In this document: positions 1 through 64,000 of the stretch, piece by piece
How the letters are laid out: the number at the start of each line of letters is the position of its first letter
How positions within the stretch are numbered: position 1 is the stretch's first letter
NCBI GenBank assembly: GCA_025999155.1
Contig: AP026679.1
Location: 514,135-578,134, forward strand
Reading direction: 5' to 3'
From: Candidatus Dojkabacteria bacterium
GTDB taxonomy: Bacteria > Patescibacteriota > Dojkabacteria > JAOAGR01
Length of the DNA: 64,000 nucleotides
Translations under genes and position numbers: made by a program
The notes under the pieces: generated by a model
The model's database searches: none
What the model was told of the DNA's origin: nothing
The model's input: only the letters and a program-made list of their open reading frames with translations

Positions 1-350
1 GCAGTAAGCAGTGGTATTCGCCCGATTTCTTGAAGATAAGCTCTAATAGGATCTGATGTGATGTTTGCGTGTATCTTGCGTAGTATTTTAATTTTTGCTT
101 CTAATGTGAGAGGTTCTTGCATTGCATCATTTGAATCGGCATTGTATTCATCATCAAGACCTATTACCTCAATTTTTTTATGGTACAATTCATAGAATAA
201 CTCCTCTATAACTTTCAGCTGTAATTCAGGCTGGGGGATTAGTGACAAAATATCTTTTTCAGTTAGAAATCCCTGTAGCGAACCTTTCTCTACTAAGTAG
301 TGGATAATTTTCGATAATTTAGATTTTCTTTGCAGTTTAGATTGTTCCAT
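1..350 (-). CDS. rpoD: RNA polymerase sigma-70 factor RpoD, N-terminal part (gene continues beyond window start)
   Basis: Minus-strand ORF, ATG at 348-350, open to position 1. The translation MEQSKLQRKSKLSKIIHYLVEKG...DPIRAYLQEIGRIPLLTA matches sigma-70 region 1.2 (DP[VI]R.YL.EIG..PLLT). Confidence 0.7.
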   Translation of the reverse strand, partial: MEQSKLQRKSKLSKIIHYLVEKGSLQGFLTEKDILSLIPQPELQLKVIEELFYELYHKKIEVIGLDDEYNADSNDAMQEPLTLEAKIKILRKIHANITSDPIRAYLQEIGRIPLLT

Positions 351-491
351 AGGTATAACTACGGCTGACAATTATAAAATATTCTTGACATTTAGTGAAT
401 ATCAGTTTGAATAGAAGCTGACAAAAGATGATTAGAAAGAGAGTAGACGAACATCAAAATCAGAATCTTTATCTACATTAAGAAATTATAG

Positions 492-566
<75 letters not shown>

Positions 567-690
567 ATTATAATAATTAAGTGCTTATAATGCTTATTAT
601 AAAGTGTTAACTGTTATTTGCAAGAAAAACTTTGTTTTATTAATGTACTTTAAATACATATATGTTGTGTTAATATGATATGCGAGTTGT

Positions 691-3084
691 ATGACCGGAT
701 TAGAATTGATAATAGTTTTGGTGTTATTTCTGTTGTTAGTAGGGTGTATCGCTGCATACATATTGTGGATATTGTATCTGGATTCCTCAAGAAGAGCTGT
801 GTACGATGAAATTATTGATGACCAGGTGTACTTTACTGTGACAGTTCCCAGAGATAATGAATATGAGATAGCTAGTGCTGAGCAAATGTTTGCTGGATTG
901 TATTCTCTTTTTGAAAAAAAACCTTTCGGAGGAATTTTTAGTGGACAACATGTCGTATCTTTTGAAATTCTTGCTTTGAAAGATAAGATAAAATTCTATG
1001 TTGTCTGTTCAAAAAAAGTAGCAGACTTGGTAGAAAAACAAATTCTTGGAGCTTATCCTACGGCAGAAGTTCTTCCGAGTACAGATTACAATATCTTTCC
1101 TGAAAAAGGATATGTTGAATATTCAGAATTAAGGTTAGCTAAAGAATCTTATTTCCCAATAGTTTTGTTTGACAAGCTTAACGCAGATCCTATGAATATC
1201 ATTACAAGCACACTAGCGAAAGTTGGCGATGAAGAGGGTATAGCTCTACAGTTTCTAATTACTCCTGCTAGTGATAAATGGCGTAATACTGGACAGAGTG
1301 TACTTAAAAATATAGAGCAGGCTCAAAAAGATCCCGAAAATAAATCAGCTGCTAATCTGCCACCAGATGTTATTCAAGCTATAAGTGCTAAGATAGCGAA
1401 AATCGGTTTTGATACTACGATAAGAATTATTTCTGTAGCTCAGACAAGGGAGATAGCTAAAAATAATCGCTCAAATGTTGAAGCTGCTTTTCAGCAATTT
1501 AATAATCCTCAAGGTAATAGGTTCGCTCCTATTAAATTAAATTTTATTAAGTCATTTTTAAGAAATAGGAACTTGGTTTATGACTTTGTAAATCGTGTGC
1601 CTCCTATTTGGGGTAATGATTCAGTTCTTAGTACAGCTGAGCTCGCAACTATTTTTCATTTCCCAAATAAAAAGGTTGAAACTCCTAATATAGAATGGCT
1701 TACTGCCAAGAAAGCACCTGCAGATGAAACTGTACAATCTCAAGGTCTGTGGCTTGGTACGACTTCATTTCGTGGTCAACATAAGGATGTTGCAATGGGA
1801 AATATTGATGATAGGCGACGTCATTTGTATATCATTGGACAGACAGGTACTGGCAAATCCTATTTTATGCAAAACTTGGCACTGCAGGACATTTATTCTG
1901 GGCATGGTTTGTGTTATATCGACCCTCATGGAGATAGTATAGAATGGATTTTAGAGCGTATTCCCCCGCATCGCATAGAGGATGTTATTTACTGGAATCC
2001 GGGTGATTTCGATAGGCCGTTTGGATTTAATATATTGGATCATCGTAGTGAAGATGAGAAGCATTTCATAGTCAATGCTTTTTATAAAATGATTCAAAAG
2101 CTATTTGACCCGAATAATCAAGGTATTACTGGGCCTATTTTAGAAAGAGCTGTACGAAGTGTTTTGCTTACAGCTATGGCAAAAAAAGGTGGTACTCTAG
2201 TGGAAGCTATGAAGTGCCTGTTGCTTGATTGGGATGTTATCAATGATTTAAAACAGTATACCGATGATCCATTTGTGCTGGACTATTGGGAAAAGGAAAT
2301 ACCTTCTACTCCTGAAAGTAGAAGAGGTGAATTATTAGGTTATTTTACATCAAAGCTTGATAGGTTTCTGAGTAATCGTTTGATGCGTAATATGCTTGGA
2401 CAAAGTGTTTCTTCTTTCGATTTAAGAAATGTGATGGATACCGGTAAGATACTATTAGTTAATTTATCTAAAGGAAAGATTGGAGCTGAAAACTCTGAGT
2501 TTTTAGGTCTTTTGCTAGTTCCTCGCATTTTGTCTTCTGCTATGAGTAGAGTAGATATCCCTATGGAACAAAGAAGAGATTTCTTCTTGTATGTCGATGA
2601 GTTTCAGAACTTTGCTACAGATGATTTTGCTACAATTTTATCTGAAGCAAGAAAATTCAGACTAAATTTGATTGTTGCAAACCAATACATAGGGCAGATG
2701 AAAGAAGAGATTAGAGATGCAGTATTTGGTAATGTTGGTAGTATTATATCGTTCCGTGTTGGTTTGGATGATGCGGAGTATCTTGAAAGAATATTTAGTC
2801 CTGTATTTAATAAGAATGATCTAACAAATATAGAAAATCAAAATGCTTATGTTAAGTTAATGGTAAATGGTAGGTATCCACCTCCTTTTTCAATCCGTAC
2901 AACCTTTAAAACCATGCCAAAAGGTGATAAACGTATACGTGATCTTATTGTACAATTATCTCGTAATGTTTACGGCAGAGATCGTGTAGTTGTAGAACAA
3001 GAAATTTTATTAAGGATGAATCCAAAAAAGAAAGAAGAATTACAAAATCTCAATAATATGAATTCAGTTAACCCAAGCTTCTGA
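691..3084 (+). CDS. Type IV secretion-type AAA ATPase (VirD4/TraG coupling-protein or VirB4-like, DUF87-type) with N-terminal membrane anchor
   Basis: A 797-aa ORF with an N-terminal hydrophobic segment (LELIIVLVLFLLLVGCIAAYILWILYL). Walker A reads IIGQTGTGKS and Walker B reads FFLYVDEFQNF, followed by LIVANQYIGQ. This is the motif layout typical of T4SS coupling/VirB4 ATPases. Confidence 0.55.
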   Translation: MTGLELIIVLVLFLLLVGCIAAYILWILYLDSSRRAVYDEIIDDQVYFTVTVPRDNEYEIASAEQMFAGLYSLFEKKPFGGIFSGQHVVSFEILALKDKIKFYVVCSKKVADLVEKQILGAYPTAEVLPSTDYNIFPEKGYVEYSELRLAKESYFPIVLFDKLNADPMNIITSTLAKVGDEEGIALQFLITPASDKWRNTGQSVLKNIEQAQKDPENKSAANLPPDVIQAISAKIAKIGFDTTIRIISVAQTREIAKNNRSNVEAAFQQFNNPQGNRFAPIKLNFIKSFLRNRNLVYDFVNRVPPIWGNDSVLSTAELATIFHFPNKKVETPNIEWLTAKKAPADETVQSQGLWLGTTSFRGQHKDVAMGNIDDRRRHLYIIGQTGTGKSYFMQNLALQDIYSGHGLCYIDPHGDSIEWILERIPPHRIEDVIYWNPGDFDRPFGFNILDHRSEDEKHFIVNAFYKMIQKLFDPNNQGITGPILERAVRSVLLTAMAKKGGTLVEAMKCLLLDWDVINDLKQYTDDPFVLDYWEKEIPSTPESRRGELLGYFTSKLDRFLSNRLMRNMLGQSVSSFDLRNVMDTGKILLVNLSKGKIGAENSEFLGLLLVPRILSSAMSRVDIPMEQRRDFFLYVDEFQNFATDDFATILSEARKFRLNLIVANQYIGQMKEEIRDAVFGNVGSIISFRVGLDDAEYLERIFSPVFNKNDLTNIENQNAYVKLMVNGRYPPPFSIRTTFKTMPKGDKRIRDLIVQLSRNVYGRDRVVVEQEILLRMNPKKKEELQNLNNMNSVNPSF

Positions 3085-3170
3085 TATAAAAAATATGATA
3101 TGTATAAGTTTGTGATTTATGGCTAATTGATATATAATTCAAAGAGTTTTAGCTTAATAATTTAAGTTGT

Positions 3171-3515
3171 ATGAATGTAAAAGTTATTTCACAAGTAGAG
3201 CAAAAGTATATTAAAAAAGACATACCGGCCTTCAAAGTTGGTGATACAGTAAGATTAGGCTTGAAAGTAGCAGATGCTAAAGCTGGTGAAAGGATTCAAT
3301 ATTTTGAAGGTATTGTGATTGCCATTTCGGGCTCAGGTCTAAGAAAAAACGTTACTGTAAGAAAAATAGGTGCCAATGGAATTGGAGTCGAACGTATTGT
3401 TCCTTTACATGCACCTGTCCTTGCATCGATAGAAAAGGTTGCAGAAAATAAGGCTCGTAGAGCAAAACTATATTATTTGCGTGGTCGAACGGGTAAAGCG
3501 GCAATGACTTTATAA
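3171..3515 (+). CDS. rplS: 50S ribosomal protein L19
   Basis: A 114-aa protein with FKVGDTVRLGLKV..GERIQYFEGIVIA..VTVRKIGANGIGVERIVPLHAPV..RRAKLYYLRGRTGKAA, the canonical L19 signature. Confidence 0.9.
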   Translation: MNVKVISQVEQKYIKKDIPAFKVGDTVRLGLKVADAKAGERIQYFEGIVIAISGSGLRKNVTVRKIGANGIGVERIVPLHAPVLASIEKVAENKARRAKLYYLRGRTGKAAMTL

Positions 3516-3933
3516 TGCATTTTTGATTGCCTGATATTTGATTTGTAGTTTTTGTTGTGAGGTTGGTTATATTTTTGTTTGAGACTTTGCGTCGTCACAT
3601 CTTTCGGTTTTGTGTTTCCTAGTTGATGGCTTTTTGTTAAAGGGAAAGTGGGTCGACAATACATAAATACTTGCTCAAAGCTACAAACATAAAACCACAA
3701 AAAATATAAGTACAATCAACAAAGTTTTTGATCTTGTCCTTGTGCGAAAACTCTGATAACATCCGATAGGATGTTTGATATATTCGTGTCATGTTGTCTT
3801 ATTTTCTAACACAAATAATCGCATTTCGTATAAAATCTAATATTGCTGTACTTGAACTATCTCGATATTTATGCGAGAACAGAATGGTTTTTGTTCCTAT
3901 GTGTTCAAATTATTTAAAAAATAAAAATCAGAT

Positions 3934-6777
3934 ATGTTGAGATCTGTTTTAAGTAAACTTCGCAATAAAATTCCCGGTAATCTTCGCGATAAAATTCTCA
4001 GTAAACTTCATCTTTATTCTACTATTGTAAGTGGTGGTATTAAGCCAGACATAAGAAGGGGAACGAATGAAGGTTTGTATGGTTATATAGATAATTTGAC
4101 AGTTGATGGCATATCCGGGTGGTTCGTAAATTTAAGTGATTTGAACGATAAATCTCTTGCGGTTTTTATAAACGGCATCCAAGTCGGAGAGGTAACACAT
4201 TTCTTTTACAGGCAGGATGTAGCCGATATTATATCAAAAAGAGTCGATTCCGGTTTTTATGTGAACTGGAGCGATTTGAATATTGATAAAGATCTGTTTT
4301 CCAACGATGACTGGAGAGTAAATATTGTTCATTTGAAGACAGGTAAAAGAATTGTTGGTAAATATACAATTACGGAAGAAGAAAAAAATAAAATAAAGAA
4401 AAACTATTCTTCCTCAAGAGTTTTAATTAAAAACTTTGTGGTCCCCCAAAAGGAAGGATTGAAAGTTTGTATAGATAGAGTAATTACGAGTAAAAATTCG
4501 ATACGGCTCACTGGCTCGGTTGTTCATGAAACAAAGCATATAAATAACGTATATATTGAATTAGGTAGCAGACGATTCAAAGCTAAGTACAATATAGAAA
4601 GATTTGAAAATGGAAAATCTCAAAAATCAGGCTTTGTCATTGATCTGAAATTACATGATGTTGGCGAAAAGCCATTGAGATTAGTAGTTGATTTTGGTGA
4701 TAATGAATTTTATAAACTGGATCTTGGAACAGTAGAGCATATAAAGCATAAAAGCAATTGGTCGGATTGTCAAGAGTTAAAAAACTTTGATTATATTCTC
4801 AGTAGGTTTAGAACTCCGAACAAAACTAAGAATGAAAAATTACCTGAAACTATCGACATAATAGTACCTGTATTCAACGCGTACGGTTACCTAGTCAATT
4901 TATTCAAAACTTTATTAGAGAATACTAATGAGCCATATAGATTAATAATCGTAGATGACGCATCTACAGATTATAGAGTCAGAAACTTATTGAGAGAAAT
5001 TTCTGAAGGTCGAGATAATGTGATCCTAATTAGAAATGAAAAGAACTTAGGTTTTGTTTCCTCCGTAAATAAAGGTTTTAGTGTTGCAGAAAATCACGTA
5101 GTTATTGTAAATACAGATGTTGAGCTTCCTTCTGGATGGTTATACAGGCTGGTAAAGCCTATACTGGAGGATAATAGAGTTGCATCTGTCACCCCTTTTA
5201 CAAATGCAGGAACAATATGCAGTTTTCCTGAATTTTTAAAAGATAATGAATTACCCAAAAATCTGGATTATGATCAAATAGACGATATTTTTTCTTCTTT
5301 TGTTGTAGATGATTGCTATATTGAACTTCCTACGGGTGTAGGTTTTTGTATGGGAATCAGTAAAAATGCCCTTAAAGACGTAGGTTTTTTTGATGAGAAA
5401 ACATTTGAAAGAGGTTATGGAGAAGAAAACGATTGGTGTATGCGGGCAAGACAAAAAGGATATAAAAATATATTGGCTCCTAACCTTTTTGTATACCATA
5501 AGCATGGTGGAAGTTTCCAGAAAGAAGAAAAGTTAAGTTTGATTAATCAAAACCTCAAAAGACTTTCGGGATTGCATTCACAGTATTTTGAATTGGTTAA
5601 TGATTTTATAGACGAAGAACCTAATAAAATTATCAGGGACACTGCTTTTCTCTTAAGTGTATGTAAAAATATAGATACTACTTTTATTATAGATCATAAC
5701 ATAGGGGGAGGAGCAAACATATATAGGAATAATCTCGTAAAAGAGAGATTAAAGGAAAACAGAGTTATAATTTTATATACGGAAGATTACTCTTCATCTT
5801 ACTCAACTTTGAAGGTTTTTTATCGAGATATTGAGAAAGAATTTTTCGTTTGGGATTCAGATTTTTTGTTCGATCGATTACAAGGATTTAAGATTGATGA
5901 AATTATTCTTAATAATTTGGTATCTTTTGGAAGACCTCTAGACTTGTTGGGTAATATACGAATGCTAAAAGAAAAGACTTCTGCTAAGCTTGTAGTTAAT
6001 GTGCATGAGTTTTATCTAATATGTCCATCCTATAATCTATTAAATGATAAGGGTAAGTTTTGCGGTGTTCCTGAGGATATCAACATATGTAGGAAATGTT
6101 TAAAAAATAATTTTTTTGCTACAAATGTGGAATGTGATGTATTACTATGGAGAAATAAATGGAGTGAATTGATGAATATTGCTGATCACATTGTATGTTT
6201 TTCTGATAGTTCGAGAGATATAGTTACAAAAGCTTATCCTACGATACCAGAAGATAAGTTTCTTGTAATTCCTCATAGACTCGATGTGCGTCTACGAAAA
6301 GTAAAAATAGAGCCTTCAAAGTATCAAATAAATCTAGGGGTAATTGGTAGTATAAACTACCAAAAAGGCTCAAAAGTCATTTCCGAGTTAGCAAAATATA
6401 TAGATCGAATGCAGTTGCCAGTTAAACTGTTTATCATAGGGGAAGTAAATATGAGTGATATTGAGGAGAGCGTAAGAAAGTCTATACACATTTATGGTCG
6501 TTATGAAAGGCAGAAATTACCTGATATAGTTGAAGAGCTAAATATACATGTTGTTTTCTTCTCTTCGATATGGCCCGAGACGTTTTCATTTGTAGTGGAT
6601 GAAGTAGTATCTATGGGATTGCCCATAATCATATTCGATATTGGGGCACCAGCGGAAAGGATTAAAGCATATACCAAAGCAAAAATTGTTGATATTAACA
6701 ATATGAATGTCGAGAGTTTAATAAATGCAATAAAAGATCTTTATAATGAGGTATACGGTATTAAAATCTTAAGTTAA
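3934..6777 (+). CDS. Large multidomain glycosyltransferase (unassigned N-terminal ~300 aa, central GT-A/GT2 domain, C-terminal GT-B/GT4-like domain)
   Basis: 947 aa. The GT2 core reads IVPVFNAYGYL...RLIIVDDASTD...VNTDVELP. The C-terminal part (…VIGSINYQKGS…PETFSFVVDEVVSMGLPIIIFDIGAPAE…) resembles the GT1/GT4 C-terminal nucleotide-sugar binding half. Confidence 0.65.
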   Translation: MLRSVLSKLRNKIPGNLRDKILSKLHLYSTIVSGGIKPDIRRGTNEGLYGYIDNLTVDGISGWFVNLSDLNDKSLAVFINGIQVGEVTHFFYRQDVADIISKRVDSGFYVNWSDLNIDKDLFSNDDWRVNIVHLKTGKRIVGKYTITEEEKNKIKKNYSSSRVLIKNFVVPQKEGLKVCIDRVITSKNSIRLTGSVVHETKHINNVYIELGSRRFKAKYNIERFENGKSQKSGFVIDLKLHDVGEKPLRLVVDFGDNEFYKLDLGTVEHIKHKSNWSDCQELKNFDYILSRFRTPNKTKNEKLPETIDIIVPVFNAYGYLVNLFKTLLENTNEPYRLIIVDDASTDYRVRNLLREISEGRDNVILIRNEKNLGFVSSVNKGFSVAENHVVIVNTDVELPSGWLYRLVKPILEDNRVASVTPFTNAGTICSFPEFLKDNELPKNLDYDQIDDIFSSFVVDDCYIELPTGVGFCMGISKNALKDVGFFDEKTFERGYGEENDWCMRARQKGYKNILAPNLFVYHKHGGSFQKEEKLSLINQNLKRLSGLHSQYFELVNDFIDEEPNKIIRDTAFLLSVCKNIDTTFIIDHNIGGGANIYRNNLVKERLKENRVIILYTEDYSSSYSTLKVFYRDIEKEFFVWDSDFLFDRLQGFKIDEIILNNLVSFGRPLDLLGNIRMLKEKTSAKLVVNVHEFYLICPSYNLLNDKGKFCGVPEDINICRKCLKNNFFATNVECDVLLWRNKWSELMNIADHIVCFSDSSRDIVTKAYPTIPEDKFLVIPHRLDVRLRKVKIEPSKYQINLGVIGSINYQKGSKVISELAKYIDRMQLPVKLFIIGEVNMSDIEESVRKSIHIYGRYERQKLPDIVEELNIHVVFFSSIWPETFSFVVDEVVSMGLPIIIFDIGAPAERIKAYTKAKIVDINNMNVESLINAIKDLYNEVYGIKILS

Positions 6778-6965
6778 TGTTGTAATTTCCTGCTTGCAGA
6801 CGGCACTTAATGTTTACTTAAACGTAATCTATTCCTGATGGAGCGTATTTGTAAACTTATGCCATGAAGCTTTGGTAAATTCTTAGGGAACGTAACTAAT
6901 AAATTAAATTGGCTTTTAGAAGAGATGTAGTTTTCAGTTATCCATCATTTATATTATGATTTTTG

Positions 6966-8513
6966 TCATTCTAAGTTGCTCACGTTGTATACTCTATTGA
7001 GTGTTTGTTTATATTCATGTTCATTGGGCTTAAGTAATCTTATCGTCCCGTTTTGTCTAAGATCTAATTGATGTGGATGGAGTTTGTAATTTATAAGTTT
7101 ATTCCCATATAGAGTGACTTCGATTGTCATACCTTGCATGGTTTCAATACTCCAATCTTGATCAAACACAAAATTCCCTACAGAATAAAATACTGGTCTA
7201 CCTTCTATATATTCGATTTCCTGGACCCAATGAGGATGATCTCCAAAAATTATATCCGCTCCGTTCTTGATTAGTAAATTAGCTAAGAGTCGTGTATAGT
7301 CTGTTGGCTGAGGAGTATATTCGACACCTCCCCAATGCATGATGACAATTATAAGATCAGGATTTAAATCCTTTGCTTTTTGCATAAAGTATTTTATCCG
7401 CTCAATATTTGGTTCATACTTAATGGTATTACCATTCTCGTCAATTTCCCAGTCAGATATATTCGCGCTTCCTGGATAATTTTTACCAGCCCATTGTTCT
7501 CTACCAGGAGTATCGTTAAATGCTAGATAGGCTATTTTTAACCCATTGATTTCTACGAGTACTGGCTTAGCTGCATCATCATTGTTTATTACTGACGCTC
7601 CTGTATATTTAATGTTGATTTCACTTAGTTTACGTTGAGTATTGGAGAGAGCTTCAACACCCCCATCCATTATATGATTTGATGCAAGAGAAAAAAAATC
7701 AATACCTGAATACTCTATTGCATTCATAAAATCATCTGCTCCTACGAATTGCATGCATTTAATGCATGGTCTTCCTTTCCCTAAAACAGGTGCTTCAAAA
7801 GTACTACTTACAAAGTCCATACTATCAAATAAAGGTTTTGTAGTAAGAAATAACCTCTTGAAATCACCATTAAACTTGTTACGAATGTAATATTCTACTA
7901 GCCGTGCAGGAATCATAGATCCAGTATGACCTATTGTTGTAATCTTAGCTTGTGTAATGTTAGACTCATCTGTTTTTGGTGAAGATGATTCCAATTCTTG
8001 TATGTATTTTAATTTATAGTCTAAAATGTTTGAATTTCTATCCAATATATCAATATTTTCAAATCTAATAGTTTTAAGCCTAAAGTGTAAGTTAGAAAAA
8101 TTTAAGATACCTACTTGATCTATATTAGAGTTTAAGTAACGAGATAATTCATCAAAATTACTGAATAAATCAAATTTAACATTGTAGTCGTACAACAATG
8201 TTTTCAATACCGGTTCATCTTCTTTTAAAATAGCTATCTGTCTATTTTGTAAATCATTAAAAGTTATATTATCAATGTAGCTTTTTATCGCGACCACAGG
8301 AGCAAAATATGTTATTTTTTTGTATTTATAAACTTGATTAGGAGAATCCGGATTTATACTTACAGAAGAAATATCCTGCTTTCTATATTTAGAGTAGCTC
8401 AAAGCAAAACATATACCGAATACAGAGCCTAGTACTAGCAATGAAATCGTAAAAAATATCAGAATACGTCGCATAATTTCCGTATTATAACACTGCACCA
8501 AGCGCTGATACAT
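6966..8513 (-). CDS. capA: CapA/PgsA-family (PGA_cap) capsule-biosynthesis metallophosphoesterase-like protein, membrane anchored
   Basis: 515 aa with an N-terminal TM (ILIFFTISLLVLGSVFGICFAL). The motifs HTGSMIP, FFSLASNHIMDGG, GADIIFGDHPHWVQ and PVFYSVGNFVFDQ match the CapA signature (GHHPHVLQ...FYSLGNF). Confidence 0.7.
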   Translation of the reverse strand: MYQRLVQCYNTEIMRRILIFFTISLLVLGSVFGICFALSYSKYRKQDISSVSINPDSPNQVYKYKKITYFAPVVAIKSYIDNITFNDLQNRQIAILKEDEPVLKTLLYDYNVKFDLFSNFDELSRYLNSNIDQVGILNFSNLHFRLKTIRFENIDILDRNSNILDYKLKYIQELESSSPKTDESNITQAKITTIGHTGSMIPARLVEYYIRNKFNGDFKRLFLTTKPLFDSMDFVSSTFEAPVLGKGRPCIKCMQFVGADDFMNAIEYSGIDFFSLASNHIMDGGVEALSNTQRKLSEINIKYTGASVINNDDAAKPVLVEINGLKIAYLAFNDTPGREQWAGKNYPGSANISDWEIDENGNTIKYEPNIERIKYFMQKAKDLNPDLIIVIMHWGGVEYTPQPTDYTRLLANLLIKNGADIIFGDHPHWVQEIEYIEGRPVFYSVGNFVFDQDWSIETMQGMTIEVTLYGNKLINYKLHPHQLDLRQNGTIRLLKPNEHEYKQTLNRVYNVSNLE

Positions 8514-8570
8514 ATTAATTAGTTTTTTATGTTAGAATATGGAAAAATTTTACTGTGAGAATCCAAAAAG

Positions 8571-9890
8571 GTGGTTGTAATCTATGTTTTAAAACTTTTT
8601 ATTTTTTTATTGAGAACTTTTACTTCTAATTCAGCTACAGCTTTACCTGGTTTGATATTGGAAAGATTTTTTCCGCGGATTGTGAAGAGAATATTTAATC
8701 AATTTAACAAAGTCATATTAATCACTGGCACTAATGGTAAAACTACGACGACTCATATGATTTGTTATTTGCTTCAACAAAATGGAATAAAAACGATAAC
8801 AAATCCAAGTGGTTCTAACCTCATACGTGGAATTATATCTGCTATCGTTGATAGAATGGACATTTTTGGGCGAGTAGATGCTCAAGTTGGTGTTTTTGAA
8901 ATGGAGGAGGGTAGTATTCGGAAAATAATTAAATTTATAAGCCCAGATATCATCGTCGTGACAAATATTTTTAGGGATCAACTCGATGCATATGGAGAAA
9001 TTGATAAAACTTATAAGTATATTAAAGAAGCTGTTGAAGGATCTAATGATCCAATATTAATTTTAAATGGTGATGATTTTCGTGTAGCAGATTTAAAGCA
9101 TTATACTCGAAATACCATTATAGAAATACAAGTGGACCATCAGTATATTTCTCAAATTAAATTAGAAAAAAATCCTTTTGTGGAGAAAACGTCAAACAAT
9201 ACTCTGAATGAAGGTAGATTAGAAAAATTTCTAATTAAAAATGTCAAAGTGGGTCGGGATTTGTCAGTGACGTTTGATTTGTGTGGAGATGTCACAAACT
9301 TTTTAGACAATCGTATAAAAGTACCTGGTTTACATAATGCGATCAATGCTGCTTTGGCTATTTTGACTGTAAGAGAGACACTTTCTTTTCCAAATATGAA
9401 TTTGAATTTAGAAGATTTCAATCCCGTATTTGGTAGAGGGGAAATAATTGAGTTAAAAGATAAAAAGAATGGTATAAATAAAAATTTTCAGATACTTTTA
9501 GCCAAAAATCCGGCAGGGATGAATTTAAATTTACATTTACTTACTCATTGTCCCTTACAGGATGCAGCGGTTTTAATTCTTCTAAATGATAAGATTGCTG
9601 ATGGTCGGGATGTCTCTTGGATCTGGGATGTAGATTTTAGACTTCTAAAAAGATTTGATCCTTCAGATATTTACATTAGTGGTATGAGAAGATGGGATCT
9701 AGCTGTCAGACTAAAATATGAAGGGTTTACAGTGAAAGCAGAAAATATTTTTGACAATATCGAAAAGGCTTTGGTTCAAATTAGGGCATCAAAAATATAT
9801 GTTTTACCAACATATACTGCTATGCTTGAGTTTCGTCATGCCATAAGTAAATTTACACAAGTAAAAGCAATGTGGAGATCCAATGGATAA
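8571..9890 (+). CDS. murT: Lipid II isoglutaminyl synthase subunit MurT (Mur-ligase-like domain + DUF1727)
   Basis: P-loop ILITGTNGKTTTTHM and a Mur ligase central domain with a C-terminal extension. It is immediately followed by, and overlaps 8 nt with, a GatD-like amidotransferase. Confidence 0.7.
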   Translation: MVVIYVLKLFIFLLRTFTSNSATALPGLILERFFPRIVKRIFNQFNKVILITGTNGKTTTTHMICYLLQQNGIKTITNPSGSNLIRGIISAIVDRMDIFGRVDAQVGVFEMEEGSIRKIIKFISPDIIVVTNIFRDQLDAYGEIDKTYKYIKEAVEGSNDPILILNGDDFRVADLKHYTRNTIIEIQVDHQYISQIKLEKNPFVEKTSNNTLNEGRLEKFLIKNVKVGRDLSVTFDLCGDVTNFLDNRIKVPGLHNAINAALAILTVRETLSFPNMNLNLEDFNPVFGRGEIIELKDKKNGINKNFQILLAKNPAGMNLNLHLLTHCPLQDAAVLILLNDKIADGRDVSWIWDVDFRLLKRFDPSDIYISGMRRWDLAVRLKYEGFTVKAENIFDNIEKALVQIRASKIYVLPTYTAMLEFRHAISKFTQVKAMWRSNG

Positions 9891-10653
9891 ATACCAATTA
9901 AAAATAAATCATTTGTATTCGGAAAATCTCAATATTTATGGAGATTTAGGGAATATAACCGCCTTAAAATATAGGTCTCAGGTAAGAGGTATAAAGGTTG
10001 AAGTTGTTCATACCGAATTAAATGACGAGGTTATAGAAGAAGCAGATATTTATTTTATAGGTGGTGGACAAGATAATGATCAAATGCAGGTTTTTAGACA
10101 TCTTATTAGACATAGAGATTTTATTAAAAAAGAGGTAGAAATTGGTAAGGTATTTGTGTTGATTTGTGGTGGTTATCAATTATTTGGCAAGTATTTTTTG
10201 GATGCCGAAGGTAATTTAATTGATGGTTTACATATTTTAGATATCGAAACTCGTGCTCCGGGTCCAGAGGTAAAATCTCGATGTATAGGGAATATCATCG
10301 TAGAGATGAGTGATGATTTTGTGAAATATTGGAATGTGGATATTAATTTTTCACGATATATAGTTGGTTTTGAGAATCATGGAGGGCAAACAAAGCTTCG
10401 TTCAACGAAAATGAAACCCATCGGTCGTGTTATAGTTGGCTTTGGAAATAACTATTTTGATAGGTTAGAAGGTTGTTACTATAAAAACATAATTGGCACT
10501 TATTGCCACGGACCATTATTACCAAAAAACCCTCACTTAGCTGACGCTATAATATCCAAAGCTTTAGGAATCTCAAAAATAAAGCATTTGCCAGATGATT
10601 ATGAATCCGAAGCACATAAATACATACTAAATCGATACAAAATCAAAACATGA
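9883..10653 (+). CDS. gatD: Lipid II isoglutaminyl synthase glutaminase subunit GatD (CobB/CobQ-like class I glutamine amidotransferase)
   Basis: 256 aa with catalytic Cys in VLICGGYQLFGKYF and a His near the C-terminus (TYCHGPLLP). It is paired and translationally coupled with murT. Confidence 0.7.
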   Translation: MDKYQLKINHLYSENLNIYGDLGNITALKYRSQVRGIKVEVVHTELNDEVIEEADIYFIGGGQDNDQMQVFRHLIRHRDFIKKEVEIGKVFVLICGGYQLFGKYFLDAEGNLIDGLHILDIETRAPGPEVKSRCIGNIIVEMSDDFVKYWNVDINFSRYIVGFENHGGQTKLRSTKMKPIGRVIVGFGNNYFDRLEGCYYKNIIGTYCHGPLLPKNPHLADAIISKALGISKIKHLPDDYESEAHKYILNRYKIKT

Positions 10654-10696
10654 ACATCGCACAAGGGATCTATTTAATATTCTGGACTAAGTCGAT

Positions 10697-11308
10697 TTAA
10701 TTCTCTTCAAGTTTCGGTCTATATTCTTTATCGTATCGTTCTTGACACTCTTTGATTACTTTTATTGCCTCCTCAGCGCCATAGAAACCTTCCGTTTTAC
10801 AAGTCCCTGGCTTTTTAAGGTCCTTGTAATGTTCCCAGTAGTATTGTGTTTCCTTTAAAAAGTGTTCTCCAAGGTCTTCTAAATTGTGAATATGTTCTAC
10901 TCTTTTGTCATCATTTAATACACAGATTACTTTATCATCCTGTTCTCCCCCATCCTTAAATCTCATTAACCCTATGACACGGGCCTCAACGAGACACCCA
11001 GGTATTAAAGGCTCTGTAACCCCTACGATTACTACGTCAAGTGGATCTCCATCTAGATCCCAGGTTTGTGGTATTGCTCCGTACGTAAAAGGATACGCAA
11101 GTGAAGAGTACCCAACTCTGTCTAATTTTAGTTGACCTGATTCAGTAATGAGTTCGTATTTATTTATCGTTCCTTGTACAATTTCGATTACCGTATTGAC
11201 GACTTTGTTCTCTTCATCAGCAAATGTCTCTATTGCATGTAGTAGATTAAGCATGTATTTTGAAGGTTTGTGACTTATATTTGCCATAGCCACACGATTA
11301 TAAAACAA
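10697..11308 (-). CDS. ppa: Inorganic pyrophosphatase (family I)
   Basis: The motifs YPFTYGAIPQTWDLDGDPLDVVIVG and DDKVICVLNDD carry the family I PPase aspartate-rich signature. The true start may be an internal Met (MLNLLHAIE). Confidence 0.85.
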   Translation of the reverse strand: MFYNRVAMANISHKPSKYMLNLLHAIETFADEENKVVNTVIEIVQGTINKYELITESGQLKLDRVGYSSLAYPFTYGAIPQTWDLDGDPLDVVIVGVTEPLIPGCLVEARVIGLMRFKDGGEQDDKVICVLNDDKRVEHIHNLEDLGEHFLKETQYYWEHYKDLKKPGTCKTEGFYGAEEAIKVIKECQERYDKEYRPKLEEN

Positions 11309-11311
11309 TGA

Positions 11312-12271
11312 CTATTTTTTGAATAGTGTAATTTCAATTTCTCCTGTAATGATAAATCTTAGTTTGCCATGATTTGGCGAAATGCGTAGTATTTTACCTT
11401 TATATTCTTGATTTTGTTTTTCAATTGCTGCTTCAAATTCTTGCCGAAATTGTTTCTGTAGTGCCTCACATTCTGTTTTGTTGTTATTACATAAGTTTAA
11501 AGGTACGATTATTTTAATATCCAATACTTCTATTTTGTCTATGATGTAGACGACAGCCGCACTGGTTTTATTCAGAAGTCTAACTGAGTACTTGATTGAA
11601 GTTTGGGATTCTATGGCATTTACATTGCTACGAGTTCTGATGATTATGGAATCGTCTGAAATATCATAAATTGACTCTTGTATACCCGAGCTTTTAGCTT
11701 CAGGAGTGAGTTCTTCAGACCAGCTACCGAGATGATACTTATCACTTTGATAAATGGACCATATTAGAAAAATTGATAGAACAGAGACAATAACGCTAAA
11801 TGATAGAATAAAAATCTGTTTAATGTTCAAATGTCTTAGTTTAGCTCTTTTGATACTTGGTTGTTCGATTTCCTCGGCTTTTGTATTTACTTCTTTTTCG
11901 TTATTTTGCTGATTTTCGCTGCTTGCGGAATGGTCGGGGGGGAGTTTGTTATTCGTGACTTTTTTTTCTGATCTTAAAGATGCAAGATTGAGTACTTTGG
12001 TATTATGGTTGTCTTCAATTTTTTCTTTAGGAGTCTGTGATGGACTTACTGTGTCTGGGGTATTTGATGTATTGTATGTAGTTATATCAGATGAAGTCGA
12101 TGTATTTGAAGGACCAGGTGTACTTGATGTATTTGGAGTATTTATAGTATTTATAGTATTTGATATTCTTGAGTGATTCAAAGTATTCGATATATCTCTA
12201 GTCTGCAATGTACTAATCGATGCTAATGATAGTCTGATATTTACACCTTTGGTATTCTTAAGCTGGTTCAT
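11312..12271 (-). CDS. Hypothetical single-pass membrane protein with S/T/N-rich low-complexity cytoplasmic N-terminus
   Basis: 319 aa. The first ~150 aa are S/T/N/P-rich (NTSSTPGPSNTSTSSDITTYNTSNTPDTVSPSQTP), followed by a TM (IFILSFSVIVSVLSIFLIWSI). The start overlaps the pyrD stop by 4 nt. Confidence 0.5.
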   Translation of the reverse strand: MNQLKNTKGVNIRLSLASISTLQTRDISNTLNHSRISNTINTINTPNTSSTPGPSNTSTSSDITTYNTSNTPDTVSPSQTPKEKIEDNHNTKVLNLASLRSEKKVTNNKLPPDHSASSENQQNNEKEVNTKAEEIEQPSIKRAKLRHLNIKQIFILSFSVIVSVLSIFLIWSIYQSDKYHLGSWSEELTPEAKSSGIQESIYDISDDSIIIRTRSNVNAIESQTSIKYSVRLLNKTSAAVVYIIDKIEVLDIKIIVPLNLCNNNKTECEALQKQFRQEFEAAIEKQNQEYKGKILRISPNHGKLRFIITGEIEITLFKK

Positions 12272-13449
12272 TGTGTTGATCTATGTTTGGAACCTACGGC
12301 TTCCGAGATATTGTTATAATTATCTTGTTTTAAGAAATATACGAGTTCTCTATTGATTTCACTTATTAATTGAGGACCTTCAAATATCATGCCTGTAATT
12401 AATTGTAATAAACTTGCACCTAATTTAATTTTGTTATAAGCGTCTTGTGCAGAAAATATTCCCCCGCATCCTATTATGATGTATTTTTTACCATATTTTC
12501 GATAAATATACTCAATTTGTTTATTTGAAAGATCTTCTTGCACTTTTCCACTCAAACCACCTTTTTCAGGAATATCTTTATCAAGAATTTTTTCATTATT
12601 TCGATTTTTCGTTAGATTTGAACAAATAAACCCGTCAATATCGTATCTCTCAGTTATTCGTAGGATAGACTCCAATTCGTTTTCGGATAAGTCCGGTGAA
12701 AGTTTCAAGAAAATTGGCTTAGTTTTTGGGTCTCTTGCAATTGCTGATAATAGTTGGTCAAGTAATTCTGGGTTTGTGAATGGTTGTCCTCCAAATGCAT
12801 TTGGACAAGAAATATTTATCGTGTAGTAATCACCGATATCCTGAAAAAGACGATAAGTTTTCAGGTAGTCGTCAATCGCTTCTTTTGGATTTATGGTATG
12901 TGGCGAATTAGTTTTTGCTATACTTATACCTACTGGTATTTTAAAAGATAGTTTCGATAGTCTTTGAGATATTGTTTCCGATCCGTCATTTTTTAATCCG
13001 TAATACACTACTAAAGATTGAGAGTTTTTTGCTCTCCATAATCTAGGTTTTGGATTACCTTTACAGTATTCGCCTGTGATCGAACCTACTTCTACAAAAC
13101 CAAAACCTACTTCTGGTAATATTGCTGTAAGTTCTGCATTCTTATCAAATCCAGCAGCTAATCCGATAGGATTTTTAAACATTATTCCTTTGATATTTTG
13201 TGATAAGTATTTATCATTCGAGTAGTAAAATAACAATTTAGTTATATTTCGTGTAATATTTATTGATCCAAACAATTTTCCTAGTTTTATAATGAAATCA
13301 TGTACCGTTTCTGGATCCTGTCGAAAAGCTATAGGTTTAAATACAGTTTTATATAATAATCTCAATATTTTGTTGCGTATTTTGATCAAACGGTCTGTCA
13401 TAATGTTATTTGATAATTGAATCTCGTATATATACAAACAGTGTACCAT
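12268..13449 (-). CDS. pyrD: Dihydroorotate dehydrogenase (class 2-like architecture)
   Basis: The motifs DPETVHDF, MFKNPIGLAAGFDKNAE, PKPRLWR, YYGLKNDGSE and NISCPNAFGGQ match class 2 PyrD (DPE.aH; FKNP.GLAAG.DK; PRL.R; N..G..N.G). Note Cys where class 2 enzymes carry Ser. Confidence 0.8.
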   Translation of the reverse strand: MVHCLYIYEIQLSNNIMTDRLIKIRNKILRLLYKTVFKPIAFRQDPETVHDFIIKLGKLFGSINITRNITKLLFYYSNDKYLSQNIKGIMFKNPIGLAAGFDKNAELTAILPEVGFGFVEVGSITGEYCKGNPKPRLWRAKNSQSLVVYYGLKNDGSETISQRLSKLSFKIPVGISIAKTNSPHTINPKEAIDDYLKTYRLFQDIGDYYTINISCPNAFGGQPFTNPELLDQLLSAIARDPKTKPIFLKLSPDLSENELESILRITERYDIDGFICSNLTKNRNNEKILDKDIPEKGGLSGKVQEDLSNKQIEYIYRKYGKKYIIIGCGGIFSAQDAYNKIKLGASLLQLITGMIFEGPQLISEINRELVYFLKQDNYNNISEAVGSKHRSTQ

Positions 13450-13470
13450 AGAAGATAGTAAAGATGGATT

Positions 13471-14169
13471 GTGTATAATAAAGGTATGAAGTTTAAGACA
13501 ATTTCTATTTTTCCTGAATTTTTTGAAAAATCTCTAGATTTTTCTTTAATCAAAAAAGCAAGACAAAAAGGTTTACTCGAGATAGAAAACTACAATTTAC
13601 GCAATTGGTCACAATCACGCAGCATACATAAACAGGTTGACGACAGACCGTTTGGAGGTGGTCCGGGTATGATAATGATGGTAGAACCAGTGTATAGAGC
13701 TTTAAAGGATATTAAAAAGACAACAAAGTCTGTTAGTATAATATTTTCCCCGAAAGGTAGGATGTACGACCAGACAATAGCAAAATATTTTGCTTGTAAT
13801 TTTGATGAAATTATCTTGATTTGTCCCCACTATGAGGGTTTTGATGAACGTATATTAAACTTTGTTGATTATGAATTGTCTATAGGAGACTTCATATTAA
13901 CTGGAGGTGAAATTCCAGCTTTAATAGTAATAGATTCAGTGTCTAGATTGATTCCCGGAGTTGTGGGAAATCGTGAATCTCTAAAAAATGAGTCTTTTTC
14001 GCATTTTGATAAGGGAGAAAGAAATTTTGAACATCCTCAGTATACTCGTCCCGCTGTTTTTATAGATGACGAAGGAAATAAATACCCTGTACCTGAAGTA
14101 CTCCTTAGCGGCAATCATCGTGCTATCAAACTTTGGCGTCACGCACAATCACGCGTTGAAAAATTGTAA
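13471..14169 (+). CDS. trmD: tRNA (guanine37-N1)-methyltransferase
   Basis: The motifs FKTISIFPEFF, GGGPGMIMMVEPV, CPHYEGFDERI and LSIGDFILTGGEIPALIVIDSVSRLIPGVVGN follow the SPOUT TrmD signature. Confidence 0.9.
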   Translation: MYNKGMKFKTISIFPEFFEKSLDFSLIKKARQKGLLEIENYNLRNWSQSRSIHKQVDDRPFGGGPGMIMMVEPVYRALKDIKKTTKSVSIIFSPKGRMYDQTIAKYFACNFDEIILICPHYEGFDERILNFVDYELSIGDFILTGGEIPALIVIDSVSRLIPGVVGNRESLKNESFSHFDKGERNFEHPQYTRPAVFIDDEGNKYPVPEVLLSGNHRAIKLWRHAQSRVEKL

Positions 14170-14272
14170 TTTCCTTTTATTTTTACTGTTGTATCGGGTT
14201 TACATTTCCGGAAAGTATCATGTTGTCAGGTCATTAGCTTTGTGATTCTCAATATAAGGTTTATAATAGGCG

Positions 14273-15145
14273 GTGTTTGAGTTATTAGTAGTAAATCCTC
14301 TAACGAATTTATTGATAGCCAGCTATGTGTTGGTAGGTAATAATTTAGGTTGGGCTCTTATTGTATTAACTCTTTTTCTAAGAGTTCTGCTTTTACCTTT
14401 AACAATAAAACAAATACAGACGCAACGTAAATTACAGGAGTTACAGCCAAGACTACAAGCTATGCAAAGGAATGCAAAAGACCCATCACAGCTGACACCA
14501 GAAGAAATTGGTTTAATGCGCGAAACTACACTATCGTGTTTAGGGGGTTTGTTCCCACTTTTGATCCAGATACCAATTTTGTTCGGCTTAAACTCAGTTA
14601 TTGCTCAAATAGCATCTGTAAATTCAGATCCTCATAAAGGAGGAGATTGGTTTAATCAAGTTCTTTATTTTGATTTCCTAAAGCATAGCTCGGATTACTC
14701 TTTCAATACAAATTTTTTCGGGCTAGATTTGGCTATCATTCCATCTCACGTTCCTTTTGGTGCGGAGTTTATTCCTTTTGGGGGATTGATGGTTTTGCTG
14801 GTTTTGACCCAGTTTTTACAATCTAAGTTAATATATTCTTTCCAACAGAACAGGAGTGATGGACATGCTCCTAGTCATAAACATAATAAGAAAAAAACAA
14901 AAGAAGAACTAGAAAAAGAAGAGTTACAACAGGCTCTGAATAGATGGAATCAGCTTCAAATGATATATGTCATTCCTCTGGCTGTTGGTTTGGGTGCATA
15001 TCAGTTTCATGCTGCTTTAGGTTTTTATTGGCTATTACAGAATATCTTTACCATAGTGCAGACTGTGATTCAATATGGATTCATGGATGGAAAATTTAAT
15101 GTACGTAAGCTGAAAGAGTATTTGAGTCGTCTTATAGCGAAATAA
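14273..15145 (+). CDS. yidC: Membrane protein insertase YidC/Oxa1 family (short form)
   Basis: 290 aa, multi-TM. The motif LRVLLLPLTIKQIQTQRKLQELQPRLQAMQ is the conserved YidC helix. It is followed by a jag-like gene, the conserved yidC-jag pairing. Confidence 0.7.
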   Translation: MFELLVVNPLTNLLIASYVLVGNNLGWALIVLTLFLRVLLLPLTIKQIQTQRKLQELQPRLQAMQRNAKDPSQLTPEEIGLMRETTLSCLGGLFPLLIQIPILFGLNSVIAQIASVNSDPHKGGDWFNQVLYFDFLKHSSDYSFNTNFFGLDLAIIPSHVPFGAEFIPFGGLMVLLVLTQFLQSKLIYSFQQNRSDGHAPSHKHNKKKTKEELEKEELQQALNRWNQLQMIYVIPLAVGLGAYQFHAALGFYWLLQNIFTIVQTVIQYGFMDGKFNVRKLKEYLSRLIAK

Positions 15146-15189
15146 CAATTACTGGAGACAATATTTATTAAGCAAGTTATAATAATCAC

Positions 15190-15663
15190 ATGGATAAATT
15201 AGAAATTATAAAAAACGTGGTAACAGAAATGTTTCAATTGGCATTCGGTGATAGGTTTTCGGTGGAATTTACACCAATATCATCGTCAACCATTAAGATT
15301 GATATTAGTGGTGATAATGTTTCTTGTTTGATAGGACAACGAGGGAAAACTTTGCTAGCGATTGAGCTATTAATTCGACAAATGCACATTAATTTATCTC
15401 AAGATTTTACGGACGAATTTAAAATCATAGTTGATATAGGTGGATATAAATCAAAAAAAGTTGAAAGAATACAGGAAATTGCAAGACAAGCAGCTCAAAG
15501 AGCCATTGAATTATCTAAGGATGTAACGTTGCCTCGCATGAATGCTTTTGAAAGACACATAGTACATCAATACATCAACGAGAATTTTAGTAATTTGCAA
15601 ACATTTAGTATTGGACAGGAGCCCGATCGTCGAGTTGTATTGTCAATAAAATATTCACAATAA
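15190..15663 (+). CDS. jag: Jag/KhpB-like RNA-binding protein (KH + R3H domains)
   Basis: 157 aa with an R3H-like C-terminus (FERHIVHQYINENF) and a KH-like GxxG region (IGQRGKTLLAIELLI). It lies directly downstream of yidC. Confidence 0.65.
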   Translation: MDKLEIIKNVVTEMFQLAFGDRFSVEFTPISSSTIKIDISGDNVSCLIGQRGKTLLAIELLIRQMHINLSQDFTDEFKIIVDIGGYKSKKVERIQEIARQAAQRAIELSKDVTLPRMNAFERHIVHQYINENFSNLQTFSIGQEPDRRVVLSIKYSQ

Positions 15664-15701
15664 AATATTGTAAAATCATTTCAAGTATTAGTATTAACTA
15701 C

Positions 15702-17208
15702 ATGTCTAGAAGCATATTTGAGCGTGTCGTATTTAGTTATAAGTTTTATAGATTGTTAGAGGCTTTACCTGGGCTTATATCGTGGACTTGTATTGCTATA
15801 CCTATCGTATTTAGTTTTTTTGCTCCAGATATAGCAGCTTATTTTGTTTTATTTTATGGAGTATATTGGGTTTATAATGCAATTAAATTTGTTGTACTTG
15901 CTTATGTTGCGCATGAAAAGGTTTTATATGTGGTCAAACAAGATTGGCTTGCAAAACTTAAACAAGAGTTTCCAGAACACTGGAACGAGTATTACTACTG
16001 CGCAATTATCCCTTTTGCTTCTGAATCAATAAATATAATTCGCCCAACAATCGAGAGTATTTTAAATAATAATTATCCTAATAATCGTAAGATTATTTGT
16101 TTATCTAGTGAAAAAGCTTTACCAAAAGGGAAAGAAATAGCCTTAGAACTACAGAAGGAATTTCAATCTAGATGTGCTTATTTTTTTGTAACAGAGCATG
16201 AACTTAAACCTGGCGAATTAAAAGGCAAAGCATCTAATCAAAATCATGCCGGACGTTTTGTATATCAAGAATTAACTAGCAGAGGTATTAATCCTGAAAG
16301 AGTTTTATTGACAAGCAACGATGCTGACATGATAAACCATAAGGAGTACATTCCTTATCTTGTTTACAAATTTTTATTAGAAGGGGAAAACAGGCATAAG
16401 AGAATCTATCAGCCAGTACCCACTGACTATAGCGGTGCCGTATGGGATGCTAGATTTTTTTCTCGGATCATTGTGACGCTAGGCGTGCAGTGGAGGCTTG
16501 CTTTATCACAGCGTAATAATTATAGGCTGACGGTATATTCATTCTATTCTATGAGCTTAAAAACCTTGCATGACATTGGTTTTTGGGATGTTGATAATAT
16601 TCCTGAGGATGAGAGAACTATGTTTAAAGCGATTTTCACGTTCGGGAGAGGATTTTCGTGTCAGTTCCATTGTTTATCCCCACTGCCGGTAGGCCTGATG
16701 CAGGCACAAAACATTTGTTGCCGCTGTGAAAGAGCAGTATATACAAATGCGCCGATGGGCTTGGGGAGCTTCGGAGTTTGCCCATTCTTTTATCAAGTCT
16801 GTTGAAAAAAAGGACATTCCTTGGCGAGTAAAAATTTTACCCCTGATTAACCAAGTGAGAACTGCTGTTGATTGGTCATTATCCTCCGTATTGCCGATGT
16901 TTGGTGGTATGATTCCTGGGCTTGTTAATGAGAAGTTTCGTTTGACGGAATTGTCGTATGCTGTACCGTCTGTCATGAGTTTATTATTTAGTATCAGTGC
17001 ATCAATGATTTTGCTTATTATCCTTGTTGATTTGCGGCTAGCTCCAAAGCCACAGAAGCAAGCAATCTTTTTCCGTATTAGTACCTTTGCTCAGTGGATT
17101 TTAGTGCCTTTTGTTGGTTTATTTTTAAGTTCGTTACCCGCTTTAGACGCGCAAACTCGTTTAATATTTAATAAACGTATTGTTTACGTTGAATCAAAGA
17201 AAGAATAG
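15702..17208 (+). pseudogene. Family 2 glycosyltransferase (cellulose-synthase-like, QxxRW type) interrupted by a +1 frameshift near 16700-16712
   Basis: ORF 15702..16805 carries GT2 motifs (IIPFASE, LTSNDAD, PEDERT = TED). The overlapping ORF 16726..17208 in the next frame begins with ..KEQYIQMRRWAWG (QxxRW) plus C-terminal TM helices. The frame switch is at the A4 run in GCACAAAACATTTG. Confidence 0.55.
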
Positions 17209-17215
17209 TAAATAT

Positions 17216-18358
17216 ATGGAAATTAGAAAAAATAAATTGATTTTAATCACTGGTGGTCATGTGACCCCTGCATTAGCATGTATCGAAGAACTTCAATCCA
17301 GGGGTTTTAATGATATAGTCTATGTGGGGCAAAAAAAATCTCTACTTTTTGACAAAAATTCATCGGCTGAATATAGACTAATCAAGGATCATTTAGGAAT
17401 TCCTTTTTATAACATTATTGCTGGTAAATTATCTTTATTTTTCCATTGGCATTCGATTGTTTGGCTATTGCGACTACCAATTGGGTTCATTCAAGCCTTG
17501 TATCTACTTGTTAAATTCAAGCCATCTATTATTCTCACATTTGGTAGTCACGTCGCTGTACCTATTTGTTTTTGGGGCGGCTTATTTAGAATTCCTATTA
17601 TTGCCCATGAACAAACGACTACAATTGGGCGCTCTAATAAATTCATCCAGAAGTTTGCAAAGCAAATCTGTGTATCATGGGAGTCAGAAATAGCTGACTA
17701 TCAAATCTCAAGTAATTTTAAAGATAAATTTATATTGACAGGTAATCCTATTCGAAAAGCTATTTTACATACTAAAAGTAATAATTTTATCTTTAAAGAC
17801 AAAAAACGTAAGACCATATTTATTACTGGTGGCAATCAAGGAGCTCACGCTATCAATGAATTTATCTTTGCTAATATAGCTCGTCTAACTTCAAAGTTTA
17901 ACGTTATCCATCAAACAGGCTCAAATACTTTATTTAATGATTTTGACAAGGCGAAAAAAATTGCTGAGAAAATAAATTGTGAGGGCGTCGTATATATTCC
18001 TAGGGATTATATTTTTGCCAACGAGATGGCGGAAGCATATGCAGAATCCGATCTTTTAATTTCTCGTGCTGGTGCTAATACTGTGACTGAACTGCTTGTA
18101 CTTAAAAAGAAAGCAATATTGATACCAATACCCACAACTTCTGGAAATGAGCAATTCAAAAATGCCAAGTTATTACAAGAGTTAGGATTAGCGCGTACTC
18201 TTTCTCAAGATGAATTAGATTTCGAAAGTTTGGAGAAACTCATAGAGGACTTATTGTCTGCTAATAAATTAGATGTTGATCGCATCGAGAAACTATCTTT
18301 ATTGCATAAAAATGCTCATAAATTGATTATAGATATAGTAGAACAGAATTTAATTTGA
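17216..18358 (+). CDS. murG: UDP-N-acetylglucosamine--N-acetylmuramyl-(pentapeptide) pyrophosphoryl-undecaprenol N-acetylglucosamine transferase (MurG-like GT28)
   Basis: The motifs ILITGGHVTPALACIEEL, IFITGGNQGAHAINE and LISRAGANTVTELL follow the MurG pattern (GGTGGH..PALA; TGGSQGA; RSGA.T..E). The start is taken at the ATG at 17216 after the stop of the preceding frame. The longer ORF begins at 17180. Confidence 0.7.
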   Translation: MEIRKNKLILITGGHVTPALACIEELQSRGFNDIVYVGQKKSLLFDKNSSAEYRLIKDHLGIPFYNIIAGKLSLFFHWHSIVWLLRLPIGFIQALYLLVKFKPSIILTFGSHVAVPICFWGGLFRIPIIAHEQTTTIGRSNKFIQKFAKQICVSWESEIADYQISSNFKDKFILTGNPIRKAILHTKSNNFIFKDKKRKTIFITGGNQGAHAINEFIFANIARLTSKFNVIHQTGSNTLFNDFDKAKKIAEKINCEGVVYIPRDYIFANEMAEAYAESDLLISRAGANTVTELLVLKKKAILIPIPTTSGNEQFKNAKLLQELGLARTLSQDELDFESLEKLIEDLLSANKLDVDRIEKLSLLHKNAHKLIIDIVEQNLI

Positions 18359-18389
18359 TGAAGCTTGTGTACTAAATCGTGTTTTCGGG

Positions 18390-20102
18390 CTATTTTTTAA
18401 GCCCTAGTTTGATAAACATATCTGCCGAATCAGCGACAGGTACACTAGACTGGTTAGTTTCTATTACAATAGGAAATATTGCTGTAAATGTTGATCCTAC
18501 ATTGACTTCTGATTCGATCAGCAATTCACCACCCATTGCCTTTAGCAAGCCTTTTACTACGTATATTCCAAGCCCTGTACCTCCTGCACGTACAATCGTA
18601 TGCGATGAATCTAAATGTTGGTGTACACGATAAAATTTCTTTCCAATGTTTTGTAATTCTTTTTTTGGTATTCCTATTCCAGTATCTTTTACAGAAAAAA
18701 TCACTTTACCGTCTTTTTCATCAAGAGTTACGGTTACTGAACCTTGATGAGTGTATTTGATAGCGTTACTAATCAAGTTATTTACAATTTCTTGTACACG
18801 GTTAGGATCATTGGTTATTACGAATCCTTCTGGTTTGTGATTTTCGAAGGTTAACTTTAATTGTTTAGCTTCAGCATCCTTTTGGTAGGCCTGCAATGAA
18901 AATTCTATGGTATCAACTAAATTGAATTGTGTTGCTTGCAAATTGATTTTAGAATTATCTACGTGTGAAGTTGAAAGCATGGTTTGTATTAAATCTGCTT
19001 CTTTAGTTATTGAAATATGAATTTTTTCAAGTTTTTCCTTCAGATAAGTTAAGTCTAATTCTTGACCACTATTTACTTTAGCTAAAAGTAATTCTGTCAT
19101 ACCACGAGCAACTGTAATAGGTGTACGTAGCTCATGACCCATTATTCCCATCATATCACGTTCTACACGGTATTTCTCTTCAATTATTGCCTTTTGTTTA
19201 CGTATCTTTGCGGTAGCTGACTTGATTTTTGAATTCAAAATCTGATTGAAATTTTTTAAATCTTCATATAAGTCAAGTTTATATAGATATACTGCAAATA
19301 TTTCACTAATTTCCTTGAGAAATCGTATTTCATCGTTAGTAAATACGATATCTTTTTTTTGTACCCCTAGTAAAACATAACCAATTACCTGATTAAGATA
19401 TTTTAATTGTATAAGACAATTGACATCAAAACTGTTTTTAAGTATTTGAAAGAATCTTAGGACCTGAATATTTGTTGTCACCCCATCCATGTATTTCCTA
19501 TATTCTTCATCAAATATGAAAACATTGGAATCTTGGTATTCGAATATTTTTGTAAACGTTTCTTTATGTTTTTTGTATTCAGCATGATGAGTAAGAATGA
19601 TTGTGCAATTTTTGATACCCAACGTTGGTATAACTATGGATTTATACAGATCTATAAGATCAATGACTGAATTTACTCTTAGAACAATATTTTTGAATCT
19701 CTCTAATTGTTTTTTAAAGTTGGGTATCGGTAGAAATCTTTGAAAATATCCATTTTGGAAAGCAAATTTAAAAAATATTAGAAATAAAAATGTCGATATT
19801 GAATAGATGATAATTTCGGTACTTATATATTTATCTTGTGGTAGTCGTCTAATTAAGTAGTTGGTAGTGACTATAAAGGCAACGAAAATTGATGTTAAAA
19901 TCAACTTCTCAATAAATTCTGAAAAAACTATACGAAAATCTGCATAACGGTAATTTACTAGAAGGTACATAAATCCTAACGACATAAAAATTGCAAGCGC
20001 CGGGCCGATCAGTATAAATCTATAATCCTGTAGAGATGGTAATGCCACACTAGAAGTTATCACCTCGCAATTGCAGATATCAATAGACTGAGACGTGAAC
20101 AC
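18390..20102 (-). CDS. Membrane-bound sensor histidine kinase with GAF-like sensor domain (no adjacent response regulator)
   Basis: H-box GHELRTPITVARG, N-box NLISNAIKYT, G1 DTGIGI, G2 GGTGLGI. The N-terminus is multi-TM and a GAF-like segment precedes the DHp domain. Confidence 0.85.
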   Translation of the reverse strand: MFTSQSIDICNCEVITSSVALPSLQDYRFILIGPALAIFMSLGFMYLLVNYRYADFRIVFSEFIEKLILTSIFVAFIVTTNYLIRRLPQDKYISTEIIIYSISTFLFLIFFKFAFQNGYFQRFLPIPNFKKQLERFKNIVLRVNSVIDLIDLYKSIVIPTLGIKNCTIILTHHAEYKKHKETFTKIFEYQDSNVFIFDEEYRKYMDGVTTNIQVLRFFQILKNSFDVNCLIQLKYLNQVIGYVLLGVQKKDIVFTNDEIRFLKEISEIFAVYLYKLDLYEDLKNFNQILNSKIKSATAKIRKQKAIIEEKYRVERDMMGIMGHELRTPITVARGMTELLLAKVNSGQELDLTYLKEKLEKIHISITKEADLIQTMLSTSHVDNSKINLQATQFNLVDTIEFSLQAYQKDAEAKQLKLTFENHKPEGFVITNDPNRVQEIVNNLISNAIKYTHQGSVTVTLDEKDGKVIFSVKDTGIGIPKKELQNIGKKFYRVHQHLDSSHTIVRAGGTGLGIYVVKGLLKAMGGELLIESEVNVGSTFTAIFPIVIETNQSSVPVADSADMFIKLGLKK

Positions 20103-20395
20103 ACCGAGTTGTAATTTCAGAAATCCACTTGTGTCTGTTTATATGATTCATATAGACTGTATGTATACCGTAAGCCAAGCTGACCATCATACAATACGTA
20201 GTATGGGGTTTTGAAAGAATGAGGTCACTATTAGTTTTTATCCTGTTATATTCGTCATATATCACACCCGCATCTAAATAGTTCAGTAAATATGCGCTAG
20301 TATGACAAGTAATACGCTTAATGCAGTACATATACCGAACAAATAGCTTGTTTGTGAGGGACCCTTTGTTTTGCTTTTGGATCGGGAAGGTTTGG

Positions 20396-20650
20396 CTAAA
20401 AAATAGTAGCCCCCCAATAGACATCAATAGTGCCGAGACGTTCGCTATTCTGTTGTACAAAAAAGCCTCGCTCTCGGCTCGTTGTTATTTGAAAAAGGTA
20501 GTTCGATGTTGCCCAGAGTACAACACCTATCAGTATTAAAAAGACCTGTATAGAGTAAGGAGTCGACCTACGCTTTACTAACAAATAAAAACCGCTTATA
20601 CAACCGATAGTTATGACAATAAATAGGAATATAACCGTTAATGTCTCCAC
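20396..20650 (-). CDS. Possible small 2-TM membrane protein (GTG start)
   Basis: An 84-aa ORF with two hydrophobic helices lying between the 380-aa unknown gene and the histidine kinase on the same strand. It starts with GTG and competes with the overlapping ORF 20080..20460. Confidence 0.25.
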   Translation of the reverse strand: METLTVIFLFIVITIGCISGFYLLVKRRSTPYSIQVFLILIGVVLWATSNYLFQITTSRERGFFVQQNSERLGTIDVYWGATIF

Positions 20651-20744
20651 AAGATAAATATATCATTTTTCTTCATTTACTCAAAAAACTTCTATATTAA
20701 AAAAAACTATATTTATATAATTTACAATAGGCTTTAAAAAAGCT

Positions 20745-21887
20745 TTATGTCTCAATAAGTTCGTTCATGTTAGTTAAATTTGAATTAAATGCTATAGCGA
20801 CTGGACTTCCTGTTAATGTCTTGAAATCTTGTAGACCTTTCGCTAGCTTCCGTATTGCGCCCCATCTTACCATTTGTGTAACGGGAATTCGTATGATATT
20901 ACTTAATGCTTGTAGTAATTTCGCCCTAGTATGTACTTTTGTACTTCCTGGTTGTGGTATAGTTTGTATAGTAGTAAACAAATTCGTGCTGAAACTTTTT
21001 AACCACAGATAAAATCCTAAAAATCGGTCATGTAAGATTACAGATTTTAGAAATGTGTTGCGCATACCAGGTGCTAAATCACTCTCGGCTAGACCTCTAG
21101 CCAATTCTCTGTACATTGCCGCCAGTTCCTTATCACCTGAATTGCGAAATATTAGAGAAAGAGTGTGGGCAATACCAGCATTTGAAGCCTCAGCTATCCA
21201 TGCACTATCGCTAACCAATGTACCAGTAGTTTCATCCTTCTTCTCCATGCGTACCCCGCAAGTATTAATCTTGTATCTTTTCACGAGGTGTGGTCCTAAT
21301 ACAGCTTGTAAAGCTTTAACCAAGCTGTAACCTGATACTCCTACAGATTTTGGTACGAATGGGTGTTTTTTACTAGCTTCATGTATAACACCACATCCAA
21401 ATGCAATTAATAGCAAAGCTCGTGCCACTTCTTTAGGAAGGCGAGGATTGCGTCCGCTAAAGGTTAGTACTCTATCAACATATACTCGGTTGTCAGTCTG
21501 TTTCATATATGGCAAAAGAGATGTGTATTCAATCCGACCATTATCTTCGACAACAAATCCTGCTAATATAGATTTGTTTGGATCTTCCGAAATACGCATG
21601 GTAGCAAATGGATACTCACCACCTGTACTGATAACAATATGTCTTGCTGGATCATCAATTCCAGGGATATAATCTGTTTCTGGGAAGACACAGCTGTTTA
21701 TGACTTCTTCATCTACTTTATCTCCTATAGATAGATATGGATTAGATTCTTTCATGGCTTTTGGGTTCACGATCCAATATGTCTTATCACGTCGTCCAAG
21801 CCTCTCGATAGCCTCCATTCTCGCTTCAGCTAAAGTTTTTTGGGCATTTCCATCGGGATTTCCCGAGCCACTACCACCGAAATGCAT
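20745..21887 (-). CDS. Hypothetical protein, no recognisable family; locally elevated GC
   Basis: A clean 380-aa ORF. The opposite strand is broken into ORFs of 90 aa or less. It begins with a Gly/Ser-rich segment (MHFGGSGSGNPDG). I recognise no catalytic or binding motif. Confidence 0.6.
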   Translation of the reverse strand: MHFGGSGSGNPDGNAQKTLAEARMEAIERLGRRDKTYWIVNPKAMKESNPYLSIGDKVDEEVINSCVFPETDYIPGIDDPARHIVISTGGEYPFATMRISEDPNKSILAGFVVEDNGRIEYTSLLPYMKQTDNRVYVDRVLTFSGRNPRLPKEVARALLLIAFGCGVIHEASKKHPFVPKSVGVSGYSLVKALQAVLGPHLVKRYKINTCGVRMEKKDETTGTLVSDSAWIAEASNAGIAHTLSLIFRNSGDKELAAMYRELARGLAESDLAPGMRNTFLKSVILHDRFLGFYLWLKSFSTNLFTTIQTIPQPGSTKVHTRAKLLQALSNIIRIPVTQMVRWGAIRKLAKGLQDFKTLTGSPVAIAFNSNLTNMNELIET

Positions 21888-22094
21888 TGGTGTAAGAGGA
21901 TCTACAGGACAAATATTTATGACTGCTTGATTTGTGTTTTGGTTTTCTTGTTGCTACCATCCTATTGACCAGCTATAGTATACACTATCATTGGCTTTAC
22001 ATTTATATATAATTAATATAGATGCGTGATTTCTGTATTTTCATTTTCACAACGAAAGATTTGCGTGAATTAGATATACTTTCTATTATTTACC

Positions 22095-25000
22095 ATGTTT
22101 GTTCATTTGCGGGTACACTCTGACAACTCTATTCTTAATGGTGTCATGAAGATTGACAAAATTGTGAAGAAAGCAAAAGAATTTGGTATGCCCGCTATTG
22201 CGATAACCGATATTTGTGCCATGTATGGTACGGTGAGTTTCTGGCAAAAATGTAATAACGAAGGTATCAAACCGATATTTGGCGTAGAAGTTAATTTGGC
22301 ACCTCGAACACGACATGATAAAGAAGCAAAGCTTGATGAAAAAACAACATCTCTTGTATTACTAGCAAAAAATCTTACTGGTTATCAGAATCTTATAAAA
22401 ATAGTTTCTATAAGTCATTTAGAAGGCTTTTATTATAAACCACGAATCGATTATGAAGTTTTAGAAAAGTATCATGAGGGACTGATTCTGCTCTCCGGTG
22501 GTATATCCGGTAATATAGCGAAAAATCTTTATTTAGGTAATTCTGAGGAAGCATATGCCATCGCACAAAAATATAAATCAATCTTTGGAGATGATTTTTA
22601 TTTAGAAGTCACTAGATTAGGCACCCATATGGAGGAAGTTATAGAGCCGAAAGTGCTTCAAATGTCAAAAGATCTTGGTATACCTATTGTGGCGACCAAT
22701 GATGTGTATTATGAGAAACAGGAAGACTGTGAAGTCAGGGAAGTACTTTGGTGTATCGATAGCGGTAGACTACTAAGTGATCCATCTCGTAAAAGACCAG
22801 AAACAGACCAACAATATTTTCGTTCTCCTCAAGAAATGATTGAACTTTTTAAAGATTTGCCAGAAGCTATTGAGAATACGTTAAGGATTAACGATGAAAT
22901 AGAAAGTTTTAGTATCAGTTACGGTAAGGTACAGCCAATTTATCCAAAAATTCCAGAAGGTGAGACAGAAGAAACTTATCTCAGAAAGCTTGTTTTTACT
23001 AATGCTAAAAAACGTTTTGGTTATTGGACTGAGAAAGTAGAAAAACAATTAGATTATGAATTAAAAATTATTCATGAAAAAGGTTATGATGGATATTTTC
23101 TTGTGGTATGGGATGCTGCTAATTGGGCGCGTTCCCATGGTATTTCAGTAAGTGCTAGAGGTTCGGCGGCTGGTACAAGTATAGGTTATGCACTAGGTAT
23201 TTCTACCGTCGACCCTCTCAAATGGAATCTTTATTTCGAAAGGTTTTTAAATCCGGAACGAAAATCTCTTCCTGATATTGATTTAGACATTGCAGATAAC
23301 CAAAGAGATGAATTAGTTAATTACATAAAACAAACTTATGGGGAAAATTGTGTTGTGAATGTAGGTGCTTTAGGTAAATTAACCACTCGTGCAGCTATAC
23401 GTGATGTAGGAAGAGTTTTAGGTATTGATCTAAGAACAACAGATCAATTATCTAAACTTGTACCTGTTCAATTTGGTCGTGTTTTGGGTATAAAACCTAT
23501 GTTAAGTGATGAATTAGCTGATAAAGAACTGAAAATTGTTGAAGCGCACAGAGAAAAAGTCGAAGAATTCAGACGAATACTAAAGGAAGATGGTAACGAC
23601 CTTCAGGACATCAAGTACTGCGCACAATGTAAACAAATATTATTCGGTACAGATCTTGAAAAATGTAAAAATTGTGGAAATGCATTGAAAGTAGTGGCTC
23701 AGGCATCTAGCAGATTTACGAAACTTTTATATTACGTGTACAAAATCGAAGGATGTGTTAGGAATGTATCTACTCACGCATGCGGATATTTAATTACGTC
23801 ACCTCAACCTATAGTCGATTATTGCCCTTTACAAAAAGAGTCAGGCAGTCGTGAGAGAATAATTACCCAATTTGAAGGTAAATATTTGGAAGAAATTGGC
23901 CTGATGAAATTCGATTTTCTGGGGGTAGCGAATCTATCGATTATTGATAATACCGTCAACTTAGTAAAGAAATATAAAAATATTGATATCGATATTTATA
24001 ATCTCGATGAAAATGACCAAAAGACCTATGACTTGTTATGCAAAGCGGACACTACCGCAGTATTCCAACTGGAAAGTGCCGGGATGAAGAAATATCTAAG
24101 GGAGCTGCAGCCGCGCAATCTGGAAGAAATCTCTGCTTTATTGGCTTTATATCGTCCTGGTCCTTTGCAGTATATACCAACATATATCAATCGTAAATTT
24201 GGGCGCGAAGAGACTACGTATTTGATTCCAGAGCTTGAAGATATTATGAAGATTACTTATGGTCTGCCTGTATATCAAGAGCAAATACTGCAAATAGCAC
24301 ATCATCTTGCTGGCTATACACTTGGTGAGGCAGATAATTTGCGACGTGCAATGGGTAAAAAATTACCTGCAGTCATGGCTGAAGAAGAGCAGAAGTTCAA
24401 GGCTGGTTTTATGAAAAATTATCCACATTACGGTCAAGAGATTGCCGATAAATTATGGGAGTATGCTTTACCTTTTGCTGATTATGGCTTCAATAAATCT
24501 CATACTGCAGCATACGCCTTAATCTCTTTTCAGACGGCTTACTTAAAAGCTAATTATCCTACGGAGTTTTTTACCGCATTGATGCTGGCCGATATTGAAA
24601 AGCTTGATAAGTTAAAAAGGGATATTGTTGATGCTCAGATGCATGGTATCAAGCTTTTACCTCCAAATATCAATAAATCTGATGCTTTTTTTACAATAGA
24701 AGGAGATGGAATTATACGTTTTGGAATTGGTGGTTTAAAAGGAGTTGGACTCAAAACTATACAACATATTGTTGATGAAAGGGTAAAAAATGGTGAATTT
24801 AAATCTCTTGATGATTTATGTTACCGCATTGATCATAAAGTAGTACCAAAAGGGGCAATAGAGGCGCTGATTAAAATCGGTGCGATGGATGATTTCGGCT
24901 CACGAGCTGGCTTGCTCAAAATTTATAACGATGTATACACAAAAGCACAAAAATCTAAATCTGCTCAATCTACTGGGGCAGTAGATATGTTTAGTTTGGA

Positions 25001-25835
25001 TAATGCTGGTTATACTCTGGCAGCAACAAAAATTCCTGATATACCTGAAGTAGACAATAATCAAAAGAGAGTATGGGAAAAAGACATACTAGGTGTTGCT
25101 TTGACTCCTGATTTACTAGATCAGATAGATTCATACTTACGAGAAAAAGGGTACAAATTGATTCATAACCTGCAAGACATAAACAGTTACAGCACAAAGT
25201 TGGTTAAGCTTTTTGGTTTGGTTACGGCGGTTAATGAAATTACTACAAAGAAAGGTGACTTAATGAGCTTTGTGAAGTTAAAAGATTCTACAGGTGAGAT
25301 ATCGGTGACCGTCTTTCCAAAGGTCTATGAGAAATGCAAAGACTTAAAAGATGGAGTCTACATTCATGTGCAAGGCAAAATACAAAGACGTAAGGAAGAT
25401 CCTGAAATAATTGCAGATGATATAAAAATTTATACTCCTGAGGATCTTCAGAGTATCATAGTAAAGTTAAATAAAAAAATTTCAAATTTGGCACAACAAA
25501 ATCAGCAAGTATACAACACTTCGAATGAAGTAATAACAGAAATTTCACAGTCTCAGAATATTCACATTGGTGCAGAAGAGAAGACAAAAATCCCAAGCAG
25601 CCCAGAGGTAAATTGTATAAGTAGCATAGAAATAAAGCTCAAGAATAATGTAAAACTAGAGTCTTTAGAATCATTTAGTCATTATTTGAGATCTATGGTT
25701 GATGATGACGGTGTAGAAGTATATTTGCACATACCTAGTCACCATACCGTCCGCACAATTAAGCTTGATGGTAAGTATAGTCCTAACGTAAAAGATTATC
25801 AGGGAGATATTATTGAAGATATTGTTGTAAAATAG
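22095..25835 (+). CDS. dnaE: DNA polymerase III alpha subunit
   Basis: 1246 aa. The N-terminal PHP domain reads MFVHLRVHSDNSILNGVMKIDKIVKKAKEFGMPAIAITD. Polymerase-domain motifs include GLMKFDFLGV and PDIDLDI. Confidence 0.9.
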   Translation: MFVHLRVHSDNSILNGVMKIDKIVKKAKEFGMPAIAITDICAMYGTVSFWQKCNNEGIKPIFGVEVNLAPRTRHDKEAKLDEKTTSLVLLAKNLTGYQNLIKIVSISHLEGFYYKPRIDYEVLEKYHEGLILLSGGISGNIAKNLYLGNSEEAYAIAQKYKSIFGDDFYLEVTRLGTHMEEVIEPKVLQMSKDLGIPIVATNDVYYEKQEDCEVREVLWCIDSGRLLSDPSRKRPETDQQYFRSPQEMIELFKDLPEAIENTLRINDEIESFSISYGKVQPIYPKIPEGETEETYLRKLVFTNAKKRFGYWTEKVEKQLDYELKIIHEKGYDGYFLVVWDAANWARSHGISVSARGSAAGTSIGYALGISTVDPLKWNLYFERFLNPERKSLPDIDLDIADNQRDELVNYIKQTYGENCVVNVGALGKLTTRAAIRDVGRVLGIDLRTTDQLSKLVPVQFGRVLGIKPMLSDELADKELKIVEAHREKVEEFRRILKEDGNDLQDIKYCAQCKQILFGTDLEKCKNCGNALKVVAQASSRFTKLLYYVYKIEGCVRNVSTHACGYLITSPQPIVDYCPLQKESGSRERIITQFEGKYLEEIGLMKFDFLGVANLSIIDNTVNLVKKYKNIDIDIYNLDENDQKTYDLLCKADTTAVFQLESAGMKKYLRELQPRNLEEISALLALYRPGPLQYIPTYINRKFGREETTYLIPELEDIMKITYGLPVYQEQILQIAHHLAGYTLGEADNLRRAMGKKLPAVMAEEEQKFKAGFMKNYPHYGQEIADKLWEYALPFADYGFNKSHTAAYALISFQTAYLKANYPTEFFTALMLADIEKLDKLKRDIVDAQMHGIKLLPPNINKSDAFFTIEGDGIIRFGIGGLKGVGLKTIQHIVDERVKNGEFKSLDDLCYRIDHKVVPKGAIEALIKIGAMDDFGSRAGLLKIYNDVYTKAQKSKSAQSTGAVDMFSLDNAGYTLAATKIPDIPEVDNNQKRVWEKDILGVALTPDLLDQIDSYLREKGYKLIHNLQDINSYSTKLVKLFGLVTAVNEITTKKGDLMSFVKLKDSTGEISVTVFPKVYEKCKDLKDGVYIHVQGKIQRRKEDPEIIADDIKIYTPEDLQSIIVKLNKKISNLAQQNQQVYNTSNEVITEISQSQNIHIGAEEKTKIPSSPEVNCISSIEIKLKNNVKLESLESFSHYLRSMVDDDGVEVYLHIPSHHTVRTIKLDGKYSPNVKDYQGDIIEDIVVK

Positions 25836-26034
25836 GGGAAAAAAGACTCATCAATAATACCCTTAACTATATTTAGGTTTTCTAATAAAGATTTCTTAGT
25901 AAAGATTTCTTGGCGATCAAAATTTGTATATAGAAAATTTTATTTTATGCAATCCATAATTTAAATATGCAGAGTCGAGATAAAAATTGACCCATAAAAG
26001 AATATGTTTTATAATATCTTATATAATCTAATAT

Positions 26035-27552
26035 ATGAACATATCAGAATTCCGAAATAAAGTAGAAAGCTCTACCAACGTCCTTTTAGTGCTGCCTTAT
26101 TTGGTAGATCCGGATAGTATTGCAACAGCTTCTTTGTTGTACAGGTTTTTAATCTCTAAGGGGAAAAAAGTAGATATTGCGGCCGAGAAAGTACCTGTAA
26201 CTATATTCAATAACATATTTTCATTGGCTGGTATTGAGGCTACCAAAATATTAAACAAAATTAGTCCTATACGTTATGTGATTAGTGTATCCAATGTAAG
26301 TGATAAAACTAGTATCGACTGGGAGCGAAGAGCTGATCAATTAGATATTAAACTTACTCCAGATGCCGGCATTGTTGATTTTGAAAGTATTACTTATTCG
26401 CGAGAAGGAGGTATTTATGATCTAGTCATTACTATAAATGTGGGTAGGTTATCTGACCTGGGCGAAATTTATACTTCTATACCAAAAAAATTTGAGGAAT
26501 ATGAAATAGTGTCTATTGGAGGAAATTTGAATCTAGAGGGTAGGGCAATAGTGTCCTTATCTCAAGATCTATGGATGTCTACAGAGCTTTTATATAATTA
26601 CGCAAATGATTTGGATCTTGAGATAGATCAAGCTAACGCCTCCATCATATTACACGGGATTATAGGGCAGACGCATGGTCTACAAAAAGTGTATAGTAAT
26701 AACACTTTTGCTATAGTGACAGATATCGCCAATAAATATCAATTAGATTTATCAACAATTATTAAGCAGTATTTTGCATCTGTTGGCATCGATAATGTAA
26801 GGGTGCAGGAGAAGATTCTAAATAATTTGAAATTTGATGAATCACGAAAGACAGTATATTCATATTTGACTAATCGGGATTTAGCTCAGTTAGGTATTTC
26901 TTTTAGTAACTTTGATTATAATTATTACTTACCATTTAGCGTAGATGGTAGAGAATATTATTCATTTATAGTTTTAGAATCAGGACTTTCATCTTTTGTT
27001 TACTTAGTTTCGCCTTTTGAATCCGAAGAATATATTGGGATCGTGAATAGGTCTAATGCTATAAGGAATAAGACTCTTGCATATATTTCTATTGATGCTG
27101 GTGCTATAGATGCTGCTAATCAAGTGCTTGGGGTAATTTCTGGTGGGACAATTTTACAAAGACAACAAGAAGAAAAAAAAGTATTTTCTAATGCATCTTC
27201 AATAACGCAGAACATTGATACTGTATCAGAGGGCTGGGGATATGATGATAATACTAATCAACAACCAATTTCAGCTCCAACAATTCCTTTAAATTCGCCG
27301 AACTCTGCAATATCAAGTAGTTCGGTGGGGGCATATATAATGACGAGTACTAACACTGTTTTTGATCAGGGATCTATTCATTCAACAGAGCATTCTGCTA
27401 ATCAAGGCTCTGCTTATCCTACAGATCCGTCACCCTTCCAGAAAGCAGGAGATTCGCAAATTAATTCTGTTGTATTACATTCATCCAATTTGCATACACA
27501 AACACAACATATGAATCCCTCTGCTCCTCCATTTACGCCAGCTAATACGTGA
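26035..27552 (+). CDS. Hypothetical protein; N-terminal region faintly DHH/NrnA-like but degenerate, C-terminal ~130 aa S/T/N/Q-rich low complexity
   Basis: 505 aa. LVLPYLVDPDSIATASLLY..GKKVDIAAEKVP resembles the NrnA N-terminus (H.NPDGDAIGS) but lacks the DHH motif. The tail reads SAPTIPLNSPNSAISSSSVGA...NSVVLHSSNLHTQTQH. Confidence 0.5.
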   Translation: MNISEFRNKVESSTNVLLVLPYLVDPDSIATASLLYRFLISKGKKVDIAAEKVPVTIFNNIFSLAGIEATKILNKISPIRYVISVSNVSDKTSIDWERRADQLDIKLTPDAGIVDFESITYSREGGIYDLVITINVGRLSDLGEIYTSIPKKFEEYEIVSIGGNLNLEGRAIVSLSQDLWMSTELLYNYANDLDLEIDQANASIILHGIIGQTHGLQKVYSNNTFAIVTDIANKYQLDLSTIIKQYFASVGIDNVRVQEKILNNLKFDESRKTVYSYLTNRDLAQLGISFSNFDYNYYLPFSVDGREYYSFIVLESGLSSFVYLVSPFESEEYIGIVNRSNAIRNKTLAYISIDAGAIDAANQVLGVISGGTILQRQQEEKKVFSNASSITQNIDTVSEGWGYDDNTNQQPISAPTIPLNSPNSAISSSSVGAYIMTSTNTVFDQGSIHSTEHSANQGSAYPTDPSPFQKAGDSQINSVVLHSSNLHTQTQHMNPSAPPFTPANT

Positions 27553-27653
27553 TGCAAAAATGTACAAGTCTCAATCTATTTTTGTCCTTTCTGTTAGTTT
27601 AATTCTGGATCTGTTATATGTGGTATATTAGTTTTGTATCTGAACTTTAGGGT

Positions 27654-28295
27654 TTGTGCTTTGTTAATCACTGCCTAATTATATATTCGTGTCACTCTTT
27701 ACAAACCGTTCAAAAAAGTATATTTTTGACTATATTACAGATGAAGCGTACTGAACAGAAAGACGTGAGGTTGATCTATGATTTGGTTGATGTAGCAATA
27801 TTGCCAGCAGCTTTAATGATTCTTAGTAAGGTCTTATCTATTACGGCCATCAATTATTTTCTTGGTCTTGACTGGAGCGTACGCAGTGTTGCAAACTCTG
27901 TATTCTCGATAGGTCTGGTTTACAATAGTGCTGAAGATGCTGTTTTAGTATCTAGTTATTCTAATCTGTTTATGTTTGTATCGGTTATTGCAGGTTGTAT
28001 GGTTGTAACCGGCAAATCTTTACTTTTAAATCATCGTAGAGCATCTCCTTATTTCGTCTTGAAATTAGCGAAGTATGACTTATTACATCTGTTGAAGTCA
28101 TCATTTCATATATATAAAGAAGCATTTGTCTGGACAACATTCTTAATAATTACTACTGTATATATTTTTGTTTCATTTCTTCTTGGTATGACTTATGGCT
28201 GGGTTGCTACGATGACGCTACTTTTTACTTTGATTTTTATTTGGATTATGGTACAAAATATAGAAGAAGAATTACTTTTTAATAATTACAAATAA
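27654..28295 (+). CDS. Hypothetical polytopic membrane protein
   Basis: About 5 predicted TM helices. The likely true start is the internal Met at 27741 (MKRTEQKD...). No recognised motifs. Confidence 0.5.
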   Translation: MCFVNHCLIIYSCHSLQTVQKSIFLTILQMKRTEQKDVRLIYDLVDVAILPAALMILSKVLSITAINYFLGLDWSVRSVANSVFSIGLVYNSAEDAVLVSSYSNLFMFVSVIAGCMVVTGKSLLLNHRRASPYFVLKLAKYDLLHLLKSSFHIYKEAFVWTTFLIITTVYIFVSFLLGMTYGWVATMTLLFTLIFIWIMVQNIEEELLFNNYK

Positions 28296-28306
28296 TAAGA
28301 TAAAGC

Positions 28307-28945
28307 ATGCAATCGTCCAAATTCATAAAAAAAATAAATCAGATTTTAAATGCTTCTTCAGAGAGCTTTCTGCTTATTGCCTTAATTTCATTATTTGCGT
28401 TCCCTATCGTTATAGCAAAAAGTTTGGAGCCTGTAGTTGCATCCGAAGAGTCTGTAGTTTCGATTCCTACAATTATTCATTATACAGATAAAACGCCTGA
28501 TACAAATGGTCAGTTTGCTTCTACTGCAAACAATGAGTCCCAAAATGTTCTAGGCGCGTTTAATTCTGTTACCATAGATAGGATGTTGACTTTAGATGAA
28601 GAAATTCTGATGTCTTTTGATAGGGTGTATCAAAAGGTTTTACCTGATTTATATGTGCTCTCTGTAGAACAAGCCCCGACATTTAAAAAAGTTAGGCTCT
28701 TTAGTTTAAAGAATGAATTACCAGTAGATAAGAAGTTTTACATAAGCGTAACCGTACCAGATGGTCTAGCAAGTGTAGTGGGTAAGCAAAAGAACGTATA
28801 TATAAACGATAAAAAGTATGTTCTTGGTACTGATGATTTACCAACAGATGGTTTTATTTTAAAGCCGAATGAGGAGATCTCTGTATATATTGAAAGCTCT
28901 CGTACTACTACAACAAAGTTAGTATTTGGAGTAAAAGTAGATTGA
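28307..28945 (+). CDS. Hypothetical secreted/membrane-anchored protein
   Basis: 212 aa. An N-terminal signal-anchor (FLLIALISLFAFPIVIA) is followed by a beta-rich domain. No recognised family. Confidence 0.5.
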   Translation: MQSSKFIKKINQILNASSESFLLIALISLFAFPIVIAKSLEPVVASEESVVSIPTIIHYTDKTPDTNGQFASTANNESQNVLGAFNSVTIDRMLTLDEEILMSFDRVYQKVLPDLYVLSVEQAPTFKKVRLFSLKNELPVDKKFYISVTVPDGLASVVGKQKNVYINDKKYVLGTDDLPTDGFILKPNEEISVYIESSRTTTTKLVFGVKVD

Positions 28946-29090
28946 GTTTTATTTCTTTATAATTTCGATTATTACTTAATTTGTCTTTTTAGTGATTTGT
29001 ATGAGATCAACGCATACTGGTTAAATAATTCATATAGGCGGTAATAGAATAATGAGCTATTAAAAACACAAAATATATGTTCCTATTCAT

Positions 29091-30515
29091 TTACAAAATT
29101 TTTTCGGCAAAATATACTTTTAGTTCATTAACGTGTATTCTTTCCTGATTCATCGAGTCGCGATCTCGTACCGTGGTAGTGTTGTCCTCTAATGTTTGGT
29201 AATCTACTGTAATACAATAAGGTGTTCCGATTTCGTCTTGACGTCGGTAACGTTTCCCAATTGAACCTGATTCGTCATATTCACAAATATAAAGTTTTTT
29301 CAGATTGTTAAATATCTCTTTTGCTTTGCGTATTAGAACTTGTTTTTTCATGAGAGGTAGTATAGCTATTTTAACAGGAGATAATCTTGGATCGAGTCTA
29401 AGTAAAATACGTGTATCTTTTTTTCCGCTGCCTTCGTTGTCTGTTGTCAATATCTCTTGTTCATGATATGCATTGTCTAAAAACATCATTAACAGTCTAT
29501 TTAATCCTGCTGATGTTTCCATTATATGAGGTATGAATTTTTCGTTTCTTTCTGGGTCAAAAAAGTCAAGTTTGATTCCAGAATATTTAGAGTGTTGAGA
29601 TAAGTCCCAATTACCTCGAGCATGGATGCCTTCAACTTCGGCAAATCCGTCTAGAGAATCAAATTTATATTTAATGTCATAAGCATCTGTTGCATAGTGT
29701 GCGAGCTTCTCATGCTTGTACCATTGCAATTTATTTTCAGGTATACCGTATTCTAGATACCAGTTCCACCTAAACTGCTTCCACTCTTCATATTTTTGTT
29801 TTGTGTCATCTGGGTGATGGAAATATTGCATTTCCATTTGTTCAAATTCTCGTGTGCGATAAATGAACTGTCTTGCGACTATTTCGTTACGAAATGCTTT
29901 ACCAACCTGGGCTATACCAAAAGGAAATTTTGGATGTAATGTTTCAACAACATTTTTGTACTCAAGATAAATACCGCCACATGTTTCAGGTCGAAGATAT
30001 ACCACATCTTCATCATTTAGTTTGTCAACGGTAGAGCCCAAGTTAGATTTAACCATCAGAGAAAATCTTCTTGCTGATGTTAATTCTTTGCTGTCACAAT
30101 TAGGGCATTTCAAATTACCAGCATGCCGCAATGCATCAAGTTCGGCATTAATTTCATCAATTGAAGCTTTATCGTCAATCTTTATACCAAATTCTTCAAG
30201 CAAATGATCTGCTCTATACCGTAGTTTGCAATGTTTACAATCTACCATTGGGTCATCGAAGCTATCCACATGTCCCGAAGCTATCCATGTTTTTGGATGC
30301 ATGAATATTGCTGAATCAAGTAAAGTGACATCGTCTCTATCTTGTATCATTGATTTAATCCAGGCATTTTTTATGTTTTCTTTAAGTAAATATCCGTAAT
30401 GTCCGTAGTCGTAAATACCACCCAATCCTCCGTATATTTCACTTGATGGATAGACAAACCCTCGTGTTTTACAGAATGAAGTAAATTTATCTAAAGTTAA
30501 TCTTTGCATGTGCAT
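29091..30515 (-). CDS. glyQS: Glycine--tRNA ligase (dimeric, eukaryote/archaea-like GlyRS)
   Basis: The motifs FVYPSSEIYGGLGGIYDYGHYG, RPETCGGIYL and the class II motif 3 region match GlyRS. It contains a C-x2-C...C-x2-C insertion (CKHCKLRY...CPNCDS). Confidence 0.9.
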   Translation of the reverse strand: MHMQRLTLDKFTSFCKTRGFVYPSSEIYGGLGGIYDYGHYGYLLKENIKNAWIKSMIQDRDDVTLLDSAIFMHPKTWIASGHVDSFDDPMVDCKHCKLRYRADHLLEEFGIKIDDKASIDEINAELDALRHAGNLKCPNCDSKELTSARRFSLMVKSNLGSTVDKLNDEDVVYLRPETCGGIYLEYKNVVETLHPKFPFGIAQVGKAFRNEIVARQFIYRTREFEQMEMQYFHHPDDTKQKYEEWKQFRWNWYLEYGIPENKLQWYKHEKLAHYATDAYDIKYKFDSLDGFAEVEGIHARGNWDLSQHSKYSGIKLDFFDPERNEKFIPHIMETSAGLNRLLMMFLDNAYHEQEILTTDNEGSGKKDTRILLRLDPRLSPVKIAILPLMKKQVLIRKAKEIFNNLKKLYICEYDESGSIGKRYRRQDEIGTPYCITVDYQTLEDNTTTVRDRDSMNQERIHVNELKVYFAEKIL

Positions 30516-30761
30516 ACAGTATTAATAAACTCACATATATTAGCATATATTAGCTAGTATCAATTAAATAGTATTACTCTCATTTAACTGATGTCCATAA
30601 ATCATATTCACGGACTACACAATTTTAACATACAAATATATTTATCCAGAAGAATCCACTAAATAAGCGTAAACATAAAACAAACCACAATTCAAAACTA
30701 AATCAACTGACTATAAAATTTATCTAATTTGTGTAGAATAACAGCATTATTTGCAGCAATG

Positions 30762-31826
30762 TTACACAACAGTCAAAACCTCACAAGAATCCTTTTTACA
30801 CACGATCATATCTTCTATTCGAATTCTGTGTTGTGACTTTGTTAGGATTTCAGGCTCTAATGTAAAAACCATATTTTCTTGTAATTCAAAGTCTTTATAT
30901 TTTTCGGTCACTAAAAAGGGAGCTTCATGCACATCAAAGCCAATTGAATGGCCTAAATCCTGAAATTCCAAAGAATCTCCATTCAGTCCTAAAGCATTTA
31001 ATTTCTCTATGTACATTTCCTTTATGTTTTCTAATTTCACTCCAGGCCTAAGAGTGGAGATAATTTCATAATGAACCTGTTTTAATAGGTCGTATTCGTT
31101 CTTTATATTATTTTCCGTAGTAAAAAACATTCGTGTAATATCGGTATACAGTCCTTTGTAAATTAGACCCATATCAATACAAATCGAACTACCTTTTTTA
31201 ATGACTTTAGTAGTAGGAAATTTAACAGTGGAGTTTAGTAAGTCATCATCTGTAGTTATGGATACTGGGAATGCCAGGCCTTCTGCTTTGGAAAAAATAT
31301 TGATCTTCAGTTCTCTTTCAATTTCCTCTTCAGTGGTATCTTTTTGTATATATGTGTTTACCTGAGATATAATTGAGCTAAGTATTTGAGCTCCTTCGCG
31401 TAATGTAAAAATTTCTTCGTCTGTTTTTTGCCACAAAAGGCCAGCGACAGAGTCATTTAGATCTACAAATTTATAATCATCATTTATGAGCGATCTAATG
31501 TGATGATAAGGTACATCTCCTATTAACCCGACAATTTTGGCTTGACCAATAGCTTTTTGAATACCAGGAGTTGGATTTGTCTCATTAATTTCTATTATTT
31601 CGACATCTCCTACTACCCTAGCAAGGTTCGCTACAAGATAGCTTATTTCGAGAAAACCATAACTACCGTTTTTATTTATAAAAATATAGTTATAGAGCAG
31701 GGGTCTAACGCGAAACAACCAATTACTGTATTTGTACTTTTCGTTAGTGGAGTAGATCAGTAAGCTATCAAGTTGATAATGACTAAGGATACTCTCCAAT
31801 AACCGTAATCTATGCGAGTTAATCAT
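30762..31826 (-). CDS. pepP: M24 family Xaa-Pro aminopeptidase/prolidase
   Basis: Creatinase-like N-domain plus the pita-bread C-domain, with HSIGFDVHEAPFL and FTLEPEI carrying the metal ligands. Confidence 0.75.
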   Translation of the reverse strand: MINSHRLRLLESILSHYQLDSLLIYSTNEKYKYSNWLFRVRPLLYNYIFINKNGSYGFLEISYLVANLARVVGDVEIIEINETNPTPGIQKAIGQAKIVGLIGDVPYHHIRSLINDDYKFVDLNDSVAGLLWQKTDEEIFTLREGAQILSSIISQVNTYIQKDTTEEEIERELKINIFSKAEGLAFPVSITTDDDLLNSTVKFPTTKVIKKGSSICIDMGLIYKGLYTDITRMFFTTENNIKNEYDLLKQVHYEIISTLRPGVKLENIKEMYIEKLNALGLNGDSLEFQDLGHSIGFDVHEAPFLVTEKYKDFELQENMVFTLEPEILTKSQHRIRIEDMIVCKKDSCEVLTVV

Positions 31827-32074
31827 AACTGGTAATTATTGTAATTGTTAATTAATTAGTCTGCAAGATGTACTTCTCCAAGTTGGTGACACATCGAATA
31901 TATTTTACAAGCAGTCCTTATACTCCAGTCCGATTCCCGTGTGCATGTAAATTCTAATATTGAGTAATCTATACAATAAGTCAAAACCTAATGAAAGGCT
32001 ATTTTGCTGACAGTGCTTACGTCACTTACTTCCTATTTCTTATGTTTAGGCAAAAATGTAATTTTCCAGCACTT

Positions 32075-33400
32075 TTAATTGTATTTTTCGGCAGTTGTTG
32101 GAAATGGGTTTACTAGCACCTCCGGCCGATCGGGAAATCGCCCTAGAATTTCTTCTGCTGCTTTGAGTACATATGTTCTTACGCCGTCATCCAATAATAT
32201 TAACTTGGACCCACCATCAGATGATGTACCCTTCAAAACATCTCCGAACACACCCTTAATAAAGAGATATTCAGGACCTATATAAGGTGGATGCCCCACT
32301 ATTAATCCTTCCGATGCATTTCTCTGTATATTATCTAAAAACGACATCAGATTCCAGGTCCATCCCTGAATTCGACCAGTGGTTTCTATATATAGCTTTG
32401 GTCCGCCATTTCGTGTGCTTTTCCTATTCAGATAAACTGTAGACAAACCTATTCCTGCATTATTAGGGCGCAATACAGGTATTCGCCAAAACGCAATAAG
32501 ACCCTGATCCTGATTAAAGGTTTCCCCATCAGGATTAATTTTCTGCAGTTCCATGTGAAAATCTACAGCAGTTTGAACAAACTGATTTCGGTCATCAATA
32601 CTTGCAGCTATACATCTGAATATATTGCTCACATCTATTATAGGATGCTTATACACCCACTCCAGTGCCCTTCCTATATTCGTATGTATACCACGATTTT
32701 CCTTGCTTTCCAACATCGCCCAGACCCAGACGGCAGCGAATGATGAAGCCACATATAAAACAGGTATCGAATGTTCAGGATCCTTCGGTGTCACATGTAC
32801 TCCGAAAGAATCCTCCGAAGGATGATAATACAAAATACTTTTTTGTGGGAAATTTTGATATGTTCCTTGCTCGAGCTGTTGTAGCAGTAGCGCAGATGCT
32901 ACGATCCTCAGACTATCAAATCTTTCCCGATTTTGTTTATCCTGGTATTCTGCAAAAGTTGGACTACCTCGGTACCGAGGTCCTCTTAATGCGTCGACTA
33001 AATTTCTCAATGCAGTAGGAGACATTGTAGCTGTTGATGCCATTGTCCCAGGGCGAATATATGGCAATAACCACTTAGGAACAAGATTCTCTCGGGTAGT
33101 CGCTAAGATATTACTAGAGAACTTTATTACACAAGGTTCATACCCTTTTGCCAACAAACCTTCCATTTTTTGTCTGTAGCATCCTACTGCTTGATCTCCG
33201 CTAAGATTATGGTACGCGCCGTTTACTGGAACCTGTTCGGAAGGCCACATTTCGGATACCCCCACGTACCCTCTATACCGATTTCTACGAAGATCATAAC
33301 CCTTGTATGCCGAACCACCAATATTGTAATATTGCGTTTCTAGGATACCTTCTAGGAATTGTTCTGCGTTGATCCCCAAATAATTATAGATCGATTTCAT
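32075..33400 (-). CDS. Hypothetical protein, no recognisable family; locally elevated GC
   Basis: A 441-aa ORF with only short ORFs on the opposite strand. Its composition (about 43% GC) differs from the flanks (33-37%). No motifs recognised. Confidence 0.6.
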   Translation of the reverse strand: MKSIYNYLGINAEQFLEGILETQYYNIGGSAYKGYDLRRNRYRGYVGVSEMWPSEQVPVNGAYHNLSGDQAVGCYRQKMEGLLAKGYEPCVIKFSSNILATTRENLVPKWLLPYIRPGTMASTATMSPTALRNLVDALRGPRYRGSPTFAEYQDKQNRERFDSLRIVASALLLQQLEQGTYQNFPQKSILYYHPSEDSFGVHVTPKDPEHSIPVLYVASSFAAVWVWAMLESKENRGIHTNIGRALEWVYKHPIIDVSNIFRCIAASIDDRNQFVQTAVDFHMELQKINPDGETFNQDQGLIAFWRIPVLRPNNAGIGLSTVYLNRKSTRNGGPKLYIETTGRIQGWTWNLMSFLDNIQRNASEGLIVGHPPYIGPEYLFIKGVFGDVLKGTSSDGGSKLILLDDGVRTYVLKAAEEILGRFPDRPEVLVNPFPTTAEKYN

Positions 33401-33570
33401 AGCTACTCATGTAGATATCAACTACTCTCTAGTGATGTGGGTGGATTATAGCATGATTTTAGTAAGTTGTCTATAGGTATAACTATATATCGCATGTGCA
33501 ATGTGTTAGTATAATAAAACAGTTAAAACGAGCTGTTTTGCTTGTTTTCTCGTTTTGATTTTACTATTGT

Positions 33571-34464
33571 GTGAATATGCATTTGAGTTTTTTTAAGATT
33601 AAAGATTCTTGCTACACTATAAATGTTCCGTACTATGAAATACTTGGTTTTTATGATGGTCCTACGATTTTTTTGTCATCAGGATTCTGTGCACAGGATA
33701 TAAATAGTGTGGACATATTACGTAATTTTATACGTGTATTAAAAACTTCTGAATTATCTAAGAAGATTAAAGGCAGACTTTTAATTTTCCCTATTATTGA
33801 TGTGATAAATTTTGATTATTATAAAGATCGTGATCTAAATAAACGCAGTGTTAAACTTAAACAACCTAATTTACAGAATAATTTATCACGCCAGGTTTTA
33901 GGAGAATTAAGCTATAACTTTTTTCGCAAAAGTGATGCTGGTATTCTTTTTGTTGATTCTCATTCATACTTACACGCCTTACCTTTTGTCAAAGCATATA
34001 AAAATAATGATTTAGATTTTTTGAAGACCTTCGGCAATAAATATATCTTACAATCAACAAAGAATAATTTCTTTATAAGTAATCTGTTTATCAGTTATGG
34101 CACTAGAGTACTTACTGTTGAAGTTGGTTGTGCAGGTTTTCTGGTTTTGAATTCTGTCAAAGATCTGATGCGAAATATCAAAATATTTTTGGCAGAACAT
34201 AAGGCGTTGGATGCAGATATAAAAAGGCCAAATAATTTTATTATGTTAGATTCAAAAACTGGTATCAAAGCGAAAAAAAACGGGGTTATAAATTTAGATT
34301 GTAATTTAAAGCAAAAAGTACAAAAAGGGGATAGATTAGGTAGTATTTATTATCCTACTCTTCAAACAAGTGAAATAATAAAAGCAGATAAAACAGGGAT
34401 AGTTTTTGCTAAGAGAATAAAAAACCTAGTACAAACTGGACAAACTATAGTAACTATTGTTTGA
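33571..34464 (+). CDS. AstE/AspA (succinylglutamate desuccinylase/aspartoacylase, M14-like) family protein, apparently degenerate
   Basis: LLIFPIIDVINFDYYKDRDLNKRSV matches the family motif (N..A...R...DLNR). The position of the HGNE zinc-ligand motif reads SSGFCAQD. The C-terminal beta-hybrid reads GDRLGSIYYP..GIVFAKRI..GQTIVTIV. Confidence 0.4.
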   Translation: MNMHLSFFKIKDSCYTINVPYYEILGFYDGPTIFLSSGFCAQDINSVDILRNFIRVLKTSELSKKIKGRLLIFPIIDVINFDYYKDRDLNKRSVKLKQPNLQNNLSRQVLGELSYNFFRKSDAGILFVDSHSYLHALPFVKAYKNNDLDFLKTFGNKYILQSTKNNFFISNLFISYGTRVLTVEVGCAGFLVLNSVKDLMRNIKIFLAEHKALDADIKRPNNFIMLDSKTGIKAKKNGVINLDCNLKQKVQKGDRLGSIYYPTLQTSEIIKADKTGIVFAKRIKNLVQTGQTIVTIV

Positions 34465-34465
34465 G

Positions 34466-36070
34466 TTAGTATTGATACATACTATTCAAAAATTCTTCAT
34501 TAGATTTAGTTGTCTTCATGCGATCTATCAAAGCTATACTACCATCATCCCCCAACGCCTCAAGCATTTTTCGAATCTTCCAGGAATGATGTAGCATATC
34601 TTGACTTAATAGTAATTCTTCATTACGTGTCCCTGATTCCATTAAATCTATCGCTGGAAAATTTCTTTTATTCGCCATTTTTCTGTCTAGTTTTAATTCC
34701 ATGTTTCCAGTACCTTTAAATTCTTCAAAGATCACATCATCCATCTTAGATCCTGTCTCCACAAGAGCCGTAGCAACGATAGTGAGTGAGGCTCCGTTTT
34801 CAAAATTTCTTGCTGCTCCAAAAAATCTTTTAGAAGGGTATAGAGATACAGGATCTAAACCTCCGGAAAGTGTGCGACCTGATGCAGGAAGAGCTACGTT
34901 GTATGCTCTTGCAAGTCTAGTCAGTGAATCCATAAGAATAATTACATCATGACCAATTTCAACAAGCCTTTTTGCTCTTTCTAGAGATAATTCAGCTACT
35001 AAGACTTGATCTTGCGGAGACTCATCAAAATTAGATGCATATACAATACCTTGGACAGATCTTTCTATATCAGTGACTTCTTCAGGTCTTTCGCCGATCA
35101 GGACTACCATTAATAAAGCTTCCGGGTGATTTGCATTGATACCTTTAGCAATGTCTTTTAAAAGTGTTGTTTTCCCTGCTTTGGGAGGTGCTACAATCAT
35201 TGCTCTTTGTCCAAATCCTATCGGAGCAAGAAGATCAATAATTCTATTGGCTATTGGATATTGACCGCACTCGAGTTTTATTTGTTTATTCGGATAAACT
35301 GGCTTTAATTCATCAAAATTCGGGCGATCCTTTAATTGGTCGACTGGGATGTCGTTGACATTTTTTATCCATAAAAGGGAGTAATATCTTTCATTCTCTT
35401 TCGGAAGTCTTGCTATACCTGTCACAAGGTCGCCTTTTCTTAATTTGAGTTTTTTCACTTGAGATATGGAGATATAAGTGTCTTTATTTGATGGGGCTAG
35501 TTTCGAAGATCTTAGCACACCATGTGTACCGTCAGCCATTATTTCCAAAATGCCGCTTACTTCGACGGTTGGTTCGTTGAGTACTTTCGCATTTATGCTG
35601 TTAGAGTTAATTCCGTTGGTAGGATTATTTTGAGTAGATTGATGTACATTATTAGTTTGATTGTTGCTAGCATTGGTGGATGTCTGGGATCCTTGGACAT
35701 TTTCAGCAGAAACTTGTGTTGATTCCTGTGCACCAGATGTCGATTCATTTGGAAGACCTATCGCTTCTTTGGCGGTAGAATCGCTTTTTTGAATATTTAG
35801 ATTATGTAAATTGGGATCCGATTCATTAGCTATTTTTTTGATCTTGGAATTTGATTTTGAGTTTTTCGACTCTGAATCCTGTTTTGTTGATGACTGTTCT
35901 TTTTGTCCGTGTTGGTAGTCTTTTGTACTACTTTTGTCAGACGAATATTTTTGAGAAATCAGTTTGATGAGTTCCGTTTTTGTTTTTTTACTTATGCCTA
36001 GAATTTTGAGTGATTTTGCAATTTCTTTTAGTTCCTTTAGTGTTTTTGCTGACAAATTATGTACATCCAT
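34466..36070 (-). CDS. rho: Transcription termination factor Rho with N-terminal insertion domain
   Basis: Walker A GQRAMIVAPPKAGKTTLLKDIA, and LMVVLIGERPEEVTD. The protein is 534 aa and carries a ~130-aa N/Q/S/T-rich insert between the N-terminal helix bundle and the cold-shock-like RNA-binding domain. Confidence 0.9.
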   Translation of the reverse strand: MDVHNLSAKTLKELKEIAKSLKILGISKKTKTELIKLISQKYSSDKSSTKDYQHGQKEQSSTKQDSESKNSKSNSKIKKIANESDPNLHNLNIQKSDSTAKEAIGLPNESTSGAQESTQVSAENVQGSQTSTNASNNQTNNVHQSTQNNPTNGINSNSINAKVLNEPTVEVSGILEIMADGTHGVLRSSKLAPSNKDTYISISQVKKLKLRKGDLVTGIARLPKENERYYSLLWIKNVNDIPVDQLKDRPNFDELKPVYPNKQIKLECGQYPIANRIIDLLAPIGFGQRAMIVAPPKAGKTTLLKDIAKGINANHPEALLMVVLIGERPEEVTDIERSVQGIVYASNFDESPQDQVLVAELSLERAKRLVEIGHDVIILMDSLTRLARAYNVALPASGRTLSGGLDPVSLYPSKRFFGAARNFENGASLTIVATALVETGSKMDDVIFEEFKGTGNMELKLDRKMANKRNFPAIDLMESGTRNEELLLSQDMLHHSWKIRKMLEALGDDGSIALIDRMKTTKSNEEFLNSMYQY

Positions 36071-36191
36071 ACAATTAATAACTGTTGGAAAAATAAATTT
36101 TTATAAAACAGGGGGAACTTAATCCACGATCGATTATATACATACAGAAACAAGCTGTCAAATAATAAGTCTATTACTTAGGTGTGAATAA

Positions 36192-37493
36192 ATGATACAC
36201 TGTACCATGTCTACGCGTCGTAAGATAAAAAATATTCTTATTCTCGCTGGTGGTGATAGCGGGAGGTTTTGGCCTTTAGATAATAAAATTTTATGGAAGT
36301 TTTTAGGGATGCCCCTCATAATACACATACTAAAACAGTTAGATAAGTATGGTGATAATATTTATATTATTGGAAATCCAAATAATATTGATTTGATACA
36401 AGAAGTTGTCCTTCAGTATGGATATGCTAATAGAGTCAAAGTTTTGATGCAGAATAGTAAAATGGAAGGTCAAGCTGGTGCGGTAGATTCTGTACAAAAT
36501 GTCGTGAATGGGGAGCTTCTAATCGTAAATGCCTCTGACTATCTTGATTTTTCCGTATTAGAGAAGATTACCACAGAATTACACCGTGAACGTCGTATAG
36601 TTTTGTTTGGAAAAAAATATCCTGATTACTTTCCAGGAGGTTATTTTAAATTTAATGAATCGAATAAAGTTGTTGAAATCATCGAAAAGCCGGGCAAAGA
36701 CAATATGCCATCGGATGTCGTTAAGCTAGTACTAGATTATTTTTCTGATAGTTCTATATTGTTTGAGTATTTATCCAGCACATTAAGCGACAAAGATGAT
36801 ATTTACGAACAAGCATTGAATCGAATCTTGAAGCATGCTGGATACGATAATGATTATCATGTATATGAAGGAGAATTTGTAAGTTTAAAGTATCCTTGGC
36901 ATGTACTCTCAATGATGAAAACTTTTTTGGGGTCTATTAATGCTCAAAGTATTGCTTCTTCGGCAAGAGTCTCTCAAAAGGCAGAAATCATTGGTAATGT
37001 GCATGTAGGCGAGAATGTCGTGATCGGAGATTATGTCAAAATAGTGGGGCCTACTTTTATTGATGATAATGTCTTTATTGGTGATTTTTCTCTGATTCGT
37101 GAGTCTCATATAGGTAAAGAATGTTTAGTAGGTTCATATAGTGAAGTAACAAGAACTTATATTGGAGATAAAGTGTCCTTACATCGAAATTATGTGGGAG
37201 ATTCTGTTTTAGGCAACAATGTATTATGCGGGGCTTTTGCCGTGACCGCGAATTTAAGATTTGATGGAAAAACAGTACATTCTATTGTAGGTGATAGTCT
37301 TATAGACTCCTATTTACCAAAGCTTGGTGCTATTATCGGACATAACTCAAAAATAGGAATTAATACGTCTTTTTTTCCTGGCGTAAAAGTAGGTAGAAAT
37401 ACGTGGATATGGCCAGGTGAAAAGGTGAGTCATGATATTGCGGACAATATGTTTTTTAAAGATGGTAATGCAATAAGTAATACTAAACAATAA
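36192..37493 (+). CDS. Sugar-1-phosphate nucleotidyltransferase with C-terminal left-handed beta-helix (hexapeptide) domain (GlmU/GCD1-like)
   Basis: The N-terminus ILILAGGDSGRFWPL is a G-x-G-x-R NTP-transferase motif. The C-terminal third has [LIV]G-x4 hexapeptide repeats (VHVGENVVIGDYVKIVGPTFIDDNVFIGD...). Confidence 0.6.
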   Translation: MIHCTMSTRRKIKNILILAGGDSGRFWPLDNKILWKFLGMPLIIHILKQLDKYGDNIYIIGNPNNIDLIQEVVLQYGYANRVKVLMQNSKMEGQAGAVDSVQNVVNGELLIVNASDYLDFSVLEKITTELHRERRIVLFGKKYPDYFPGGYFKFNESNKVVEIIEKPGKDNMPSDVVKLVLDYFSDSSILFEYLSSTLSDKDDIYEQALNRILKHAGYDNDYHVYEGEFVSLKYPWHVLSMMKTFLGSINAQSIASSARVSQKAEIIGNVHVGENVVIGDYVKIVGPTFIDDNVFIGDFSLIRESHIGKECLVGSYSEVTRTYIGDKVSLHRNYVGDSVLGNNVLCGAFAVTANLRFDGKTVHSIVGDSLIDSYLPKLGAIIGHNSKIGINTSFFPGVKVGRNTWIWPGEKVSHDIADNMFFKDGNAISNTKQ

Positions 37494-37504
37494 TAAAACC
37501 GATT

Positions 37505-38479
37505 ATGAAAAAAGTTACTGTTTTAGGAGGCGGGACAGGAACATATGTTGTTTTATCTGGATTGAAAAATTATCCTTTGGATCTGGCAGTCATTGTTAAT
37601 ATGGTGGATTCTGGCGGGTCTACAGGAAGGTTACGAGATGCTTTGAAAGTACTACCTCCTGGAGATTTGAGACAATGTTTTCTTGCCTTATCTGAAATAT
37701 CAGATTTATGGAGAAAGTTATTTTTGTATCGATTTGATAGTGGAGAATTAAAAGGCCATAATTTTGGTAATTTATTCTTTGCTGCTTTAGAGAAGGTTTG
37801 CTCAAATTATGATGAAGTTATACAAGCTGCATCTTCGTTTTTCAATATTAAAGGTCAAGTTATTCCGGTTACTTATGAAAATGTACACTTGGTAGCAGAC
37901 TACACTGATGGCAAAACTATTATTGGTGAAGGTAATATTGACGAAAATAGGTCAGATGACGTCATAATTCAAAATGTATATTTATCATCACCTGTAAACG
38001 CTACGCAAAAAGCTATAGAGAGAATTCTTGAATCTGAATATATAATTATTGGGCCGGGAGATATTTACACGAGTATTATTCCAGTTTTATTACCACTTGG
38101 TATACAAGAAGCCTTTTTAAAGACTAGGGCAAAGATTATTTTTATTATGAATCTAATGACAAAAAAAGGACAGACAACCAATTTTACGGCTCAGGACCAT
38201 GTCGATAGTGTAGAGAAATATCTTGGTAGAAGTATTGATTGTGTGTTATTAAACAGTGAGTCTATTCCACAAGATATACTGGATTATTATGCAAGTCATG
38301 GAGAAAAGACCGTGAAGGATGATTTGGATGAAAAAAAATACACAATTATTCGAAAAGATATTCTGGATAATAAACCAGTAAAATTCGATAAAAATGACAT
38401 TCTCTATAGAAGTTTATTACGCCATGACTCACAAAAACTTGCACGTGTGCTATTCAATATATTCGAAAATCTATCTTGA
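37505..38479 (+). CDS. yvcK: YvcK/CofD-family (UPF0052, gluconeogenesis factor / UDP-sugar-binding) protein
   Basis: VTVLGGGTGTYVVLSGLK...AVIVNMVDSGGSTGRLRD is the characteristic N-terminal signature of the CofD/YvcK family. Confidence 0.75.
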   Translation: MKKVTVLGGGTGTYVVLSGLKNYPLDLAVIVNMVDSGGSTGRLRDALKVLPPGDLRQCFLALSEISDLWRKLFLYRFDSGELKGHNFGNLFFAALEKVCSNYDEVIQAASSFFNIKGQVIPVTYENVHLVADYTDGKTIIGEGNIDENRSDDVIIQNVYLSSPVNATQKAIERILESEYIIIGPGDIYTSIIPVLLPLGIQEAFLKTRAKIIFIMNLMTKKGQTTNFTAQDHVDSVEKYLGRSIDCVLLNSESIPQDILDYYASHGEKTVKDDLDEKKYTIIRKDILDNKPVKFDKNDILYRSLLRHDSQKLARVLFNIFENLS

Positions 38480-38494
38480 TAATCGCTTATAACA

Positions 38495-40345
38495 CTATTC
38501 GACTGTTACTGATTTAGCAAGATTTCGAGGTTTATCTACATTTAGACCTCTGATGGTGCCTACATAATACGCAAACAATTGGAGTGGTATTACGCTTAGA
38601 ATAGGATTAAATTCGTCGAATGTCTGAGGTATACATATATAATCATCCAATATTGTTGGTAAATATTTATCAGATTCACTAATTATCCCTATTGTTTTGC
38701 CATGTCTAGATTTGACTTCATTAATATTGCTCACACTTTTTTCATATAGATAATCTTTTGGAGCTACAAATATGACAGGCATGAATTCATCTATTAGTGC
38801 AAGTGGCCCGTGTTTCATTTCTCCTGCAGCATATCCCTCGGCATGAATATACGAGATTTCTTTTAGTTTTAATGCCCCTTCGAGAGCTATAGGGTAATTT
38901 ATTCCTCTGCCTAAATATAAAAAGTTTGCTTTTGTTACATATTTATTTGCTAATACAAAAATAGATTCCTTTTGATCCAAAATTTGCTGTACTTTATTCG
39001 GAATGTCACTTAGTTCATTAAGCATTTTTTTCATTTTAGTAGTAGACAATAGCTTTTTACCATTAGCTAAATACAGACTTAACAATACTAAGATTAGCAC
39101 AGTATTTGTGAATGTTTTTGTAGCTGCTACTCCTATTTCTTGATTTGCATTCATATAAATGATTCCATCGCTTTCACGACAGATAGAGCTATTTGGTATG
39201 TTTGTAATACTAAGAATTTTTGCTCCATTGCTTTTAGGAATTTTTAGAGCTTCTAGAGTATCTGCAGTTTCTCCTGACTGGCTAATAGCTATAATCATGT
39301 CATTTTGGTGTATTATTGGGCTACTATATCGAAATTCTGATGCATACTCGACCGAAGTAGGTATTTGTGCTAGTTTTTCGATTAAATATTTTCCGATCAA
39401 ACCTGCATTCCAACTACTACCACAGGCTGTAATAATTATTCTATTTATTTTTTTGATATTTTCTTGAGAGAAGAAGTTAAAATATGGGAAAATAATATCA
39501 TCATTATCAATGATTATCGATTTTTCTAATGCATTTTTTAGATACAGTGGCTGCTCAAAAATTTCTTTTTCCATGTACGACCGGTATCCCTGCAAATCGG
39601 AAAACATCAAGTCTGAATCTGTTACGACGGGTCGTATATCGATAGTGTTGCCTTCTAAATCATAAATATTGTATGCTAATCCGTCGATTATACCGATATT
39701 TTCATCATTTAAATAGATTACTAGATTTGTGTATTTTATGAATGCATAAATGTCGGAACCTACGAACATTTCTCCTTTTCCCAAACCTATTGTAAGGGGA
39801 CTGCCTTTTCGTGCCACAAAAATTTTATTAGGCTCGTACTCTGAGATTAAAGCTATCGCATAAGTACCCTTGACTTGTTGTAATGCTTTGGTAAAAGAGG
39901 TGAGTAAATTTAGTTCTTCTGTCGTATAAAAATACTCTATCAAGTGTGCAAGAACTTCAGTATCTGTTTCTGATACTAATTTATATCCTTTTTCTTCTAA
40001 AAATTCTTTTAATTCGACATAATTTTCGATAATGCCATTATGTACTATGGCTATTTTCCCACTAGCGCTTGTATGAGGGTGAGCATTCTGTTCTGATACC
40101 TTACCATGTGTAGCCCATCGTGTGTGTCCTATTCCTAATTTGAACGAAACATTGCTAATATTTTTCAACACTTCCTTTTCAAGGACGGAAACCTTTCCTA
40201 CTTTTTTGTAAACATGGATTTTTTCTTTTCTATCAATAAAAGCAATACCTGCTGAGTCATAACCACGATATTCGAGATTATAAAGCCCATTTAAAACAAC
40301 AGACTTTACATCTTTATTTCCAATATAACCTACAATTCCGCACAT
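38495..40345 (-). CDS. glmS: Glutamine--fructose-6-phosphate aminotransferase
   Basis: N-terminal MCGIVGYIG with catalytic Cys2 and two SIS domains. 616 aa. Confidence 0.9.
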   Translation of the reverse strand: MCGIVGYIGNKDVKSVVLNGLYNLEYRGYDSAGIAFIDRKEKIHVYKKVGKVSVLEKEVLKNISNVSFKLGIGHTRWATHGKVSEQNAHPHTSASGKIAIVHNGIIENYVELKEFLEEKGYKLVSETDTEVLAHLIEYFYTTEELNLLTSFTKALQQVKGTYAIALISEYEPNKIFVARKGSPLTIGLGKGEMFVGSDIYAFIKYTNLVIYLNDENIGIIDGLAYNIYDLEGNTIDIRPVVTDSDLMFSDLQGYRSYMEKEIFEQPLYLKNALEKSIIIDNDDIIFPYFNFFSQENIKKINRIIITACGSSWNAGLIGKYLIEKLAQIPTSVEYASEFRYSSPIIHQNDMIIAISQSGETADTLEALKIPKSNGAKILSITNIPNSSICRESDGIIYMNANQEIGVAATKTFTNTVLILVLLSLYLANGKKLLSTTKMKKMLNELSDIPNKVQQILDQKESIFVLANKYVTKANFLYLGRGINYPIALEGALKLKEISYIHAEGYAAGEMKHGPLALIDEFMPVIFVAPKDYLYEKSVSNINEVKSRHGKTIGIISESDKYLPTILDDYICIPQTFDEFNPILSVIPLQLFAYYVGTIRGLNVDKPRNLAKSVTVE

Positions 40346-40367
40346 TTTGTTTGATTAAGAAATATAA

Positions 40368-41285
40368 TTAATGATTTTTATCAATTATAGGAGTTAACCA
40401 ATTCGTGTATTTTTCAATTTTACCTTTTACTGCATCAAAATAGATTTGTTTAATTTGATTTGTAATAGGTCCTGGTTTACCAGTGTTAATTTTGATTCCG
40501 TCTACTTCTACCACTGGAGATATTTGAGCACCAGTACCACACAAGAATATTTCGTCTGCTATATAAAGTTCTGTGCGTGATATTGATCTTTCTTCTACAT
40601 TTATATTTAAGTCCTTTGCTATGGTTTTGATAGCGTGTCTTGTAATACCTTCAAGTATGTCATCACTCAGTGAAGGCGTGATAAGAGTGTTATTTCGGAC
40701 TATAAAAATGTTTTCAGCACTGCCCTCTGCAATATTCCCATCCTGATTTAGTACTATTGCTTCATCGGCACCAGCCTTTAATGCTTCAGTTTTTGCTAAT
40801 GCGCTATTAACATATGCCCCCGCTATTTTAAGCATTGGCGGAATCATGTTATCTTTTAAACGTGTCCAAGACGCAATTTTTGTTTTAATACCATCGTCTG
40901 TATCTATGTAATTACCCAAAGGTAAGGTGAAAATAGCTATTTCTGCCGAGTATCCTACTAGTTTCGGACTTATGGCCTCATCTGCAAAATATACAATTGG
41001 TCGTATATACACATCTTCTTTATGTTGGTTTATTAAGACTAGCTGTTTCGTAATTTCAATTAGTTCTTCTAAACTTTCATTTATATTCATGTTTAAAACT
41101 TTAATATTGCGTAACAGTCTCTGGTAGTGTTCTTTAACAAAAAGGCCATACATCGTATCTGAATCTTTATTGTAATAAGCTCTTATACCCTCAAATATCG
41201 CAGTACCATAATGAAATGAATTAGTTCTGATGCTAATTTTTGCATCGTTGTCTTCTATAATTTTGCCGCGGAAATAAACTTTCAT
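40368..41285 (-). CDS. ilvE: Class IV PLP aminotransferase (branched-chain amino acid / D-amino-acid aminotransferase family)
   Basis: 305 aa. EGIRAYYNKDSD..GLFVKEHYQRLLRNIKVL follows the BCAT fold-type IV pattern. It lies 22 nt upstream of glmS on the same strand. Confidence 0.7.
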   Translation of the reverse strand: MKVYFRGKIIEDNDAKISIRTNSFHYGTAIFEGIRAYYNKDSDTMYGLFVKEHYQRLLRNIKVLNMNINESLEELIEITKQLVLINQHKEDVYIRPIVYFADEAISPKLVGYSAEIAIFTLPLGNYIDTDDGIKTKIASWTRLKDNMIPPMLKIAGAYVNSALAKTEALKAGADEAIVLNQDGNIAEGSAENIFIVRNNTLITPSLSDDILEGITRHAIKTIAKDLNINVEERSISRTELYIADEIFLCGTGAQISPVVEVDGIKINTGKPGPITNQIKQIYFDAVKGKIEKYTNWLTPIIDKNH

Positions 41286-41401
41286 CGTCTTATTTTAATG
41301 GTTTTTTAAGTTTTTGTCTCACACTGTACATTAATTTAAAAGCATTTTGATGATATAAAAATTCCCTGATTTCACATGATTGTTTATTTAAGTTTTTTAT
41401 C

Positions 41402-42490
41402 TCAATTTTCTCGATCAGAATCTATTCTTAAAAGAAAATCTTGTAATATTTCAAAGTATTGTTCTAGGCCTTTAATACTGACCCATTCTTCATCGCCACC
41501 TATATTTCCTCCCACTGGACCAAATTCTATACCAGGCACATTAATATTCATGTAATGACGAGCATCCGATGATCCATTAGCATATCTTATTTGTGTGGAT
41601 GTCTGAATTATAAATTTAATGGATTTCGTAAGATTTTGGATAAATACATTGTTTTCCTCTGTATATAAAGATGGCTCGTTAAACATTATTTCAACAGATG
41701 TATCTTTGGGAAGTATTTGGTGTATTTCTTGCAAAACTCTGTCTTTATCTTCCGGAGTATATCGTATATCAAGCCATATTGTGCAATCATCAGGAATCTT
41801 ATTAAAGGCATTATTTGATGTTTCTATTCTTGCTAAATTAATCGTTGTTTGCCATTTTGCTTCTTTAGGGTTATTAAACCTTTTGAATAATTTACTTAAA
41901 AAATTATGAGCTAATAAAATAGCATTTTTGCCTCGCCATGGATAAGCTCCATGTGCTGTTATTCCTTTAAAGTTTATTTTTAGCCAAATAATACCTTTTG
42001 CTTTATTCACAATATCGAAATTCGTAGGTTCTCCACATATTACGAAATCAGCAGTAACGCCATTTAAAATTTGATATTTAGTACCATTGAAGCCTCCAAT
42101 TTCTTCATCTGTGACCAGTTGTAGTCCTAAAGGATACGATACTTTATCTACCATATTAAGAAATGCATAAATGAGGCAAGCGGCACTGGCCTTCATGTCC
42201 AATGCTCCAACTCCAATTAATTTATCCCCTTCTATTCTTGGTTCATAAAGGTCTTCCCGACCGGGTACTACATCAAGATGTCCGTTTAGTATAAGTTTAA
42301 ATTTACTTGGTCTTGTATTTGCCTTATAGATAAGTGCGCTTGGTTTACCTTCATTTTCAAATCTTTCTACTGTGTAGTTGTTAAGATAACTTAGGGCTAG
42401 CTTGAGAATTTCATCTAGTTTATCTTTTGATTCAGCTGTAGATCGTATACGTATAAATGCTTGTGATAGTTTTAATATGTCTTCAAGCAT
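41402..42490 (-). CDS. M20 family metallopeptidase (ArgE/DapE-type deacylase)
   Basis: LNGHLDVVPG and GVGALDMKASAACLIYAF match the M20 active-site motifs (HxDVV; the GxxD metal-bridging residue). Confidence 0.7.
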   Translation of the reverse strand: MLEDILKLSQAFIRIRSTAESKDKLDEILKLALSYLNNYTVERFENEGKPSALIYKANTRPSKFKLILNGHLDVVPGREDLYEPRIEGDKLIGVGALDMKASAACLIYAFLNMVDKVSYPLGLQLVTDEEIGGFNGTKYQILNGVTADFVICGEPTNFDIVNKAKGIIWLKINFKGITAHGAYPWRGKNAILLAHNFLSKLFKRFNNPKEAKWQTTINLARIETSNNAFNKIPDDCTIWLDIRYTPEDKDRVLQEIHQILPKDTSVEIMFNEPSLYTEENNVFIQNLTKSIKFIIQTSTQIRYANGSSDARHYMNINVPGIEFGPVGGNIGGDEEWVSIKGLEQYFEILQDFLLRIDSDREN

Positions 42491-42508
42491 ATGGTGTTAT
42501 TAAATCTT

Positions 42509-44026
42509 TTATATAAATAGCTCTGGATAAATACTTTTTGTTACTTCATCTATTTCATAACGTAATTGTGGAAAAGGTACACCTTCACGTGCTGGGACAT
42601 TTTCAAAGAACCAGAAGTTGCGTTCTGAATGACCCCATCCAAAGGTTGGTGGCATACCATATTCAAGCATCTCTACAAAATCTATATCAAGCATTTGAGC
42701 TTCTTCATCACCTGCATCTCGTAGTTTTTGTTGTTCTTTAAATCTTTCTAATTGATCTAATGGATCATTTAACTCTGAGTAGCCATTGCCTAATTCGGAT
42801 CCGCCGATGACAGGATGGATTCTTTGTGTAAGTTGTGGATTGTCGGGACATGTTTTGGCAAGTGGAGACATAAATGTCGGATCATGTAATAACCATACAG
42901 GGCCACCTATTGTAGCTCGTATTAATTTCCAAAGATGATCTATTCCTCTCTCAAGATTTATAGCTTTTCCAGGGGAAACATTATTAGCCTTGAGTATGTT
43001 TTTTATTTCATCAATATTAGTATTAAATATATCTATATTAAATCTTTGTTTTATAATAGTTGCATAGTCTATTCTTTCCCATGGTTTAGTTAAATCTACA
43101 TCAAATCCGCGTATATTAAATTTTAATGTGCCATACACCTTTTCTAATACATAACGGAACATTTCTTCAACAAATTCTATGCCATCTTCGTAATTTGCAT
43201 ATGCCCAATAAAACTCCATAGCAATGTGTTCTGGTAAATGTTCGTCGCTAAGTCCTTCATTTCGAAATCGTGGTCCAATTTCATAAACTTTATGATAGCC
43301 TCCTCCGATAAGTCTTTTAAGATATAATTCCTGGGAAATACGTAGATAAAAGTCTTGATCCAAAGCATCCATATGTGTAACAAAAGGTTTTGCGTCTGCT
43401 CCTCCTGTGACATGTTCAAGTACTGGGATATTTATTTCTAAAAATCCATTTTGCTTTAAAAACTCTCTGTGATATTCCCAGAATTTTGCTCGTCTAATGA
43501 ATCGTTCATAAACATCTCTATTGATATTTGTATCTAGATAACGCCTTCTCAATCGTGTTTCTTTATCGACTAAGCCATCCCATGAATTAGGTAATGGTCT
43601 TAGGGTTTTTGTTAAGATTCTAACTTTATGTACTTCTACTGAGATTTCTCCTCTTTTTGTTTTACTAACTACACCATGAGCCTCTATTATATCTCCAATA
43701 TCAATTAATTTTAGATCATCAAAATTCAATTCACTATCTTCATAGTTTGCCCGTTGTACGTTTTCGGATTTGATATAGAGCTGTATTTTGTCTGTATGAT
43801 CCTTTAAATCAATAAAATATAGTTTTCCATGTTCACGAATTGCAAAAGCTCTACCTGCAACTACAACATCCTTACCAGCTAATTCATTGAACCTCGTTTG
43901 TATATCTTTATTGTCTATATTACGGTATGATTTTGCGGGGTAGGGGTTTATACCTAAAGATTTTAATTGGTTTAATTTTTCTATGCGTGCGTCTCTTAGT
44001 TCTTTTAGTGTTGCCATATGTATCAA
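42509..44026 (-). CDS. lysS: Lysine--tRNA ligase (class II)
   Basis: N-terminal OB anticodon-binding domain. Motif 2 reads GPRFRNEGLSDEHLPEHIAMEFYWAY. Motif 3 reads GGSELGNGYSELNDP. Confidence 0.9.
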   Translation of the reverse strand: MIHMATLKELRDARIEKLNQLKSLGINPYPAKSYRNIDNKDIQTRFNELAGKDVVVAGRAFAIREHGKLYFIDLKDHTDKIQLYIKSENVQRANYEDSELNFDDLKLIDIGDIIEAHGVVSKTKRGEISVEVHKVRILTKTLRPLPNSWDGLVDKETRLRRRYLDTNINRDVYERFIRRAKFWEYHREFLKQNGFLEINIPVLEHVTGGADAKPFVTHMDALDQDFYLRISQELYLKRLIGGGYHKVYEIGPRFRNEGLSDEHLPEHIAMEFYWAYANYEDGIEFVEEMFRYVLEKVYGTLKFNIRGFDVDLTKPWERIDYATIIKQRFNIDIFNTNIDEIKNILKANNVSPGKAINLERGIDHLWKLIRATIGGPVWLLHDPTFMSPLAKTCPDNPQLTQRIHPVIGGSELGNGYSELNDPLDQLERFKEQQKLRDAGDEEAQMLDIDFVEMLEYGMPPTFGWGHSERNFWFFENVPAREGVPFPQLRYEIDEVTKSIYPELFI

Positions 44027-44087
44027 ATCTAGTTGATATTAGCACATTAGGAAATTTATGCATAATTTCAAACTATTGTTGTTAGAA

Positions 44088-45350
44088 TTATTCTTGTCTT
44101 AATGCATCTATAGGATTAAGTTTACTGGCTTTTATTGCCGGTAGTGTTCCAGCCACAAGGCCTACAAACATAGTACCAAGTAATATAGGTATAATTGATT
44201 GTACGGGAAAAATCATTAGCGTAAATCCTTCTAGATCTTTTAAAATAGTTGTTGATGCAAAATAATTGATTCCATATCCTACTATTATGCCTGCTATAAT
44301 ACCAAAAACCCCACCCCAAAAGCCAATTAAAAGGGCTTCAATTGCAAATATTATAAATACCTCATGTTCTTTCATACCAAGAGCCTTAAGAAGTCCGATT
44401 TCATTAGTCCTTTCGTATACGGACATTAATAATGTGTTGATTATACCTATGCCTCCTGCAATTATCACAATGATAGCAAATGCATTTAGTACCAACTGTA
44501 TAGTATCAATCACTGTATTAATTTGATTAATCTGATCTTCTAAACTAGATCCATTATACCCTTTTTCTCTTAGTTCTTGCTTGAGTTTAGTTAATTCGTC
44601 TTTCGAGAGATTGGGATCAGTTTGTGCAAATAATATTGGTGAACCTTGTTCTCTTCCTATTTGCCAGTATGAAATTTCCTTTAACTCGTTCAGATTGATG
44701 CGAGTTACCGATCCTGCTAGACTATTTGCGGAGACTCCAACTATAGTATAGGTTCTTTCTTTAAGTTCTCCGAGAATGTTTTTGTAAACTATTTTGACGC
44801 TTTGACCTAAAGCATCGGAAGGCTCATTAAAATTTAGTACTCCAAGATATTTATATGATAGAAGTATTTCCTCATTTTTATTTGGATCAGGAAATCGTCC
44901 TGCCGCTAGTGGAGTTTCTAAACCTTCAATATATTGTTCCAGATTATTAATAGTATATTTTTTATCATTATCTCGAGTAATGTATTCTGCTTTTGGTCTA
45001 TATACGGGATATACAGCTTTGATGTTTGTAATAGATTTAATTTTATCGATGTCTTCTTGCCCCAGTGATACCGTTGATAGAGTATCGTCTTTTTGATTAT
45101 CGGGATTATATTCTTCAGGTTCACCTAGAGGATTTGAACTGAACCTTAATGCAGGTGTTATAGTAATAAGCCCAGGAGCGTTTACTGCAGATACTTGTTT
45201 ATTTACAAAATCTTTTACACCTGATCCCAAACCATTTGTGAGAGTAAGTGTTAAAGTTCCTATAAATACTGCCAGTATAGTAAGAAAAGTACGTAGAGGC
45301 GACCGTAATAAATTTGTATTGGATGTTTGTATAATGTCTATGACTTTCAT
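44088..45350 (-). CDS. ABC transporter permease, FtsX/MacB-type (large periplasmic loop + 4 TM)
   Basis: The C-terminal FtsX domain reads LLMSVYERTNEIGLLKALGM. The start is taken at the ATG at 45348-45350, which overlaps the ATPase stop as ATGA. The longer ORF begins at 45398. Confidence 0.75.
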   Translation of the reverse strand: MKVIDIIQTSNTNLLRSPLRTFLTILAVFIGTLTLTLTNGLGSGVKDFVNKQVSAVNAPGLITITPALRFSSNPLGEPEEYNPDNQKDDTLSTVSLGQEDIDKIKSITNIKAVYPVYRPKAEYITRDNDKKYTINNLEQYIEGLETPLAAGRFPDPNKNEEILLSYKYLGVLNFNEPSDALGQSVKIVYKNILGELKERTYTIVGVSANSLAGSVTRINLNELKEISYWQIGREQGSPILFAQTDPNLSKDELTKLKQELREKGYNGSSLEDQINQINTVIDTIQLVLNAFAIIVIIAGGIGIINTLLMSVYERTNEIGLLKALGMKEHEVFIIFAIEALLIGFWGGVFGIIAGIIVGYGINYFASTTILKDLEGFTLMIFPVQSIIPILLGTMFVGLVAGTLPAIKASKLNPIDALRQE

Positions 45351-46021
45351 GACTCTTCGATTATTTGACCATCTTTTATATAAATTTTTCGCTGACACAA
45401 ATTCGCTAGTTCAAGATCATGTGTGACTAAGATTAATGTGATACCTTTTGTTCGGTTTAGTTTAAATAATAGCTGAATGATTTTCTCTCCTGTCTCTGAA
45501 TCTAGATTTCCTGTTGGTTCGTCTGCAAAGATGACTTCTGGTTCGGTGACTATTGCACGTGCAATACATACTCTCTGCTTTTGTCCCCCTGATAATTCGT
45601 TGGCTCGGCTATTACGTTTACTTAACATCTCTACATCTTCTAGTGCTTGTTCTGCCTTTTTAATACGTTCTGATTTTGAAACACCCCGTATCATGAGTGG
45701 TAGACAGACATTTTCTATGACATTTAGGTTAGGCTGTAAAAAAAACTGTTGGAATACAAAGCCTATGCGTTTATTCCGAAAATTTGCTGCTTGGATGGCT
45801 GTCATATCATGAAGAGTTATATCATCAAATAAGATTTTGCCGTCAGTGGGCTGATCGAGACAAGCCATTAAATGCATTAAAGTAGATTTCCCTGAACCGG
45901 ACTTCCCTAATATAGCTACAGTCTCACCTTGATTAATCTCTAAGCTAACACCTTTTAATGCTGTAAATTCATTTTTTTTCCCTAGGTTATAGATTTTACG
46001 TAAATTTGAAACTTTAATCAT
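45347..46021 (-). CDS. ABC transporter ATP-binding protein (MacB/LolD-like)
   Basis: Walker [11 protein letters not shown], signature [14 protein letters not shown], Walker [14 protein letters not shown]-loop LVTHD. Confidence 0.85.
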
Positions 46022-46181
46022 TGTGTCATCTCTTATATCGTATTGGCTGTATGATACTAATAAAAAAGTTTAGATCTGTAAATTTGTCTCATTTCGAGCA
46101 CTAATTTAAGCTTTAGGCAACGAAAACATTAATAATATAAGTTGAATGATTAAACATTCTGGGGGATTTACATTGTGTATT

Positions 46182-46258
46182 TGGAGCGAGCGATCGGATT
46201 CGAACCGACGGCCTTCTCCTTGGCAAGGAGACGTTCTAGCCAACTGAACTACGCTCGC
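46182..46258 (-). tRNA. tRNA-Gly (anticodon GCC), CCA encoded
   Basis: Reverse complement GCGAGCG-TA-GTTC-AGTTGGCTA-GAAC-G-TCTCC-TTGCCAA-GGAGA-AGGCC-GTCGG-TTCGAAT-CCGAT-CGCTCGC-T-CCA. The cloverleaf is good, with anticodon GCC. Confidence 0.85.
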
Positions 46259-46293
46259 ACAGAAGCCTACTAATTCTAGCAAAAAAAACTTAA

Positions 46294-48555
46294 TTATTGA
46301 ACCTTTAAAATCTCTATCCCAGATAAATCCAGTTCTGTCTCTGCTTTTTTATGCGTACCAAAATATTTGATTATAATATTAAGTCTCGAATCTGTTTTAA
46401 TTTCAAATTCCTGTACAAATTGATTATTTAAATCTGCGATTTCTTTTTCCGTCAGGTTCTCATCTAATAGTTTTACGCCTTTACTATTGTATATGAGAAT
46501 TTTTAAAACTGAGAAATTCGATGTAAGAGGTGAACCGCTAGGGTGAATGTTAAATTTAATTTTATATGTCCCAGTTGGTAACATATTAGTTTGTAATATA
46601 TCAACGATATTACCTTTGAGTCCTTGAGCGGATTCTATTGTAGATTTATATTGTTGATTTGATGACTTAGGATTAAGAGTTAATTGAGAAACTTGCTGTG
46701 TTGGTGAGGCTTTAATATTACCTATTTCAATATTTCTAATATCTCCACTTATTTGTAATTTTATTGTTGTGAAGTCGGCTTTAGTGTTTCTGATTATATA
46801 CTCGAATGTTTTTTCTGAGTCTAAATTTATGTAAGAAATTTGATAATCCTTATTTGAATCATTTTTGTAACCGAAACTTATCTTTAACGATTTTGTTTTT
46901 TGTGTACTATTCTTTATAGAAAATTCAACCTTACATTCTGTTTTGCCTTTACATATTTTAATGTTTGATACTCGAAATTTTTCATCTGGATAAGTATCTC
47001 TGATGAGTGCTCCATCTGCTGTTGGTTCCAAGTATACTTTATCTTTTGAAATACGTATTATTTGTAATGTTTCTTGGTGATTTTTAGGATCATAGACTTC
47101 TACTTTTCCTTTACCGATGGAAGCATGAGCATTATTTAAAGTCTTAATCTCTAATGTTGTGTTAGCGTTTTTAATAAGCTGAAGATTAAAATCTATACTT
47201 AAAATATTCTCGTATATATCATCTACGGAGTATGTATTTGTTATTTGAATCTCGTTGTTATTGTAAATATTTACTCTTATCAGATCTTTGTTTGCTTCTG
47301 GTGTTGTTTCATAATTTCGAATATTTATATTAATTGATAGAACAGCATTCTTGTGAGCATCTAGGGCTGTCAATTCATTTAAGGACTTTAATAATACTAT
47401 TTTGTCTTTTTCTCTAACTGTAAACTGAGAATTATCAAAATCGCCTTCAGAGTAATAATTTGATGGATTAAGTTCAAGATTTTCAAGGCTTGTATAGTTA
47501 TCTAGTAATGATATTTGGATTGCTTGTATCCCAATACGTTCTGTAGTAAAGACTTTCAGATCAATATTCAATGAAATATTTCCTACATCATTAATAAAAA
47601 TGAAAGAATTCTTCTTTTGTACGAATTGTTTATCATTATATATTTCTTTTAGACTATTATTCTGACTTTCATTCTGAGATGTTTTAATACTGAAAGCGTA
47701 ATATGCGGGGTAACTTATACCTTCTACATTACTAGTTACATCAATGTTGTAATTGGTATTGGTAGTTATTGGAAGAGTCAAATTTAAAACTTTTTGTAAA
47801 TCCTGGCTGCCATCAAAATACACAAGAGTTTCATCTTTGTTTTGAGAATCTAAAATGCTACTGAGTATTAAATTGGTTGATTTCACAGGGCTGGCTTTTG
47901 GTGATCCAAGGTCCAAAACAAATTCATTTTGTAGTTTTTCCTTAGGTCTTAAATTAATAGATGATTTTGCTGTTTGCCAGTTTGTAGCTATATTACCAGG
48001 GAAATACGTGTTGATGCGTTCCATACTTGCTTTCCCTAAATTGTTAGAGTTAAGACCAGCAAATGGACCTATAGAGCTAGTGTCAACTTCGTCTATAATT
48101 TCGTCTACAATTTGTTCATTATTTTGAATTCGTTTGATCAGAGATATTTTAAAGCCGTTGTTATTGATAGTTATACTGGTTGTAATATCAGGTGAAACAG
48201 TAAGCGCTGTATTTTTATTGGTATTATTATACCTTGCAATAAGAAAATACTCTTTAGGATTTAATATTCCTGTCAGTTGAATATCTTGATTATTGCTTTT
48301 TAGACCACGTAAAACGTAATGTGATAAATCTATAGGTTGCTTACTTATGTTTTGTATTTCTATCCATTCATCATATGAACTAAAGGATGATCCACTCCAG
48401 TTTATTTCCGTAATTGCAAGTTCTTTGCTTACTGTTGGTTCTGTCGATGTTTCTATTGATGCATAGATATAAGATTTTGGTACTAATATATAAGCAATGA
48501 AAACTACTACTATAATAGTTAAAGCGATCGTGTGAGACCTACTTAATATATTCAT
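46294..48555 (-). CDS. Large secreted/membrane-anchored protein with N-terminal lamin tail domain (LTD)
   Basis: 753 aa. An N-terminal TM is followed by ITEINWSGSSFSSYDEWIEIQNISKQPIDLSHYVLRG..EYFLIA, the LTD consensus (EINW/NP..G..DEWIEL.N....DLSGW.L). The remainder is beta-rich and unassigned. Confidence 0.6.
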   Translation of the reverse strand: MNILSRSHTIALTIIVVVFIAYILVPKSYIYASIETSTEPTVSKELAITEINWSGSSFSSYDEWIEIQNISKQPIDLSHYVLRGLKSNNQDIQLTGILNPKEYFLIARYNNTNKNTALTVSPDITTSITINNNGFKISLIKRIQNNEQIVDEIIDEVDTSSIGPFAGLNSNNLGKASMERINTYFPGNIATNWQTAKSSINLRPKEKLQNEFVLDLGSPKASPVKSTNLILSSILDSQNKDETLVYFDGSQDLQKVLNLTLPITTNTNYNIDVTSNVEGISYPAYYAFSIKTSQNESQNNSLKEIYNDKQFVQKKNSFIFINDVGNISLNIDLKVFTTERIGIQAIQISLLDNYTSLENLELNPSNYYSEGDFDNSQFTVREKDKIVLLKSLNELTALDAHKNAVLSININIRNYETTPEANKDLIRVNIYNNNEIQITNTYSVDDIYENILSIDFNLQLIKNANTTLEIKTLNNAHASIGKGKVEVYDPKNHQETLQIIRISKDKVYLEPTADGALIRDTYPDEKFRVSNIKICKGKTECKVEFSIKNSTQKTKSLKISFGYKNDSNKDYQISYINLDSEKTFEYIIRNTKADFTTIKLQISGDIRNIEIGNIKASPTQQVSQLTLNPKSSNQQYKSTIESAQGLKGNIVDILQTNMLPTGTYKIKFNIHPSGSPLTSNFSVLKILIYNSKGVKLLDENLTEKEIADLNNQFVQEFEIKTDSRLNIIIKYFGTHKKAETELDLSGIEILKVQ

Positions 48556-48710
48556 TTAATCTTAAGTCTACAACATGTAAAAATTTTTTCCACTTAATAA
48601 GTTGGTGAATGATACTTATAATATCTATCTTGTAATAAGTAGAGTTGATATAATACCGGGGTATAAGCGATAATCCATATAGAATTAAAATTAGAAATTA
48701 ATATAGTTTC

Positions 48711-50612
48711 ATGAAAAAGAAATCACATCAGAAAAAGAATGATAGTAAATTTAAACCATTGCAGGTTCGGGGCATAGGTCGTGTCAGTAATAACAGACCT
48801 TGGTACAAGAGTCCTATTCTATGGATTTTTGTAATAACTATACTTTCTGCATTTATATTTCGTTTTTTTGTATTTCAAAATACTCAGCAGGTCGATTATG
48901 CAACATTAATTAAGACCATTAAAAGTCAAGAATATCAAAAAGTACAAATTCAGGGTCAGATCGTCCAGATTTTCCCTAAAAATCAGGAAGATAAAGTGAT
49001 CGTAGGTACTATTGCGGATCCTAATTCTTTCCGTGAAGATTTGCGTCTTGTGAATGTCGATCCTGAGACTGCAAATATTTATTTTTTACAAGAATCGAAT
49101 ATCGACATTTTTACCATAATAAGTGTTGTGTTGTTTGCCTTGTTTATAGGTCTTTTCGGGTATAGTTTAATTTCAGCCCGTAATATTGCTTCTTCCGGTC
49201 CTATAATGGGATTTGGGGACACAAGAGCAAAATTATTTGTAGGAGAAAAACAAGATATTAAATTTGATCAAGTCAAAGGTATAGATGAGGCAGTTGAAGA
49301 AGTAAAAGAAATCGTTAACTTTCTTCAAAATCCTGAAAAATACATCAAGATTGGAGCTCGTATACCAAAAGGAGTGTTATTAGTAGGGGCACCTGGTACA
49401 GGAAAGACTTTATTAGCACGTGCAATTGCTGGAGAAGCTGGTGTCCCTTTCTTTTTTACGTCAGGTTCTGAGTTTGAGGAGATGCTGGTAGGTACTGGCG
49501 CATCTAGGGTGCGTGATCTGTTTAACAAAGCAAAAGATGCCGCACCTGCAATTATTTTTATCGATGAAATTGATTCAATAGCTCGTAAGCGAGGAACTGT
49601 AATTTATTCTGGTAATACTGAACAAACTCTAAATCAGATCCTTGTTGAAATGGATGGTTTTGATAAGAACACGAATGTAATCGTAATAGCTGCGACTAAT
49701 CGACCTGATGTGCTTGATCCTGCGATATTGAGGCCTGGTAGGTTTGATCGAAGGGTTGTGTTGGATTTACCTGATATTAAGGGTAGAGAAGAGATATTAA
49801 AAGTTCATGCTGCTAATAAACCTTTGGCTACGGATATCGATTTGCATATTGTCGCAAAACGAACAATTGGTTTTAGTGGCGCAGATTTAGAAAATATGTT
49901 GAATGAGGCAGCTATTATAGCAGTTAAAGAAGGCCGAGAAGAAATCACATATACGGATATTGAAGAGGCAGCAATAAAAGTGACAGTTGGTCCTGCGAAA
50001 AAAAGAGCAAAATCAGAGAAAATGAAAAAGCTTACTGCATACCATGAAGCTGGTCATGCAATTGCTGGTTATTTTATGGAGGAAGCAGACAGAGTGCACC
50101 GTATTTCTATCGTCTCGCGAGGATATACAGGAGGTGTGACAATGTATTTACCTAATGAAGATGTTGAAGAATTAAAGACAGAGAAAAAGTTTTTTGCAGA
50201 GCTTGTTGTACTTTATGGTGGTAGAACAGCGGAAAAGTTGGTTTTCGGCGATGTATCAACGGGGGCAAGTTCGGATATTCAAAGAGCCACTAAAATTGCC
50301 CGAGACATGGTTAAAAAGTACGGAATGTCTACTTTGGGTTACATTGATTTTGATGATACTGAAGACTCTTATGTTGGTCGTCATGTTTATTCGGATAGAA
50401 CTGCAGAACAAATTGACCAGGAAGTTAGAAATATACTTACTCAAGCTCAGGAAAGGTGTGAGAATATATTAACAGCGCATCGTGATAGTTTAGACATGAT
50501 AGCTGGGATTTTGATAGAAAAAGAAGTTATCGAAGGAGATGAATTCTATCAACTGATGGAAGGAAATGCACGGAATAAAGGGGATAATGAAGAAGATAAT
50601 AAAGATAAATAG
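48711..50612 (+). CDS. ftsH: ATP-dependent zinc metalloprotease FtsH
   Basis: N-terminal TM, periplasmic region, second TM. AAA Walker [29 protein letters not shown], Walker [12 protein letters not shown], and the zinc site HEAGHA. Confidence 0.9.
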
Positions 50613-50659
50613 AATTAATAAAGGATATAAATAGTGCAAGTTTAATTTTTAGTTTTTTA

Positions 50660-50920
50660 ATGTTTAAAGTATGCACAATGGGTAACGAGAATTGGATTAT
50701 AGAAGTTAAAGCTATTTTACTAATATTAGCTATATGTTCGCTTTTTTATATTTTTCTATTTACGCTTGTACATTTGACCTCAAGCCCTGAGAAAAGACCA
50801 CCTTACTTGTTTTGGGATGATAGAAGACAGGGTTATACTAAAGATATTCTGGAGGACAGATATTGGGAAATACGTGAACAAAAAGAAAAGGAAAATATTT
50901 ACCAGGGACAAAATGAATAG
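50660..50920 (+). CDS. Possible small single-TM protein
   Basis: An 86-aa ORF downstream of ftsH with one hydrophobic helix (ILLILAICSLFYIFLFTLV). No homology recognised. Confidence 0.3.
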   Translation: MFKVCTMGNENWIIEVKAILLILAICSLFYIFLFTLVHLTSSPEKRPPYLFWDDRRQGYTKDILEDRYWEIREQKEKENIYQGQNE

Positions 50921-51004
50921 TGAATATTTTTTCGTCAAATTAATTCTTATACTAATTAGCTTCAGTTTGGAAAATACTGCCACATAATTTTAGAATGTAG
51001 TGTT

Positions 51005-52366
51005 TTATACTGTTTTGTGCTTACTTATTCTTTGTCCTGCAATTCGATCTAGATCACTTGGGAATAAAACAGCTTCTCTGATGTTTTTAAGCCGAAATAT
51101 TTGTTGTGTCATTCGCTCTAAACCAAATGAAAACCCTGCTTCATAAGGTATACCGTACTTAAATGCTTCTAAATAGTGTTCATAATACTCAAGAGTTAAC
51201 CCTTGATTCTTCATATTTTCCACTAATTTATTGTAATCATGAATACGATGAGTACCAGATAACCATTCAAGACCTCTGCATACTAGATCGAAGCTGAGAG
51301 ATTCATCTGGATCCTCCGGGTTATTACGAGTGTAAAAATTTTTGTCTTTCTTAAAATTTAATATCCATAAAAAATCAGATCCATATTCCTCTAAAGCCCA
51401 CTCAGCAATCAACCTTTCATCTTGCGGGTCAAGATCTAACTCTGGCCTTTGAGCTGATTTTCCGGCCTTTTTTTCAATTATTTGTAACGCCTCTTTGACT
51501 TTGACTTTCGGGAATCTAGATGCTGGAAGTTGAGGCAAAGTAGTGTTCCACAATTGTAATTCCTTGCTATAGTTATTATCTAAGTGATTAAAAATTTTTC
51601 TGACTACACGTTCGATAATTTCTAGACATTCATCATAGTCTTCTATAAAACCTACTTCTCCGTCCATCTGCGTAATTTCCATCAAATGACGAGTAGTGTT
51701 ATGTTTTTCAGCTCGAAAAACTGGCGTTATGGTGAAAACCCTTTCGAAAACTCCCACCATTATTTGCTTATATACTTGCGGACTTTGAGCTAGATATGCT
51801 TTATGATCATAATACTTGACTTCAAAGACCGAAGCTCCACTTTCAGATGGGGCTCCCATAAGTACAGGTGATCTAAATTCTATGAAGCCTTCTTCAATCA
51901 TTGCATTTCTGAAAGCTGTCAGTATTCCAGCTTGTACCTTAAATATAGCCTTTTGTTTTTCATGCCGTAATGTTACTGGGCGGTGATCTATAATAGTATC
52001 TAAATGAGCGTCAAGAGAATCTTTATTTATTTCTACAGGCACTTGATCAAGGACAGGGGATATCACCTCAATCTCTGAAACATGAACTTCTAAACCCTCT
52101 TTATCAGGCTTTTTTATTACATACCCGCGGATGCTAAGAACAGACTCGACTTGTAAATGCTTGATAGAGTCTATTTGCTGTGCATTTAGTACACATTGTA
52201 CAAATCCAGTACTATCACGCAATAGCAAAAATCCTAATTTACCTAGGATACGAAGCCTATGCATCCACCCAGCAACTAGTACATATTGATCGATATGTTT
52301 ATTTAAGTCCTTAATTAGAGTTCTTTCACGCATAGTATATACATCCCACAATTGTACAATGAACAT
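51005..52366 (-). CDS. aspS: Aspartate--tRNA ligase, compact archaeal/eukaryal-type (possibly non-discriminating)
   Basis: 453 aa with an N-terminal OB domain. Motif 2 reads FRAEKHNTTRHLMEITQMDGE. Motif 3 reads LSGTHRIHDYN...FGLERM. GS.RIH is the AspRS signature rather than the AsnRS one. An alternative start lies at the Met at 52331-52333. Confidence 0.75.
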   Translation of the reverse strand: MFIVQLWDVYTMRERTLIKDLNKHIDQYVLVAGWMHRLRILGKLGFLLLRDSTGFVQCVLNAQQIDSIKHLQVESVLSIRGYVIKKPDKEGLEVHVSEIEVISPVLDQVPVEINKDSLDAHLDTIIDHRPVTLRHEKQKAIFKVQAGILTAFRNAMIEEGFIEFRSPVLMGAPSESGASVFEVKYYDHKAYLAQSPQVYKQIMVGVFERVFTITPVFRAEKHNTTRHLMEITQMDGEVGFIEDYDECLEIIERVVRKIFNHLDNNYSKELQLWNTTLPQLPASRFPKVKVKEALQIIEKKAGKSAQRPELDLDPQDERLIAEWALEEYGSDFLWILNFKKDKNFYTRNNPEDPDESLSFDLVCRGLEWLSGTHRIHDYNKLVENMKNQGLTLEYYEHYLEAFKYGIPYEAGFSFGLERMTQQIFRLKNIREAVLFPSDLDRIAGQRISKHKTV

Positions 52367-52385
52367 TCATCCAGCGCTGTATAAT

Positions 52386-52826
52386 TTATTGGCTAGGTAT
52401 AGCTTGTTGATAACCAATCATTGCTCCATATACACTATTAACAATCGTTAACAACAACCCAATTACAGATATTATAAGAGCGACGATTGCGATTGTACGT
52501 TTAGTTTGAGATCGCATTCCGAAGATAGAGCATGCGATTCCAGCAACAGCTGTTGGACATCCACATAAAGGAATAAGCCATGCCACTAAGGAAAATATAG
52601 ATGCTATCAACCCGCCTATAGCTAATCGATCATATGTTAAAGAGTCGGATTGAACAGATTGGTACATTTGTGTACTGTTTACTACAGTTTGTTGCAGCGT
52701 AGGCGTCGTCGTGGCATTGTAATTTGGTGAATATCCGTTATATGCTTGATTTGGGTTTTGTGTCGGTATCTGAGTACCTTGTATTGACCCTGGTTGTGGA
52801 TTGTTTTGTTGTTGGCTTGGTTCCAT
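52386..52826 (-). CDS. DUF4190-like small membrane protein (Q/N/P-rich N-terminus, two C-terminal TM helices)
   Basis: 146 aa. MEPSQQQNNPQPGSIQGTQIPTQNPN... is followed by LAIGGLIASIFSLVAWLIPLCGCPTAVAGIACSIFGMRS and a second TM. Confidence 0.5.
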   Translation of the reverse strand: MEPSQQQNNPQPGSIQGTQIPTQNPNQAYNGYSPNYNATTTPTLQQTVVNSTQMYQSVQSDSLTYDRLAIGGLIASIFSLVAWLIPLCGCPTAVAGIACSIFGMRSQTKRTIAIVALIISVIGLLLTIVNSVYGAMIGYQQAIPSQ

Positions 52827-53115
52827 GTTCTTTGTTTAAGTTAATTAAAAATCCTGCATAGTCTAACATACTAATGGTTATTTGCAATATATTTGTGTAA
52901 AAGATGTATAAATAATTCTGTATTTATTTGTTCTAAAGCATCTTGTAGTTATTTTAGATTACTTAATAGGTGATCAATACAATTGTCATTGAATTTTGAG
53001 GTAGATATGATCCAACCGGTAGGCATGAATGTAGAATAAAGTTTATGCAACAACGAAAACCTACAAATATATTTGATTTAATGTCATGATATTTTGTTTC
53101 TTTTACGTCCTTTCA

Positions 53116-53288
53116 ATCTCTGAAACTTGGACCTCTAAACCGTGTTTATTAGGACTTTTATTACACACCCACGGATGCTAAGAACAGACTCGACTTGCAA
53201 ATGCTTGATAGAGTCTATTTGTTGTGCATTAGTACACATTGTACAAATCCAGTACTATCACGCAATAGCAAAAAGCCTAGGCATCGAC
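53116..53288 (-). pseudogene. Truncated duplicate of the aspS 5' region (about 90% identical to 52071-52268)
   Basis: Direct alignment by eye: atctctgaaacttggacctctaaacc...ggatgctaagaacagactcgacttgcaaatgcttgatagagtctatttgttgtgcatt agtacacattgtacaaatccagtactatcacgcaatagcaaaaagcctag versus the aspS copy. No intact ORF. Confidence 0.6.
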
Positions 53289-53524
53289 TCTACAATAATG
53301 ACTTCTCGATATACATGATGATTCAATAATTAGTTAAAACTAAAATTACACAACCTGAAAGCACGTTTGTGTAGTAAATGTGTTATCTAACATAAATGAG
53401 TCAATCCAAAACATGATCTTTATCTGCTTTGTACATGCTGCTGGTACATCTCTTCTAGCACAAGTGTATTAGCGAGTGAGTGAAAAATATGCTTCAAACA
53501 GATATTAATAAAAGTACTATGGTA

Positions 53525-53885
53525 GACAGCATAATACCAATAATCGCCAGTATGCGTTTTGAATGAGATCACATTCCGAAAATACAGCTCACGAGTGCAC
53601 CAATTGGTATTGGAGATCTTAGTATGGGATGAAACAACTACGTTACTAATGCCACCATAGCGGCGTTTAAGCCTCCGACAACCAATTTATCATACATGGA
53701 AGAATTCGAAGGATCAGATGAGAATTCGGGGTCCATAGGGTCATTATTGTCCGTTAAAATGCATTGTTGTAGCATGTGCTGTGTGGGCATTGTCGTAGCG
53801 TTCGGAGTTAATCGAGATTTACAGGTTTGGTTCGTCTTGCATTGGCCTTCGATTGTTTTGTTCTGTTGTTTGCATATTTCCTTGC
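53525..53885 (-). pseudogene. Decayed paralog/duplicate of the DUF4190-like gene (about 60-65% identical to 52450-52830)
   Basis: Recognisable colinear similarity (gagatcacattccgaaaatacagctc.. versus gagatcgcattccgaagatagagcat.., and so on). It sits at the same offset (about 1.05-1.08 kb) as the aspS fragment and has no ORF of 60 aa or more on the minus strand. Confidence 0.45.
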
Positions 53886-54080
53886 TAAAATCAATACAAA
53901 TCCATTAAGTTAGCATAATACTGATTGTTTGTAATATATGCTGTCCTCAGTCCTGCGCATTATTCAAACTATATTCGAGCTTGTGTGCTGGTAGTGTAAA
54001 TAATAGTATATTAATTCGGGATTGAGGCTTATTTTTGTTTTTTTTTTGATATTTTTGGATATATTTGATATAATAAGTGC

Positions 54081-55727
54081 ATGAAGCAAACAAAATTTAC
54101 AAATACCTTCAAGTTAATGTCTTTATATTCTGTGTTTCTTGCGTCCTTTGTGATGCTTATATATTTCGTTGCTGCTCGGTTTGTAACAAACGCATCGTCT
54201 AGCAATTACTCTATAAGATTTAATGGTACTGCTTCTTCATATGTCAGTATACCTTTAGATAACGCTCCGTCTTTAAATGTGGGTGCTGGCGATTTTACTA
54301 TAGAGTGGTGGATGCAACCTGTATCAGTGTCTACTAGTACATCATGTAGTAGTGTAGCAGATGCTTTTACTCAGGGGCATCTTATATTTGATAGGGATAT
54401 CTTTGGACCTGGAGACTACGGTGATTTTGGAATTTCTTTGATGGCAGACCGTCGGTTAGCTTTTAGCGCACATAATGGCACTAGTGGGATTACAGCATGT
54501 TCATCAGTATTGAATCTTAATCAGTGGTATTACATAGCAGCAGTGCGTTCGGGAAATCAGATCCGCATCTATGTAAATGGTACATTAGATGACACTCGTA
54601 CTATATCAGGAGATTTAAGTTACAGGACTGGTAGATCTACTAGCTACTCGGCTGATCCTTTGATAGTCTTAGGGGCAGAGAAGCACACGGCTGTAGGAGG
54701 AGAAACATTCACCGCATACCACTATAACGGTTATTTAGATGAGTTACGCCTATCAAATATAGCTCGTACAATATCTGGGTCTCCCACAACTCCTTTCGTT
54801 GTGGATGGTAATACTGTAGCTCTTTTCCGATTTGAAAATAATGTAAATAGTGAACTTGGCTCAATTCCTGGTTTGACTTCGTCATCCGTGACATATTCTA
54901 CCGATGTGCCACCTTTTGATACAACTCCAACCCCAAGTGATACTCCGACTCCAAGCGATACGCCAACTCCAAGTGATACGCCAACCCCAAGCGATACGCC
55001 AACCCCAAGCGATACGCCAACTCCAAGTGATACGCCAACCCCAAGCGATACGCCAACTCCAAGTGATACGCCAACCCCAAGTGATACCCCAACTCCAAGT
55101 GGCACTCCAACCCCAAGTGATACCCCAACTCCAAGTGGTACTCCAACCCCAAGTGATACCCCAACTCCAAGTGGCACTCCAACCCCAAGTGATACCCCAA
55201 CTCCAAGTGGCACTCCAACCCCAAGTGATACCCCAACTCCAAGTGGCACTCCAACCCCAAGTGATACCCCAACTCCAAGTGGTACACCAACTCCAACCCG
55301 CACTCCGACTCACACAAACACACCGATAGCTACAATACCTGCCACCTCACCTACACAGGCCCCGACATATGTATGGAGACAGGATGATACTCCGATTTAT
55401 TATTCCGATAACAATTCTAGTGTAATTTATTATTCCGATAACAATTCTAGTGTAACGTCTACTGTCTCTCCGACACATTCTTCTCAAACTCAAACCCCTA
55501 CTGTTCCATCAGATCCTAATAGAGAAGATAAGTTAAGCGTTAGAGATGGTAGAGATGGTGAGGAACCTAATGACGTAGCTTCGCAATCTAACGGAAGCCA
55601 GGAAAACACAGAAAATAACGGTACGATTTCATGGCTTAATCCGACGTTTCTCACTATTGCTTGTGTGGTCGGTCTCTTGATCTTGCTGATAATTTTTATC
55701 ATATACTACAGGAGATCAAGAGATTAG
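54081..55727 (+). CDS. Cell-surface protein: N-terminal signal/TM, LamG (concanavalin A-like lectin, Laminin_G_3) domain, (TPTPSD/G)n linker, C-terminal TM anchor
   Basis: The LamG_3 signature reads [57 protein letters not shown]. There are 21 tandem TPTPS[DG] hexapeptides. The C-terminus is [26 protein letters not shown]. Confidence 0.7.
54922..55300. repeat. Coding tandem repeat, 18-bp unit x ~21 (ACNCCAACYCCAAGYGRY encoding TPTPSD / TPTPSG), with a 36-bp higher-order unit in the distal half
   Basis: The proximal copies are acgccaac(c/t)ccaag(c/t)gat (TPTPSD). The distal copies alternate accccaactccaagtggcact / ccaaccccaagtgat ([12 protein letters not shown]). Confidence 0.9.
55396..55455. 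repeat. Perfect 30-bp tandem duplication (tttattattccgataacaattctagtgtaa x2) inside the same gene, encoding [10 protein letters not shown] twice
   Basis: Two identical adjacent 30-mers on the plus strand. Confidence 0.85.
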
Positions 55728-57299
55728 TTGGCTATTAGTTTTTATATAACGTAGCAGTTTTAATCTGATGTTATCATATGAAGGTCAAGGTCTGCATGTC
55801 TGTTACTACGCGGGTTGTTACAATTCTCCATAAAAGTCTATTAATGCAGGGTTAGCTTTAATCGGCATGTGAACAAGGTTAGAAAAATCAGAAAACATAT
55901 CAAAGTGATAATAAGACTTATTCAGAAAAAACATTGAAAGCACTTAAATTTGCTTGTACAAAGTCTAATGTTAGTAAAGGATAACTATGCTGCATTTAAA
56001 TTTGTTTGTATATAAAGACTTCTATACGGGCGAAAATGCCTTGAGGATGTGATGGGTGTATTAATCGTGGTGTGAGAAATATTTATAGTCCGTGCAGTAC
56101 TAATAAAGCGGCCTTTCAATAAAGCAGGCGTTGAATCCGTGAGCCGGATTGATATACGTCTATACGAAATGGGTTATCCTAAGATGCTGTTCGGTGAGTT
56201 TTTCTATGAATTTGCAAGGATGTGGTCATAGGTGTTTACTTCCCACGTGATAAAAAGTAGTTTACGGTCCATAGTTCATCTCGTATAAATATTGATATTT
56301 GGGGTCATGTCACTGTCGTAGGAGTAGTCATAAAATAGACGTCTATATCAATGGAGTGACGTATTATTTGGGATAATCGAATGTCCTCTACACTATAATC
56401 GTAAAGGATACTTGTGTATATATATTTAACCGTTCGTACGTTGGTTCTGTGATAGACAATAATAGTTATTCAGATATCGGTATTAGAGAAAAAGTTTATA
56501 AAATAACCCATTACTGTCACTAGGGAAAAGCAAAAGAGTTTTAATTATGATTAGATTCAAAATTTCGCGGGTAGCTCGAGTCTTTGTTCAGATGATCTAA
56601 AGAATCATCTAAATATCGATGCAGATAAGTCTTCTCTATTCATCCGGACCCTTGTGACTTTCAGTGCTTATCTACAACAACCGATTTGTCGTTGATTTGG
56701 GTCCTACGAACTGGATGCTATTGCAAGTATAATATTGTCCGGATTAAAAACTGGTTGCTGAATGATTCCGTTGAGTTTCCATGTATATTCTATTTCCGTG
56801 CATTACCTCGCACAAATAGGACACCTCATTTTTCATTTTCTAGTCAATTTATTTGAGTTGGACACGTACCAATTAATCTAGTTTGTTTCTATCATGTATA
56901 CAAATCTGCATGGTATAATTGTCGGTGGTCGATCTACATAAATTTGTATGGGTTGAACATGTATCTCCTATAGATAAAGTATGGGTATTATTCTAGGAAT
57001 GGAGCCTTAGTTTGTGAAGTGATGTGGTGTCCAATGCTTTGGAGTTGTTTCACAGACAACAATCATATTTGGTCAGAAACATTTTTCTCTTATTGAATTT
57101 AAAGATTGGGTAGCATTTTTTGTTTTTTGCATGTGTTATACAGATATAAGAATAAATAACATTCTTATACGCCACGACTTTTTAGTACTGATAAGCTGTT
57201 CATTGCGTTATAATAATAATTAAAGAGTTGATTTTTGAATCTATGGAATGTATTACAAAAGGGTAAATATTAAAATTGTATAATCTTTAGTAAGAAGTC

Positions 57300-58412
57300 A
57301 TGTTAAATAGATTGAGAAACTACTTGAGGAGTTTGTTTAGGAATCAATCTACACACATAAATATTGATTCGTCTATATACGATAACCTAGTGCTATTTTT
57401 ACAGGTTAGTATGCATGATTTGATTAAATTTGAGTCAAAACTGTTGTCAAAAGCTTTGGATGACGTGGCAAATGACTTCCAACTAGGATACCAAATTTTG
57501 AATTATAATTTTGATGGTATCAAAAATAATAAGCCAAGCCAAATTATCTTGATTCCTCCAAAATATGAGTTATGGCCGTATTTATTTTTAGCAATTAAGT
57601 TTGTGTCTGTAGGTATAGAAGTCAATTTTCTGTATTTCGGTTGGGCTAAAAATATTATTAAATTATTGGAAAAACATAAAAAGTCAAAGGAATATGAATC
57701 ATTGCGCTTTTTTGATGTGGAAGAATTTACACTTTCCCAAGGGCGTGGAACTTTGACTCTTAATTTTAGCGAGTCTATTAACGGGATTTACGCTAATATC
57801 CCTACTTTCTCCACTGTCGTTGTCAGTAAACATGCGGATATAGATTTTGCCTTAGCCTACATTCTTAATCATGCTTTCAGTTTTGCTGGGCTTAAAAATT
57901 CAAATATAAAGCGAGTGATACTTGATAAAGAGTGTGAGCAAACATTTCTTGATAAACTTTCAAATCGAATTCAATTTGGTATTGATACAAATTTGTCTCA
58001 GATAACCTCTCAAATATTTATCGATAAGATGCAACAAAGTATATTGGAGGCTATTTCGGATGGAGCTGAATTATTTTTTGGGACTCCTGAATTTATTGCA
58101 AAAAGTTATCCTCAGAATTTAATTCTGAATAAAATTACTCCAAATATGTCTATTTTTCAGAAAAAAATATATGGTCCTTTGCTTATGATTCTTGCTACTG
58201 ATTTCGAGATATCACAGCTCGAAATGGTGCTGAAAAAGCAGCCATCAAAAGGTATTATAGTATTTGGTGACGAACAGCAAGTTGGCGCTTTCTTACCAAG
58301 AAATACAGAACTGTATTATGTATACAGATATCCTCATCAGCAATTAAAGCGTCATAATATTATTTTTGAAAATCCTGCATTGGAGTACGTATTCGAATCA
58401 TTAGGCTGGTAG
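57300..58412 (+). CDS. Hypothetical cytoplasmic protein
   Basis: A 370-aa ORF with no confident motif. It has a weak resemblance to the aldehyde-dehydrogenase-like fold around AFSFAGLKNSNIKRVIL but lacks a catalytic Cys. Confidence 0.45.
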   Translation: MLNRLRNYLRSLFRNQSTHINIDSSIYDNLVLFLQVSMHDLIKFESKLLSKALDDVANDFQLGYQILNYNFDGIKNNKPSQIILIPPKYELWPYLFLAIKFVSVGIEVNFLYFGWAKNIIKLLEKHKKSKEYESLRFFDVEEFTLSQGRGTLTLNFSESINGIYANIPTFSTVVVSKHADIDFALAYILNHAFSFAGLKNSNIKRVILDKECEQTFLDKLSNRIQFGIDTNLSQITSQIFIDKMQQSILEAISDGAELFFGTPEFIAKSYPQNLILNKITPNMSIFQKKIYGPLLMILATDFEISQLEMVLKKQPSKGIIVFGDEQQVGAFLPRNTELYYVYRYPHQQLKRHNIIFENPALEYVFESLGW

Positions 58413-58420
58413 AACTGATC

Positions 58421-58687
58421 TTATGCATTAGATACCGGAGGTACTACGATGTATTTTCCCTTCATTTCCTGTAAGTGTATGTCAATATGAGCCTCATCTT
58501 TTCTTAAATCGCTTATGTTAACTTTTTTACGAAGTATGCTACCATTACTTGTGAATTCCGCTCTTTTGATCTTATCAAACATTTTCAGAATCAATAGTAC
58601 ATCTTTGTTAAAGTTTTTGAGATGAGAGACATGTATTTTGAGCATAGATAGAAGTTTTTGAATTTGATTTTTGTCAACTGTGTGCAT
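58421..58687 (-). CDS. Hypothetical small protein
   Basis: An 88-aa ORF 19 nt downstream of, and co-directional with, the 435-aa gene. No motifs. Confidence 0.3.
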   Translation of the reverse strand: MHTVDKNQIQKLLSMLKIHVSHLKNFNKDVLLILKMFDKIKRAEFTSNGSILRKKVNISDLRKDEAHIDIHLQEMKGKYIVVPPVSNA

Positions 58688-58706
58688 AAATCTTAATCTC
58701 GTATAC

Positions 58707-60014
58707 TTATAATAATAAGTAAGACTCAGCTATAGCTGGTACATAATAATTTAGAATGTATTTTTTGCCAAGATGCTGACACTCCACTATAAAAACATAA
58801 ACTGGTTGAATGTATTTTGAAAATATCGGCTCTTCATAAAAGGCTAGCTTTACAGTGAGAACATCAACTAATTCTACTCCTTCAAGTGATTGGGGTTCAA
58901 TATCTACACCAGTAGCTGAGTCTTTTGCGGATATAAGAAAAGCTTCATGATTGGTTAATCTTTTATATGCCTCTTGTGGAGTTATAATAGGGTAAGTTTG
59001 TATATCTTGATTTTTCATAGGATCAGAGGTGCTGATGGGCCATGCATATAATTTCAATTCGACTAATTGATCAAGCACTTTTGTGTTTTTTGTATCAAAT
59101 TGATCTCGTAGATCGCTGTTTATTAATATTATGTAGATGTTTGAAACTCCATCTTCTGGGTAGACCGCATAAGCCTTTGATTTTGAGTCTCCCTTAGATA
59201 AGTTTGGATAAGACCTTATTGCTTCGATCCTATAATATGAACTTTGAGAGGTTTCACTTATTACGAATTTATTTTTGACAGGATCATAATTAAGGTATTG
59301 TATGGTAAAAATATATGAATCTAATGGGAAAGAATATTTAAATTCAACAAGCACTCTTCTGAATAAATTTTTAAGAATGTCTTGGTTAACGTTTGTCAGA
59401 ATCGTTGTGGTGTACTGAGGTGTAGCAGATGTTTTAAGATTTTCATTAGAATACTCTATAGTCTTATATTGACCATTAATGAGTAGTTTTCTGCCACCTT
59501 CTTGCCAGAGTCGCGTAGTATTCGATATCTCTTGTGGAGATTGAGAAAAATTTAATTCTCGTGCAATTCTTAAGGGTTCTTGGGTAGTACTTAAGTCTAT
59601 CGGTTGCTCTATTATACGATATACATTTGCAATAGGAGACTGCGTATTCTCTAACGGGTAGCCATTTTCAGCGTTTAAGTTTCCGGACACAGTACTTATC
59701 CGAAATCTACTTGGTTTGAAGTCTTCAAAGCCTGATTTAGTTTTCAAATTCAAGGGAGGTATTGGGCCGTACCCCACTTCAGGCTTTATTGCACCAACTT
59801 CTACATCTTTGACTGCTAGGCTGTCAGATACAAGTTGAAATATACGTATCCCTGTACATATTACTAGTATAAAGGCCAAAGCGACGAAAACTCTTTTTGT
59901 CCAATATATGTCAGTATATAAACTCACGTAATATTCTAACATACATATATGAAATGTGAATTTATATTTTGTGTTTTGTTTGTTATTCACAATGAATAAC
60001 ACTTTGATTCTCAA
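58707..60014 (-). CDS. Hypothetical membrane-anchored extracytoplasmic protein
   Basis: 435 aa. An N-terminal region with a TM (VFVALAFILVICTGIRIF) is followed by a large, probably extracellular domain. It is divergent from the LCP gene. Confidence 0.5.
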   Translation of the reverse strand: MRIKVLFIVNNKQNTKYKFTFHICMLEYYVSLYTDIYWTKRVFVALAFILVICTGIRIFQLVSDSLAVKDVEVGAIKPEVGYGPIPPLNLKTKSGFEDFKPSRFRISTVSGNLNAENGYPLENTQSPIANVYRIIEQPIDLSTTQEPLRIARELNFSQSPQEISNTTRLWQEGGRKLLINGQYKTIEYSNENLKTSATPQYTTTILTNVNQDILKNLFRRVLVEFKYSFPLDSYIFTIQYLNYDPVKNKFVISETSQSSYYRIEAIRSYPNLSKGDSKSKAYAVYPEDGVSNIYIILINSDLRDQFDTKNTKVLDQLVELKLYAWPISTSDPMKNQDIQTYPIITPQEAYKRLTNHEAFLISAKDSATGVDIEPQSLEGVELVDVLTVKLAFYEEPIFSKYIQPVYVFIVECQHLGKKYILNYYVPAIAESYLLL

Positions 60015-60108
60015 GGGGAAAGTGAATAAAAATAGAGGTGATTTGTTATAATCAGAAGAATACAGTATTATTCATTGAGTTTAGTAGTCTAATACAAAGT
60101 CTAATGTT

Positions 60109-61671
60109 ATGAAGTTGAGTAGCATAAAAGGGGCGACTGGGCATAAAATAAGATCCTCTAAAAAAAGTAAGAAACAGAGTATTCATAATAATTATCGGAA
60201 TAATATTCCTAAGGTCTCTTTATATAATTTATCAGGTTTATTTGCTGCTGCATCTAAAAATTCCGTTTTGCGTAAAGGTACAGTGCTTAGTGTGCTTGCA
60301 ATATTAGTCTTTGTTATATCATTTAGTTTTTTCTTCGGTCTTCAAAAATTTAAAAATATTCAGTCAACAGGTATTGAGAACATTGATGTATTTGATCTTT
60401 TGGATATTGGTAATGCTGCATCTCATCAAGCCGGGAACAATAGCTTAGGTAGATTAAATCAAACAAATGGAAAAACTAATGTTTTAATTATTGGTGTAGA
60501 TACGCGTTCTAAAGGTCAATCCCTTTTAACTGATAGTATAATTGTTTTCTCTTACGATCATAGAGATAACTCAGCTCTACAAATTTCAATTCCACGAGAT
60601 TTAAGAGTTCGATACGGTAATGGTTATACCAAAATTAACTCTGTGTTCTCATTTGCATATTCAGATGGAGTAATGCCAAGGAATACAAATAACAATGATG
60701 CTTTTAAAAAAGGATTTGATGAGCTAATTGCGTCTATCCACGAAGTTACAGGGCTTGATATTCACTACGGGGTAATGGTAAATTTCCTCGCTTTTAAAGA
60801 AATTATTGATGTATTAGGTGGTATAGATGTTTATGTTGAAACACCCTTTACTGACTACACTTATCCAAATGATTATGATACTGGTGTGATGACAGTTTCT
60901 TTTGAACAAGGTTTGCAAACTATGGATGGGAAAAGAGCTTTACAATTTGTAAGGTCACGACATGGCAATAATGGTGAGGGAAGTGATTATGCAAGATCTA
61001 AAAGACAACAGATTGTGATTAATGCAATAAGGGAGAAAATAAACAAAACGGACATATTGTCAAAACCAGAGTTGATTTATGGTATTGTGGATAGTTTGCT
61101 TAAAAATGTGAGGTTATACAAGGTCGATAAAATAGTTATTGAATCAGTTGTTAGTAGTAAAAATATACTTAGCAATACTCAAATAATAGGTATAGTTCTG
61201 GATCCTTATGCAGGCAGTTATTTGGGGCAATTGTTTAAAACTGGGGAAATGGAGGATATTGGCTGGCATATCTATCCGACAAAAGGTGATTTTACAAATG
61301 TAAATAATTACATTGCTATCATTAATGGCAATAGAGGACTTGCTGCCGAAAAAGCTCAAGTTATGCTTATTTATTCTGATATTAAACGTTATAACGATTA
61401 CGTTAAGATGAAAAAGTTATTCTTTGAGTACTATTTACCATTTGAATTCAATGACTATGTCTATAACATTGACACCATAGTCAACTCGGAAAACGATGAT
61501 CCTTCTGGAGTTATAATCTATTCTGATGGGCAAAAGAACGCTACTCTCGATTTTTACAAATCTTTGCTAGATAAAGCCGGTATTCACTATAGAATCGAAC
61601 AAAGCTCATCTGCTCCGAGAGATCTATATAAAATGACAAAAGAAAAGAATGTAGTGATTTTGTTAAATTAG
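60109..61671 (+). CDS. LCP family (LytR-CpsA-Psr) cell-wall glycopolymer phosphotransferase
   Basis: An N-terminal basic cytoplasmic tail and a TM, then VLIIGVDTRSKGQSLLTDSIIVFSYDHRDNSALQISIPRDLRV...GYTKINSVFSF and RSRHGNNGEGSDYARSKRQQ (LCP core with conserved Arg/Asp). Confidence 0.75.
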   Translation: MKLSSIKGATGHKIRSSKKSKKQSIHNNYRNNIPKVSLYNLSGLFAAASKNSVLRKGTVLSVLAILVFVISFSFFFGLQKFKNIQSTGIENIDVFDLLDIGNAASHQAGNNSLGRLNQTNGKTNVLIIGVDTRSKGQSLLTDSIIVFSYDHRDNSALQISIPRDLRVRYGNGYTKINSVFSFAYSDGVMPRNTNNNDAFKKGFDELIASIHEVTGLDIHYGVMVNFLAFKEIIDVLGGIDVYVETPFTDYTYPNDYDTGVMTVSFEQGLQTMDGKRALQFVRSRHGNNGEGSDYARSKRQQIVINAIREKINKTDILSKPELIYGIVDSLLKNVRLYKVDKIVIESVVSSKNILSNTQIIGIVLDPYAGSYLGQLFKTGEMEDIGWHIYPTKGDFTNVNNYIAIINGNRGLAAEKAQVMLIYSDIKRYNDYVKMKKLFFEYYLPFEFNDYVYNIDTIVNSENDDPSGVIIYSDGQKNATLDFYKSLLDKAGIHYRIEQSSSAPRDLYKMTKEKNVVILLN

Positions 61672-62471
61672 GGTTGTATGCAATTAGTCCAAATGTTTTG
61701 AACCTCGTCTAGTTCTTCTATGGTTTCTATAAATTTCTCGACATCGTTATAATGTTGTGGGTCAATTGTTATCGGTGTAGTTGATTCCTTAATTAGTCCC
61801 GCTTCATAAATTTCGTACCCTAGTGATTCTATCAATTTTTTGATGTTGTGTAGTTTTGGATATTCAGTTTTTATTTGTAAACCTATTTCGTCAGCGATTA
61901 CGTCAATGAGTCCTTCATGATCAAGCAAGTTAAGTATAAACTCTTCTGCATTTTCTCGTTTTAATCGTATCTTGTTATTAGTATTTCGATCTTTCCATGT
62001 TTGTTTATCTTCGTTTTGATCTTGTGTGGAGGCTTCGAATCTAATGAGTATGTTGCCTATTGTTCGAAATTGCCATGAGACTGCTCCAGATTCGGTAAAT
62101 CTCCCTCCATGTTTTTCCACAGCATGACGAACTTCACTTAAAGTCCTATTTTTATTATCTGTAATGCAATCAATCAATATAGCTACGTTATGGGGACCAT
62201 AAGCTTCATATGTTACTTCTTCTATTTTTGTACCTCCTGATGTATTACCTAAACCTCGGTTAATAGCTCTTTGGATATTATCGTTCGGCATATTTATAGA
62301 TTTTGCCTTTTCGATAGCGAGCGCTAATGAAGGATTACTATCAGGATCGCCCCCCCCATTTTGGGCAGCTACGGTAATCATCTGTGCTACCTTAGTAAAC
62401 ATTTTTGCTTTTGCAGCGTCATTTGCTGCTTTTTTTCTTTTTATAGTGCTCCATTTAGAATGACCAGACAT
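61668..62471 (-). CDS. yebC: YebC/PmpR family DNA-binding transcriptional regulator
   Basis: MSGHSKWSTIKRKKAANDAAKAKMFTKVAQMITVAAQNGGGDP is the hallmark N-terminus. The protein is 267 aa and has a ~30-aa charged insertion. Confidence 0.9.
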   Translation of the reverse strand: MSGHSKWSTIKRKKAANDAAKAKMFTKVAQMITVAAQNGGGDPDSNPSLALAIEKAKSINMPNDNIQRAINRGLGNTSGGTKIEEVTYEAYGPHNVAILIDCITDNKNRTLSEVRHAVEKHGGRFTESGAVSWQFRTIGNILIRFEASTQDQNEDKQTWKDRNTNNKIRLKRENAEEFILNLLDHEGLIDVIADEIGLQIKTEYPKLHNIKKLIESLGYEIYEAGLIKESTTPITIDPQHYNDVEKFIETIEELDEVQNIWTNCIQP

Positions 62472-62528
62472 GCGTTTACATCTATCCGGGAATTATAGAA
62501 TACGGTAGTTTAAAAAGTAAAGTTTGTA

Positions 62529-63056
62529 TTAAATATTATCATGTTGATATTTACGAACCAATTCAATCATATATTTGCTTATTTTACCCCATCTTTGGAA
62601 TTTATAAGCCATCTCTTCCACATCAAAGAAATCTCGTGCAAGGATATAGCCAGTAGCGGGATCCTTAGTTTGTGGTAGAATTTTTGCTATTTTTGCAACA
62701 AACCACATTTCCGTATGTTTTCTTACAAACCTTGTAATATGATTTATAAACTCAATTTCTAGAAATCCAATTAGTTTGTAATTTTTAATTTCTATATCAG
62801 CTTCCTCTTGTAGCTCCCTTTTTAAAGCAAGTATTGGATTTTCTCCATCTTCAACCGTGCCGCCTGGTACCATCCAATATACTATACCGTCATGTGATAC
62901 CATGCATACCAAATTTTCATCATTTAGTGCAATGCATCGGACTTTTCTAATGTTGTCAAAGTATTTAGAATCTAACAACTCATTTGTTGGATAAAATTTA
63001 TAGTGCATGATTTTACTCTTCATGCGTCGTTTATATTCAATGAACTTTAGTGACAT
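62529..63056 (-). CDS. NUDIX hydrolase
   Basis: Nudix box GGTVEDGENPILALKRELQEEADIE (GGx5Ex7REUxEExGU). Confidence 0.8.
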   Translation of the reverse strand: MSLKFIEYKRRMKSKIMHYKFYPTNELLDSKYFDNIRKVRCIALNDENLVCMVSHDGIVYWMVPGGTVEDGENPILALKRELQEEADIEIKNYKLIGFLEIEFINHITRFVRKHTEMWFVAKIAKILPQTKDPATGYILARDFFDVEEMAYKFQRWGKISKYMIELVRKYQHDNI

Positions 63057-63073
63057 AACTTAATAGTATAAAT

Positions 63074-63733
63074 CTAATATGTGTATTCGTTAAGTTTTTT
63101 TGTGGTTATGAGTAGGTTCTTTTGACAAACATCAGTTAATGGACAATGACTACAATCAGGATTTTTAGGATGACAATATTCTCTTCCTAGCGCAATGAGT
63201 TGTTTTGGTAGGCTGGTCCAGTATTTTTTGGGTATGATATGTATGAGATCTCTTTCTATTTTTTCTGGATTTGTATGTTTTGTCCATCCCAGTCGATAGC
63301 TTACGCGTTTAATGTGTGTGTCTACGACAAAACCTTGTGGCTTTTTATAGTAGTCTGAAAGAATGACATTTGCTACTTTGCGTCCTACTCCAGGTAGGCT
63401 TAACAAGTCATCCATATTGTCTGGGACTTTACCTTGAAATTTAATGTTTAGTATTTGAGCCGTTTGGATAATATTCCGAGCTTTTGTTTTATAGTAATTT
63501 ATAGATTTTATTATCCTAGCAACATCCTCAATCTTGGCGTTAGCCAGTGTTTCTGGATCAGGAAATCTGCTGAATAAATCTGGTGTTACTTTATTTACTA
63601 AATTATCTGTTGTTTGAGCAGATAAGATAACAGCAATAATAAATTCAAATGCATTTTGATGCTTAAGAAAGGGATGCACATTCCCATACTTTTTAGCAAG
63701 TATTTTAATAGCCGAATTGATTTGTTCTTGCAT
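63074..63733 (-). CDS. nth: Endonuclease III (HhH-GPD DNA glycosylase with [4Fe-4S] cluster)
   Basis: HhH LPGVGRKVANVILS. Cluster loop CHPKNPDCSHCPLTDVC (C-x6-C-x2-C-x5-C). The start is set at the internal Met (MQEQINSAIKIL). The 5' extension of the longer ORF (to 63904) looks non-coding. Confidence 0.8.
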   Translation of the reverse strand: MQEQINSAIKILAKKYGNVHPFLKHQNAFEFIIAVILSAQTTDNLVNKVTPDLFSRFPDPETLANAKIEDVARIIKSINYYKTKARNIIQTAQILNIKFQGKVPDNMDDLLSLPGVGRKVANVILSDYYKKPQGFVVDTHIKRVSYRLGWTKHTNPEKIERDLIHIIPKKYWTSLPKQLIALGREYCHPKNPDCSHCPLTDVCQKNLLITTKKLNEYTY

Positions 63734-64000
63734 TTCTGGTATACACTCTTTAACTACTAGGCCAATTATACAGTGAAACCGATAATAGCCTAAGATTCTA
63801 AACGGAACAAGATAATCTATGGTTGTGTCATCGTATGTGTTTTTAAGCATAAAATGAAAATAATTGGCTATGTGTCTGTGCACTAAAAGAATGCAATAAT
63901 TCAATAATTACTTTCATGAATGCATACAGAGCACAAGGTGATTCAGTTAATAAACTAATAGTGGGTTGTATTAGTGCTGACTCCGGTGGTGGATTCAGTG

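Follow-up and report, generated by a model that had tools for sequence, protein, structure and literature searches.

Sensor histidine kinases with a polytopic HisKA_7TM domain (PF16927) are the closest described relatives of the kinase discussed here, and the domain is listed among the recognised membrane sensor domains of histidine kinases (Galperin et al. 2018, PMC5847659). The locus lies in a 64-kb stretch of DNA, hereafter the window, of a 738-kb genome of Candidatus Dojkabacteria (CPR) obtained by PacBio HiFi sequencing. To our knowledge the HisKA_7TM family has no known ligand, and a literature search for Dojkabacteria in combination with histidine kinases found nothing. The N-terminal membrane domain of the kinase, once its reading frame is repaired, aligns to nearly the whole PF16927 model (positions 2-221 of 224), with a score of 27.3 bits that falls just short of the gathering threshold of 28.6; as in other HisKA_7TM kinases, it is combined with HisKA and HATPase_c domains carrying all catalytic boxes. 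The L003 orthologue exceeds the threshold with 32.2 bits, and precomputed PF16927 matches exist for P0004, P0006 and P0010-P0012. It departs from these kinases in carrying two additional TM helices and, in the cytoplasm, a domain of about 180 aa in which neither a PAS nor a GAF signature can be recognised. Close relatives of the sensor part number only four, all from the same clade and sharing 70-85% identity with the L003 orthologue; another six homologues of full architecture, half of them labelled Dojkabacteria, are 28-36% identical.

A sequence-only reading of the window had described a cluster of three co-directional genes, and three minus-strand ORFs are indeed present at the positions then given (Table 1). 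The cluster is nevertheless made up of two genes, one encoding a fast-evolving orphan protein and one a membrane sensor histidine kinase. We assign a probability of roughly 0.7 to the reading as a whole, namely that there are two genes, that the kinase frame is broken by a strain-collapsed consensus, that the kinase is intact in the cell and that its regulator is encoded distally. Apart from two tRNAs, an Rfam search of the window detected nothing.

Table 1. Features of the orphan-kinase locus, in window coordinates
Feature	Position	Strand	Basis or remark
ORF, 380 aa	21887-20745	minus	
ORF, 84 aa ("2-TM")	20650-20396	minus	
ORF, 570 aa	20102-18390	minus	
Clade-restricted orphan protein gene (contains the 380-aa ORF)	20745..21957	-	orthologues, conserved upstream stretch, hydropathy
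Single extra C, this contig only	about 21936	-	lies between the orphan ORF and its conserved upstream ATG, cutting the two apart
Promoter-like site (TTGAGT, 16-nt spacer, TG-TATATT) in the orphan-kinase gap	20657..20684	-	consensus match only
Histidine kinase gene, 746 aa after removal of 20 inserted bases	18390..20650	-	stop-free repaired ORF, Pfam, TM segments, motifs
84-aa ORF read as part of the kinase gene	20396..20650	-	first ~60 kinase codons (TM1-TM2 of the 7TM domain) and an out-of-frame tail past the 20470 insertion
Cytoplasmic domain, ~180 aa, earlier labelled GAF	19194..19745	-	follows the last TM helix and precedes the DHp helix
HisKA (DHp) domain	18960..19160	-	phospho-acceptor His in HELRTP
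HATPase_c catalytic domain	18468..18812	-	
Blended zone	20045..20499	-	12 contig-specific insertions, L002-type and L004-type bases interleaved
Insertion sites	about 20470, 20403 (3 nt), 20336, 20295, 20284, 20240	-	
Insertion sites, continued	about 20229-20216 (4 nt), 20190, 20160 (2), 20134/20128 (2), 20092, 20063 (2)	-	
L004-like segment	17646..19744		99.7-100% identical to L004; remaining locus about 80-90%

The kinase gene and its interrupted frame

In the related loci L002 and L003 the kinase is a single ORF of 746 aa with PF16927, PF00512 and PF02518. The window aligns to the kinase of its relatives end to end, and the sole length differences are 12 insertions found only in the window, 20 nt in total, between 20470 and 20063. 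Eleven of these break a frame that is uninterrupted in L002 and L003, and deletion of all 20 inserted bases restores an ORF of 746 aa without a stop codon. The small 2-TM ORF, earlier taken for a gene of its own, represents the 5' end of the kinase gene, a fragment created by the frameshifting insertions and recognised weakly by HisKA_7TM in Pfam. It follows that the 570-aa ORF is a truncated reading of the same gene; its identification as a histidine kinase stands, since HisKA and HATPase_c are both present, while its extent does not.

The repaired protein runs from the HisKA_7TM sensor through the two further TM helices and the cytoplasmic domain to HisKA and HATPase_c. Both hallmarks of a class I kinase are found in it, a HisKA domain with the H-box histidine (30.5-30.9 bits against a threshold of 26.9; HELRTP at residue 499) and a HATPase_c domain (PF02518, 97.8 bits) with N, G1, F and G2 boxes (NLISNAIKY, DTGIG, FYR and GTGLG). 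With a dN/dS of 0.07-0.10 across its catalytic half, it is apparently a conventional and competent class I sensor histidine kinase, as judged from motifs and substitution rates. The GAF label previously attached to it has to be withdrawn. Neither GAF nor PAS was detected in the cytoplasmic domain by Pfam at E<=1 for the whole protein or at E<=10 for the isolated 184-aa domain of two orthologues, the GAF families considered being PF01590, PF13185 and PF13492; a search of PDB sequences with the domain likewise gave no match, and its AF2 model (pLDDT 46) was unusable.

Origin of the insertions

Of the 20 inserted bases, 17 are those of a second allele, interleaved with the first. Among the sites that distinguish L004 from L002, the window matches L002 at about 88% upstream of 20500 and L004 at 96% downstream of 19760. 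From 20500 to 19760 it alternates between the two in a near-random manner, with 70 switches in 150 sites, and all 12 insertions are found inside this interval. The L004-like core is flanked by two blended zones (20499-19760 and about 17300-16000), and the same blending, with insertions at 16648-16712, recurs beyond the L004-identical segment in the adjoining GT2 gene. The 20 inserted bases increase the longest common subsequence by 17 with the L004 allele and by 4 with the L002 allele; random placement of the insertions gave a combined gain of 3.9 +/- 1.9 and a maximum of 11, and none of the 500 trials reached the observed value. At individual sites the bases of both alleles stand in tandem. 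Throughout the genes aligned over 21 kb, the frame-breaking indels specific to the window are all insertions, with no deletion, and two tight clusters hold all but the one at 21936, which is counted within the extended orphan ORF of ~403 aa. Three genes are affected within 5.5 kb.

For the 12 insertions in the kinase the best explanation is an artefact of the consensus, two co-occurring strains having been collapsed during metagenome assembly; this explanation rests on comparison with alleles from genomes of other samples. Reads of the two strains would have been piled together where the contig switches haplotype, and the bases of both alleles would have been written side by side. The assembler used on the HiFi reads was metaFlye 2.8.3 (PMC9671151). 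Homopolymer errors of HiFi reads were rejected as the cause of the frameshifts because the majority of the insertions do not lengthen a homopolymer. Accuracy is the norm for HiFi assemblies, and we found no documentation of strain-blending insertions as a failure of metaFlye.

Two other explanations of the broken frame have been weighed against strain collapse. The 7TM sensor region may truly have decayed in this strain, leaving either a dead kinase or a 570-aa remnant that starts at the internal GTG at 20102 and keeps roughly four TM helices, the last of the series. In favour of decay, the 570-aa ORF is both undamaged and under strong conservation, and the kinase is also broken in two other assemblies of the clade, L004 and L005, by one frameshift each (2-nt and 1-nt deletions) at different places; these may reflect a gene prone to genuine inactivation, or may be errors in those assemblies too. 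Decay is nevertheless very improbable in view of the mutations themselves, which comprise 12 insertions and no deletion and are accompanied by no excess of substitutions. The dN/dS of the broken segment (0.33, window versus L002) is unchanged from that of the intact pair L002-L003 (0.32), and neither the relaxed selection nor the mixed indel spectrum expected of a pseudogene is evident. The inserted bases are moreover those of the other allele, which none of the 500 simulations reproduced, a matching cluster is found in the GT2 gene beyond the segment identical to L004, and a neutral mutation process is not expected to interleave two alleles. According to the other explanation the contig is a larger chimera, in which the 3' part of the kinase and the end of murG (17646-19744) come from a different organism from that of the orphan gene, and no single genome ever contained both genes in the form given by the contig. 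The near identity of this segment to L004, set beside 57-66% for the orphan gene at the nucleotide level, and the presence of blended zones on both of its sides speak for such a chimera, which we regard as unlikely but deserving of serious consideration. However, natural recombination between populations is expected to give the same identity pattern, and all relatives share this gene order and carry their own versions of the two genes; the orphan-then-kinase arrangement is therefore real whichever strain supplied the pieces.

Strain collapse, the explanation preferred here, carries a caution, since even a HiFi metagenome contig of circular quality can hold short zones of interleaved strain alleles, and such zones give rise to false frameshifts, false small ORFs and falsely "truncated" genes. 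A search of this genome for pseudogenes, for small membrane proteins or for signs of genome reduction would give misleading results.

The orphan gene and its neighbourhood with the kinase

The 380-aa protein was rightly called unrecognisable, as it has no significant match in Pfam, NCBIfam, PHROGs, PADLOC or a PDB profile search; the hits returned from NCBIfam, PHROGs and PADLOC, such as Cas1 with E=0.03-0.13 and 11 bits, were discarded as noise. Homologues were confined to its own clade both in a word-indexed search of 5.8 G proteins and when 1.84 G representatives were searched exhaustively with a profile, and the family occurs in four or five genomes among these 1.84 billion representative proteins. 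An AF2 model built on a 3-sequence alignment (pLDDT 34.7) was too poor for fold searches. Translation probably starts at an ATG at about 21957, 23 codons upstream of the annotated ORF, which gives a protein of about 403 aa; the orthologues measure 399, 420 and 425 aa, and the sequence ahead of the annotated ORF, 'NQAVINICPVDPLTP', is conserved and shares its frame. Hydropathy reveals neither a TM segment nor a signal peptide, and the slightly basic protein is predicted to be soluble.

The ORF is open in four lineages in a genome of 33% GC, the indels between lineages are mostly in-frame, GC1 exceeds GC2, which exceeds GC3, and dN/dS is 0.35-0.4 in the C-terminal half. By these signatures of coding, the gene is a real and clade-restricted one. 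It evolves fast, with a dN/dS of 0.5-0.8, rising to 0.8-1.2 in the N-terminal half. Its GC content is atypical, as was observed before (0.396 versus about 0.31-0.36 in neighbouring genes). A foreign origin was rejected on GC3, which at 0.28 is like that of the rest of the genome; the GC excess resides at codon position 2 (0.42 versus about 0.31) and reflects the amino acid composition of the protein. Another GC-rich ORF of unknown function (32075-33400), considered as a paralogue, is unrelated.

The kinase follows the unrecognisable protein directly and in the same direction, with a gap of 94 nt in the window, and this order is kept in all relatives found (L001-L005), none of which has a REC gene at the locus. 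The sequence-only reading had proposed that the two may form an uncharacterised signalling unit. In a dedicated unit of this kind the kinase's signal would be made, bound or relayed by the upstream protein, or that protein would replace the response regulator as a non-canonical phospho-acceptor. The same-strand adjacency with a gap of 76-97 nt in all five related loci is consistent with this proposal, and in more distant Dojkabacteria the homologous kinase also has upstream of it a protein without Pfam match, of 546-561 aa, this pair being found in two different neighbourhoods; a REC gene is absent near all these kinases. Conserved order carries little weight, however, because the whole ~20 kb around the locus is collinear in close relatives. 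Nor are the upstream proteins of the two clades detectably homologous: the 546-561-aa proteins were rejected as homologues of the orphan (hhalign probability 0.2%), and their profile found no match in the window. At L006 the upstream gene encodes an alpha/beta hydrolase. The two genes also evolve at very different rates (dN/dS 0.5-0.8 for the orphan, 0.07-0.45 for the kinase), the orphan protein has no REC-like or HPt-like signal by Pfam or the REC profile, and a conserved promoter-like site separates it from the kinase. In the alignment of this promoter region, which covered 19950-20680 with the -35 hexamer outside, the ~30 nt upstream of the kinase start (20651-20680) overlap the -10 and are nearly invariant among the relatives, which hints that the kinase may have a promoter of its own. 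Taken together, these observations make a dedicated unit improbable.

A wider version of this proposal, that 7TM kinases of Dojkabacteria function with no response regulator beside them and constitute, each with a lineage-specific upstream protein, compact signalling modules, regulator-less or non-canonical, in reduced episymbiont genomes, is a long shot. Were it true, the upstream partner would be the 380-425-aa orphan here and the methyltransferase-like protein of 546-561 aa in other clades; this partner would produce the signal or pass it on, and with its fast-evolving N-terminal half it would keep pace with a host or partner that changes. That 7TM kinases of Dojkabacteria repeatedly have an unknown protein upstream offers a modest lead to those who study signalling in CPR bacteria.

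Kinase output and comparison with known systems

That a membrane histidine kinase is found here with no response regulator gene nearby holds well beyond the 10 kb on either side for which it was claimed. No PF00072 (REC) match was found by Pfam in ORFs of at least 100 aa in the whole 64-kb window, a home-made REC profile detected none in six-frame fragments of at least 40 aa, and the nine related loci L001-L009 contain no REC gene. A two-component operon is recognised by an adjacent gene for a REC-domain regulator, and here no such gene adjoins the kinase. In the living cell an intact kinase would use its 7TM domain to sense a signal associated with the membrane or envelope, autophosphorylate on the conserved His and hand its phosphoryl group on to a response regulator whose gene lies elsewhere in the 738-kb genome, a distal transfer that we assume from general knowledge of two-component systems. 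The biological weight of the locus is small, as it adds another orphan sensor kinase of known architecture beside another CPR gene of unknown function.

In comparison with described systems, the kinase resembles the orphan histidine kinases of classical two-component systems, being complete and standing apart from any REC gene in 64 kb and at the related loci. The upstream protein resembles the lineage-specific, fast-evolving ORFans of CPR in its lack of homologues outside the clade and in the high dN/dS of its N-terminal half; it has neither signal peptide nor TM helix and is therefore unlike the surface proteins that usually evolve fast. Compared with strain-collapsed consensus errors, the present case differs in being deduced via assemblies, from the alleles of other samples, but it shares their essential traits in that the non-homopolymer insertion clusters of the window sit exactly at the haplotype-switch zones and the bases added there agree with the other allele.

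One kinase gene in a broken frame

The sequence-only reading had described a cluster of three genes, an unrecognised 380-aa protein, a small 2-TM ORF and an orphan GAF-histidine kinase. The three minus-strand ORFs are present where they were claimed (see table), but they belong to two genes. Aligned at the nucleotide level with the loci of close relatives L001, L002 and L003, the kinase of the window is colinear over its full length (GTG at 20650, stop at 18390), and the sole length differences are twelve window-only insertions, 20 nt in total, between 20470 and 20063, eleven of which are not multiples of three. With the insertions deleted, a stop-free ORF of 2241 nt (746 codons) is obtained. 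The 84-aa ORF had been suspected to be a fragment because of its weak match to HisKA_7TM, a membrane domain that stands at the N-terminus in one kinase family. Since removal of the insertions restores an ORF that spans this domain (model positions 2-221 of 224), the "2-TM ORF" is TM1-TM2 of the kinase followed by an out-of-frame tail, and the 570-aa ORF, which begins at an internal GTG, is the rest of the kinase. The repaired kinase scores 27.3 bits and the L003 orthologue 32.2 bits against the Pfam threshold of 28.6. Some nine hydrophobic segments, of which seven are clear and two weaker, can be recognised in the repaired protein; its H-box reads HELRTP, and the N, G1, F and G2 boxes are intact. 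Relatives L002 and L003 encode the kinase as one 746-aa gene with PF16927 (HisKA_7TM), PF00512 and PF02518. The HisKA_7TM input domain has been described before, with no ligand known (PMC5847659).

Features of the kinase region and its homologues (window positions unless a locus is named)
Feature	Position	Strand	Remarks
ORF, 380 aa	21887-20745	minus	no Pfam match
ORF, 84 aa ("2-TM ORF")	20650-20396	minus	weak HisKA_7TM match (Pfam)
ORF, 126 aa	20460-20080		further frame fragment of the kinase
ORF, 570 aa	20102-18390	minus	HisKA 30.9 bits, HATPase_c 97.8 bits (Pfam)
Cytoplasmic domain, ~180 residues	19745-19194		between last TM helix and DHp helix
546-561-aa protein	L007:6280-7959, L008:6247-7932, L009:2580-4220		precedes 7TM kinase

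Of the label orphan GAF-histidine kinase, the HisKA/HATPase_c kinase without a nearby regulator stands and the GAF assignment is unsupported. No GAF or PAS match was found in the cytoplasmic domain in Pfam, at E<=1 for the whole protein or E<=10 for the isolated domain, nor any match among PDB sequences, and AF2 with the four sequences available gave a pLDDT of 46. The sequence pattern, hydrophobic strands and then a long helix into the DHp, would fit a module of the PAS or GAF type.

Origin of the frame-breaking insertions

A hypothetical protein of "Candidatus Dojkabacteria bacterium KatS3mg084", encoded on a 738-kb contig, has 100% identity to the 380-aa ORF; the KatS3 genomes were assembled from PacBio HiFi reads of Katase hot-spring sediment with metaFlye 2.8.3 (PMC9671151). 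The split of the kinase is most likely an assembly artefact, as the indel spectrum, selection, the haplotype context and the match of the inserted bases to the other allele all agree. Window-specific frame-breaking indels in the aligned genes over 21 kb against L001 and L003 are all insertions, and fall in two tight clusters, at 20470-20063 (kinase) and at 16712-16648 in GT2, the glycosyltransferase gene adjoining murG, with one single base outside at ~21936, counted here as inside the extended ~403-aa orphan ORF. The remaining genes have in-frame indels only. Across kinase codons 70-207, insertions removed, dN/dS is 0.33 (window-L002) and 0.32 in the intact pair L002-L003, a substitution pattern of a protein that is still under selection.

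Sliding windows reveal a core, 17646-19744, that is 99.7-100% identical to L004, the locus of another close relative, whereas L004 identity elsewhere is ~80-90% and the flanks are 96-98% identical to L001. At sites where the L004 and L002 alleles differ, the window follows L002 at ~88% in 22100-20500 and L004 at 96% in 19759-18390; between them, in 20499-19760, the alternation is near-random (70 switches in 150 sites), and all twelve kinase insertions lie in this mixed stretch. There, site upon site, the window carries bases of both alleles in tandem: AGAC-GA and AGAG-GA give AGAGCGA, and CACAA--GGG and AAAGT--GGG give CACAAGTGG. The 20 inserted bases lengthen the longest common subsequence by 17 with the L004 allele and by 4 with the L002 allele; when the same bases were placed at random, the combined gain over 500 trials was 3.9 +/- 1.9, at most 11. 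The GT2 cluster, within the mixed zone on the far side of the core, has the same signature, as each of its four single-base insertions sets an L004-type beside an L001-type base (TTTT-TG and TCTG-TG give TTTTGTG). GT2 is 499-503 aa in relatives and is split in the window (15702-17208) into overlapping ORFs, 15702-16805 and 16726-17208, by the insertions at 16648, 16664, 16696 and 16712, all in 65 nt; a 3-nt insertion lies at ~16440.

Two related strains in the sample would have the 2.1-kb core in common, wholly or nearly so; on its flanks reads of both would have been piled together, and the consensus step would have written bases of both. Genuine decay of the kinase retains a small probability on account of two relatives: the kinases of L004 and L005, 98.8% identical loci, each carry a single frameshift of their own, a 2-nt deletion in L004 (5322-8986), where the orphan-gene homologue is also split (145 + 268 aa), and a different, 1-nt deletion in L005 (1378-3611). 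These frameshifts may be errors in those assemblies or real lesions. Over 10600-27700 the contig is a patchwork in which 300-nt bins jump between ~85% and 97-100% identity among L001, L003 and L004, all from other samples (24022-26392 follows L003, 10780-17645 L001, 17646-19744 L004), either because Dojkabacteria populations recombine often or because the assembly is strain-chimeric.

The orphan protein and its surroundings

The 380-aa protein had rightly been called unrecognisable, since it belongs to no known family: no match was found in Pfam, NCBIfam, PHROGs, PADLOC or PDB, 1.84 billion representative proteins, searched exhaustively with a profile, yielded nothing beyond its own family, and among 5.8 billion proteins only itself and the orthologues P0002 (399 aa, 78% identical) and P0003 (420 aa, 62%) were matched. 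The ORF is a real gene: four lineages keep it open in an AT-rich genome, and the indels that distinguish them are mostly in-frame. Starts in relatives lie 19-40 codons farther upstream; the conserved peptide NQAVINICPVDPLTP precedes the window ORF in frame with it, and the extra C at ~21936 separates both from a conserved ATG near 21957. The gene was said to be GC-atypical, and is so through codon position 2 (0.49/0.42/0.28 by position, against ~0.31 at position 2 in other genes); foreign origin was rejected, as GC3 is that of the genome and the excess stems from amino-acid composition. Its dN/dS is 0.53-0.82 overall (dnaE 0.09, murG 0.15), 0.8-1.2 in the N-terminal and 0.35-0.4 in the C-terminal half, which suggests diversifying or relaxed selection on the N-terminal half; that half also gives 0.78 in the window-independent pair L002-L003. 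The L005 orthologue has only ~38% protein identity, while flanking genes have 85-90% DNA identity. Neither a TM segment nor a signal peptide was found, and AF2 gave no usable model. Our best guess is that the protein is cytoplasmic and specific to its clade, built of a helical C-terminal core that is conserved and an N-terminal half that varies.

The window (GC ~33%) is dense in housekeeping genes, including dnaE, murG, yidC, trmD, a MurT/GatD pair, aminoacyl-tRNA synthetases, rho and ftsH. The adjacent MurT-like ligase and GatD-like amidotransferase (8571-10653) are the pair for peptidoglycan iso-glutamine amidation, and a PGA_cap protein adjoins them. A second GC-rich gene (0.416; 32075-33400) encodes 441 aa without Pfam match or similarity to the orphan protein. 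Three consecutive plus-strand genes downstream of dnaE (26035-28945; 505, 213 and 212 aa) have their order conserved in L001-L003 and no match in Pfam or PADLOC. At 54081-55727 an ORF encodes a Laminin_G_3 (concanavalin-like) domain and has unusually high GC at codon position 2 (0.58), and four overlapping ORFs of ~140-190 aa on both strands at 54731-55329 suggest a low-complexity or repeat-rich segment.

Neighbours of the kinase and the regulator

The co-occurrence proposed as a check was found, the orphan gene and the kinase being adjacent on the same strand in 5/5 related loci with a gap of 76-97 nt. This says little on linkage because the five loci are collinear throughout; L001/L002 and L003 match the window over ~20 kb in the order pyrophosphatase, DHODH, trmD, yidC, R3H/KH, GT2, murG, kinase, orphan gene, dnaE ... 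glyS, M24 peptidase. The gap holds a promoter-like site, and the bases right upstream of the kinase start, overlapping the -10 element, are nearly invariant, which hints at separate transcription of the two genes. That they form a signalling unit is speculation.

The absence of a response regulator, claimed for 10 kb on either side, extends to the whole 64-kb window: no REC domain was found by Pfam in any ORF of >=100 aa, nor did a REC profile derived from CheY, PhoB, Spo0F and NarL find one in six-frame fragments of >=40 aa. Full-length kinase homologues of the same architecture have 28-30% identity, and at least two come from genomes with a Dojkabacteria label. No REC gene occurs in the related loci L001-L009, and Dojkabacteria kinases of this HisKA_7TM family are therefore consistently encoded apart from any regulator. 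Three of the more distant loci, L007-L009, which represent two different neighbourhoods, have directly before the kinase a 546-561-aa protein without Pfam annotation. Its N-terminal part gives a methyltransferase signal below threshold, and the motif GEIRRLGT is conserved in it; this protein and the 7TM kinase may be a conserved functional unit. Between this family and the orphan protein hhalign detects no relation (probability 0.2%), and in L006 the preceding genes are patatin, UDPGT and alpha/beta-hydrolase. Upstream of these Dojkabacteria kinases there is thus often an unannotated gene, though not one and the same. What holds of the first interpretation is a kinase without a nearby regulator beside an unknown protein; its three-gene picture gives way to two genes. 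Judged by its domains, the kinase qualifies as a class-I HisKA/HATPase_c sensor kinase and would work like one, with HisKA_7TM as its input domain, and like orphan kinases in the usual sense it has no adjacent regulator.

Follow-up and report, generated by a model that had tools for sequence, protein, structure and literature searches.

A 380-aa open reading frame (ORF) from the genome of a Candidatus Dojkabacteria bacterium, called gene X here, is a real protein-coding gene that is native to its genome. Comparison of gene order indicates that it has been inherited at a fixed position in one narrow Candidatus Dojkabacteria clade, and it is undetectable elsewhere. We consider it fairly probable (roughly 0.6) that gene X is correctly described, in both its features and its evolution, as a native, lineage-restricted and fast-evolving orphan. 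The gene occupies 20745..21887 on the minus strand of the window, by which we mean the whole stretch of 64,000 nt that was analyzed. It lies on a 738-kb contig of a genome of approximately 0.74 Mb, and its product, which falls outside every described family, has already been deposited publicly (NCBI entry: hypothetical protein KatS3mg084_0494, Candidatus Dojkabacteria MAG).

The reading frame and its relatives

Gene X starts with an ATG, its protein begins MHFGGSGSGNPDG and its frame is uninterrupted. Given the base composition of this ORF, the chance probability of reading 381 codons without a stop is approximately 1.5e-12 per start, and the longest stop-free run in 30 shuffles of the window was 153 codons. 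ORF X is therefore not a chance product, in agreement with the sequence-only reading of this DNA, which had described a clean ORF of 380 aa. No RNA families or tRNAs overlap the gene, and it has no paralogues in the window or in the retrieved loci of its relatives. Because the frame is open and part of the protein is constrained (see below), gene X looks like a gene that may be expressed. The protein is basic (pI 9.3) and is predicted to be soluble: its maximum 19-residue hydropathy is 1.53, and neither a signal peptide nor a membrane segment is predicted.

When 5.8 billion proteins were searched with a word index, three matches were obtained, namely X itself and two relatives (78% and 62% identity). 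Following a profile search with HMMER against all 1.84 billion cluster representatives, just two short proteins were added, and these are the two halves of a single gene at locus L004; a second profile (word) search gave nothing further. A first metagenome scan with a three-sequence alignment produced no match, and locus L011 was added when metagenome contigs were scanned for the pattern of the conserved core of X. No relative was identified in phage genomes or in viral contigs, the latter being scanned with the same three-sequence alignment, and a DnaE-anchored scan of genome contigs returned solely an unrelated Clostridia locus. In total, relatives were found at four other loci (L001, L003, L004 and L011), all from Dojkabacteria. 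The surrounding gene order is constant: dnaE is transcribed divergently from X, X is followed by a co-oriented histidine kinase gene of the HisKA_7TM type, and murG points back towards the kinase. The L011 contig, of 4.9 kb, begins within X and shows X, the kinase and murG alone. Beyond murG lie a GT2 glycosyltransferase gene, khpB/jag, yidC and trmD. The suggestion that X might be a lineage-specific novel protein thus holds, as its relatives are confined to four close Dojkabacteria loci and no family or fold could be matched to it.

Searches with X and its relatives against Pfam, NCBIfam, PHROGs and PADLOC gave chance-level matches only, such as Cas1 MYXAN (11 bits), CHIPS and PDC-M14B. The PADLOC-DB defence models likewise matched X at chance level (E = 0.02-0.03, 11-12 bits), and searches of PDB sequences with both the single sequence and a profile gave nothing below E = 0.5. 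The lack of any recognisable signature, noted earlier from the letters of the DNA, is therefore confirmed across all of these collections. Structure prediction led no further. AlphaFold2 models of X reached a mean pLDDT of 34.7 with three sequences and 40.6 with five; residues 180-270 alone reached 57-66. Together with a lower-confidence helix at residues 152-174, this segment is predicted to form a helix, a strand, a helix, a long hairpin and two helices. The best-predicted stretch (residues 152-235, pLDDT 45-66) would have a helix-strand-helix-hairpin arrangement, and the core is predicted, at low confidence, to be mostly helical. When these models were compared with the PDB and BFVD using Foldseek, no match had an E-value below 0.03, and these fold comparisons carry no weight.

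Two specific candidates were rejected. The motif H200...C210-G-V-R-M in X recalls the signature of the YkuD L,D-transpeptidases, H...G-C-[IV]-R-M. X has no match to the YkuD family in Pfam, the spacing of the motif is different and the arginine is replaced by glutamate in L004 and L011. X is also not regarded as the target of a diversity-generating retroelement, as no direct repeat of at least 40 nt involving X is present in the 64-kb window and no reverse transcriptase is encoded among its syntenic neighbours.

Alleles of X fall into two types, A (the window, L001 and L003) and B (L004 and L011). Across the four full sequences that can be aligned, 114 of the 380 positions are invariant, and these are concentrated in a conserved core (residues 178-345; 20853..21356, minus strand) with the motifs VPxSxxVxG, VLGPH, INTCxVxM, ExSNAGIAxTL, YRxxAxxLA, DRFxGxYLW, LFTTIQxIPxP and IPxTQM. 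The N-terminal part (residues 1-150; 21438..21887, minus strand) is variable, with a Gly/Ser-rich start and a mixed helix/strand prediction.

The annotated start of X is probably not the ancestral one. In the relatives the protein starts 24-32 residues earlier (MVTTSKPNKAVINICPVDPLAP-M...), and in the window the frame of X directly before Met1 reads ...AVINICPVDPLTP. An ATG at 21960, reading MVATRKPKHK..., opens a segment (21888..21960, minus strand) that appears to be the remnant of an ancestral N-terminal extension of 24 residues. It is separated from the frame of X by a 1-nt frame break, consisting of one extra base in an A-rich run at approximately 21925-21930. Judging from this comparison, the 380-aa form would be either a truncated allele that restarts at a methionine conserved in type-A alleles or the result of an assembly indel. 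A second lesion is found in the L004 gene, which has a TGA codon after approximately 145 residues, at the boundary between the variable N-terminal part and the remainder of X, with an expanded (HYK)n repeat behind it. At 96-99% identity to L004, L011 reads TGG (Trp) in place of the stop codon and keeps an intact type-B allele, so the change from TGG to TGA in L004 is recent. Comparison with near-identical relatives also reveals frameshifts of the window sequence in the kinase gene, where the 7TM N-terminal region is broken, and in the GT2 glycosyltransferase gene. As the latter gene is frameshifted too, some lesions in the window may be assembly errors.

Base composition and the question of transfer

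The GC content of X had been read as elevated overall and at third codon positions, and as compatible with horizontal acquisition. A comparison of GC content and codon usage with the other 42 long ORFs of the window bears out the first of these observations. X has a GC content of 39.7%, compared with 34.3 +/- 2.8% in the other ORFs (z = 1.9, rank 3 of 43), and the deviation lies at the first codon position (GC1 49.5% vs 44.5%) and the second (GC2 42.1% vs 32.4%, z = 2.0). The third position is ordinary: GC3 is 27.6%, compared with 26.1 +/- 3.3% (z = 0.47, rank 10 of 43), and it is 25.8-27.6% in all four orthologues. Synonymous codon choice is also typical (leave-one-out log-likelihood z = -0.6, rank 11 of 43). 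The GC-rich stretch that had been quoted as an example, ggctcgggaaatcccgatgg, is a local exception in a gene with normal GC3. Ala, Gly, Pro, Arg and Thr are enriched in protein X, while Ile, Asn, Lys, Tyr and Gln are depleted. The GC excess of X is a by-product of this amino-acid composition and is no trace of recent foreign DNA.

Acquisition of X from a GC-richer donor is a reading to which we give very little credence. In its favour are the high overall GC, GC1 and GC2 for this genome and the fact that the corresponding slot in other Dojkabacteria lineages holds no relative of X. Against these stand the normal GC3 and codon use of all orthologues and the direction of substitution. When polarised with an outgroup, GC->AT and AT->GC changes in X number 23:41, 21:47, 33:32 and 104:104; the resulting ratios of 0.45-1.0 are like or below those of dnaE, the kinase gene and murG, with no sign of amelioration. 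X also keeps a constant place between housekeeping genes, and its borders show no tRNA, integrase or repeat (the closest tRNAs are at 492-566 and 46182-46258); its neighbours are dnaE, the histidine kinase gene and murG. Neither a donor candidate nor any other relative was found in 15 billion proteins. For these reasons a recent horizontal transfer of X is unsupported; an ancient transfer into the ancestor of the small clade, though conceivable, is improbable. X illustrates that a rise in GC noticed on inspection may stem entirely from the amino-acid composition, which corrects the earlier call of a possible transfer.

Divergence and constraint at the locus

X diverges much more than the genes around it. 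Its amino-acid identity to the relatives is 80%, 63% and 40% where that of DnaE is 93%, 96% and 88% (L011, a short contig, being excluded from the DnaE comparison). The dN/dS values of X are 0.5-0.8, compared with 0.09-0.28 in dnaE, murG, yidC and an unnamed 505-aa gene, and none of those for X is significantly above 1. These averages cover two different parts. Residues 1-150 have pN/pS values of 0.86-1.47 among the three closest alleles, which are not different from 1, whereas residues 151-380 have values of 0.41-0.49, which are below 1 (p from approximately 1e-2 to 4e-8). Neutrality of the whole gene (dN/dS of approximately 1) fails accordingly, since residues 151-380 are under purifying selection. 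The frame itself is also maintained. Evolution of all sites at the synonymous rate would be expected to have produced 7, 20 and 49 substitutions to stop codons relative to L001, L003 and L004, respectively, and at most one is seen; X, including its N-terminal part, has therefore been kept open by selection.

The high divergence is confined to X. When the window was compared with L004 and L011 in 300-nt segments, nucleotide identity was 52-68% over X and 79-100% in the flanks, and the drop is bounded by the ORF. From 19781 to 17684, covering the core of the kinase gene and part of murG, the window is 99-100% identical to L004 and L011, and identity is approximately 80% over the kinase sensor region and 79-94% over dnaE. 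The divergent intergenic region between X and dnaE (21961..22094) has 70-92% nucleotide identity among relatives; the spacer between X and the kinase gene (20651..20744, minus strand) is 94 nt long, 77-97 nt in relatives, and has 77% nucleotide identity between the window and L004, compared with 56-66% for the two halves of X. Taken whole, the intergenic regions on both sides are better conserved than the gene in either of its halves. These alignments show a recombination mosaic, within which divergence peaks sharply at X.

The gene upstream of X, dnaE (22095..25835, plus strand), encodes the alpha subunit of DNA polymerase III and is a divergent housekeeping neighbour that served as the synteny anchor. 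Downstream of X and co-oriented with it lies the sensor histidine kinase gene (18390..20650, minus strand), the product of which has HisKA_7TM, HisKA and HATPase_c domains and is 746 aa long in relatives. Directly before its GTG start, the spacer contains a conserved, putative promoter-like site, TTGAGT-16-TATATT (20684-20657), and no intrinsic terminator was found in this spacer. With such a site available to the kinase gene, co-transcription with X is not needed.

A survey of more distant Dojkabacteria, anchored on DnaE homologues of 57-69% identity, indicates that the slot between dnaE and the 7TM kinase gene is filled in each surveyed relative by genes co-oriented with the kinase. These genes encode a 344-aa protein without a domain (L009), a 278-aa protein and a ThiF-family enzyme (L006), a ThiF-family enzyme and a 258-aa protein (L008), 532-aa and 186-aa proteins without a domain (L007), and TrmB, a patatin and a glycosyltransferase (L010). 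The 258-aa protein of L008 weakly matches the exosortase-system acyltransferase model TIGR03694 (E = 2e-5, 24 bits, below the cut-off). X has no similarity to the slot proteins of L006, L007, L008 and L010 by BLASTP, hmmsearch, hhalign or shuffled Smith-Waterman comparison. The 344-aa protein of L009 was the best of eight positional candidates by hmmsearch, although this match is borderline (E = 0.09, two collinear stretches). It aligns to the L004 allele with a Smith-Waterman z of 3.65 (1 of 300 shuffles), and it has collinear matches to X at TEAR, FWI[VL], GT[IM]RI, GF[IV]V, [ED]R, RAxL and ILxP. It is possible, from these motifs, that the L009 protein is a remote positional orthologue of X.

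We infer that the slot is a variable spot in Dojkabacteria, with different and mostly unrecognisable genes in each lineage. X has already dropped to 40% identity where DnaE is at 88%, and little of an orthologue could be expected to be recognisable in a genome at 69% DnaE identity. The orphan status of X would therefore be explained as well by a resident gene that has undergone runaway divergence as by gene birth or replacement. That X and the unrecognisable slot genes form a single runaway-diverging family, which makes or modifies a signal for the adjacent 7TM kinase, is nonetheless very unlikely in our estimation. If true, this would define a CPR-specific module for cell-cell or symbiont-host signalling, with allele types that differ between strains and a hitherto undescribed protein fold.

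Possible roles of gene X

As a committed but weak guess, we propose that X is a cytoplasmic accessory of the adjacent sensor kinase. The protein would act by making or modifying a signal or by modulating the kinase, and specificity would reside in the rapidly changing N-terminal part. Its connection with the kinase is drawn solely from adjacency and orientation: slot genes are constantly co-oriented with the kinase gene across Dojkabacteria, and in some lineages the slot holds an acyltransferase-like and ThiF-like pair. Several observations speak against this proposal. The kinase gene has its own conserved promoter-like site, its sensor region is at background divergence (approximately 80% nucleotide identity) and does not co-diverge with X, and sequence and profile comparisons do not tie X to the slot genes of L006, L007 and L008. 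None of the homology, domain or fold comparisons points to a function. Two of the five alleles also carry lesions (a frame break at the N-terminus of the window allele, and the TGG to TGA change in L004), and the average dN/dS is high.

These last features fit a dispensable gene, and X could be a relic under relaxed selection that is heading to loss and has no important present function, its speed of change reflecting weak constraint. An N-terminal part that is indistinguishable from neutral, the repeat expansion in L004 and frameshifts in the adjacent kinase gene of the window, L004, L011 and L009 would all agree with such decay. We consider it unlikely, however, given the purifying selection on residues 151-380, the frame kept open against the 7-49 stop-creating changes that neutrality predicts, the intact type-B allele of L011 and the chance that some window lesions lie in the assembly. 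A doubtful but more credible alternative is that X takes part in conflict or host interaction as a defence, counter-defence or symbiosis factor under diversifying selection, with the hypervariable N-terminal part as a recognition module and the conserved core as an effector, and that the proximity of the kinase gene is incidental. A bounded divergence peak with two allele types, in flanks that are partly 99-100% identical, is what such a role would leave, as is an N-terminal part with dN/dS near or above 1 in a frame that nonetheless stays open; the gene content of the slot also differs from lineage to lineage. Yet PADLOC and PHROGs yielded no match, no relative was found in phages or viruses, no dN/dS is significantly above 1, the partner genes usual in toxin/immunity or defence operons are absent, and a surface role would find no signal peptide or membrane segment in the protein.

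The remaining alternative gives X a specific chemistry. X might be an extremely diverged acyltransferase of the GNAT/LuxI/FeeM-like kind, orthologous to the slot gene of L008 and possibly to that of L006, which would synthesise an acylated signal for the neighbouring 7TM kinase to sense. The weak TIGR03694 match of the L008 protein, which is below the curated cut-off, is the starting point. Taking a mixed sheet with a beta4-alpha3-beta5-alpha4-beta6-beta7 core as the criterion for the GNAT fold, the arrangement predicted for residues 152-235 would resemble its second half, and the GNAT-fold proteins Mom and DfoC are among the non-significant Foldseek matches, which makes them a lead only. Against this, the acyltransferase families of Pfam and NCBIfam matched none of the five X-family sequences, even at E = 10, and we regard the assignment as quite unlikely. 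A role as an accessory of the kinase is the one that we tentatively retain.

The weight of these results depends on which role is correct. By itself, X is one more orphan of an uncultivated ultra-small bacterium and has modest weight. In a genome of approximately 0.74 Mb nearly every gene is expected to matter, and X still changes several-fold faster than its neighbours. If this reflects diversifying selection on a kinase-linked function or on one that faces a host or phage, X would be a rare handle on the strain-level interaction biology of Dojkabacteria; if X is decaying, it is an example of a gene being lost from an already reduced genome.

Among known systems, the LuxI/FeeM-like acyltransferases (TIGR03694) resemble X in that a weak member-like protein fills the same slot in L008 and that X has a compatible predicted helix-strand-helix-hairpin segment. 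They differ in that X has no sequence or profile match to them or to the L008 protein, and no significant fold match. A second likeness is to comQXP of Bacillus and agrBDCA of Staphylococcus, which are polymorphic quorum-sensing loci. As in these loci, a hypervariable gene stands directly upstream of a co-oriented gene for a multi-pass membrane sensor histidine kinase, between conserved flanks, and the locus contains recombination breakpoints. Unlike them, X does not resemble ComQ or AgrB, and the 94-nt spacer holds no small ORF for a precursor peptide. Because the kinase sensor region is at background identity and a peptide gene is missing, a pherotype locus of the comQXP or agr type was rejected.

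The closest comparison is with the taxonomically restricted orphan proteins of CPR bacteria, and a fast-evolving orphan of this kind in a CPR genome is a familiar sort of thing. Like them, X lacks a domain, an annotation and any detectable homologue beyond a narrow clade, and it is surrounded by the housekeeping genes of a very small genome. In contrast to the usual CPR orphans, its evolution has been measured: it keeps a fixed position while its protein diverges several-fold more than those of its neighbours, it has two deeply divergent allele types, and it combines a near-neutral N-terminal part with a constrained core. Such split constraint and such a divergence peak, with two allele types in recombining flanks, are mildly unusual for so small a genome.

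Mosaic structure and base composition of the locus

Different parts of the locus carrying X, the fast-evolving orphan gene, have their closest counterparts in different relatives. The nearest match of the window dnaE, which is divergent from X, was found in L003, while that of yidC was found in L001. A third segment (window 17684-19781), covering the core of the 7TM sensor histidine kinase gene and part of murG, is 99-100% identical to L004 and L011; the DNA flanking it on either side shows approximately 80-88% identity to these same two loci. Recombination between related strains has made the X locus a mosaic.

Across window positions 15702-25835 and the corresponding stretches of L001, every gene tested showed an AT-to-GC bias among the substitutions that arose in the lineages of the window and L001, for example 18:71 in murG plus the neighbouring GT2-like glycosyltransferase gene and 10:37 in the kinase gene. 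In the L003 and L004 lineages, derived substitutions were balanced or AT-biased. This pattern suggests that GC content is drifting upward lineage-wide.

Two other GC-rich features were identified in the window. The first is a 441 aa ORF (32075-33400, minus strand; GC 41.6%, GC3 33.8%) that has no Pfam domain and no similarity to X. The second, with the maximum GC content of the window (43.7%; GC2 57.7%), is a plus-strand gene (54081-55727) encoding a 548 aa protein with a Laminin_G_3/concanavalin-like domain. At 54852-55373 an 18-nt (6 aa) unit is repeated in tandem approximately 20 times or more, and the product is probably a surface protein of repetitive sequence. A segment of approximately 170 nt is also duplicated (52068-52236 and 53113-53279, 83-98% identity), with the copies 1044 nt apart and the duplication lying partly within ORF 51005-52366. 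Repeat expansion was observed in the L004 allele of X, where a 9-nt repeat encoding (H/K)YK units is expanded in the linker past the nonsense codon (L004 5759-5849); the L011 allele has fewer copies.

Interrupted and conserved neighbouring genes

The kinase gene downstream of X (window 18390-20650, minus strand) contains at least two frameshifts within the 7TM region. Frameshifted copies were also found in L004 (6754-8986, near residue 205), L011 (1378-3611, near residue 425) and L009 (3247-5441, near residue 150), so that the sites differ among all four. L004 and L011 are 99-100% identical over this gene. The reading frame is whole (720-755 aa) in L001/L002, L003, L006, L007, L008 and L010. 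These frameshifts may be errors of assembly, may stem from runs prone to slippage, or may mark inactivation that occurred independently. The GT2-like glycosyltransferase gene (15702-17208, plus strand), whose product is 499-503 aa in relatives, is divided in the window into two pieces (15702-16805 and 16726-17208) by a frame change near 16650.

On the other side, three co-oriented plus-strand genes lie 3' of dnaE (26035-27552, 27654-28295 and 28307-28945), encoding products of 505, 213 and 212 aa, none with a Pfam domain. The trio is syntenic in L001, L003 and L009, and dN/dS for the 505 aa gene is approximately 0.25-0.28. These genes constitute a conserved, uncharacterised cluster.

Slot content in more distant Dojkabacteria

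In two of the more distant loci, the slot between dnaE and the kinase gene contains a ThiF-family (E1-like) enzyme adjoining a 258-278 aa protein (L006 4954-6777 and L008 4999-6761). These two proteins may form a kinase-linked pair for small-molecule or peptide modification. The protein adjoining the ThiF-family enzyme in L008 shows weak likeness to LuxI/FeeM-type acyltransferases (TIGR03694, E-value: 2e-5).

Follow-up and report, generated by a model that had tools for sequence, protein, structure and literature searches.

Loci that are shuffled by recombination and held under diversifying selection are familiar in bacteria; the hsdS specificity gene of type I restriction-modification systems, the variable genes for pilins and flagellins, the O-antigen genes wzx and wzy and the hotspots that house defence islands are all of this kind. 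The CPR bacteria (Patescibacteria), with their minimal genomes and their life attached to other microbes, are a very different setting. To our knowledge, CPR genes for host range and phage resistance are largely unknown, and for the Dojkabacteria we know of none. The locus considered here lies in a stretch of 64,000 nucleotides (the window) from the 738-kb genome of a Candidatus Dojkabacteria bacterium and is centred on an orphan gene that we call gene X. Like hsdS and the pilin, wzx and wzy loci, gene X has divergent alleles at a fixed place between core genes, with exchange running through the flanks; divergence begins and ends abruptly, part of the protein has a dN/dS above 1, and the gene appears dispensable. 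Unlike them, it constitutes one orphan family, encodes a single soluble protein, travels as a cassette without partner genes and resides in a small CPR genome. It also departs from the usual hotspot, which carries unrelated cargo, whereas the cargo in this slot is always a homologue. On balance, we think it probable that gene X is a native, lineage-restricted, expressed-looking and dispensable gene, carried as a hypervariable cassette and encoding a protein whose surface is under conflict or recognition selection.

Chromosomal slot and allele classes of gene X

The features of the locus, in window coordinates, are as follows.

30762-31826, minus strand: M24 (Xaa-Pro aminopeptidase-like) gene, the conserved downstream flank, 93-94% identical in relatives
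31761-33610, no strand: cassette unit, in which the window and L006 show almost no neutral divergence; it corresponds to the block that is unalignable with L003
31851-31822, minus strand: promoter-like site for the M24 gene, inside the conserved X-M24 spacer
31827-32034, minus strand: the stretch of the X-M24 spacer that is conserved, with about 90% identity to the type-C loci; 247/248 identical to L006
32035-32074, minus strand: allele-specific 3' tail past the stop codon; similarity to type C is back at about 32034, the downstream recombination edge
32075-33400, minus strand: gene X, 441-aa soluble orphan protein (BDQ04983.1, KatS3mg084_0501)
33401-33444, minus strand: allele-specific 5' leader, 100% identical in type-A L006; similarity to type C ends right after the -10 box, the upstream recombination edge
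33445-33473, minus strand: predicted sigma-70-type promoter of gene X (TAGACA, 17-nt spacer, TG-extended TATAAT; 11/12 matches)
33571-34464, plus strand: orphan gene p297, the conserved and divergently transcribed upstream flank, 70-92% identical in relatives

The ORF listing agrees with the initial annotation in giving gene X as a minus-strand ORF of 441 codons at 32075-33400; it starts with ATG, and the other frames are closed, the longest alternative-frame ORF across the gene being 117 aa. Its GC content, put at about 43% against about 35% at the outset, is indeed elevated, although the actual figures are 41.6% for the gene and 34.1% for the window. Of the 42 ORFs with 150 aa or more, a single one has a higher GC content (z about +2.6 for gene X), and just 2% of equal-length sliding windows reach the value of the gene. 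The excess extends to GC1 (50.7 against a mean of 44.5 in those 42 ORFs), GC2 (40.3 against 32.5) and GC3 (33.7% against 25.9%, sd 3.0; the top value of the 42), and GARP residues make up 26.5% of the protein against 18.8%. The spacers on either side, described earlier as about 250 bp and unusually long, are there at 248 and 170 nt, with a median gap of 94 nt; however, since they come only 9th and 14th when the 41 gaps that separate ORFs of 150 aa or more are ranked by length, "unusually long" was an overstatement.

These features raise the possibility that gene X came in recently, as a foreign gene or small genomic island, from a donor richer in GC. The GC raised at three codon positions, with GC3 above that of every other ORF, the spacers longer than the median and the absence of homologues from the rest of the phylum all speak for such an origin. 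Nonetheless, we consider it very unlikely. In all six related loci (L001-L006) the gene order is Rho, a 295-297-aa orphan, X, M24 peptidase and GlyRS, so that a homologous allele of X occupies the same slot in 6/6 loci, with no presence/absence polymorphism. The surroundings are equally well conserved, since 19 window proteins compared with the six loci by tblastn show 69-100% identity for the neighbours; the values for L003 include DnaE at 96, LysRS at 95, M24 at 94 and GlyRS at 93%, and those for L004 include the NTP-transferase and the aminotransferase at 98% each and Rho at 95%. A search of 31700-33700 for the att-like repeats that the initial annotation proposed to look for in the flanks found only chance-level pairs of 12-20 nt, none of them, direct or inverted, bracketing gene X. 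The window holds no integrase or transposase, the neighbours being GlyRS, the M24 peptidase, p297 and Rho, and its only tRNAs (495-566 and 46185-46258) leave gene X at a distance of 13 kb from the nearest. No relative of X was found in phages and plasmids by tblastn, nor in scans of the IMG/VR viral contigs, the GTDB species genomes and the JGI metagenomes. Moreover, all allele classes have a GC content of 41-42%, and composition is thus a property of the family rather than the signature of a donor. The raised GC may come from amino-acid composition, or may have been produced by frequent recombination through biased gene conversion; in our view it marks a hotspot of recombination and selection, not foreign DNA. 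With the same slot in every locus, family-wide GC and neither repeats, integrase nor donor, the suggestion that the gene was acquired loses its support as far as a foreign island is concerned and survives only if it is taken to mean that strains of the lineage exchange alleles.

That exchange is visible in the comparison of alleles. Identity to the window protein is 100% in L002, 89% in L001 and L006, 32% in L004 and L005 and 25% in L003. At least three full-length allele classes can be told apart, namely type A (the window and L006), type B (L003) and type C (L004 and L005), and a 307-aa fragment, P0003, which is 34% identical to X, counts as a fourth. Identities among these classes are 25-35%, against about 85-98% for the flanking proteins. 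The transitions are sharp. DNA similarity to L003 ends at 33576 and returns at 31777, leaving 31778-33575 unalignable, and similarity to L004 and L005 ends at about 33445 and returns at 32034. At the upstream edge, the alignment of the window with L004 runs at about 90% identity across both promoter boxes (-35 and -10) and breaks off right after the second of them; at the downstream edge, direct alignment shows the two coming back together about 40-55 nt 3' of the X stop codon. Since divergence starts after the -10 box and ends about 40-55 nt past the stop, the variable unit is essentially the transcription unit. The promoter itself is kept in type-C L004, and type-B L003 has TTGACA-17-TATAAT at the equivalent place; a strong predicted promoter is found in all X allele types.

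The two type-A loci add a different kind of evidence. Between the window and L006 the adjacent genes have dS values of 0.13-0.23, whereas neutral divergence across 31761-33610 is very low, a sign that recombination has recently passed the cassette between the two lineages. Together, these alignments support exchange of the X cassette by homologous recombination among strains of the lineage. A note of caution is due on the depth of the classes, in that the M24-GlyRS spacer is likewise unalignable with L003, and hence identities of 25-35% could in part reflect very fast divergence in situ rather than swapping. The wider neighbourhood of the window and L006 is itself a mosaic, with 93 mismatches per 250 nt at the N-terminus of Rho (35750-36000) and 50-71 per 250 nt over the 3' end of GlyRS and p212 (28750-29500), along with nearly identical segments at 27500-28250, 29750-30250 and 35000-35250. 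This pattern of divergence suggests frequent recombination among strains. What moves between strains, by way of the conserved flanks, is a whole X transcription unit, whose upstream limit lies immediately 3' of the -10 box and whose downstream limit lies about 40 nt beyond the stop codon.

Diversifying selection around a conserved core

The coding sequences of gene X in the window and L006, both type A, differ by 56 substitutions and a 3-codon indel, whereas the upstream spacer matches throughout and the downstream one differs at 1 of its 248 positions. By the Nei-Gojobori method the substitutions divide into 50.8 non-synonymous and 5.2 synonymous, with a dN of 0.051, a dS of 0.018 and an omega of 2.9; LWL85 gives 3.6, YN00 4.2 and maximum likelihood 2.5, so that all estimators fall between 2.5 and 4.2 for this pair, one of the two pairs of sequences, each with few synonymous changes, on which the selection tests are based. 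Twelve neighbouring genes have omega values of 0.00-0.31 at a dS of 0.03-0.62. The excess is significant against neutrality (binomial test, p = 0.0065) and against the pooled neighbours (506:852; Fisher p = 2e-16), and it holds up when the observed mutation spectrum and the codons of X are simulated, 14-15 synonymous changes being expected and 4-7 observed (p = 1e-4 forward, 0.017 reverse). The second, independent pair is of type C. L004 and L005, which share 99.6% identity over 11.7 kb, have 43 differences, 14 of them inside X; none of the 14 is synonymous, and two of these non-synonymous changes are nonsense codons in L005 (p = 0.026). The selection tests as a whole are to be read with the reservation that strains could be mixed in consensus sequences from MAGs and metagenomes.

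The replacements keep clear of the core of the protein. X has 65 positions that are invariant across the allele classes, and none of these is touched by the 46 type-A replacements, which do fall on 34 of the 197 variable ones (p = 1.3e-6). Charge is altered by 33 of the 46. On the sequences compared, these results show that positive selection diversifies gene X while its core is conserved. The early description of the gene as fast-evolving and of unassignable function is thereby strongly borne out, both by the omega of 2.5-4.2 beside neighbours at 0.00-0.31 and by alleles of 25-35% identity lying between flanks of about 85-98%.

Could the gene simply be decaying, as an unconstrained ORF under relaxed selection or even a non-coding stretch? 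Its orphan status would fit, and so would the type-C allele of L005 (L005:5860-6966), which carries two premature stops (TTA>TGA at codon 27, TCG>TAG at codon 138) and is called as fragments of 91 and 247 aa. This allele indicates that X is dispensable. We nevertheless hold decay to be highly improbable. Relaxed selection predicts an omega of about 1, not one significantly above it, and would not have spared all 65 invariant positions; the ORF is intact in 5/6 loci and its motif blocks remain despite identities of 25-35%, the promoter is kept, and the alternative frames are closed. An omega above 1, an untouched core and an ORF intact in five of six loci lead us to reject a pseudogene or a non-coding stretch.

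A second alternative is that the non-synonymous excess is made by targeted hypermutation, by a diversity-generating retroelement (DGR) or something similar, instead of by selection alone. CPR genomes are rich in DGRs. The changes are concentrated at codon positions 1 and 2 (25:23:8 by position for the window against L006, 3:10:1 for L004 against L005), and 41 of the 56 window-L006 differences involve an A. Yet a filter that passes non-synonymous changes alone would produce the same codon-position ratio, and the spectrum is not adenine-specific, 15 of the 56 being without an A. Moreover, the changes run from residue 2 to residue 413, over about 410 codons rather than one short variable region, and in the 64-kb window there is neither a reverse transcriptase among the ORFs nor a template-like repeat or silent donor of any part of X. 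Of the explanations weighed here we give this one the smallest chance.

We return to selection on the protein. Many divergent and swappable alleles, a dN/dS above 1 and a frozen core are, in combination, a strong and unbiased pointer to an interface of conflict or recognition. Within an allele class, replacements build up 3-6 times faster than neutral sites and spare the invariant core. In the favoured reading, X would keep a fixed biochemical core beneath a surface under negative-frequency-dependent or arms-race selection. The antagonist or partner that recognises this surface would most plausibly be some phage protein or else some component of the bacterium that hosts the episymbiont, and X itself could be either a single-gene determinant of immunity or recognition (specificity) or the target of such an antagonist. 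A bolder version, which we offer tentatively and think rather doubtful as it stands, is that X, as a soluble alpha/beta protein with a surface under positive selection over the whole gene (omega about 3-6 relative to neutral sites), founds a new CPR family in which one gene suffices to determine specificity or immunity and the swapped allele sets the phage or host that is resisted or engaged. In any case, gene X is a concrete candidate for a determinant of host range or phage resistance in CPR bacteria.

The protein, its relatives and its M24 neighbour

The X protein matches BDQ04983.1 exactly, an entry (KatS3mg084_0501, "hypothetical protein") on a 738-kb contig from a MAG of Candidatus Dojkabacteria, and we found no mention of the gene in the literature on Dojkabacteria, on hypervariable genes of Patescibacteria or on the KatS3mg MAG. 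A word-indexed search of 5.8 billion clusters returned X itself and one relative of 89% identity, and an exhaustive HMMER scan of 1.84 billion representatives returned four clusters (P0001, P0003, P0004 and P0005). The best Pfam match is the sub-threshold DUF6226 (E 0.13), there is no match in NCBIfam, PADLOC, PHROGs or the PDB sequences, and with all five members of the family the PADLOC-DB defence HMMs gave 0 families at E values up to 1. The first reading of the gene, in which no motif could be recognised, accords with these searches; assignment to a conserved housekeeping family, the outcome that was then thought to speak against an acquired or fast-evolving gene, did not emerge from the profile searches. 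Thus X defines a new protein family outside current database models, and the family is confined to one narrow, genus-level lineage of hot-spring Dojkabacteria. In the databases the lineage stands alone, and below the 93% matches to the M24 flank the next homologues have 40% identity or less.

The conserved core consists of the blocks VPxNGxYH, P[IV]IDxS..F, IVG[HN]PP[YF]xGxEY and DDG[VI] and a C-terminal NPF..KY, and about 35 residues are invariant across all members of the five-sequence family alignment. The protein has a pI of 8.2, no signal peptide and no consistent transmembrane segment. From three near-identical sequences AF2 reached a pLDDT of 35; from five diverse ones it gave a low-confidence model with an alternating alpha/beta pattern at a pLDDT of 53.6 and a pTM of 0.57, which Foldseek matched to nothing in the PDB or BFVD. 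The model points to a predicted alpha/beta fold with invariant His, Asp and Glu at strand ends. A Rossmann or BshC-like fold should be taken as a lead only, since Foldseek was empty and neither an aminoacyl-tRNA synthetase (aaRS), BshC nor a methyltransferase is supported by the sequence and profile searches.

Two specific assignments were rejected. X resembles the amino-methyltransferases (N6-adenine, N4-cytosine and HemK) in having IVGNPPF or IVGHPPY after a predicted beta-strand, the string reading NPPF in P0003 and P0009 and HPPY in the window protein and P0005. Unlike them, it has no conserved glycine-rich SAM motif I (FxGxG), it finds no methyltransferase among the Pfam and PDB profiles, and the window protein has H where their motif IV, (D/N/S)PP(Y/F), has the catalytic N, D or S; the GNPP[FY] string is also missing from the possible outgroup homologues described below. 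The idea of a HIGH motif, and with it an aaRS, fails at the sequence level, the matches of the N-terminal block to the PDB being of the chance kind. The X alignment has a single conserved His (PxNGxYH), no KMSKS and no match to Pfam BshC or tRNA-synt_1. BshC has a Rossmann core with connecting peptides CP1 and CP2 and a coiled-coil dimerisation domain, and its activity has never been shown in vitro (PMC4360819). Set against BshC (PDB 4WBD) and the catalytic domains of class I aaRSs, X is 6-8% identical in sequence and lacks HIGH (HxGH), KMSKS and any coiled-coil or anticodon domain, a comparison made with a model of pLDDT 53.6.

A more distant lead comes from outgroup genomes. In each of five outgroup loci, one of them labelled Peregrinibacteria, an unannotated protein of 436-544 aa without a Pfam match is encoded directly upstream of the M24 homologue:

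L007, 6375-7997: outgroup protein upstream of M24
L009, 1949-3583: outgroup protein upstream of M24
L010, 1378-2748: outgroup protein upstream of M24
L011, 3367-4998: outgroup protein upstream of M24
L012, 3673-4983: outgroup protein upstream of M24

These proteins are 15-25% identical to one another and have in common with X a weak EY...DDG(V/I) block. In hhalign, X matched them over one shared block of 37-43 columns with E values of 7e-4 (probability 26%) and 3e-3 (probability 10%), and calibration by shuffling placed most sequences in the top 3% or better for these weak matches. If the homology is real, X may be a local and unusually fast-evolving member of a wider family paired with M24 peptidases. 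A possible conserved pairing of this sort in the outgroups is a hint that X serves metabolism and not conflict.

X might also be a conserved functional partner of the M24 peptidase, with a part in the metabolism of peptides or amino acids. It would then be an alpha/beta enzyme, possibly resembling an ATP-dependent ligase with a Rossmann core of the BshC or class I aaRS type, that simply evolves very fast in CPR bacteria. This would be compatible with the explanation that we favour, but on present evidence we find it unlikely. The hhalign probabilities are low, Foldseek was empty, the Pfam BshC and aaRS models are unmatched and the N-terminal block gave chance matches; X has its own strong promoter and is separated from M24 by the 248-nt spacer; and an omega above 1, allele classes and pseudogenisation would be unexpected for an ordinary metabolic enzyme.

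Other features of the neighbourhood

For the p297 orphan beside gene X, the only hit is a weak one to PYNP_C, and no ORF has a GC content below its 28.9%. Its identity reaches 91% in L001, L004 and L006 but drops to 70% in L003, and in L005 the gene is broken by single-base indels. A terminator-like hairpin with a 9-bp stem followed by a T-run lies at 33525-33548 on the plus strand, 23 nt 5' of the p297 start codon; no gene precedes it on that strand, and it could have a regulatory role or have arisen by chance. An inverted match of 34 nt (85% identity, E 0.002) links 32052-32084, at the X stop codon, with 36069-36102, 5' of the Rho start; it is AT-rich and possibly also due to chance.

Farther out, the block of five genes for an NTP-transferase, CofD, GlmS, an aminotransferase IV and an M20 peptidase (window 36192-42490) is missing from L001 and L006, where a 42-aa M20 remnant (7017-7353) is left of it, and in L003 GlmS alone is missing (4784-4980).

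Raised GC is found in two further ORFs of the window. A 380-aa orphan gene without a Pfam match (20745-21887, minus strand) has the third-highest value, 39.6%; paralogy between it and gene X was considered and rejected, the two having no sequence similarity. The highest value, 43.7% with a GC2 of 57.6%, belongs to a 548-aa Laminin_G_3/ConA-like protein (54081-55727, plus strand), whose flanks of 1.7 kb (52367-54080) and 1.6 kb (55728-57299) hold no ORF of 150 aa or more.

Follow-up and report, generated by a model that had tools for sequence, protein, structure and literature searches.

The aspS locus in the window, by which we mean the whole 64-kb stretch of DNA that was analysed, probably went through a 1,045-bp head-to-tail duplication, decay of the spare parts and, later, gene conversion of an aspS patch of about 120 bp. 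Self-blastn, a repeat search and alignments identify 52068-53112 and 53113-54149 as two head-to-tail copies of one unit of ~1,045 bp. An earlier note had described a decayed tandem duplication of ~1.05 kb from the sequence, and the off-diagonal signal expected for it is present. The features of the region are as follows.

51005-52333, minus strand: functional aspS, AspRS of 442 aa, named non-discriminating (Pfam PF00152, 1e-74; PF01336, 4e-16)
52068-53112, minus strand: duplication unit 1, with aspS codons 1-89, spacer, intact DUF4190-like gene, intergenic region and dead LamG 5' fragment (self-blastn; three- and six-way alignments)
52068-52236, minus strand: R1, codons 33-89 of the working aspS, which are well preserved in unit 2 too (91% identity to 53113-53279, E 4e-55)
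52386-52826, minus strand: intact DUF4190-like gene for a small membrane protein of 146 aa, "type 1" (ORF; sub-threshold PF13828 match)
52827-53038, no strand: intergenic region of unit 1, containing a LamG promoter copy and presumably also the DUF/aspS promoter (promoter scan)
53039-53112, plus strand: dead LamG 5' fragment, ATG at 53039, stop after 14 codons, ending at the junction (73% identical to 54075-54149, E 1e-9)
53113-54149, minus strand: duplication unit 2, with aspS fragment, decayed spacer, DUF pseudogene, intergenic region and working LamG 5' end (self-blastn, alignments)
53113-53279, minus strand: R2, pseudogene fragment of aspS, codons 33-89, with 1-nt deletions at two places (tblastn, three frames)
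53280-53420, minus strand: decayed aspS codons 1-32 (about 53280-53352) and decayed DUF-aspS spacer (alignments)
53421-53875, minus strand, ends approximate: DUF4190-like pseudogene, "type 2", with the ATG at 53875 kept and the C-terminus garbled by an insertion (tblastn)
53876-54080, no strand: intergenic region of unit 2, 66% identical to that of unit 1 (promoter scan)
54081-55727, plus strand: functional gene for a LamG-like (Laminin_G_3) surface protein with a TPSD/TPSG repeat region (ORF; Pfam PF13385, 2e-17)

Results

Borders and content of the duplicated unit

When positions 52000-54100 were compared by self-blastn with the whole 64-kb window, four colinear matches with offsets of 1036-1060 were obtained, which together tile the complete unit; the copies are direct and abut without a spacer. 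The matches are 52068-52236 versus 53113-53279 (91% over 169 nt, E 4e-55), 52448-52659 versus 53505-53719 (61% over 215 nt, E 2e-13), 52804-52892 versus 53853-53939 (66%, E 0.005), and 53039-53113 versus 54075-54149 (73% over 75 nt, E 1e-9). In the repeat search, the aspS match resolves into blocks of 83%, 95% and 98% identity, with offsets of 1045, 1044 and 1043, respectively. The coordinates, identities and common offset that had been read by eye in the earlier note agree with the self-blastn results within a few bases, and the longer aspS range given there (to 52268 and 53288) corresponds in the alignment to a short match past a 23-nt deletion in the copy. No third copy of the unit was found elsewhere in the 64-kb window.

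The duplicated content had been described as the aspS 5' end plus the DUF4190-like gene, which is correct as far as it goes; the 5' end of the downstream LamG-like gene (53039-53113 versus 54075-54149) had been missed. The unit includes the first ~23 codons of this gene together with its promoter region, and 54081-54149 is the sole part of the working LamG-like gene inside the unit. The novel junction, 53112|53113, joins LamG codon ~23 to aspS codon 89, such that the LamG stub (53039-53112) abuts the aspS fragment. Each of the two interrupted flanking genes has exactly one complete and intact copy (aspS, 51005-52333; LamG, 54081-55727): unit 1 provides the working aspS 5' part and the intact DUF4190-like gene, and unit 2 provides the working LamG 5' end.

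The start of aspS is the ATG at 52333, both in relatives and according to gene callers; the longest ORF extends to 52366. By its domains, the product is a class IIb AspRS, with an OB-fold anticodon-binding domain (PF01336) and a class II (D/K/N) catalytic core (PF00152), and by name it is of the non-discriminating type: it is 98% identical to a JGI protein named "nondiscriminating aspartyl-tRNA synthetase", and its relatives carry the name aspartate--tRNA(Asn) ligase at NCBI and JGI. An exact-protein look-up with the window AspRS returned no identical entry in the indexed collections. The dN/dS of aspS versus relatives is 0.08-0.12. The type 1 DUF protein has counterparts that are 98% and 81% identical at the same position in relatives, and its gene is under purifying selection (dN/dS 0.25 versus the relative L038). 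The label "DUF4190-like", which stems from the earlier note, holds as a resemblance only: the matches to PF13828 (DUF4190) span profile positions 1-61 of 62, and the scores of the window protein (15.5 bits, E 0.015) and of the proteins of L038 and, after correction, L012 (23.4 and 22.5 bits) are all below the gathering threshold of 35 bits.

The working LamG promoter is predicted on the plus strand at 54046-54074 (TTGATA-17-TATAAT with a TG extension), 7 nt upstream of the ATG. The promoter scan also found its copy in unit 1, on the plus strand at 52983-53011 (TTGTCA-17-TATGAT), and the two are homologous by alignment.

The dead pieces and the non-coding gap

The DUF copy, the aspS stub and the LamG stub are pseudogenes, as shown by homology combined with a disrupted frame. 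AspRS residues 33-89 (442-aa numbering) match 53280-53112 by tblastn in three frames, which implies two frameshifts. Adjoining position 53280 the fragment carries the 23-nt deletion, and its start codon is lost. Only codons 33-89 of the aspS copy are well preserved; codons 1-32 and the DUF-aspS spacer are as decayed as the remainder, with a K2P distance of 0.77 to unit 1 and of 0.43-0.47 to the functional sequences of L012 and L038. The DUF-like protein matches 53802-53485 on the minus strand with 40% identity over 106 aa (E 1e-14) and three in-frame stops. As had been noted earlier, the second copy is devoid of intact ORFs: none of at least 60 aa is present on its gene strand. Scans of the gap for tRNAs and, with Rfam (E up to 1), for other RNA genes gave no credible match.

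The duplication also accounts, as proposed before, for the 1.25-kb non-coding gap (52827-54080). To judge from these alignments, the gap is dead duplicated DNA, of which no part need be functional except the promoters of the flanking genes.

Relatives and age of the duplication

The relative L036 (JGI, another sample) is colinear with the window over 20 kb and shares its junction and pseudogenes; its DUF pseudogene has two of the stops in common with the window, plus an extra 20-nt deletion. L037, a Logan contig (SRR12784215), is 98% identical across the junction 53112|53113. The more distant L038 and L039 are without the window's 53100-53865; a 766-bp deletion between AAACAA direct repeats is flanked there by what is left of both units. 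In L038, a LamG 5' end and intergenic region of the unit-2 type (9460-9745) abuts a LamG stub and intergenic region of the unit-1 type (9740-9982). The dead LamG 5' fragment is present in L036, L037 and L038. The locus is single-copy in L040/L012 and in two outgroups, L041 and L013. The contig of L012 ends at the LamG start, so its copy number is unreadable alone, and it was L040 that settled the single-copy state. Useful matches in the metagenome scan with AspRS were limited to L012 (90%) and L013 (73%); the genome-contig scan returned only relatives of at most 69% identity, without synteny upstream of aspS and of no use for dating. A search for further type 2 DUF proteins gave only L012's own frameshifted ORF and weak matches.

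The presence of the junction in the independent assemblies L036 and L037, both from other samples, together with the remnants of both units in L038/L039, argues that the duplication is old and no assembly artefact. On this comparison, it is an old duplication that is common to relatives, one of which has lost part of it; in another it is missing. The comparison with related genomes that had been suggested for dating therefore gives an old age; the dating itself fails, because each segment has its own genealogy. A molecular clock for the duplication versus the split between the window and L038 was rejected for this reason, dS ranging from 0.1 to 0.85. The lineages are mosaics, and no single tree can thus serve for dating the events. 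Since the dS of 0.1-0.85 between lineages or haplotypes overlaps the distances between unit 1 and unit 2, the units may have differed already when they were joined.

In the sliding-identity analysis, the window alternates block by block between ~99-100% identity to L036 and to L012/L040. This mosaic pattern suggests active homologous recombination in the population. Unit 2 contains indels specific to the window and L036 lineages, and differs between the two by 5-8% plus a 20-nt and smaller indels, as against ~1% for unit 1, a comparison that is confounded by genealogy, as a low-divergence block takes in the aspS stub together with 70 nt of decayed sequence. The aspS fragments of the window and L036 are nearly identical, with 1 difference in 167 nt. 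Purifying selection was considered as the reason and was rejected: the low-divergence block runs ~70 nt into plainly decayed DNA and through all of unit 1, including the intergenic region.

Probable gene conversion of the aspS patch

The divergence between the two units is uneven. The K2P distance is 0.04 in 52113-52236 (124 nt), rises to 0.20 in the adjoining 45 nt and is 0.34-0.77 in all other parts. By codon, it is 0.04 in aspS codons 33-74 and 0.20 in codons 75-89. Identity falls abruptly at 53279/53280, and the state of the fragment switches sharply at about 53160.

Informative sites were defined as those at which the working aspS of the window and L036 differs from L038 = L040; taking the latter state as ancestral assumes that the window/L036 aspS 5' haplotype is derived or imported. 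In the patch (53161-53279), the fragment follows the window/L036 state at 13 sites and the ancestral one at 2, and in the flank (53113-53155) at none and 4, respectively (Fisher p=0.004 versus the patch, a small sample from four lineages). In the decayed codons 1-32, five sites have the window/L036 state, seven the ancestral state and six another. One co-varying site, and only one, would speak for conversion continuing after the window and L036 split: at position 53265/52222 the two copies of the window have T, and those of L036, like L038/L012, have C. The patch of K2P 0.04 with its sharp borders, together with the counts of 13:2 against 0:4, indicates that the aspS patch of the fragment was reset by gene conversion and not preserved by differential decay. 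The direction from gene to fragment is deduced solely from the gene having stayed intact.

Discussion

Proposed history of the locus

The most probable course of events is as follows. In a Dojkabacteria-like lineage, the ancestral order was a LamG-like gene, an intergenic region from which it and a DUF4190-like gene are read divergently, and aspS after the latter. A 1,045-bp segment from LamG codon ~23 to aspS codon 89 was then duplicated head-to-tail, with 53112|53113 as the one new junction. Since unit 1 completes aspS and unit 2 completes LamG, exactly one complete copy of each was retained. What was left over, the LamG 5' stub in the first unit and both the aspS 5' stub and the second DUF gene in the other, had no function. 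These spares decayed by stops, frameshifts and indels to K2P distances of 0.34-0.77 from their partners. Subsequently, we infer, non-reciprocal homologous recombination overwrote ~120 bp of the dead fragment with the working aspS sequence of codons 33 to ~73, the tract stopping where homology stops, at the 23-nt deletion. An older, similar conversion event is probably behind the intermediate divergence of codons 74-89. On this account, the region is junk DNA in the course of slow removal, with 766 bp already gone in L038/L039 and a single copy in another lineage.

Alternative explanations

It is possible, though rather unlikely in our view, that the units were already divergent when they were joined, by integration of DNA from a related strain or species, with a haplotype of its own from LamG 5' to aspS 5', beside the resident one through homology-facilitated illegitimate recombination. 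Homology in aspS would have served as the anchor, and LamG codon ~23 | aspS codon 89 would be the illegitimate join; differences in identity along the unit would then stem in part from gene-specific rates between lineages, fast for the DUF gene and intergenic region and slow for aspS. The strongly mosaic population fits this scenario, as do the K of 0.34-0.77 between the units, which lies within the synonymous range between haplotypes (dS up to 0.85), and the occurrence of a type 2 DUF gene beside aspS in a single-copy genome (L040/L012) and of type 1 beside aspS in L038, as two allelic haplotypes predict. On the other hand, a true single-copy type 1 genome was not found, L038 having remnants of both units, and the L040 DUF gene could equally be a type 2/type 1 chimera from collapse of the duplication. 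Moreover, codons 33-73 of the stub match the states of aspS in the same genome and codons 1-32 and 74-89 do not, so a conversion patch is still needed. Another alternative is a single duplication with differential decay and no later exchange, in which the slow evolution of aspS would be the sole reason for the better preservation of its part. The earlier note had offered decay or conversion as alternatives; conversion is favoured, and decay alone was rejected on K2P and informative sites, leaving it very improbable. It is true that constraint is far stronger on aspS than on the DUF gene (dN/dS 0.08-0.12 versus 0.25), and that the functional partner would therefore add little divergence in the aspS part. 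However, the stub, with two frameshifts and no start codon, is non-functional and should evolve at the neutral rate throughout, whereas codons 1-32 are at K 0.43-0.77 from every functional aspS and carry the 23-nt deletion and the adjoining 124 nt are at K 0.04. The alignment to the aspS of L038 and L012 argues that the decayed 5' part is indeed aspS codons 1-32 and not an unrelated insert, and the patch has lineage-specific states of the working gene with the sharp switch at about 53160 (p=0.004).

Strain-chimeric consensus assemblies can switch between blocks as the window does between L036-like and L012/L040-like identity, and the contigs of relatives break at this place, that of L012 at the LamG start and that of L037 both starting and ending inside the repeats. 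A false duplication, made in assembly by collapse or expansion of a repeat or by joining two co-existing strains, is nevertheless extremely improbable. One block (~53350-51400), which is ~99% identical to L036 and 98% to L037, holds the junction, both units and the indels specific to unit 2; L038/L039 independently keep remnants of both units; and copies of 61-73% identity are too divergent for a mis-collapsed repeat. Of another kind is the idea that the aspS patch is selected: the LamG promoter copy of unit 1 (52983-53011, plus strand) would transcribe through the LamG stub into the aspS fragment in antisense, producing a trans-acting antisense RNA against codons 33-89 of the aspS mRNA. If this were true, it would be a trans-encoded antisense RNA against the mRNA of an essential tRNA synthetase, with selection on pairing keeping the ~120-bp patch near-identical and gene conversion as its means. 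The sigma-70-like promoter copy, with 10 of 12 matches, is directed into the fragment, the patch is 96-98% complementary to aspS mRNA, and one site changed in parallel in both copies. We consider this highly doubtful all the same. The deletion of the fragment in L038/L039 and its absence from L040/L012 imply that it is dispensable, its specific substitutions, read directly from the alignment, give A-C and C-A mismatches and not G-U wobbles, scans of the gap found no terminator and no Rfam match, and the close match of the window and L036 in the fragment belongs to a block of 2 kb that they share by recent ancestry, in which there is also plainly neutral DNA.

Comparison with known systems

In Salmonella and E. 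coli, tandem segmental duplications arise by illegitimate or microhomology-mediated joining and are followed by pseudogenisation of the redundant parts. The architecture that we favour for the aspS locus, a head-to-tail duplication, resembles these in its two head-to-tail copies, its single novel junction and its one intact copy per interrupted flanking gene, as well as in the stops, frameshifts and deletions gained by the redundant pieces and in its relatives that are partly deleted or single-copy. The bacterial duplications described so far are for the most part young and unstable, with near-identical copies. The one at the aspS locus, in contrast, is old (K 0.34-0.77) and fixed in several related lineages, and its 1.25 kb of dead DNA is unusual for a CPR-type genome of very small size.

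Gene conversion and concerted evolution between bacterial paralogs are known from tufA-tufB in Salmonella and from the silent pilS cassettes and pilE in Neisseria. As in these systems, a short tract of high identity has sharp borders and groups by genome and not by orthology. Unlike them, one partner is a functionless stub here, the apparent direction is from gene to pseudogene, and the exchange is without a known phenotypic use; nothing points to a system dedicated to variation. In Acinetobacter and Streptococcus, natural transformation can involve homology-facilitated illegitimate recombination, which would give the same architecture, with an aspS anchor, one illegitimate end and a divergent copy of the locus inserted, and may be regarded as the main rival for the origin of the junction. 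What speaks against it is that a donor lineage with a clean single-copy type 1 haplotype was not found here.

The aspS-locus duplication is a new case of a known process, ordinary genome wear and tear, and implies no new mechanism. Its recognition guards against mis-annotation of the aspS and DUF fragments, and explains a 1.25-kb gap in a very compact CPR-type genome. To our knowledge, recombination and pseudogene turnover in Dojkabacteria-like organisms are little documented, and a literature search on Dojkabacteria and recombination returned nothing bearing on a duplicated aspS locus. The relatives form a natural series, from the intact duplication with pseudogenes (window, L036) through the 766-bp microhomology deletion (L038/L039) to the single-copy state (L040/L012), which shows how slowly junk is purged in Dojkabacteria-like genomes. 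Together with the block-wise mosaic identity, this series suggests active intragenomic and population-level homologous recombination in this uncultivated group.

The duplicated segment and its two copies

The locus belongs to a low-GC CPR bacterium (GC about 34%); judged by AspRS, the named genomes nearest to it are Candidatus Dojkabacteria MAGs. Its features, in window positions, are:

51005-52333, minus strand: aspS, 442 aa (Pfam PF00152 1e-74, PF01336 4e-16)
52386-52826, minus strand: DUF4190-like small ORF, 146 aa
Between the DUF4190-like ORF and the LamG-like gene: ORF-free stretch, 1.25 kb
54046-54074, plus strand: predicted working LamG promoter, TTGATA-17-TATAAT (promoter scan)
54081-55727, plus strand: LamG-like gene with TPSD repeat (PF13385)

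The longest aspS ORF extends to 52366; the ATG at 52333 is the start found in relatives and by gene callers. Against Pfam DUF4190 the small ORF scores 15.5 bits and the relatives' proteins 22-23 bits, all below the cut-off of 35, and every match covers the whole 62-position profile.

The earlier note, made from the sequence alone, had proposed a decayed tandem duplication of about 1.05 kb, comprising the aspS 5' end and the DUF gene. A repeat search, Smith-Waterman alignment and self-blastn against the whole window all agree on off-diagonal matches in 52000-54100. There are four, colinear, with offsets of 1036-1060 and a single novel junction.

Matches between the two copies
52068-52236 and 53113-53279: 91% over 169 nt, E 4e-55 (sub-blocks 83%, 95%, 98%)
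52448-52659 and 53505-53719: 61%, E 2e-13
52804-52892 and 53853-53939: 66%, E 0.005
53039-53113 and 54075-54149: 73%, E 1e-9

The first match bears out the roughly 90% identity claimed between 53116-53288 and the aspS part 52071-52268, and the next two the claim of a diverged (60-65%) copy at the same offset. The fourth, absent from the earlier note, makes its account of the duplicated content incomplete: because this match extends ~23 codons into the LamG-like gene, the units are 52068-53112 and 53113-54149. The sole novel adjacency, at 53112|53113, joins LamG codon ~23 to aspS codon 89. In unit 1 the aspS 5' part is the working one and the DUF gene is intact, and beyond the intergenic region stands a dead LamG stub (ATG 53039, stop at codon 15). 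In unit 2 the aspS stub and the DUF gene are both dead, and the LamG 5' end past the intergenic region is the working one, with its promoter. This is the layout that would be expected if an internal segment had been duplicated head to tail. Self-blastn revealed no third copy in the 64-kb window.

The second copy indeed lacks intact ORFs. In protein-level searches, the DUF-like protein matched 53802-53485 (40% identity, E 1e-14), where three stops interrupt the frame, and AspRS residues 33-89 matched 53280-53112 spread over three frames, which implies two 1-nt deletions. The duplication accounts for the entire non-coding gap, which is filled by unit 2 together with the LamG stub and intergenic region of unit 1; Rfam and tRNA scans of the gap turned up nothing else. 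The region is a decayed 1.05-kb tandem duplication, as the earlier note proposed, and a fresh instance of a well-known type of event. The best LamG promoter match carries a TG extension and ends just 7 nt from the ATG (54046-54081), a distance suggesting that the LamG-like mRNA is leaderless or nearly so.

The duplication in related genomes

Searches with the unit-1 DUF protein and AspRS yielded only three close lineages. Contig L036 (JGI Ga0401068_000233, another sample) is colinear with the window across 20 kb and has the same junction, aspS stub and DUF pseudogene, the latter with two stops in common with the window and a 20-nt deletion of its own. At 98% identity, the Logan contig L037 (SRR12784215; 1,022 nt) covers part of the stub, spans the junction and extends into aspS. 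L038 (GCA_017880035.1, 723-kb contig) and L039, which represent one relative and are about 85% identical overall, look single-copy at first. L038 9460-9745 holds a LamG 5' end and intergenic region of unit-2 type plus the very beginning of the DUF pseudogene, whose ATG has become ATT. This stretch is joined directly to a LamG stub and intergenic region of unit-1 type (9740-9982). A counterpart of window 53100-53865 is missing from L038/L039, and direct reading shows an AAACAA motif common to both breakpoints. Since remnants of both units are fused, L038/L039 descend from the duplicated state, with 766 bp since deleted.

A third lineage, L040/L012 (AspRS 90%), is truly single-copy, with no internal repeat. 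The N-terminal and central part of its DUF gene resembles the window pseudogene ('type 2'), and the DUF C-terminus, spacer and aspS 5' end resemble L038. Its single-copy state may have arisen through a crossover in the DUF genes that collapsed the duplication, or through replacement by a single-copy haplotype. This sole DUF4190-like gene (L012 279-714, L040 1153-1612) is frameshifted at one spot, in L012 by +1 nt and in L040 by -5 nt, and the transmembrane-coding frame 3' of the frameshift remains open; either the gene died very recently or the spot is prone to indels. The outgroups (AspRS identity 74-75%) are single-copy, with LamG divergent from aspS in L041 and DUF directly upstream of aspS in L013. 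The same junction in L036 and L037 and the partial deletion in L038/L039 indicate that the duplication is real, old and shared among relatives, in which its removal is also visible. Comparison with related genomes, proposed earlier for dating the event, thus points to an old duplication, but it gives no single tree.

Origin of the preserved aspS patch

Divergence of unit 1 from unit 2 (K2P per segment)
LamG 5' end: 0.34
Intergenic region: 0.60
DUF N-terminal part: 0.54
DUF transmembrane part: 0.62
DUF-aspS spacer and first aspS codons: 0.77
52113-52236, aspS codons 33-74: 0.04
52068-52112, aspS codons 75-89: 0.20

Adjoining parts of one aspS pseudogene thus show a 10- to 20-fold contrast. For this uneven identity the earlier note had offered differential decay or gene conversion. 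The former fails: slow aspS evolution cannot explain this contrast, because the stub is non-functional over its full length. Between about 52550 and 51400, the working aspS of the window and of L036 carries a distinctive 5' haplotype, X, unlike L038 and L040, which are alike there. Informative sites are those where X differs from L038 = L040, the latter state being taken as ancestral.

State of the stub at informative sites
53161-53279: X 13, ancestral 2, other 1
53113-53155: X 0, ancestral 4
Decayed codons 1-32: X 5, ancestral 7, other 6

The X:ancestral counts of 53161-53279 and 53113-53155 differ (Fisher p=0.004). The patch 53161-53279 thus shares recent ancestry with the working aspS of its own genome, and its flanks do not; this is a signature of gene conversion, the favoured explanation of the preserved patch. 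One border of the conversion tract would lie at a 23-nt deletion, where homology stops. Positions 53265 (stub) and 52222 (gene) are T/T in the window and C/C in L036, which hints, as weak evidence from one site, that exchange continued after these two split. The stub's later changes, common to both, are a 1-nt deletion, an A-to-G and a C-to-T. The stub differs between them at only 1 of 167 positions; selection on it was rejected as a reading, since this near identity belongs to a ~2-kb stretch (~53350-51400) in which both have a recent common ancestor and which also spans decayed and intergenic DNA.

Mosaic genomes and the history of the units

Sliding-window identity over 44969-52826 revealed a mosaic. 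With L036 the window shares 99-100% identity at 52826-51400 and 50774-49136, and with L012/L040 98-100% at 51368-50800 and 48986-44969; where it follows L012/L040 closely, its identity to L036 drops to 70-92%. L036 and L038 are 99-100% identical at 45994-44969. Either frequent homologous recombination between lineages in the CPR population or strain-chimeric assemblies could produce this pattern, and both preclude a single tree. The divergent haplotype of the window and L036 (~51400-52550: DUF C-terminus, spacer, aspS codons 1-310) looks like a patch imported from a more distant lineage. At 52554-52268 it is 57-70% identical to L012/L038, versus 79-94% between L012 and L038, and amino-acid divergence is raised in the aspS OB-fold domain (dN 0.12-0.38 and dN/dS 0.25-0.5 over codons 1-89). 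A local hot spot of haplotype difference is 50613-51004, where the window differs from L036 by 17% and is about 99% identical to L012; it includes a small conserved membrane ORF (50660-50920, 86 aa) 3' of aspS, with homologues in contigs L002, L012 and L013.

Between lineages, synonymous distances span 0.1-0.85 in different aspS segments and overlap the unit1-unit2 distances, so the units may already have been distinct haplotypes at joining, e.g. through homology-facilitated illegitimate recombination of a relative's DNA. We consider this unlikely, and it still requires the conversion patch; it would alter how the junction arose, not what the region is now.

As to function, the unit-1 DUF gene is under purifying selection (dN/dS 0.25 versus L038) and aspS is strongly constrained (dN/dS 0.08-0.12). 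Nothing points to a function for the dead pieces of unit 2, and relatives can do without them. Unit 1 still has a copy of the LamG promoter (+52983-53011, 10/12 matches in the promoter scan), which faces the stub's antisense strand and could yield RNA complementary to aspS mRNA. This is very improbable, however, given that L038/L039 have lost the stub and L040/L012 lack it, that the substitutions specific to the stub would create A-C mismatches rather than wobbles, and that neither a terminator nor a known RNA family was found. The worth of the case lies in the correct annotation of the locus and in a documented example, from a CPR lineage, of pseudogene persistence, microhomology deletion and recombination.

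Other observations

A second class IIb synthetase gene (42569-43867; OB fold and tRNA-synt_2), probably LysRS or AsnRS, lies 7 kb off, outside the duplication; it is 21% identical to AspRS and about 500 aa long in relatives. An 83-nt match of 96% identity (46182-46258) to L013, which is elsewhere ~70% identical, proved to be an ordinary tRNA-Gly(GCC) gene. In the LamG-like gene, about 20 tandem 18-nt units (54852-55373) encode peptide repeats that align at differing lengths in L036 and L038 and probably form a variable linker of a surface protein. At 55395-55454, a perfect 30-nt tandem duplication (ATTTATTATTCCGATAACAATTCTAGTGTA x2) doubles a 10-residue peptide in frame and is very young.

Follow-up and report, generated by a model that had tools for sequence, protein, structure and literature searches.

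A long non-coding gap at a LamG surface-protein locus of a Dojkabacteria genome: a probably unconstrained spacer and a conserved region upstream of an Aldedh-like gene

Bacteria with small genomes tend to delete useless DNA, and a kilobase of it is somewhat unexpected in such a genome. How, then, does a Candidatus Dojkabacteria bacterium come to carry, at positions 55728-57299 of the 64-kb stretch of DNA analysed here (hereafter the window), a region between two genes that holds no recognisable gene of its own? The answer considered the most probable, with moderate confidence, is that this gap combines about 1 kb of unconstrained spacer (part B) with a promoter and leader region of about 470 bp that belongs to the downstream Aldedh-like gene (part C). 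The coordinates of these parts, and of the short part A that precedes them, are collected in Table 1. On this reading the gap is largely ordinary.

Table 1. Features of the gap and its surroundings (positions in the window)
Feature	Position	Strand	Details
Second long gap, conserved divergent-promoter spacer interrupted by duplication	52827..54080	.	From the L003 comparison
LamG (Laminin_G_3) surface-protein gene, 548 aa	54081..55727	+	Upstream flank; Pfam PF13385, E 2e-17
Part A, 120 bp directly 3' of the LamG stop codon	55728..55847	+	Still alignable with L005
Part B, lineage-specific non-coding core, 981 bp	55848..56828	.	No L005 counterpart
Sub-stretch of part B with weak three-base periodicity	55848..56207	+	Possible last trace of a reading frame
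Part C, non-coding but conserved stretch leading up to the Aldedh-like gene	56829..57299	+	Read as promoter and leader
Best-conserved block of part C	56876..56919	+	87-90% identity to L005 in 30-nt windows
Block C1, candidate 5' leader or small RNA, 180 nt	56926..57105	+	70-83% identity to L005
Block C2, promoter-proximal and translation-start region	57200..57299	+	Sliding identity to L005 0.9-1.0
Aldedh-like gene, 370-aa protein	57300..58412	+	Downstream flank; Pfam PF00171, E 9.5e-13, partial match

An earlier note, made by reading the sequence alone, had reported that the region contains no open reading frame (ORF) of 60 aa or more, and this holds: the longest ORF overlapping it, on the plus strand at 56686-56856, amounts to 56 aa. 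Once ORFs of at least 100 aa are masked, nowhere in the window is a longer stretch left uncovered than in the gap (1566 bp); next comes 52836-54068 (1233 bp), and every other stretch is shorter than 600 bp. The longest ORF is likewise no longer than 56 aa in 35% of 1000 shuffles of the gap with the same composition, and its six frames contain 210 stops, against 228 +/- 11 in shuffles. Being as free of ORFs as random expectation for its composition predicts, the gap is odd in the length of its non-coding stretch and not in the lack of ORFs. Reassignment of stop codons was considered and rejected: taking any one or two of UGA, UAG and UAA as sense opens no long frame in the gap, which rules out recoding as its explanation. 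All three serve as stops in the window's genes.

The probability that the gap is an assembly artefact or a chimera is practically nil, as three assemblies, independent of each other and made from different sequencing projects, all have it between the same two genes in the same order, at a length of 1572-1573 bp. The Logan contig DRR290133_461567 carries it with 100% identity; in SRR12784215_47439 (L002) and in the 98-kb JGI contig Ga0401068_000233 (L013; source JGI 3300038964), the identity is about 98.4% and a single 1-nt indel occurs. SRR12784215 is a hot-spring microbial mat metagenome (PMC7729410). The concern, voiced in the earlier note, that near-identical strains might lack the region or carry ordinary genes in its place is thus answered by its presence in them.

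The same note had placed the gap between a LamG gene and a hypothetical gene, and both flanks were rightly named: the upstream gene encodes a Laminin_G_3 protein and the downstream gene one of 370 aa that matches the Aldedh family only in part. The LamG gene includes a linker of 18/36-nt tandem repeats, and tandem repeats lie at 54924-55296. In CPR relatives the conserved neighbourhood consists of genes for an LTD protein, FtsH, an AsnRS-type synthetase, the LamG and Aldedh-like proteins, an 88-aa and a 411-aa product, LytR, YebC and NUDIX; one of the relative contigs with a conserved Aldedh-like neighbourhood is 723 kb long. Homologues of the Aldedh-like protein are few, and the named relatives that have them are only Candidatus Saccharibacteria (40% identity) and Dojkabacteria (37%). 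The window is accordingly assigned to a member of the CPR/Patescibacteria with a small genome. A search of genome contigs with the single Aldedh-like protein gave no further relatives, the same kind of search with an alignment gave only distant Saccharibacteria and Dojkabacteria loci, and in metagenomes a 24-mer of the conserved start region led back to the L005 contig only.

The distance between the Aldedh-like gene and its upstream neighbour varies greatly among these loci. It is 5 nt in L006 and 3 nt in L008/L009, where a LamG-type gene lies directly upstream, 14 nt in L011, 74 nt in L010 and 97 nt in L007; it reaches 546 bp in L003, about 1 kb in L005 and 1572-1573 bp in the window, L002 and L013. 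Set against the 3-97 nt of the distant relatives, the 546-1573 bp found here and in L003 and L005 identify the gap as a clade-specific expansion of an originally tiny spacer. In the synteny comparison, which the earlier note had proposed, the expansion is confined to a small clade. In L003, L005, L006 and L008/L009 the LamG-type gene and the Aldedh-like gene have no other gene between them.

Comparison with L005 divides the gap into its three parts. Part A is 71% identical to L005 (blastn, window 55702-55847 against L005 444-591), and part C is 74% identical to L005 1022-1493 over 495 nt. The Aldedh-like protein of the window shares only 64% identity with its L005 orthologue; at this distance unconstrained DNA would be unalignable, so that parts A and C, which do align, look constrained. 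At the position of part B, L005 carries an unrelated, very AT-rich piece of 430 bp, and the 546-bp spacer of L003 resembles none of the three parts. Part B and the middle piece of L005 may be unrelated insertions, or they may be one neutral spacer that has diverged past recognition. LytR is 86% identical between the window and L003, as against 77% between the window and L005 and 76% between L003 and L005; on this grouping parts A and C are probably ancestral and were lost in L003. Judged only by its position, part A would be the 3' end of the LamG transcript. A scan for a terminator after LamG gave 0 sites, and part A contains no stable or conserved hairpin (fold z +1.28).

The account of the region as non-coding in the earlier note stands, but it had missed that the last 470 bp, part C, are conserved in L005 and carry promoter-like signals for the downstream gene. 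Part C matches L005 in all six frames in tblastx, which places the similarity at the DNA level. A small conserved ORF, for which a 54-aa ORF of L005 (1119-1283) was the candidate, was tried and rejected. Mismatches over this ORF are distributed among the codon phases as 14/14/11, and two in-frame stops interrupt it in the window; with no phase bias and two such stops, part C is conserved as DNA or RNA and not as protein. An inverted Aldedh fragment in the L005 spacer (E 2e-4) was likewise discarded, as it was not reproduced against the Aldedh-like gene of L005 itself.

The best-conserved block of part C closes with an extended -10 box, TGGTATAAT, at 56911-56919, which is identical in L005 and sits 381 nt upstream of the Aldedh-like ATG. 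Part C thus carries what is looked for in a sigma-70-type promoter, a TGnTATAAT box on the strand of the gene that is kept in L005, and TGGTATAAT is the probable promoter predicted for the Aldedh-like gene. The exact motif TGNTATAAT occurs in 10 copies in the window; four of the nine other copies stand in the right orientation 7-57 nt before a start codon, namely those of FtsH, LamG, LytR and the gene that ends at 33400. Block C1 is followed by a T-rich run (57113-57131), and between C1 and C2 there is a poorly conserved stretch with indels (57110-57200). Close to the gene, a TATAAT lies at 57279-57284, 15 nt upstream of the ATG, and the 45-nt stretch around the ATG (57275-57320) is identical in L005.

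These signals suggest how part C may work. Transcription from the distal extended -10 promoter would produce a leader of about 375 nt, and the proximal TATAAT, together with the start-codon block identical in L005, may constitute a second set of start signals. Selection would keep part C for the signals it holds, at which transcription and translation of the Aldedh-like gene start. Since this gene lies only 3-97 nt behind its upstream neighbour in the distant relatives, in two of them behind a LamG-type gene, the expansion would have separated the genes, the Aldedh-like gene now using a promoter region of its own. The simplest reading of part C is that of a promoter, leader and translation-start region that was acquired or retained after separation from LamG. 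Part C is lost or replaced in L003, where the Aldedh-like gene is intact, so it is not indispensable. The arrangement is comparable to that of extended -10 (TGnTATAAT) promoters with a long 5' leader, in that TGGTATAAT lies 381 nt and a TATAAT 15 nt upstream of the ATG, the same type of box precedes other genes of the window and the start-codon block is identical in L005. Unlike such promoters, the predicted leader matches no riboswitch, T-box or other Rfam leader and has no conserved fold.

The comparison of strains places the gap in a locus of mixed history. Divergence between the window and L013 is about 8% overall but forms a mosaic: it is about 1% at 51500-53300 and again at 55400-61100, as against 4-21% at 50600-51500, 5-16% at 53300-55400, which takes in most of LamG, and 5-26% beyond 61100. 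The LamG gene differs by 9-11% between strains, against about 1% in both of its flanks. The gap sits inside a recently exchanged tract, and the locus is a recombination mosaic between strains. Within the low-divergence tract the gap shows 22/1512 differences, compared with 17/2688 in three downstream genes (odds ratio 2.3, p 0.011), and the excess is seen in part B, where 18/981 sites differ, compared with 5/896 of the third codon positions in the neighbouring genes (odds ratio 3.3, p 0.012). Part B therefore changes no more slowly than the coding sites under least constraint, diverging 2-3 times faster than the adjoining coding DNA between the two strains. The 4/471 differences in part C are indistinguishable from neutral. 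Apparently no constraint acts on part B, although it should be noted that with about 20 substitutions, and tract ages that may differ, neutrality is not proven.

Base composition adds a further element to this picture. The GC content of part B is 35.8%, similar to that of coding DNA here, compared with 29.7% in part C, 24.7% in the middle piece of L005, 26.7% in the L003 spacer and 30.7% in the other intergenic DNA pooled; the window as a whole has 34% GC and third codon positions have 25.8%. As its GC content exceeds that of the AT-rich spacers, part B is not at mutational equilibrium, which suggests either a fairly recent arrival or a constraint that is not seen.

The candidates named in the earlier note for the whole gap, namely an eroded gene or genes, a remnant of a mobile element and a long non-coding RNA, were none of them demonstrated. 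That part B is what remains of one or more pseudogenes once situated between LamG and the Aldedh-like gene, with only a trace of codon periodicity left, is unlikely. A weak signal that may be such a trace lies at 55848-56207, where phase 0 resembles codon position 1 in composition and the base-by-phase chi2 is 21.5, a value reached by 4.5% of shuffles after scanning; the coding-like GC content of part B, the decaying gene fragments 2 kb upstream and a neighbourhood prone to gene gain and loss, as seen in the extra genes of L008, point the same way. Against this stands the absence of any protein-level similarity. A six-frame Pfam scan gave nothing credible, a six-frame concatenated query against 5.8 billion proteins gave nothing at E<=10, and tblastx comparison of part B with the window and with every syntenic locus revealed no protein-level similarity, so the search for pseudogene remnants that the earlier note had recommended came back empty; blastn and tblastx found no similarity of part B to L003, L005-L008 or, with relaxed settings, the rest of the window. 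An open piece of 51 aa (56076-56228) was pursued by exhaustive HMMER search and dropped, as it matches only P0063 and P0064, which are discounted because they are translations of tandem-repeat DNA that match through summed weak repeats. Scored with a 3-periodic Markov model for which the window's genes served as training set, the gap has a coding potential of -3.1, much as shuffles do (-2.7), where real genes score +5 to +10. The stop density of part B is random in all frames, and in no relative are the two flanking genes separated by another gene.

Quite improbable, too, is a functional non-coding RNA, be it a long RNA with weak structure that spans part B or, transcribed from the predicted promoter at 56911-56919, a small RNA or regulatory 5' leader about 200 nt in length (C1). 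The case for it draws on C1, which is 70-90% conserved with L005, lies directly 3' of the conserved box and runs into the T-rich stretch, and on part B, the GC content of which is above that of other spacers; on the plus strand G also exceeds C, though this skew is window-wide. Yet Rfam 15 returned 0 matches at E<=1 for 52300-57500 and no match for the corresponding parts of L003 and L005; at gathering score it finds two tRNAs only in the window, both outside the gap, and ARAGORN finds nothing in the gap. The earlier note, which had seen no tRNA-like, RNase P, tmRNA or SRP hallmarks by eye and had advised an Infernal/Rfam scan, is in agreement with these results. Nor does folding speak for an RNA: relative to dinucleotide shuffles the MFE z of part B is +0.69 on the plus and +0.61 on the minus strand, no 200-nt window of the gap has a fold z below -2 on either strand, most being zero or positive, and C1 has a fold z of -0.68. 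RNAalifold finds no covariation in C1 (covariation term +4.8), with 1-2 compensatory pairs against many broken in L005 and a minus strand that is no better, on a comparison that comprises only two effectively different sequences for part C and none for part B. A GC-rich island would be expected of a structural RNA if a hot-spring mat is home to this organism, as it is to its close relative L002, but the highest GC content in any 75 nt of the gap is 0.48, against 0.56-0.58 for the two tRNAs. Part B also diverges faster than neighbouring coding DNA, and part C is lost in L003. With the large RNAs OLE, GOLLD, ROOL, HEARO and raiA the gap shares only the size class and the location in a dense genome; unlike them, it has no covariance match at E<=1, no stability, no covariation, no core conserved beyond one lineage and no GC enrichment. 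As a conjecture to which little probability is given, the promoter at 56911-56919 might drive a regulatory RNA of weak structure and confined to the clade, namely a leader or small RNA (about 200-375 nt) controlling the cell-envelope cluster of the Aldedh-like and LytR genes, or else part B, its GC content maintained, might be a long non-coding RNA outside Rfam in a hot-spring CPR bacterium. If a regulated leader or small RNA did reside in the 470 bp of part C, it would be one of the few regulatory RNAs proposed for a poorly known group. Least of all is part B likely to be the remnant of an insertion sequence, MITE, prophage or integrative element. It is insertion-like in being absent from L003 and L005, and the locus is active in recombination, but its borders show no terminal inverted repeats or target-site duplications, only short repeats at chance level; there is no second copy in the window, no trace of a transposase, integrase or phage protein in part B and no tRNA adjoining the gap. 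Part B has no blastn match in phage or plasmid DNA, and three exact 21-23-mers from its GC-richer parts have none in viral contigs.

Two further kinds of element were looked for. CRISPR and other tandem or spaced repeat families are absent from 55728-57299. An origin of replication was dismissed, as the gap holds one DnaA box with one mismatch, among 35 across the window, and the cumulative GC skew climbs steadily.

The reading preferred for part B is that of non-functional DNA, the relic of an insertion or a local duplication that has been eroded past recognition. Part B would then be the end state of a process that appears to have been caught half-way 2 kb upstream, in a segment derived from the AsnRS gene and the gene for a 146-aa protein. 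There the second long gap contains a decayed tandem duplication of 754 bp (53100-53853), in which 53113-53719 aligns to 52068-52659 with 64% identity overall and patches of 83-98%; the source comprises the 5' end of the AsnRS gene and the 3' part of the 146-aa gene. The ends of this second gap, 52831-53099 and 53854-54116, are 74-78% identical to a 508-bp spacer of L003. The earlier note had described a decayed duplication beside the gap, and it is this one. Local duplication and decay at such a short distance may offer, by analogy, a mechanism for the formation of part B, though no source sequence was found: with relaxed settings, part B is not similar to any part of the window, as a decayed local tandem duplication would be.

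Long "junk" spacers are known in Rickettsia and Mycobacterium leprae. Part B resembles them in being long and ORF-free, with random stops, no homologues and no sign of purifying selection, and in adjoining a recognisable decaying duplication. It departs from them in two respects: there, intact orthologues usually identify the dead gene, whereas here the relatives are without a gene at this position, and the GC content of part B has not relaxed to the level of AT-rich spacers.

For annotators, this means that no missed gene or RNA gene is to be expected in the gap, and beyond annotation the matter is of little consequence. More broadly, spacers of kilobase size and without apparent constraint can occur even in very small CPR genomes, at surface-protein loci where recombination is active. 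The local hotspot of decay or rearrangement that the earlier note had suspected around the LamG gene gains support from the clade-confined expansion, the duplication and the recombination mosaic. In L008, extra genes, including one for a heliorhodopsin, lie between the AsnRS gene and the LamG-type gene.

Compared with L013, a contig from a close strain (window 50000-62600 against L013 1-19776), the window shows mosaic divergence in which low and high tracts alternate. The LamG surface-protein gene differs from its L013 counterpart at about 10% of positions, rising to 21% at third codon positions, while its two flanks are almost identical between the strains. Recent homologous recombination around a surface gene that is diversifying typically leaves a pattern of this kind. 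Within the gene, roughly 20 copies of an 18-nt unit, equivalent to 10 of a 36-nt unit, form a repeat region whose length varies between strains (165 gap columns in the comparison with L013), and a perfect 30-nt tandem duplication is also present.

The second long gap, upstream of LamG, holds a decayed tandem duplication of the 5' end of the AsnRS-type synthetase gene together with the 3' portion of the 146-aa gene; it retains 64% identity over 618 nt, with patches of 83-98%. The spacer that received this insertion is conserved at both ends in L003, a more distant syntenic relative, which suggests that these ends form a divergent promoter region, under constraint, that serves LamG and the 146-aa gene. 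In L008, a still more distant syntenic relative, a heliorhodopsin gene lies with several small ORFs between the AsnRS and LamG-type genes; across the group, the AsnRS-to-LamG zone is thus one where genes are gained and lost.

The sequence TGATATAAT ends only 6 nt upstream of the LamG ATG (54081), and a comparable TATAAT box precedes the ATG of the Aldedh-like gene by 15 nt. From the position of these boxes, both mRNAs may be leaderless or carry a very short leader.

Features of the locus (window coordinates unless another contig is named)
Feature	Coordinates	Detail
Low-divergence tracts	51500-53300; 55400-61100	~1% vs L013
High-divergence tracts	50600-51500; 53300-55400; beyond 61100	5-25% vs L013
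Decayed duplication	53100-53853	vs 52068-52659
Conserved spacer ends	52831-53099; 53854-54116	74-78% with L003
Box before LamG	54066-54074	
18-nt repeats	54924-55296	
30-nt tandem duplication	55395-55454	
Extra genes, L008	L008 7862-8659	
Split Aldedh-like gene, L005	L005 1473-2580	42-aa and 260-aa ORFs
88-aa protein gene	58421-58687	
435-aa mechanical ORF	58707-60014	TTG start
Same gene, gene callers	L001 3282-4517	411 aa, identical contig

Downstream, the start codon of the gene read mechanically as a 435-aa ORF is uncertain, as gene callers give a shorter product. The Aldedh-like gene is broken into two ORFs in the relative L005, reflecting either a pseudogene frameshift or an assembly error in this MAG contig. 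The 88-aa protein shares just 48-50% identity with its orthologues in L003 and L005, against 78% between those two orthologues; LytR, in contrast, retains 86% identity between the window and L003. Judged from these identities, the 88-aa gene may have either evolved fast or been replaced in the window lineage.
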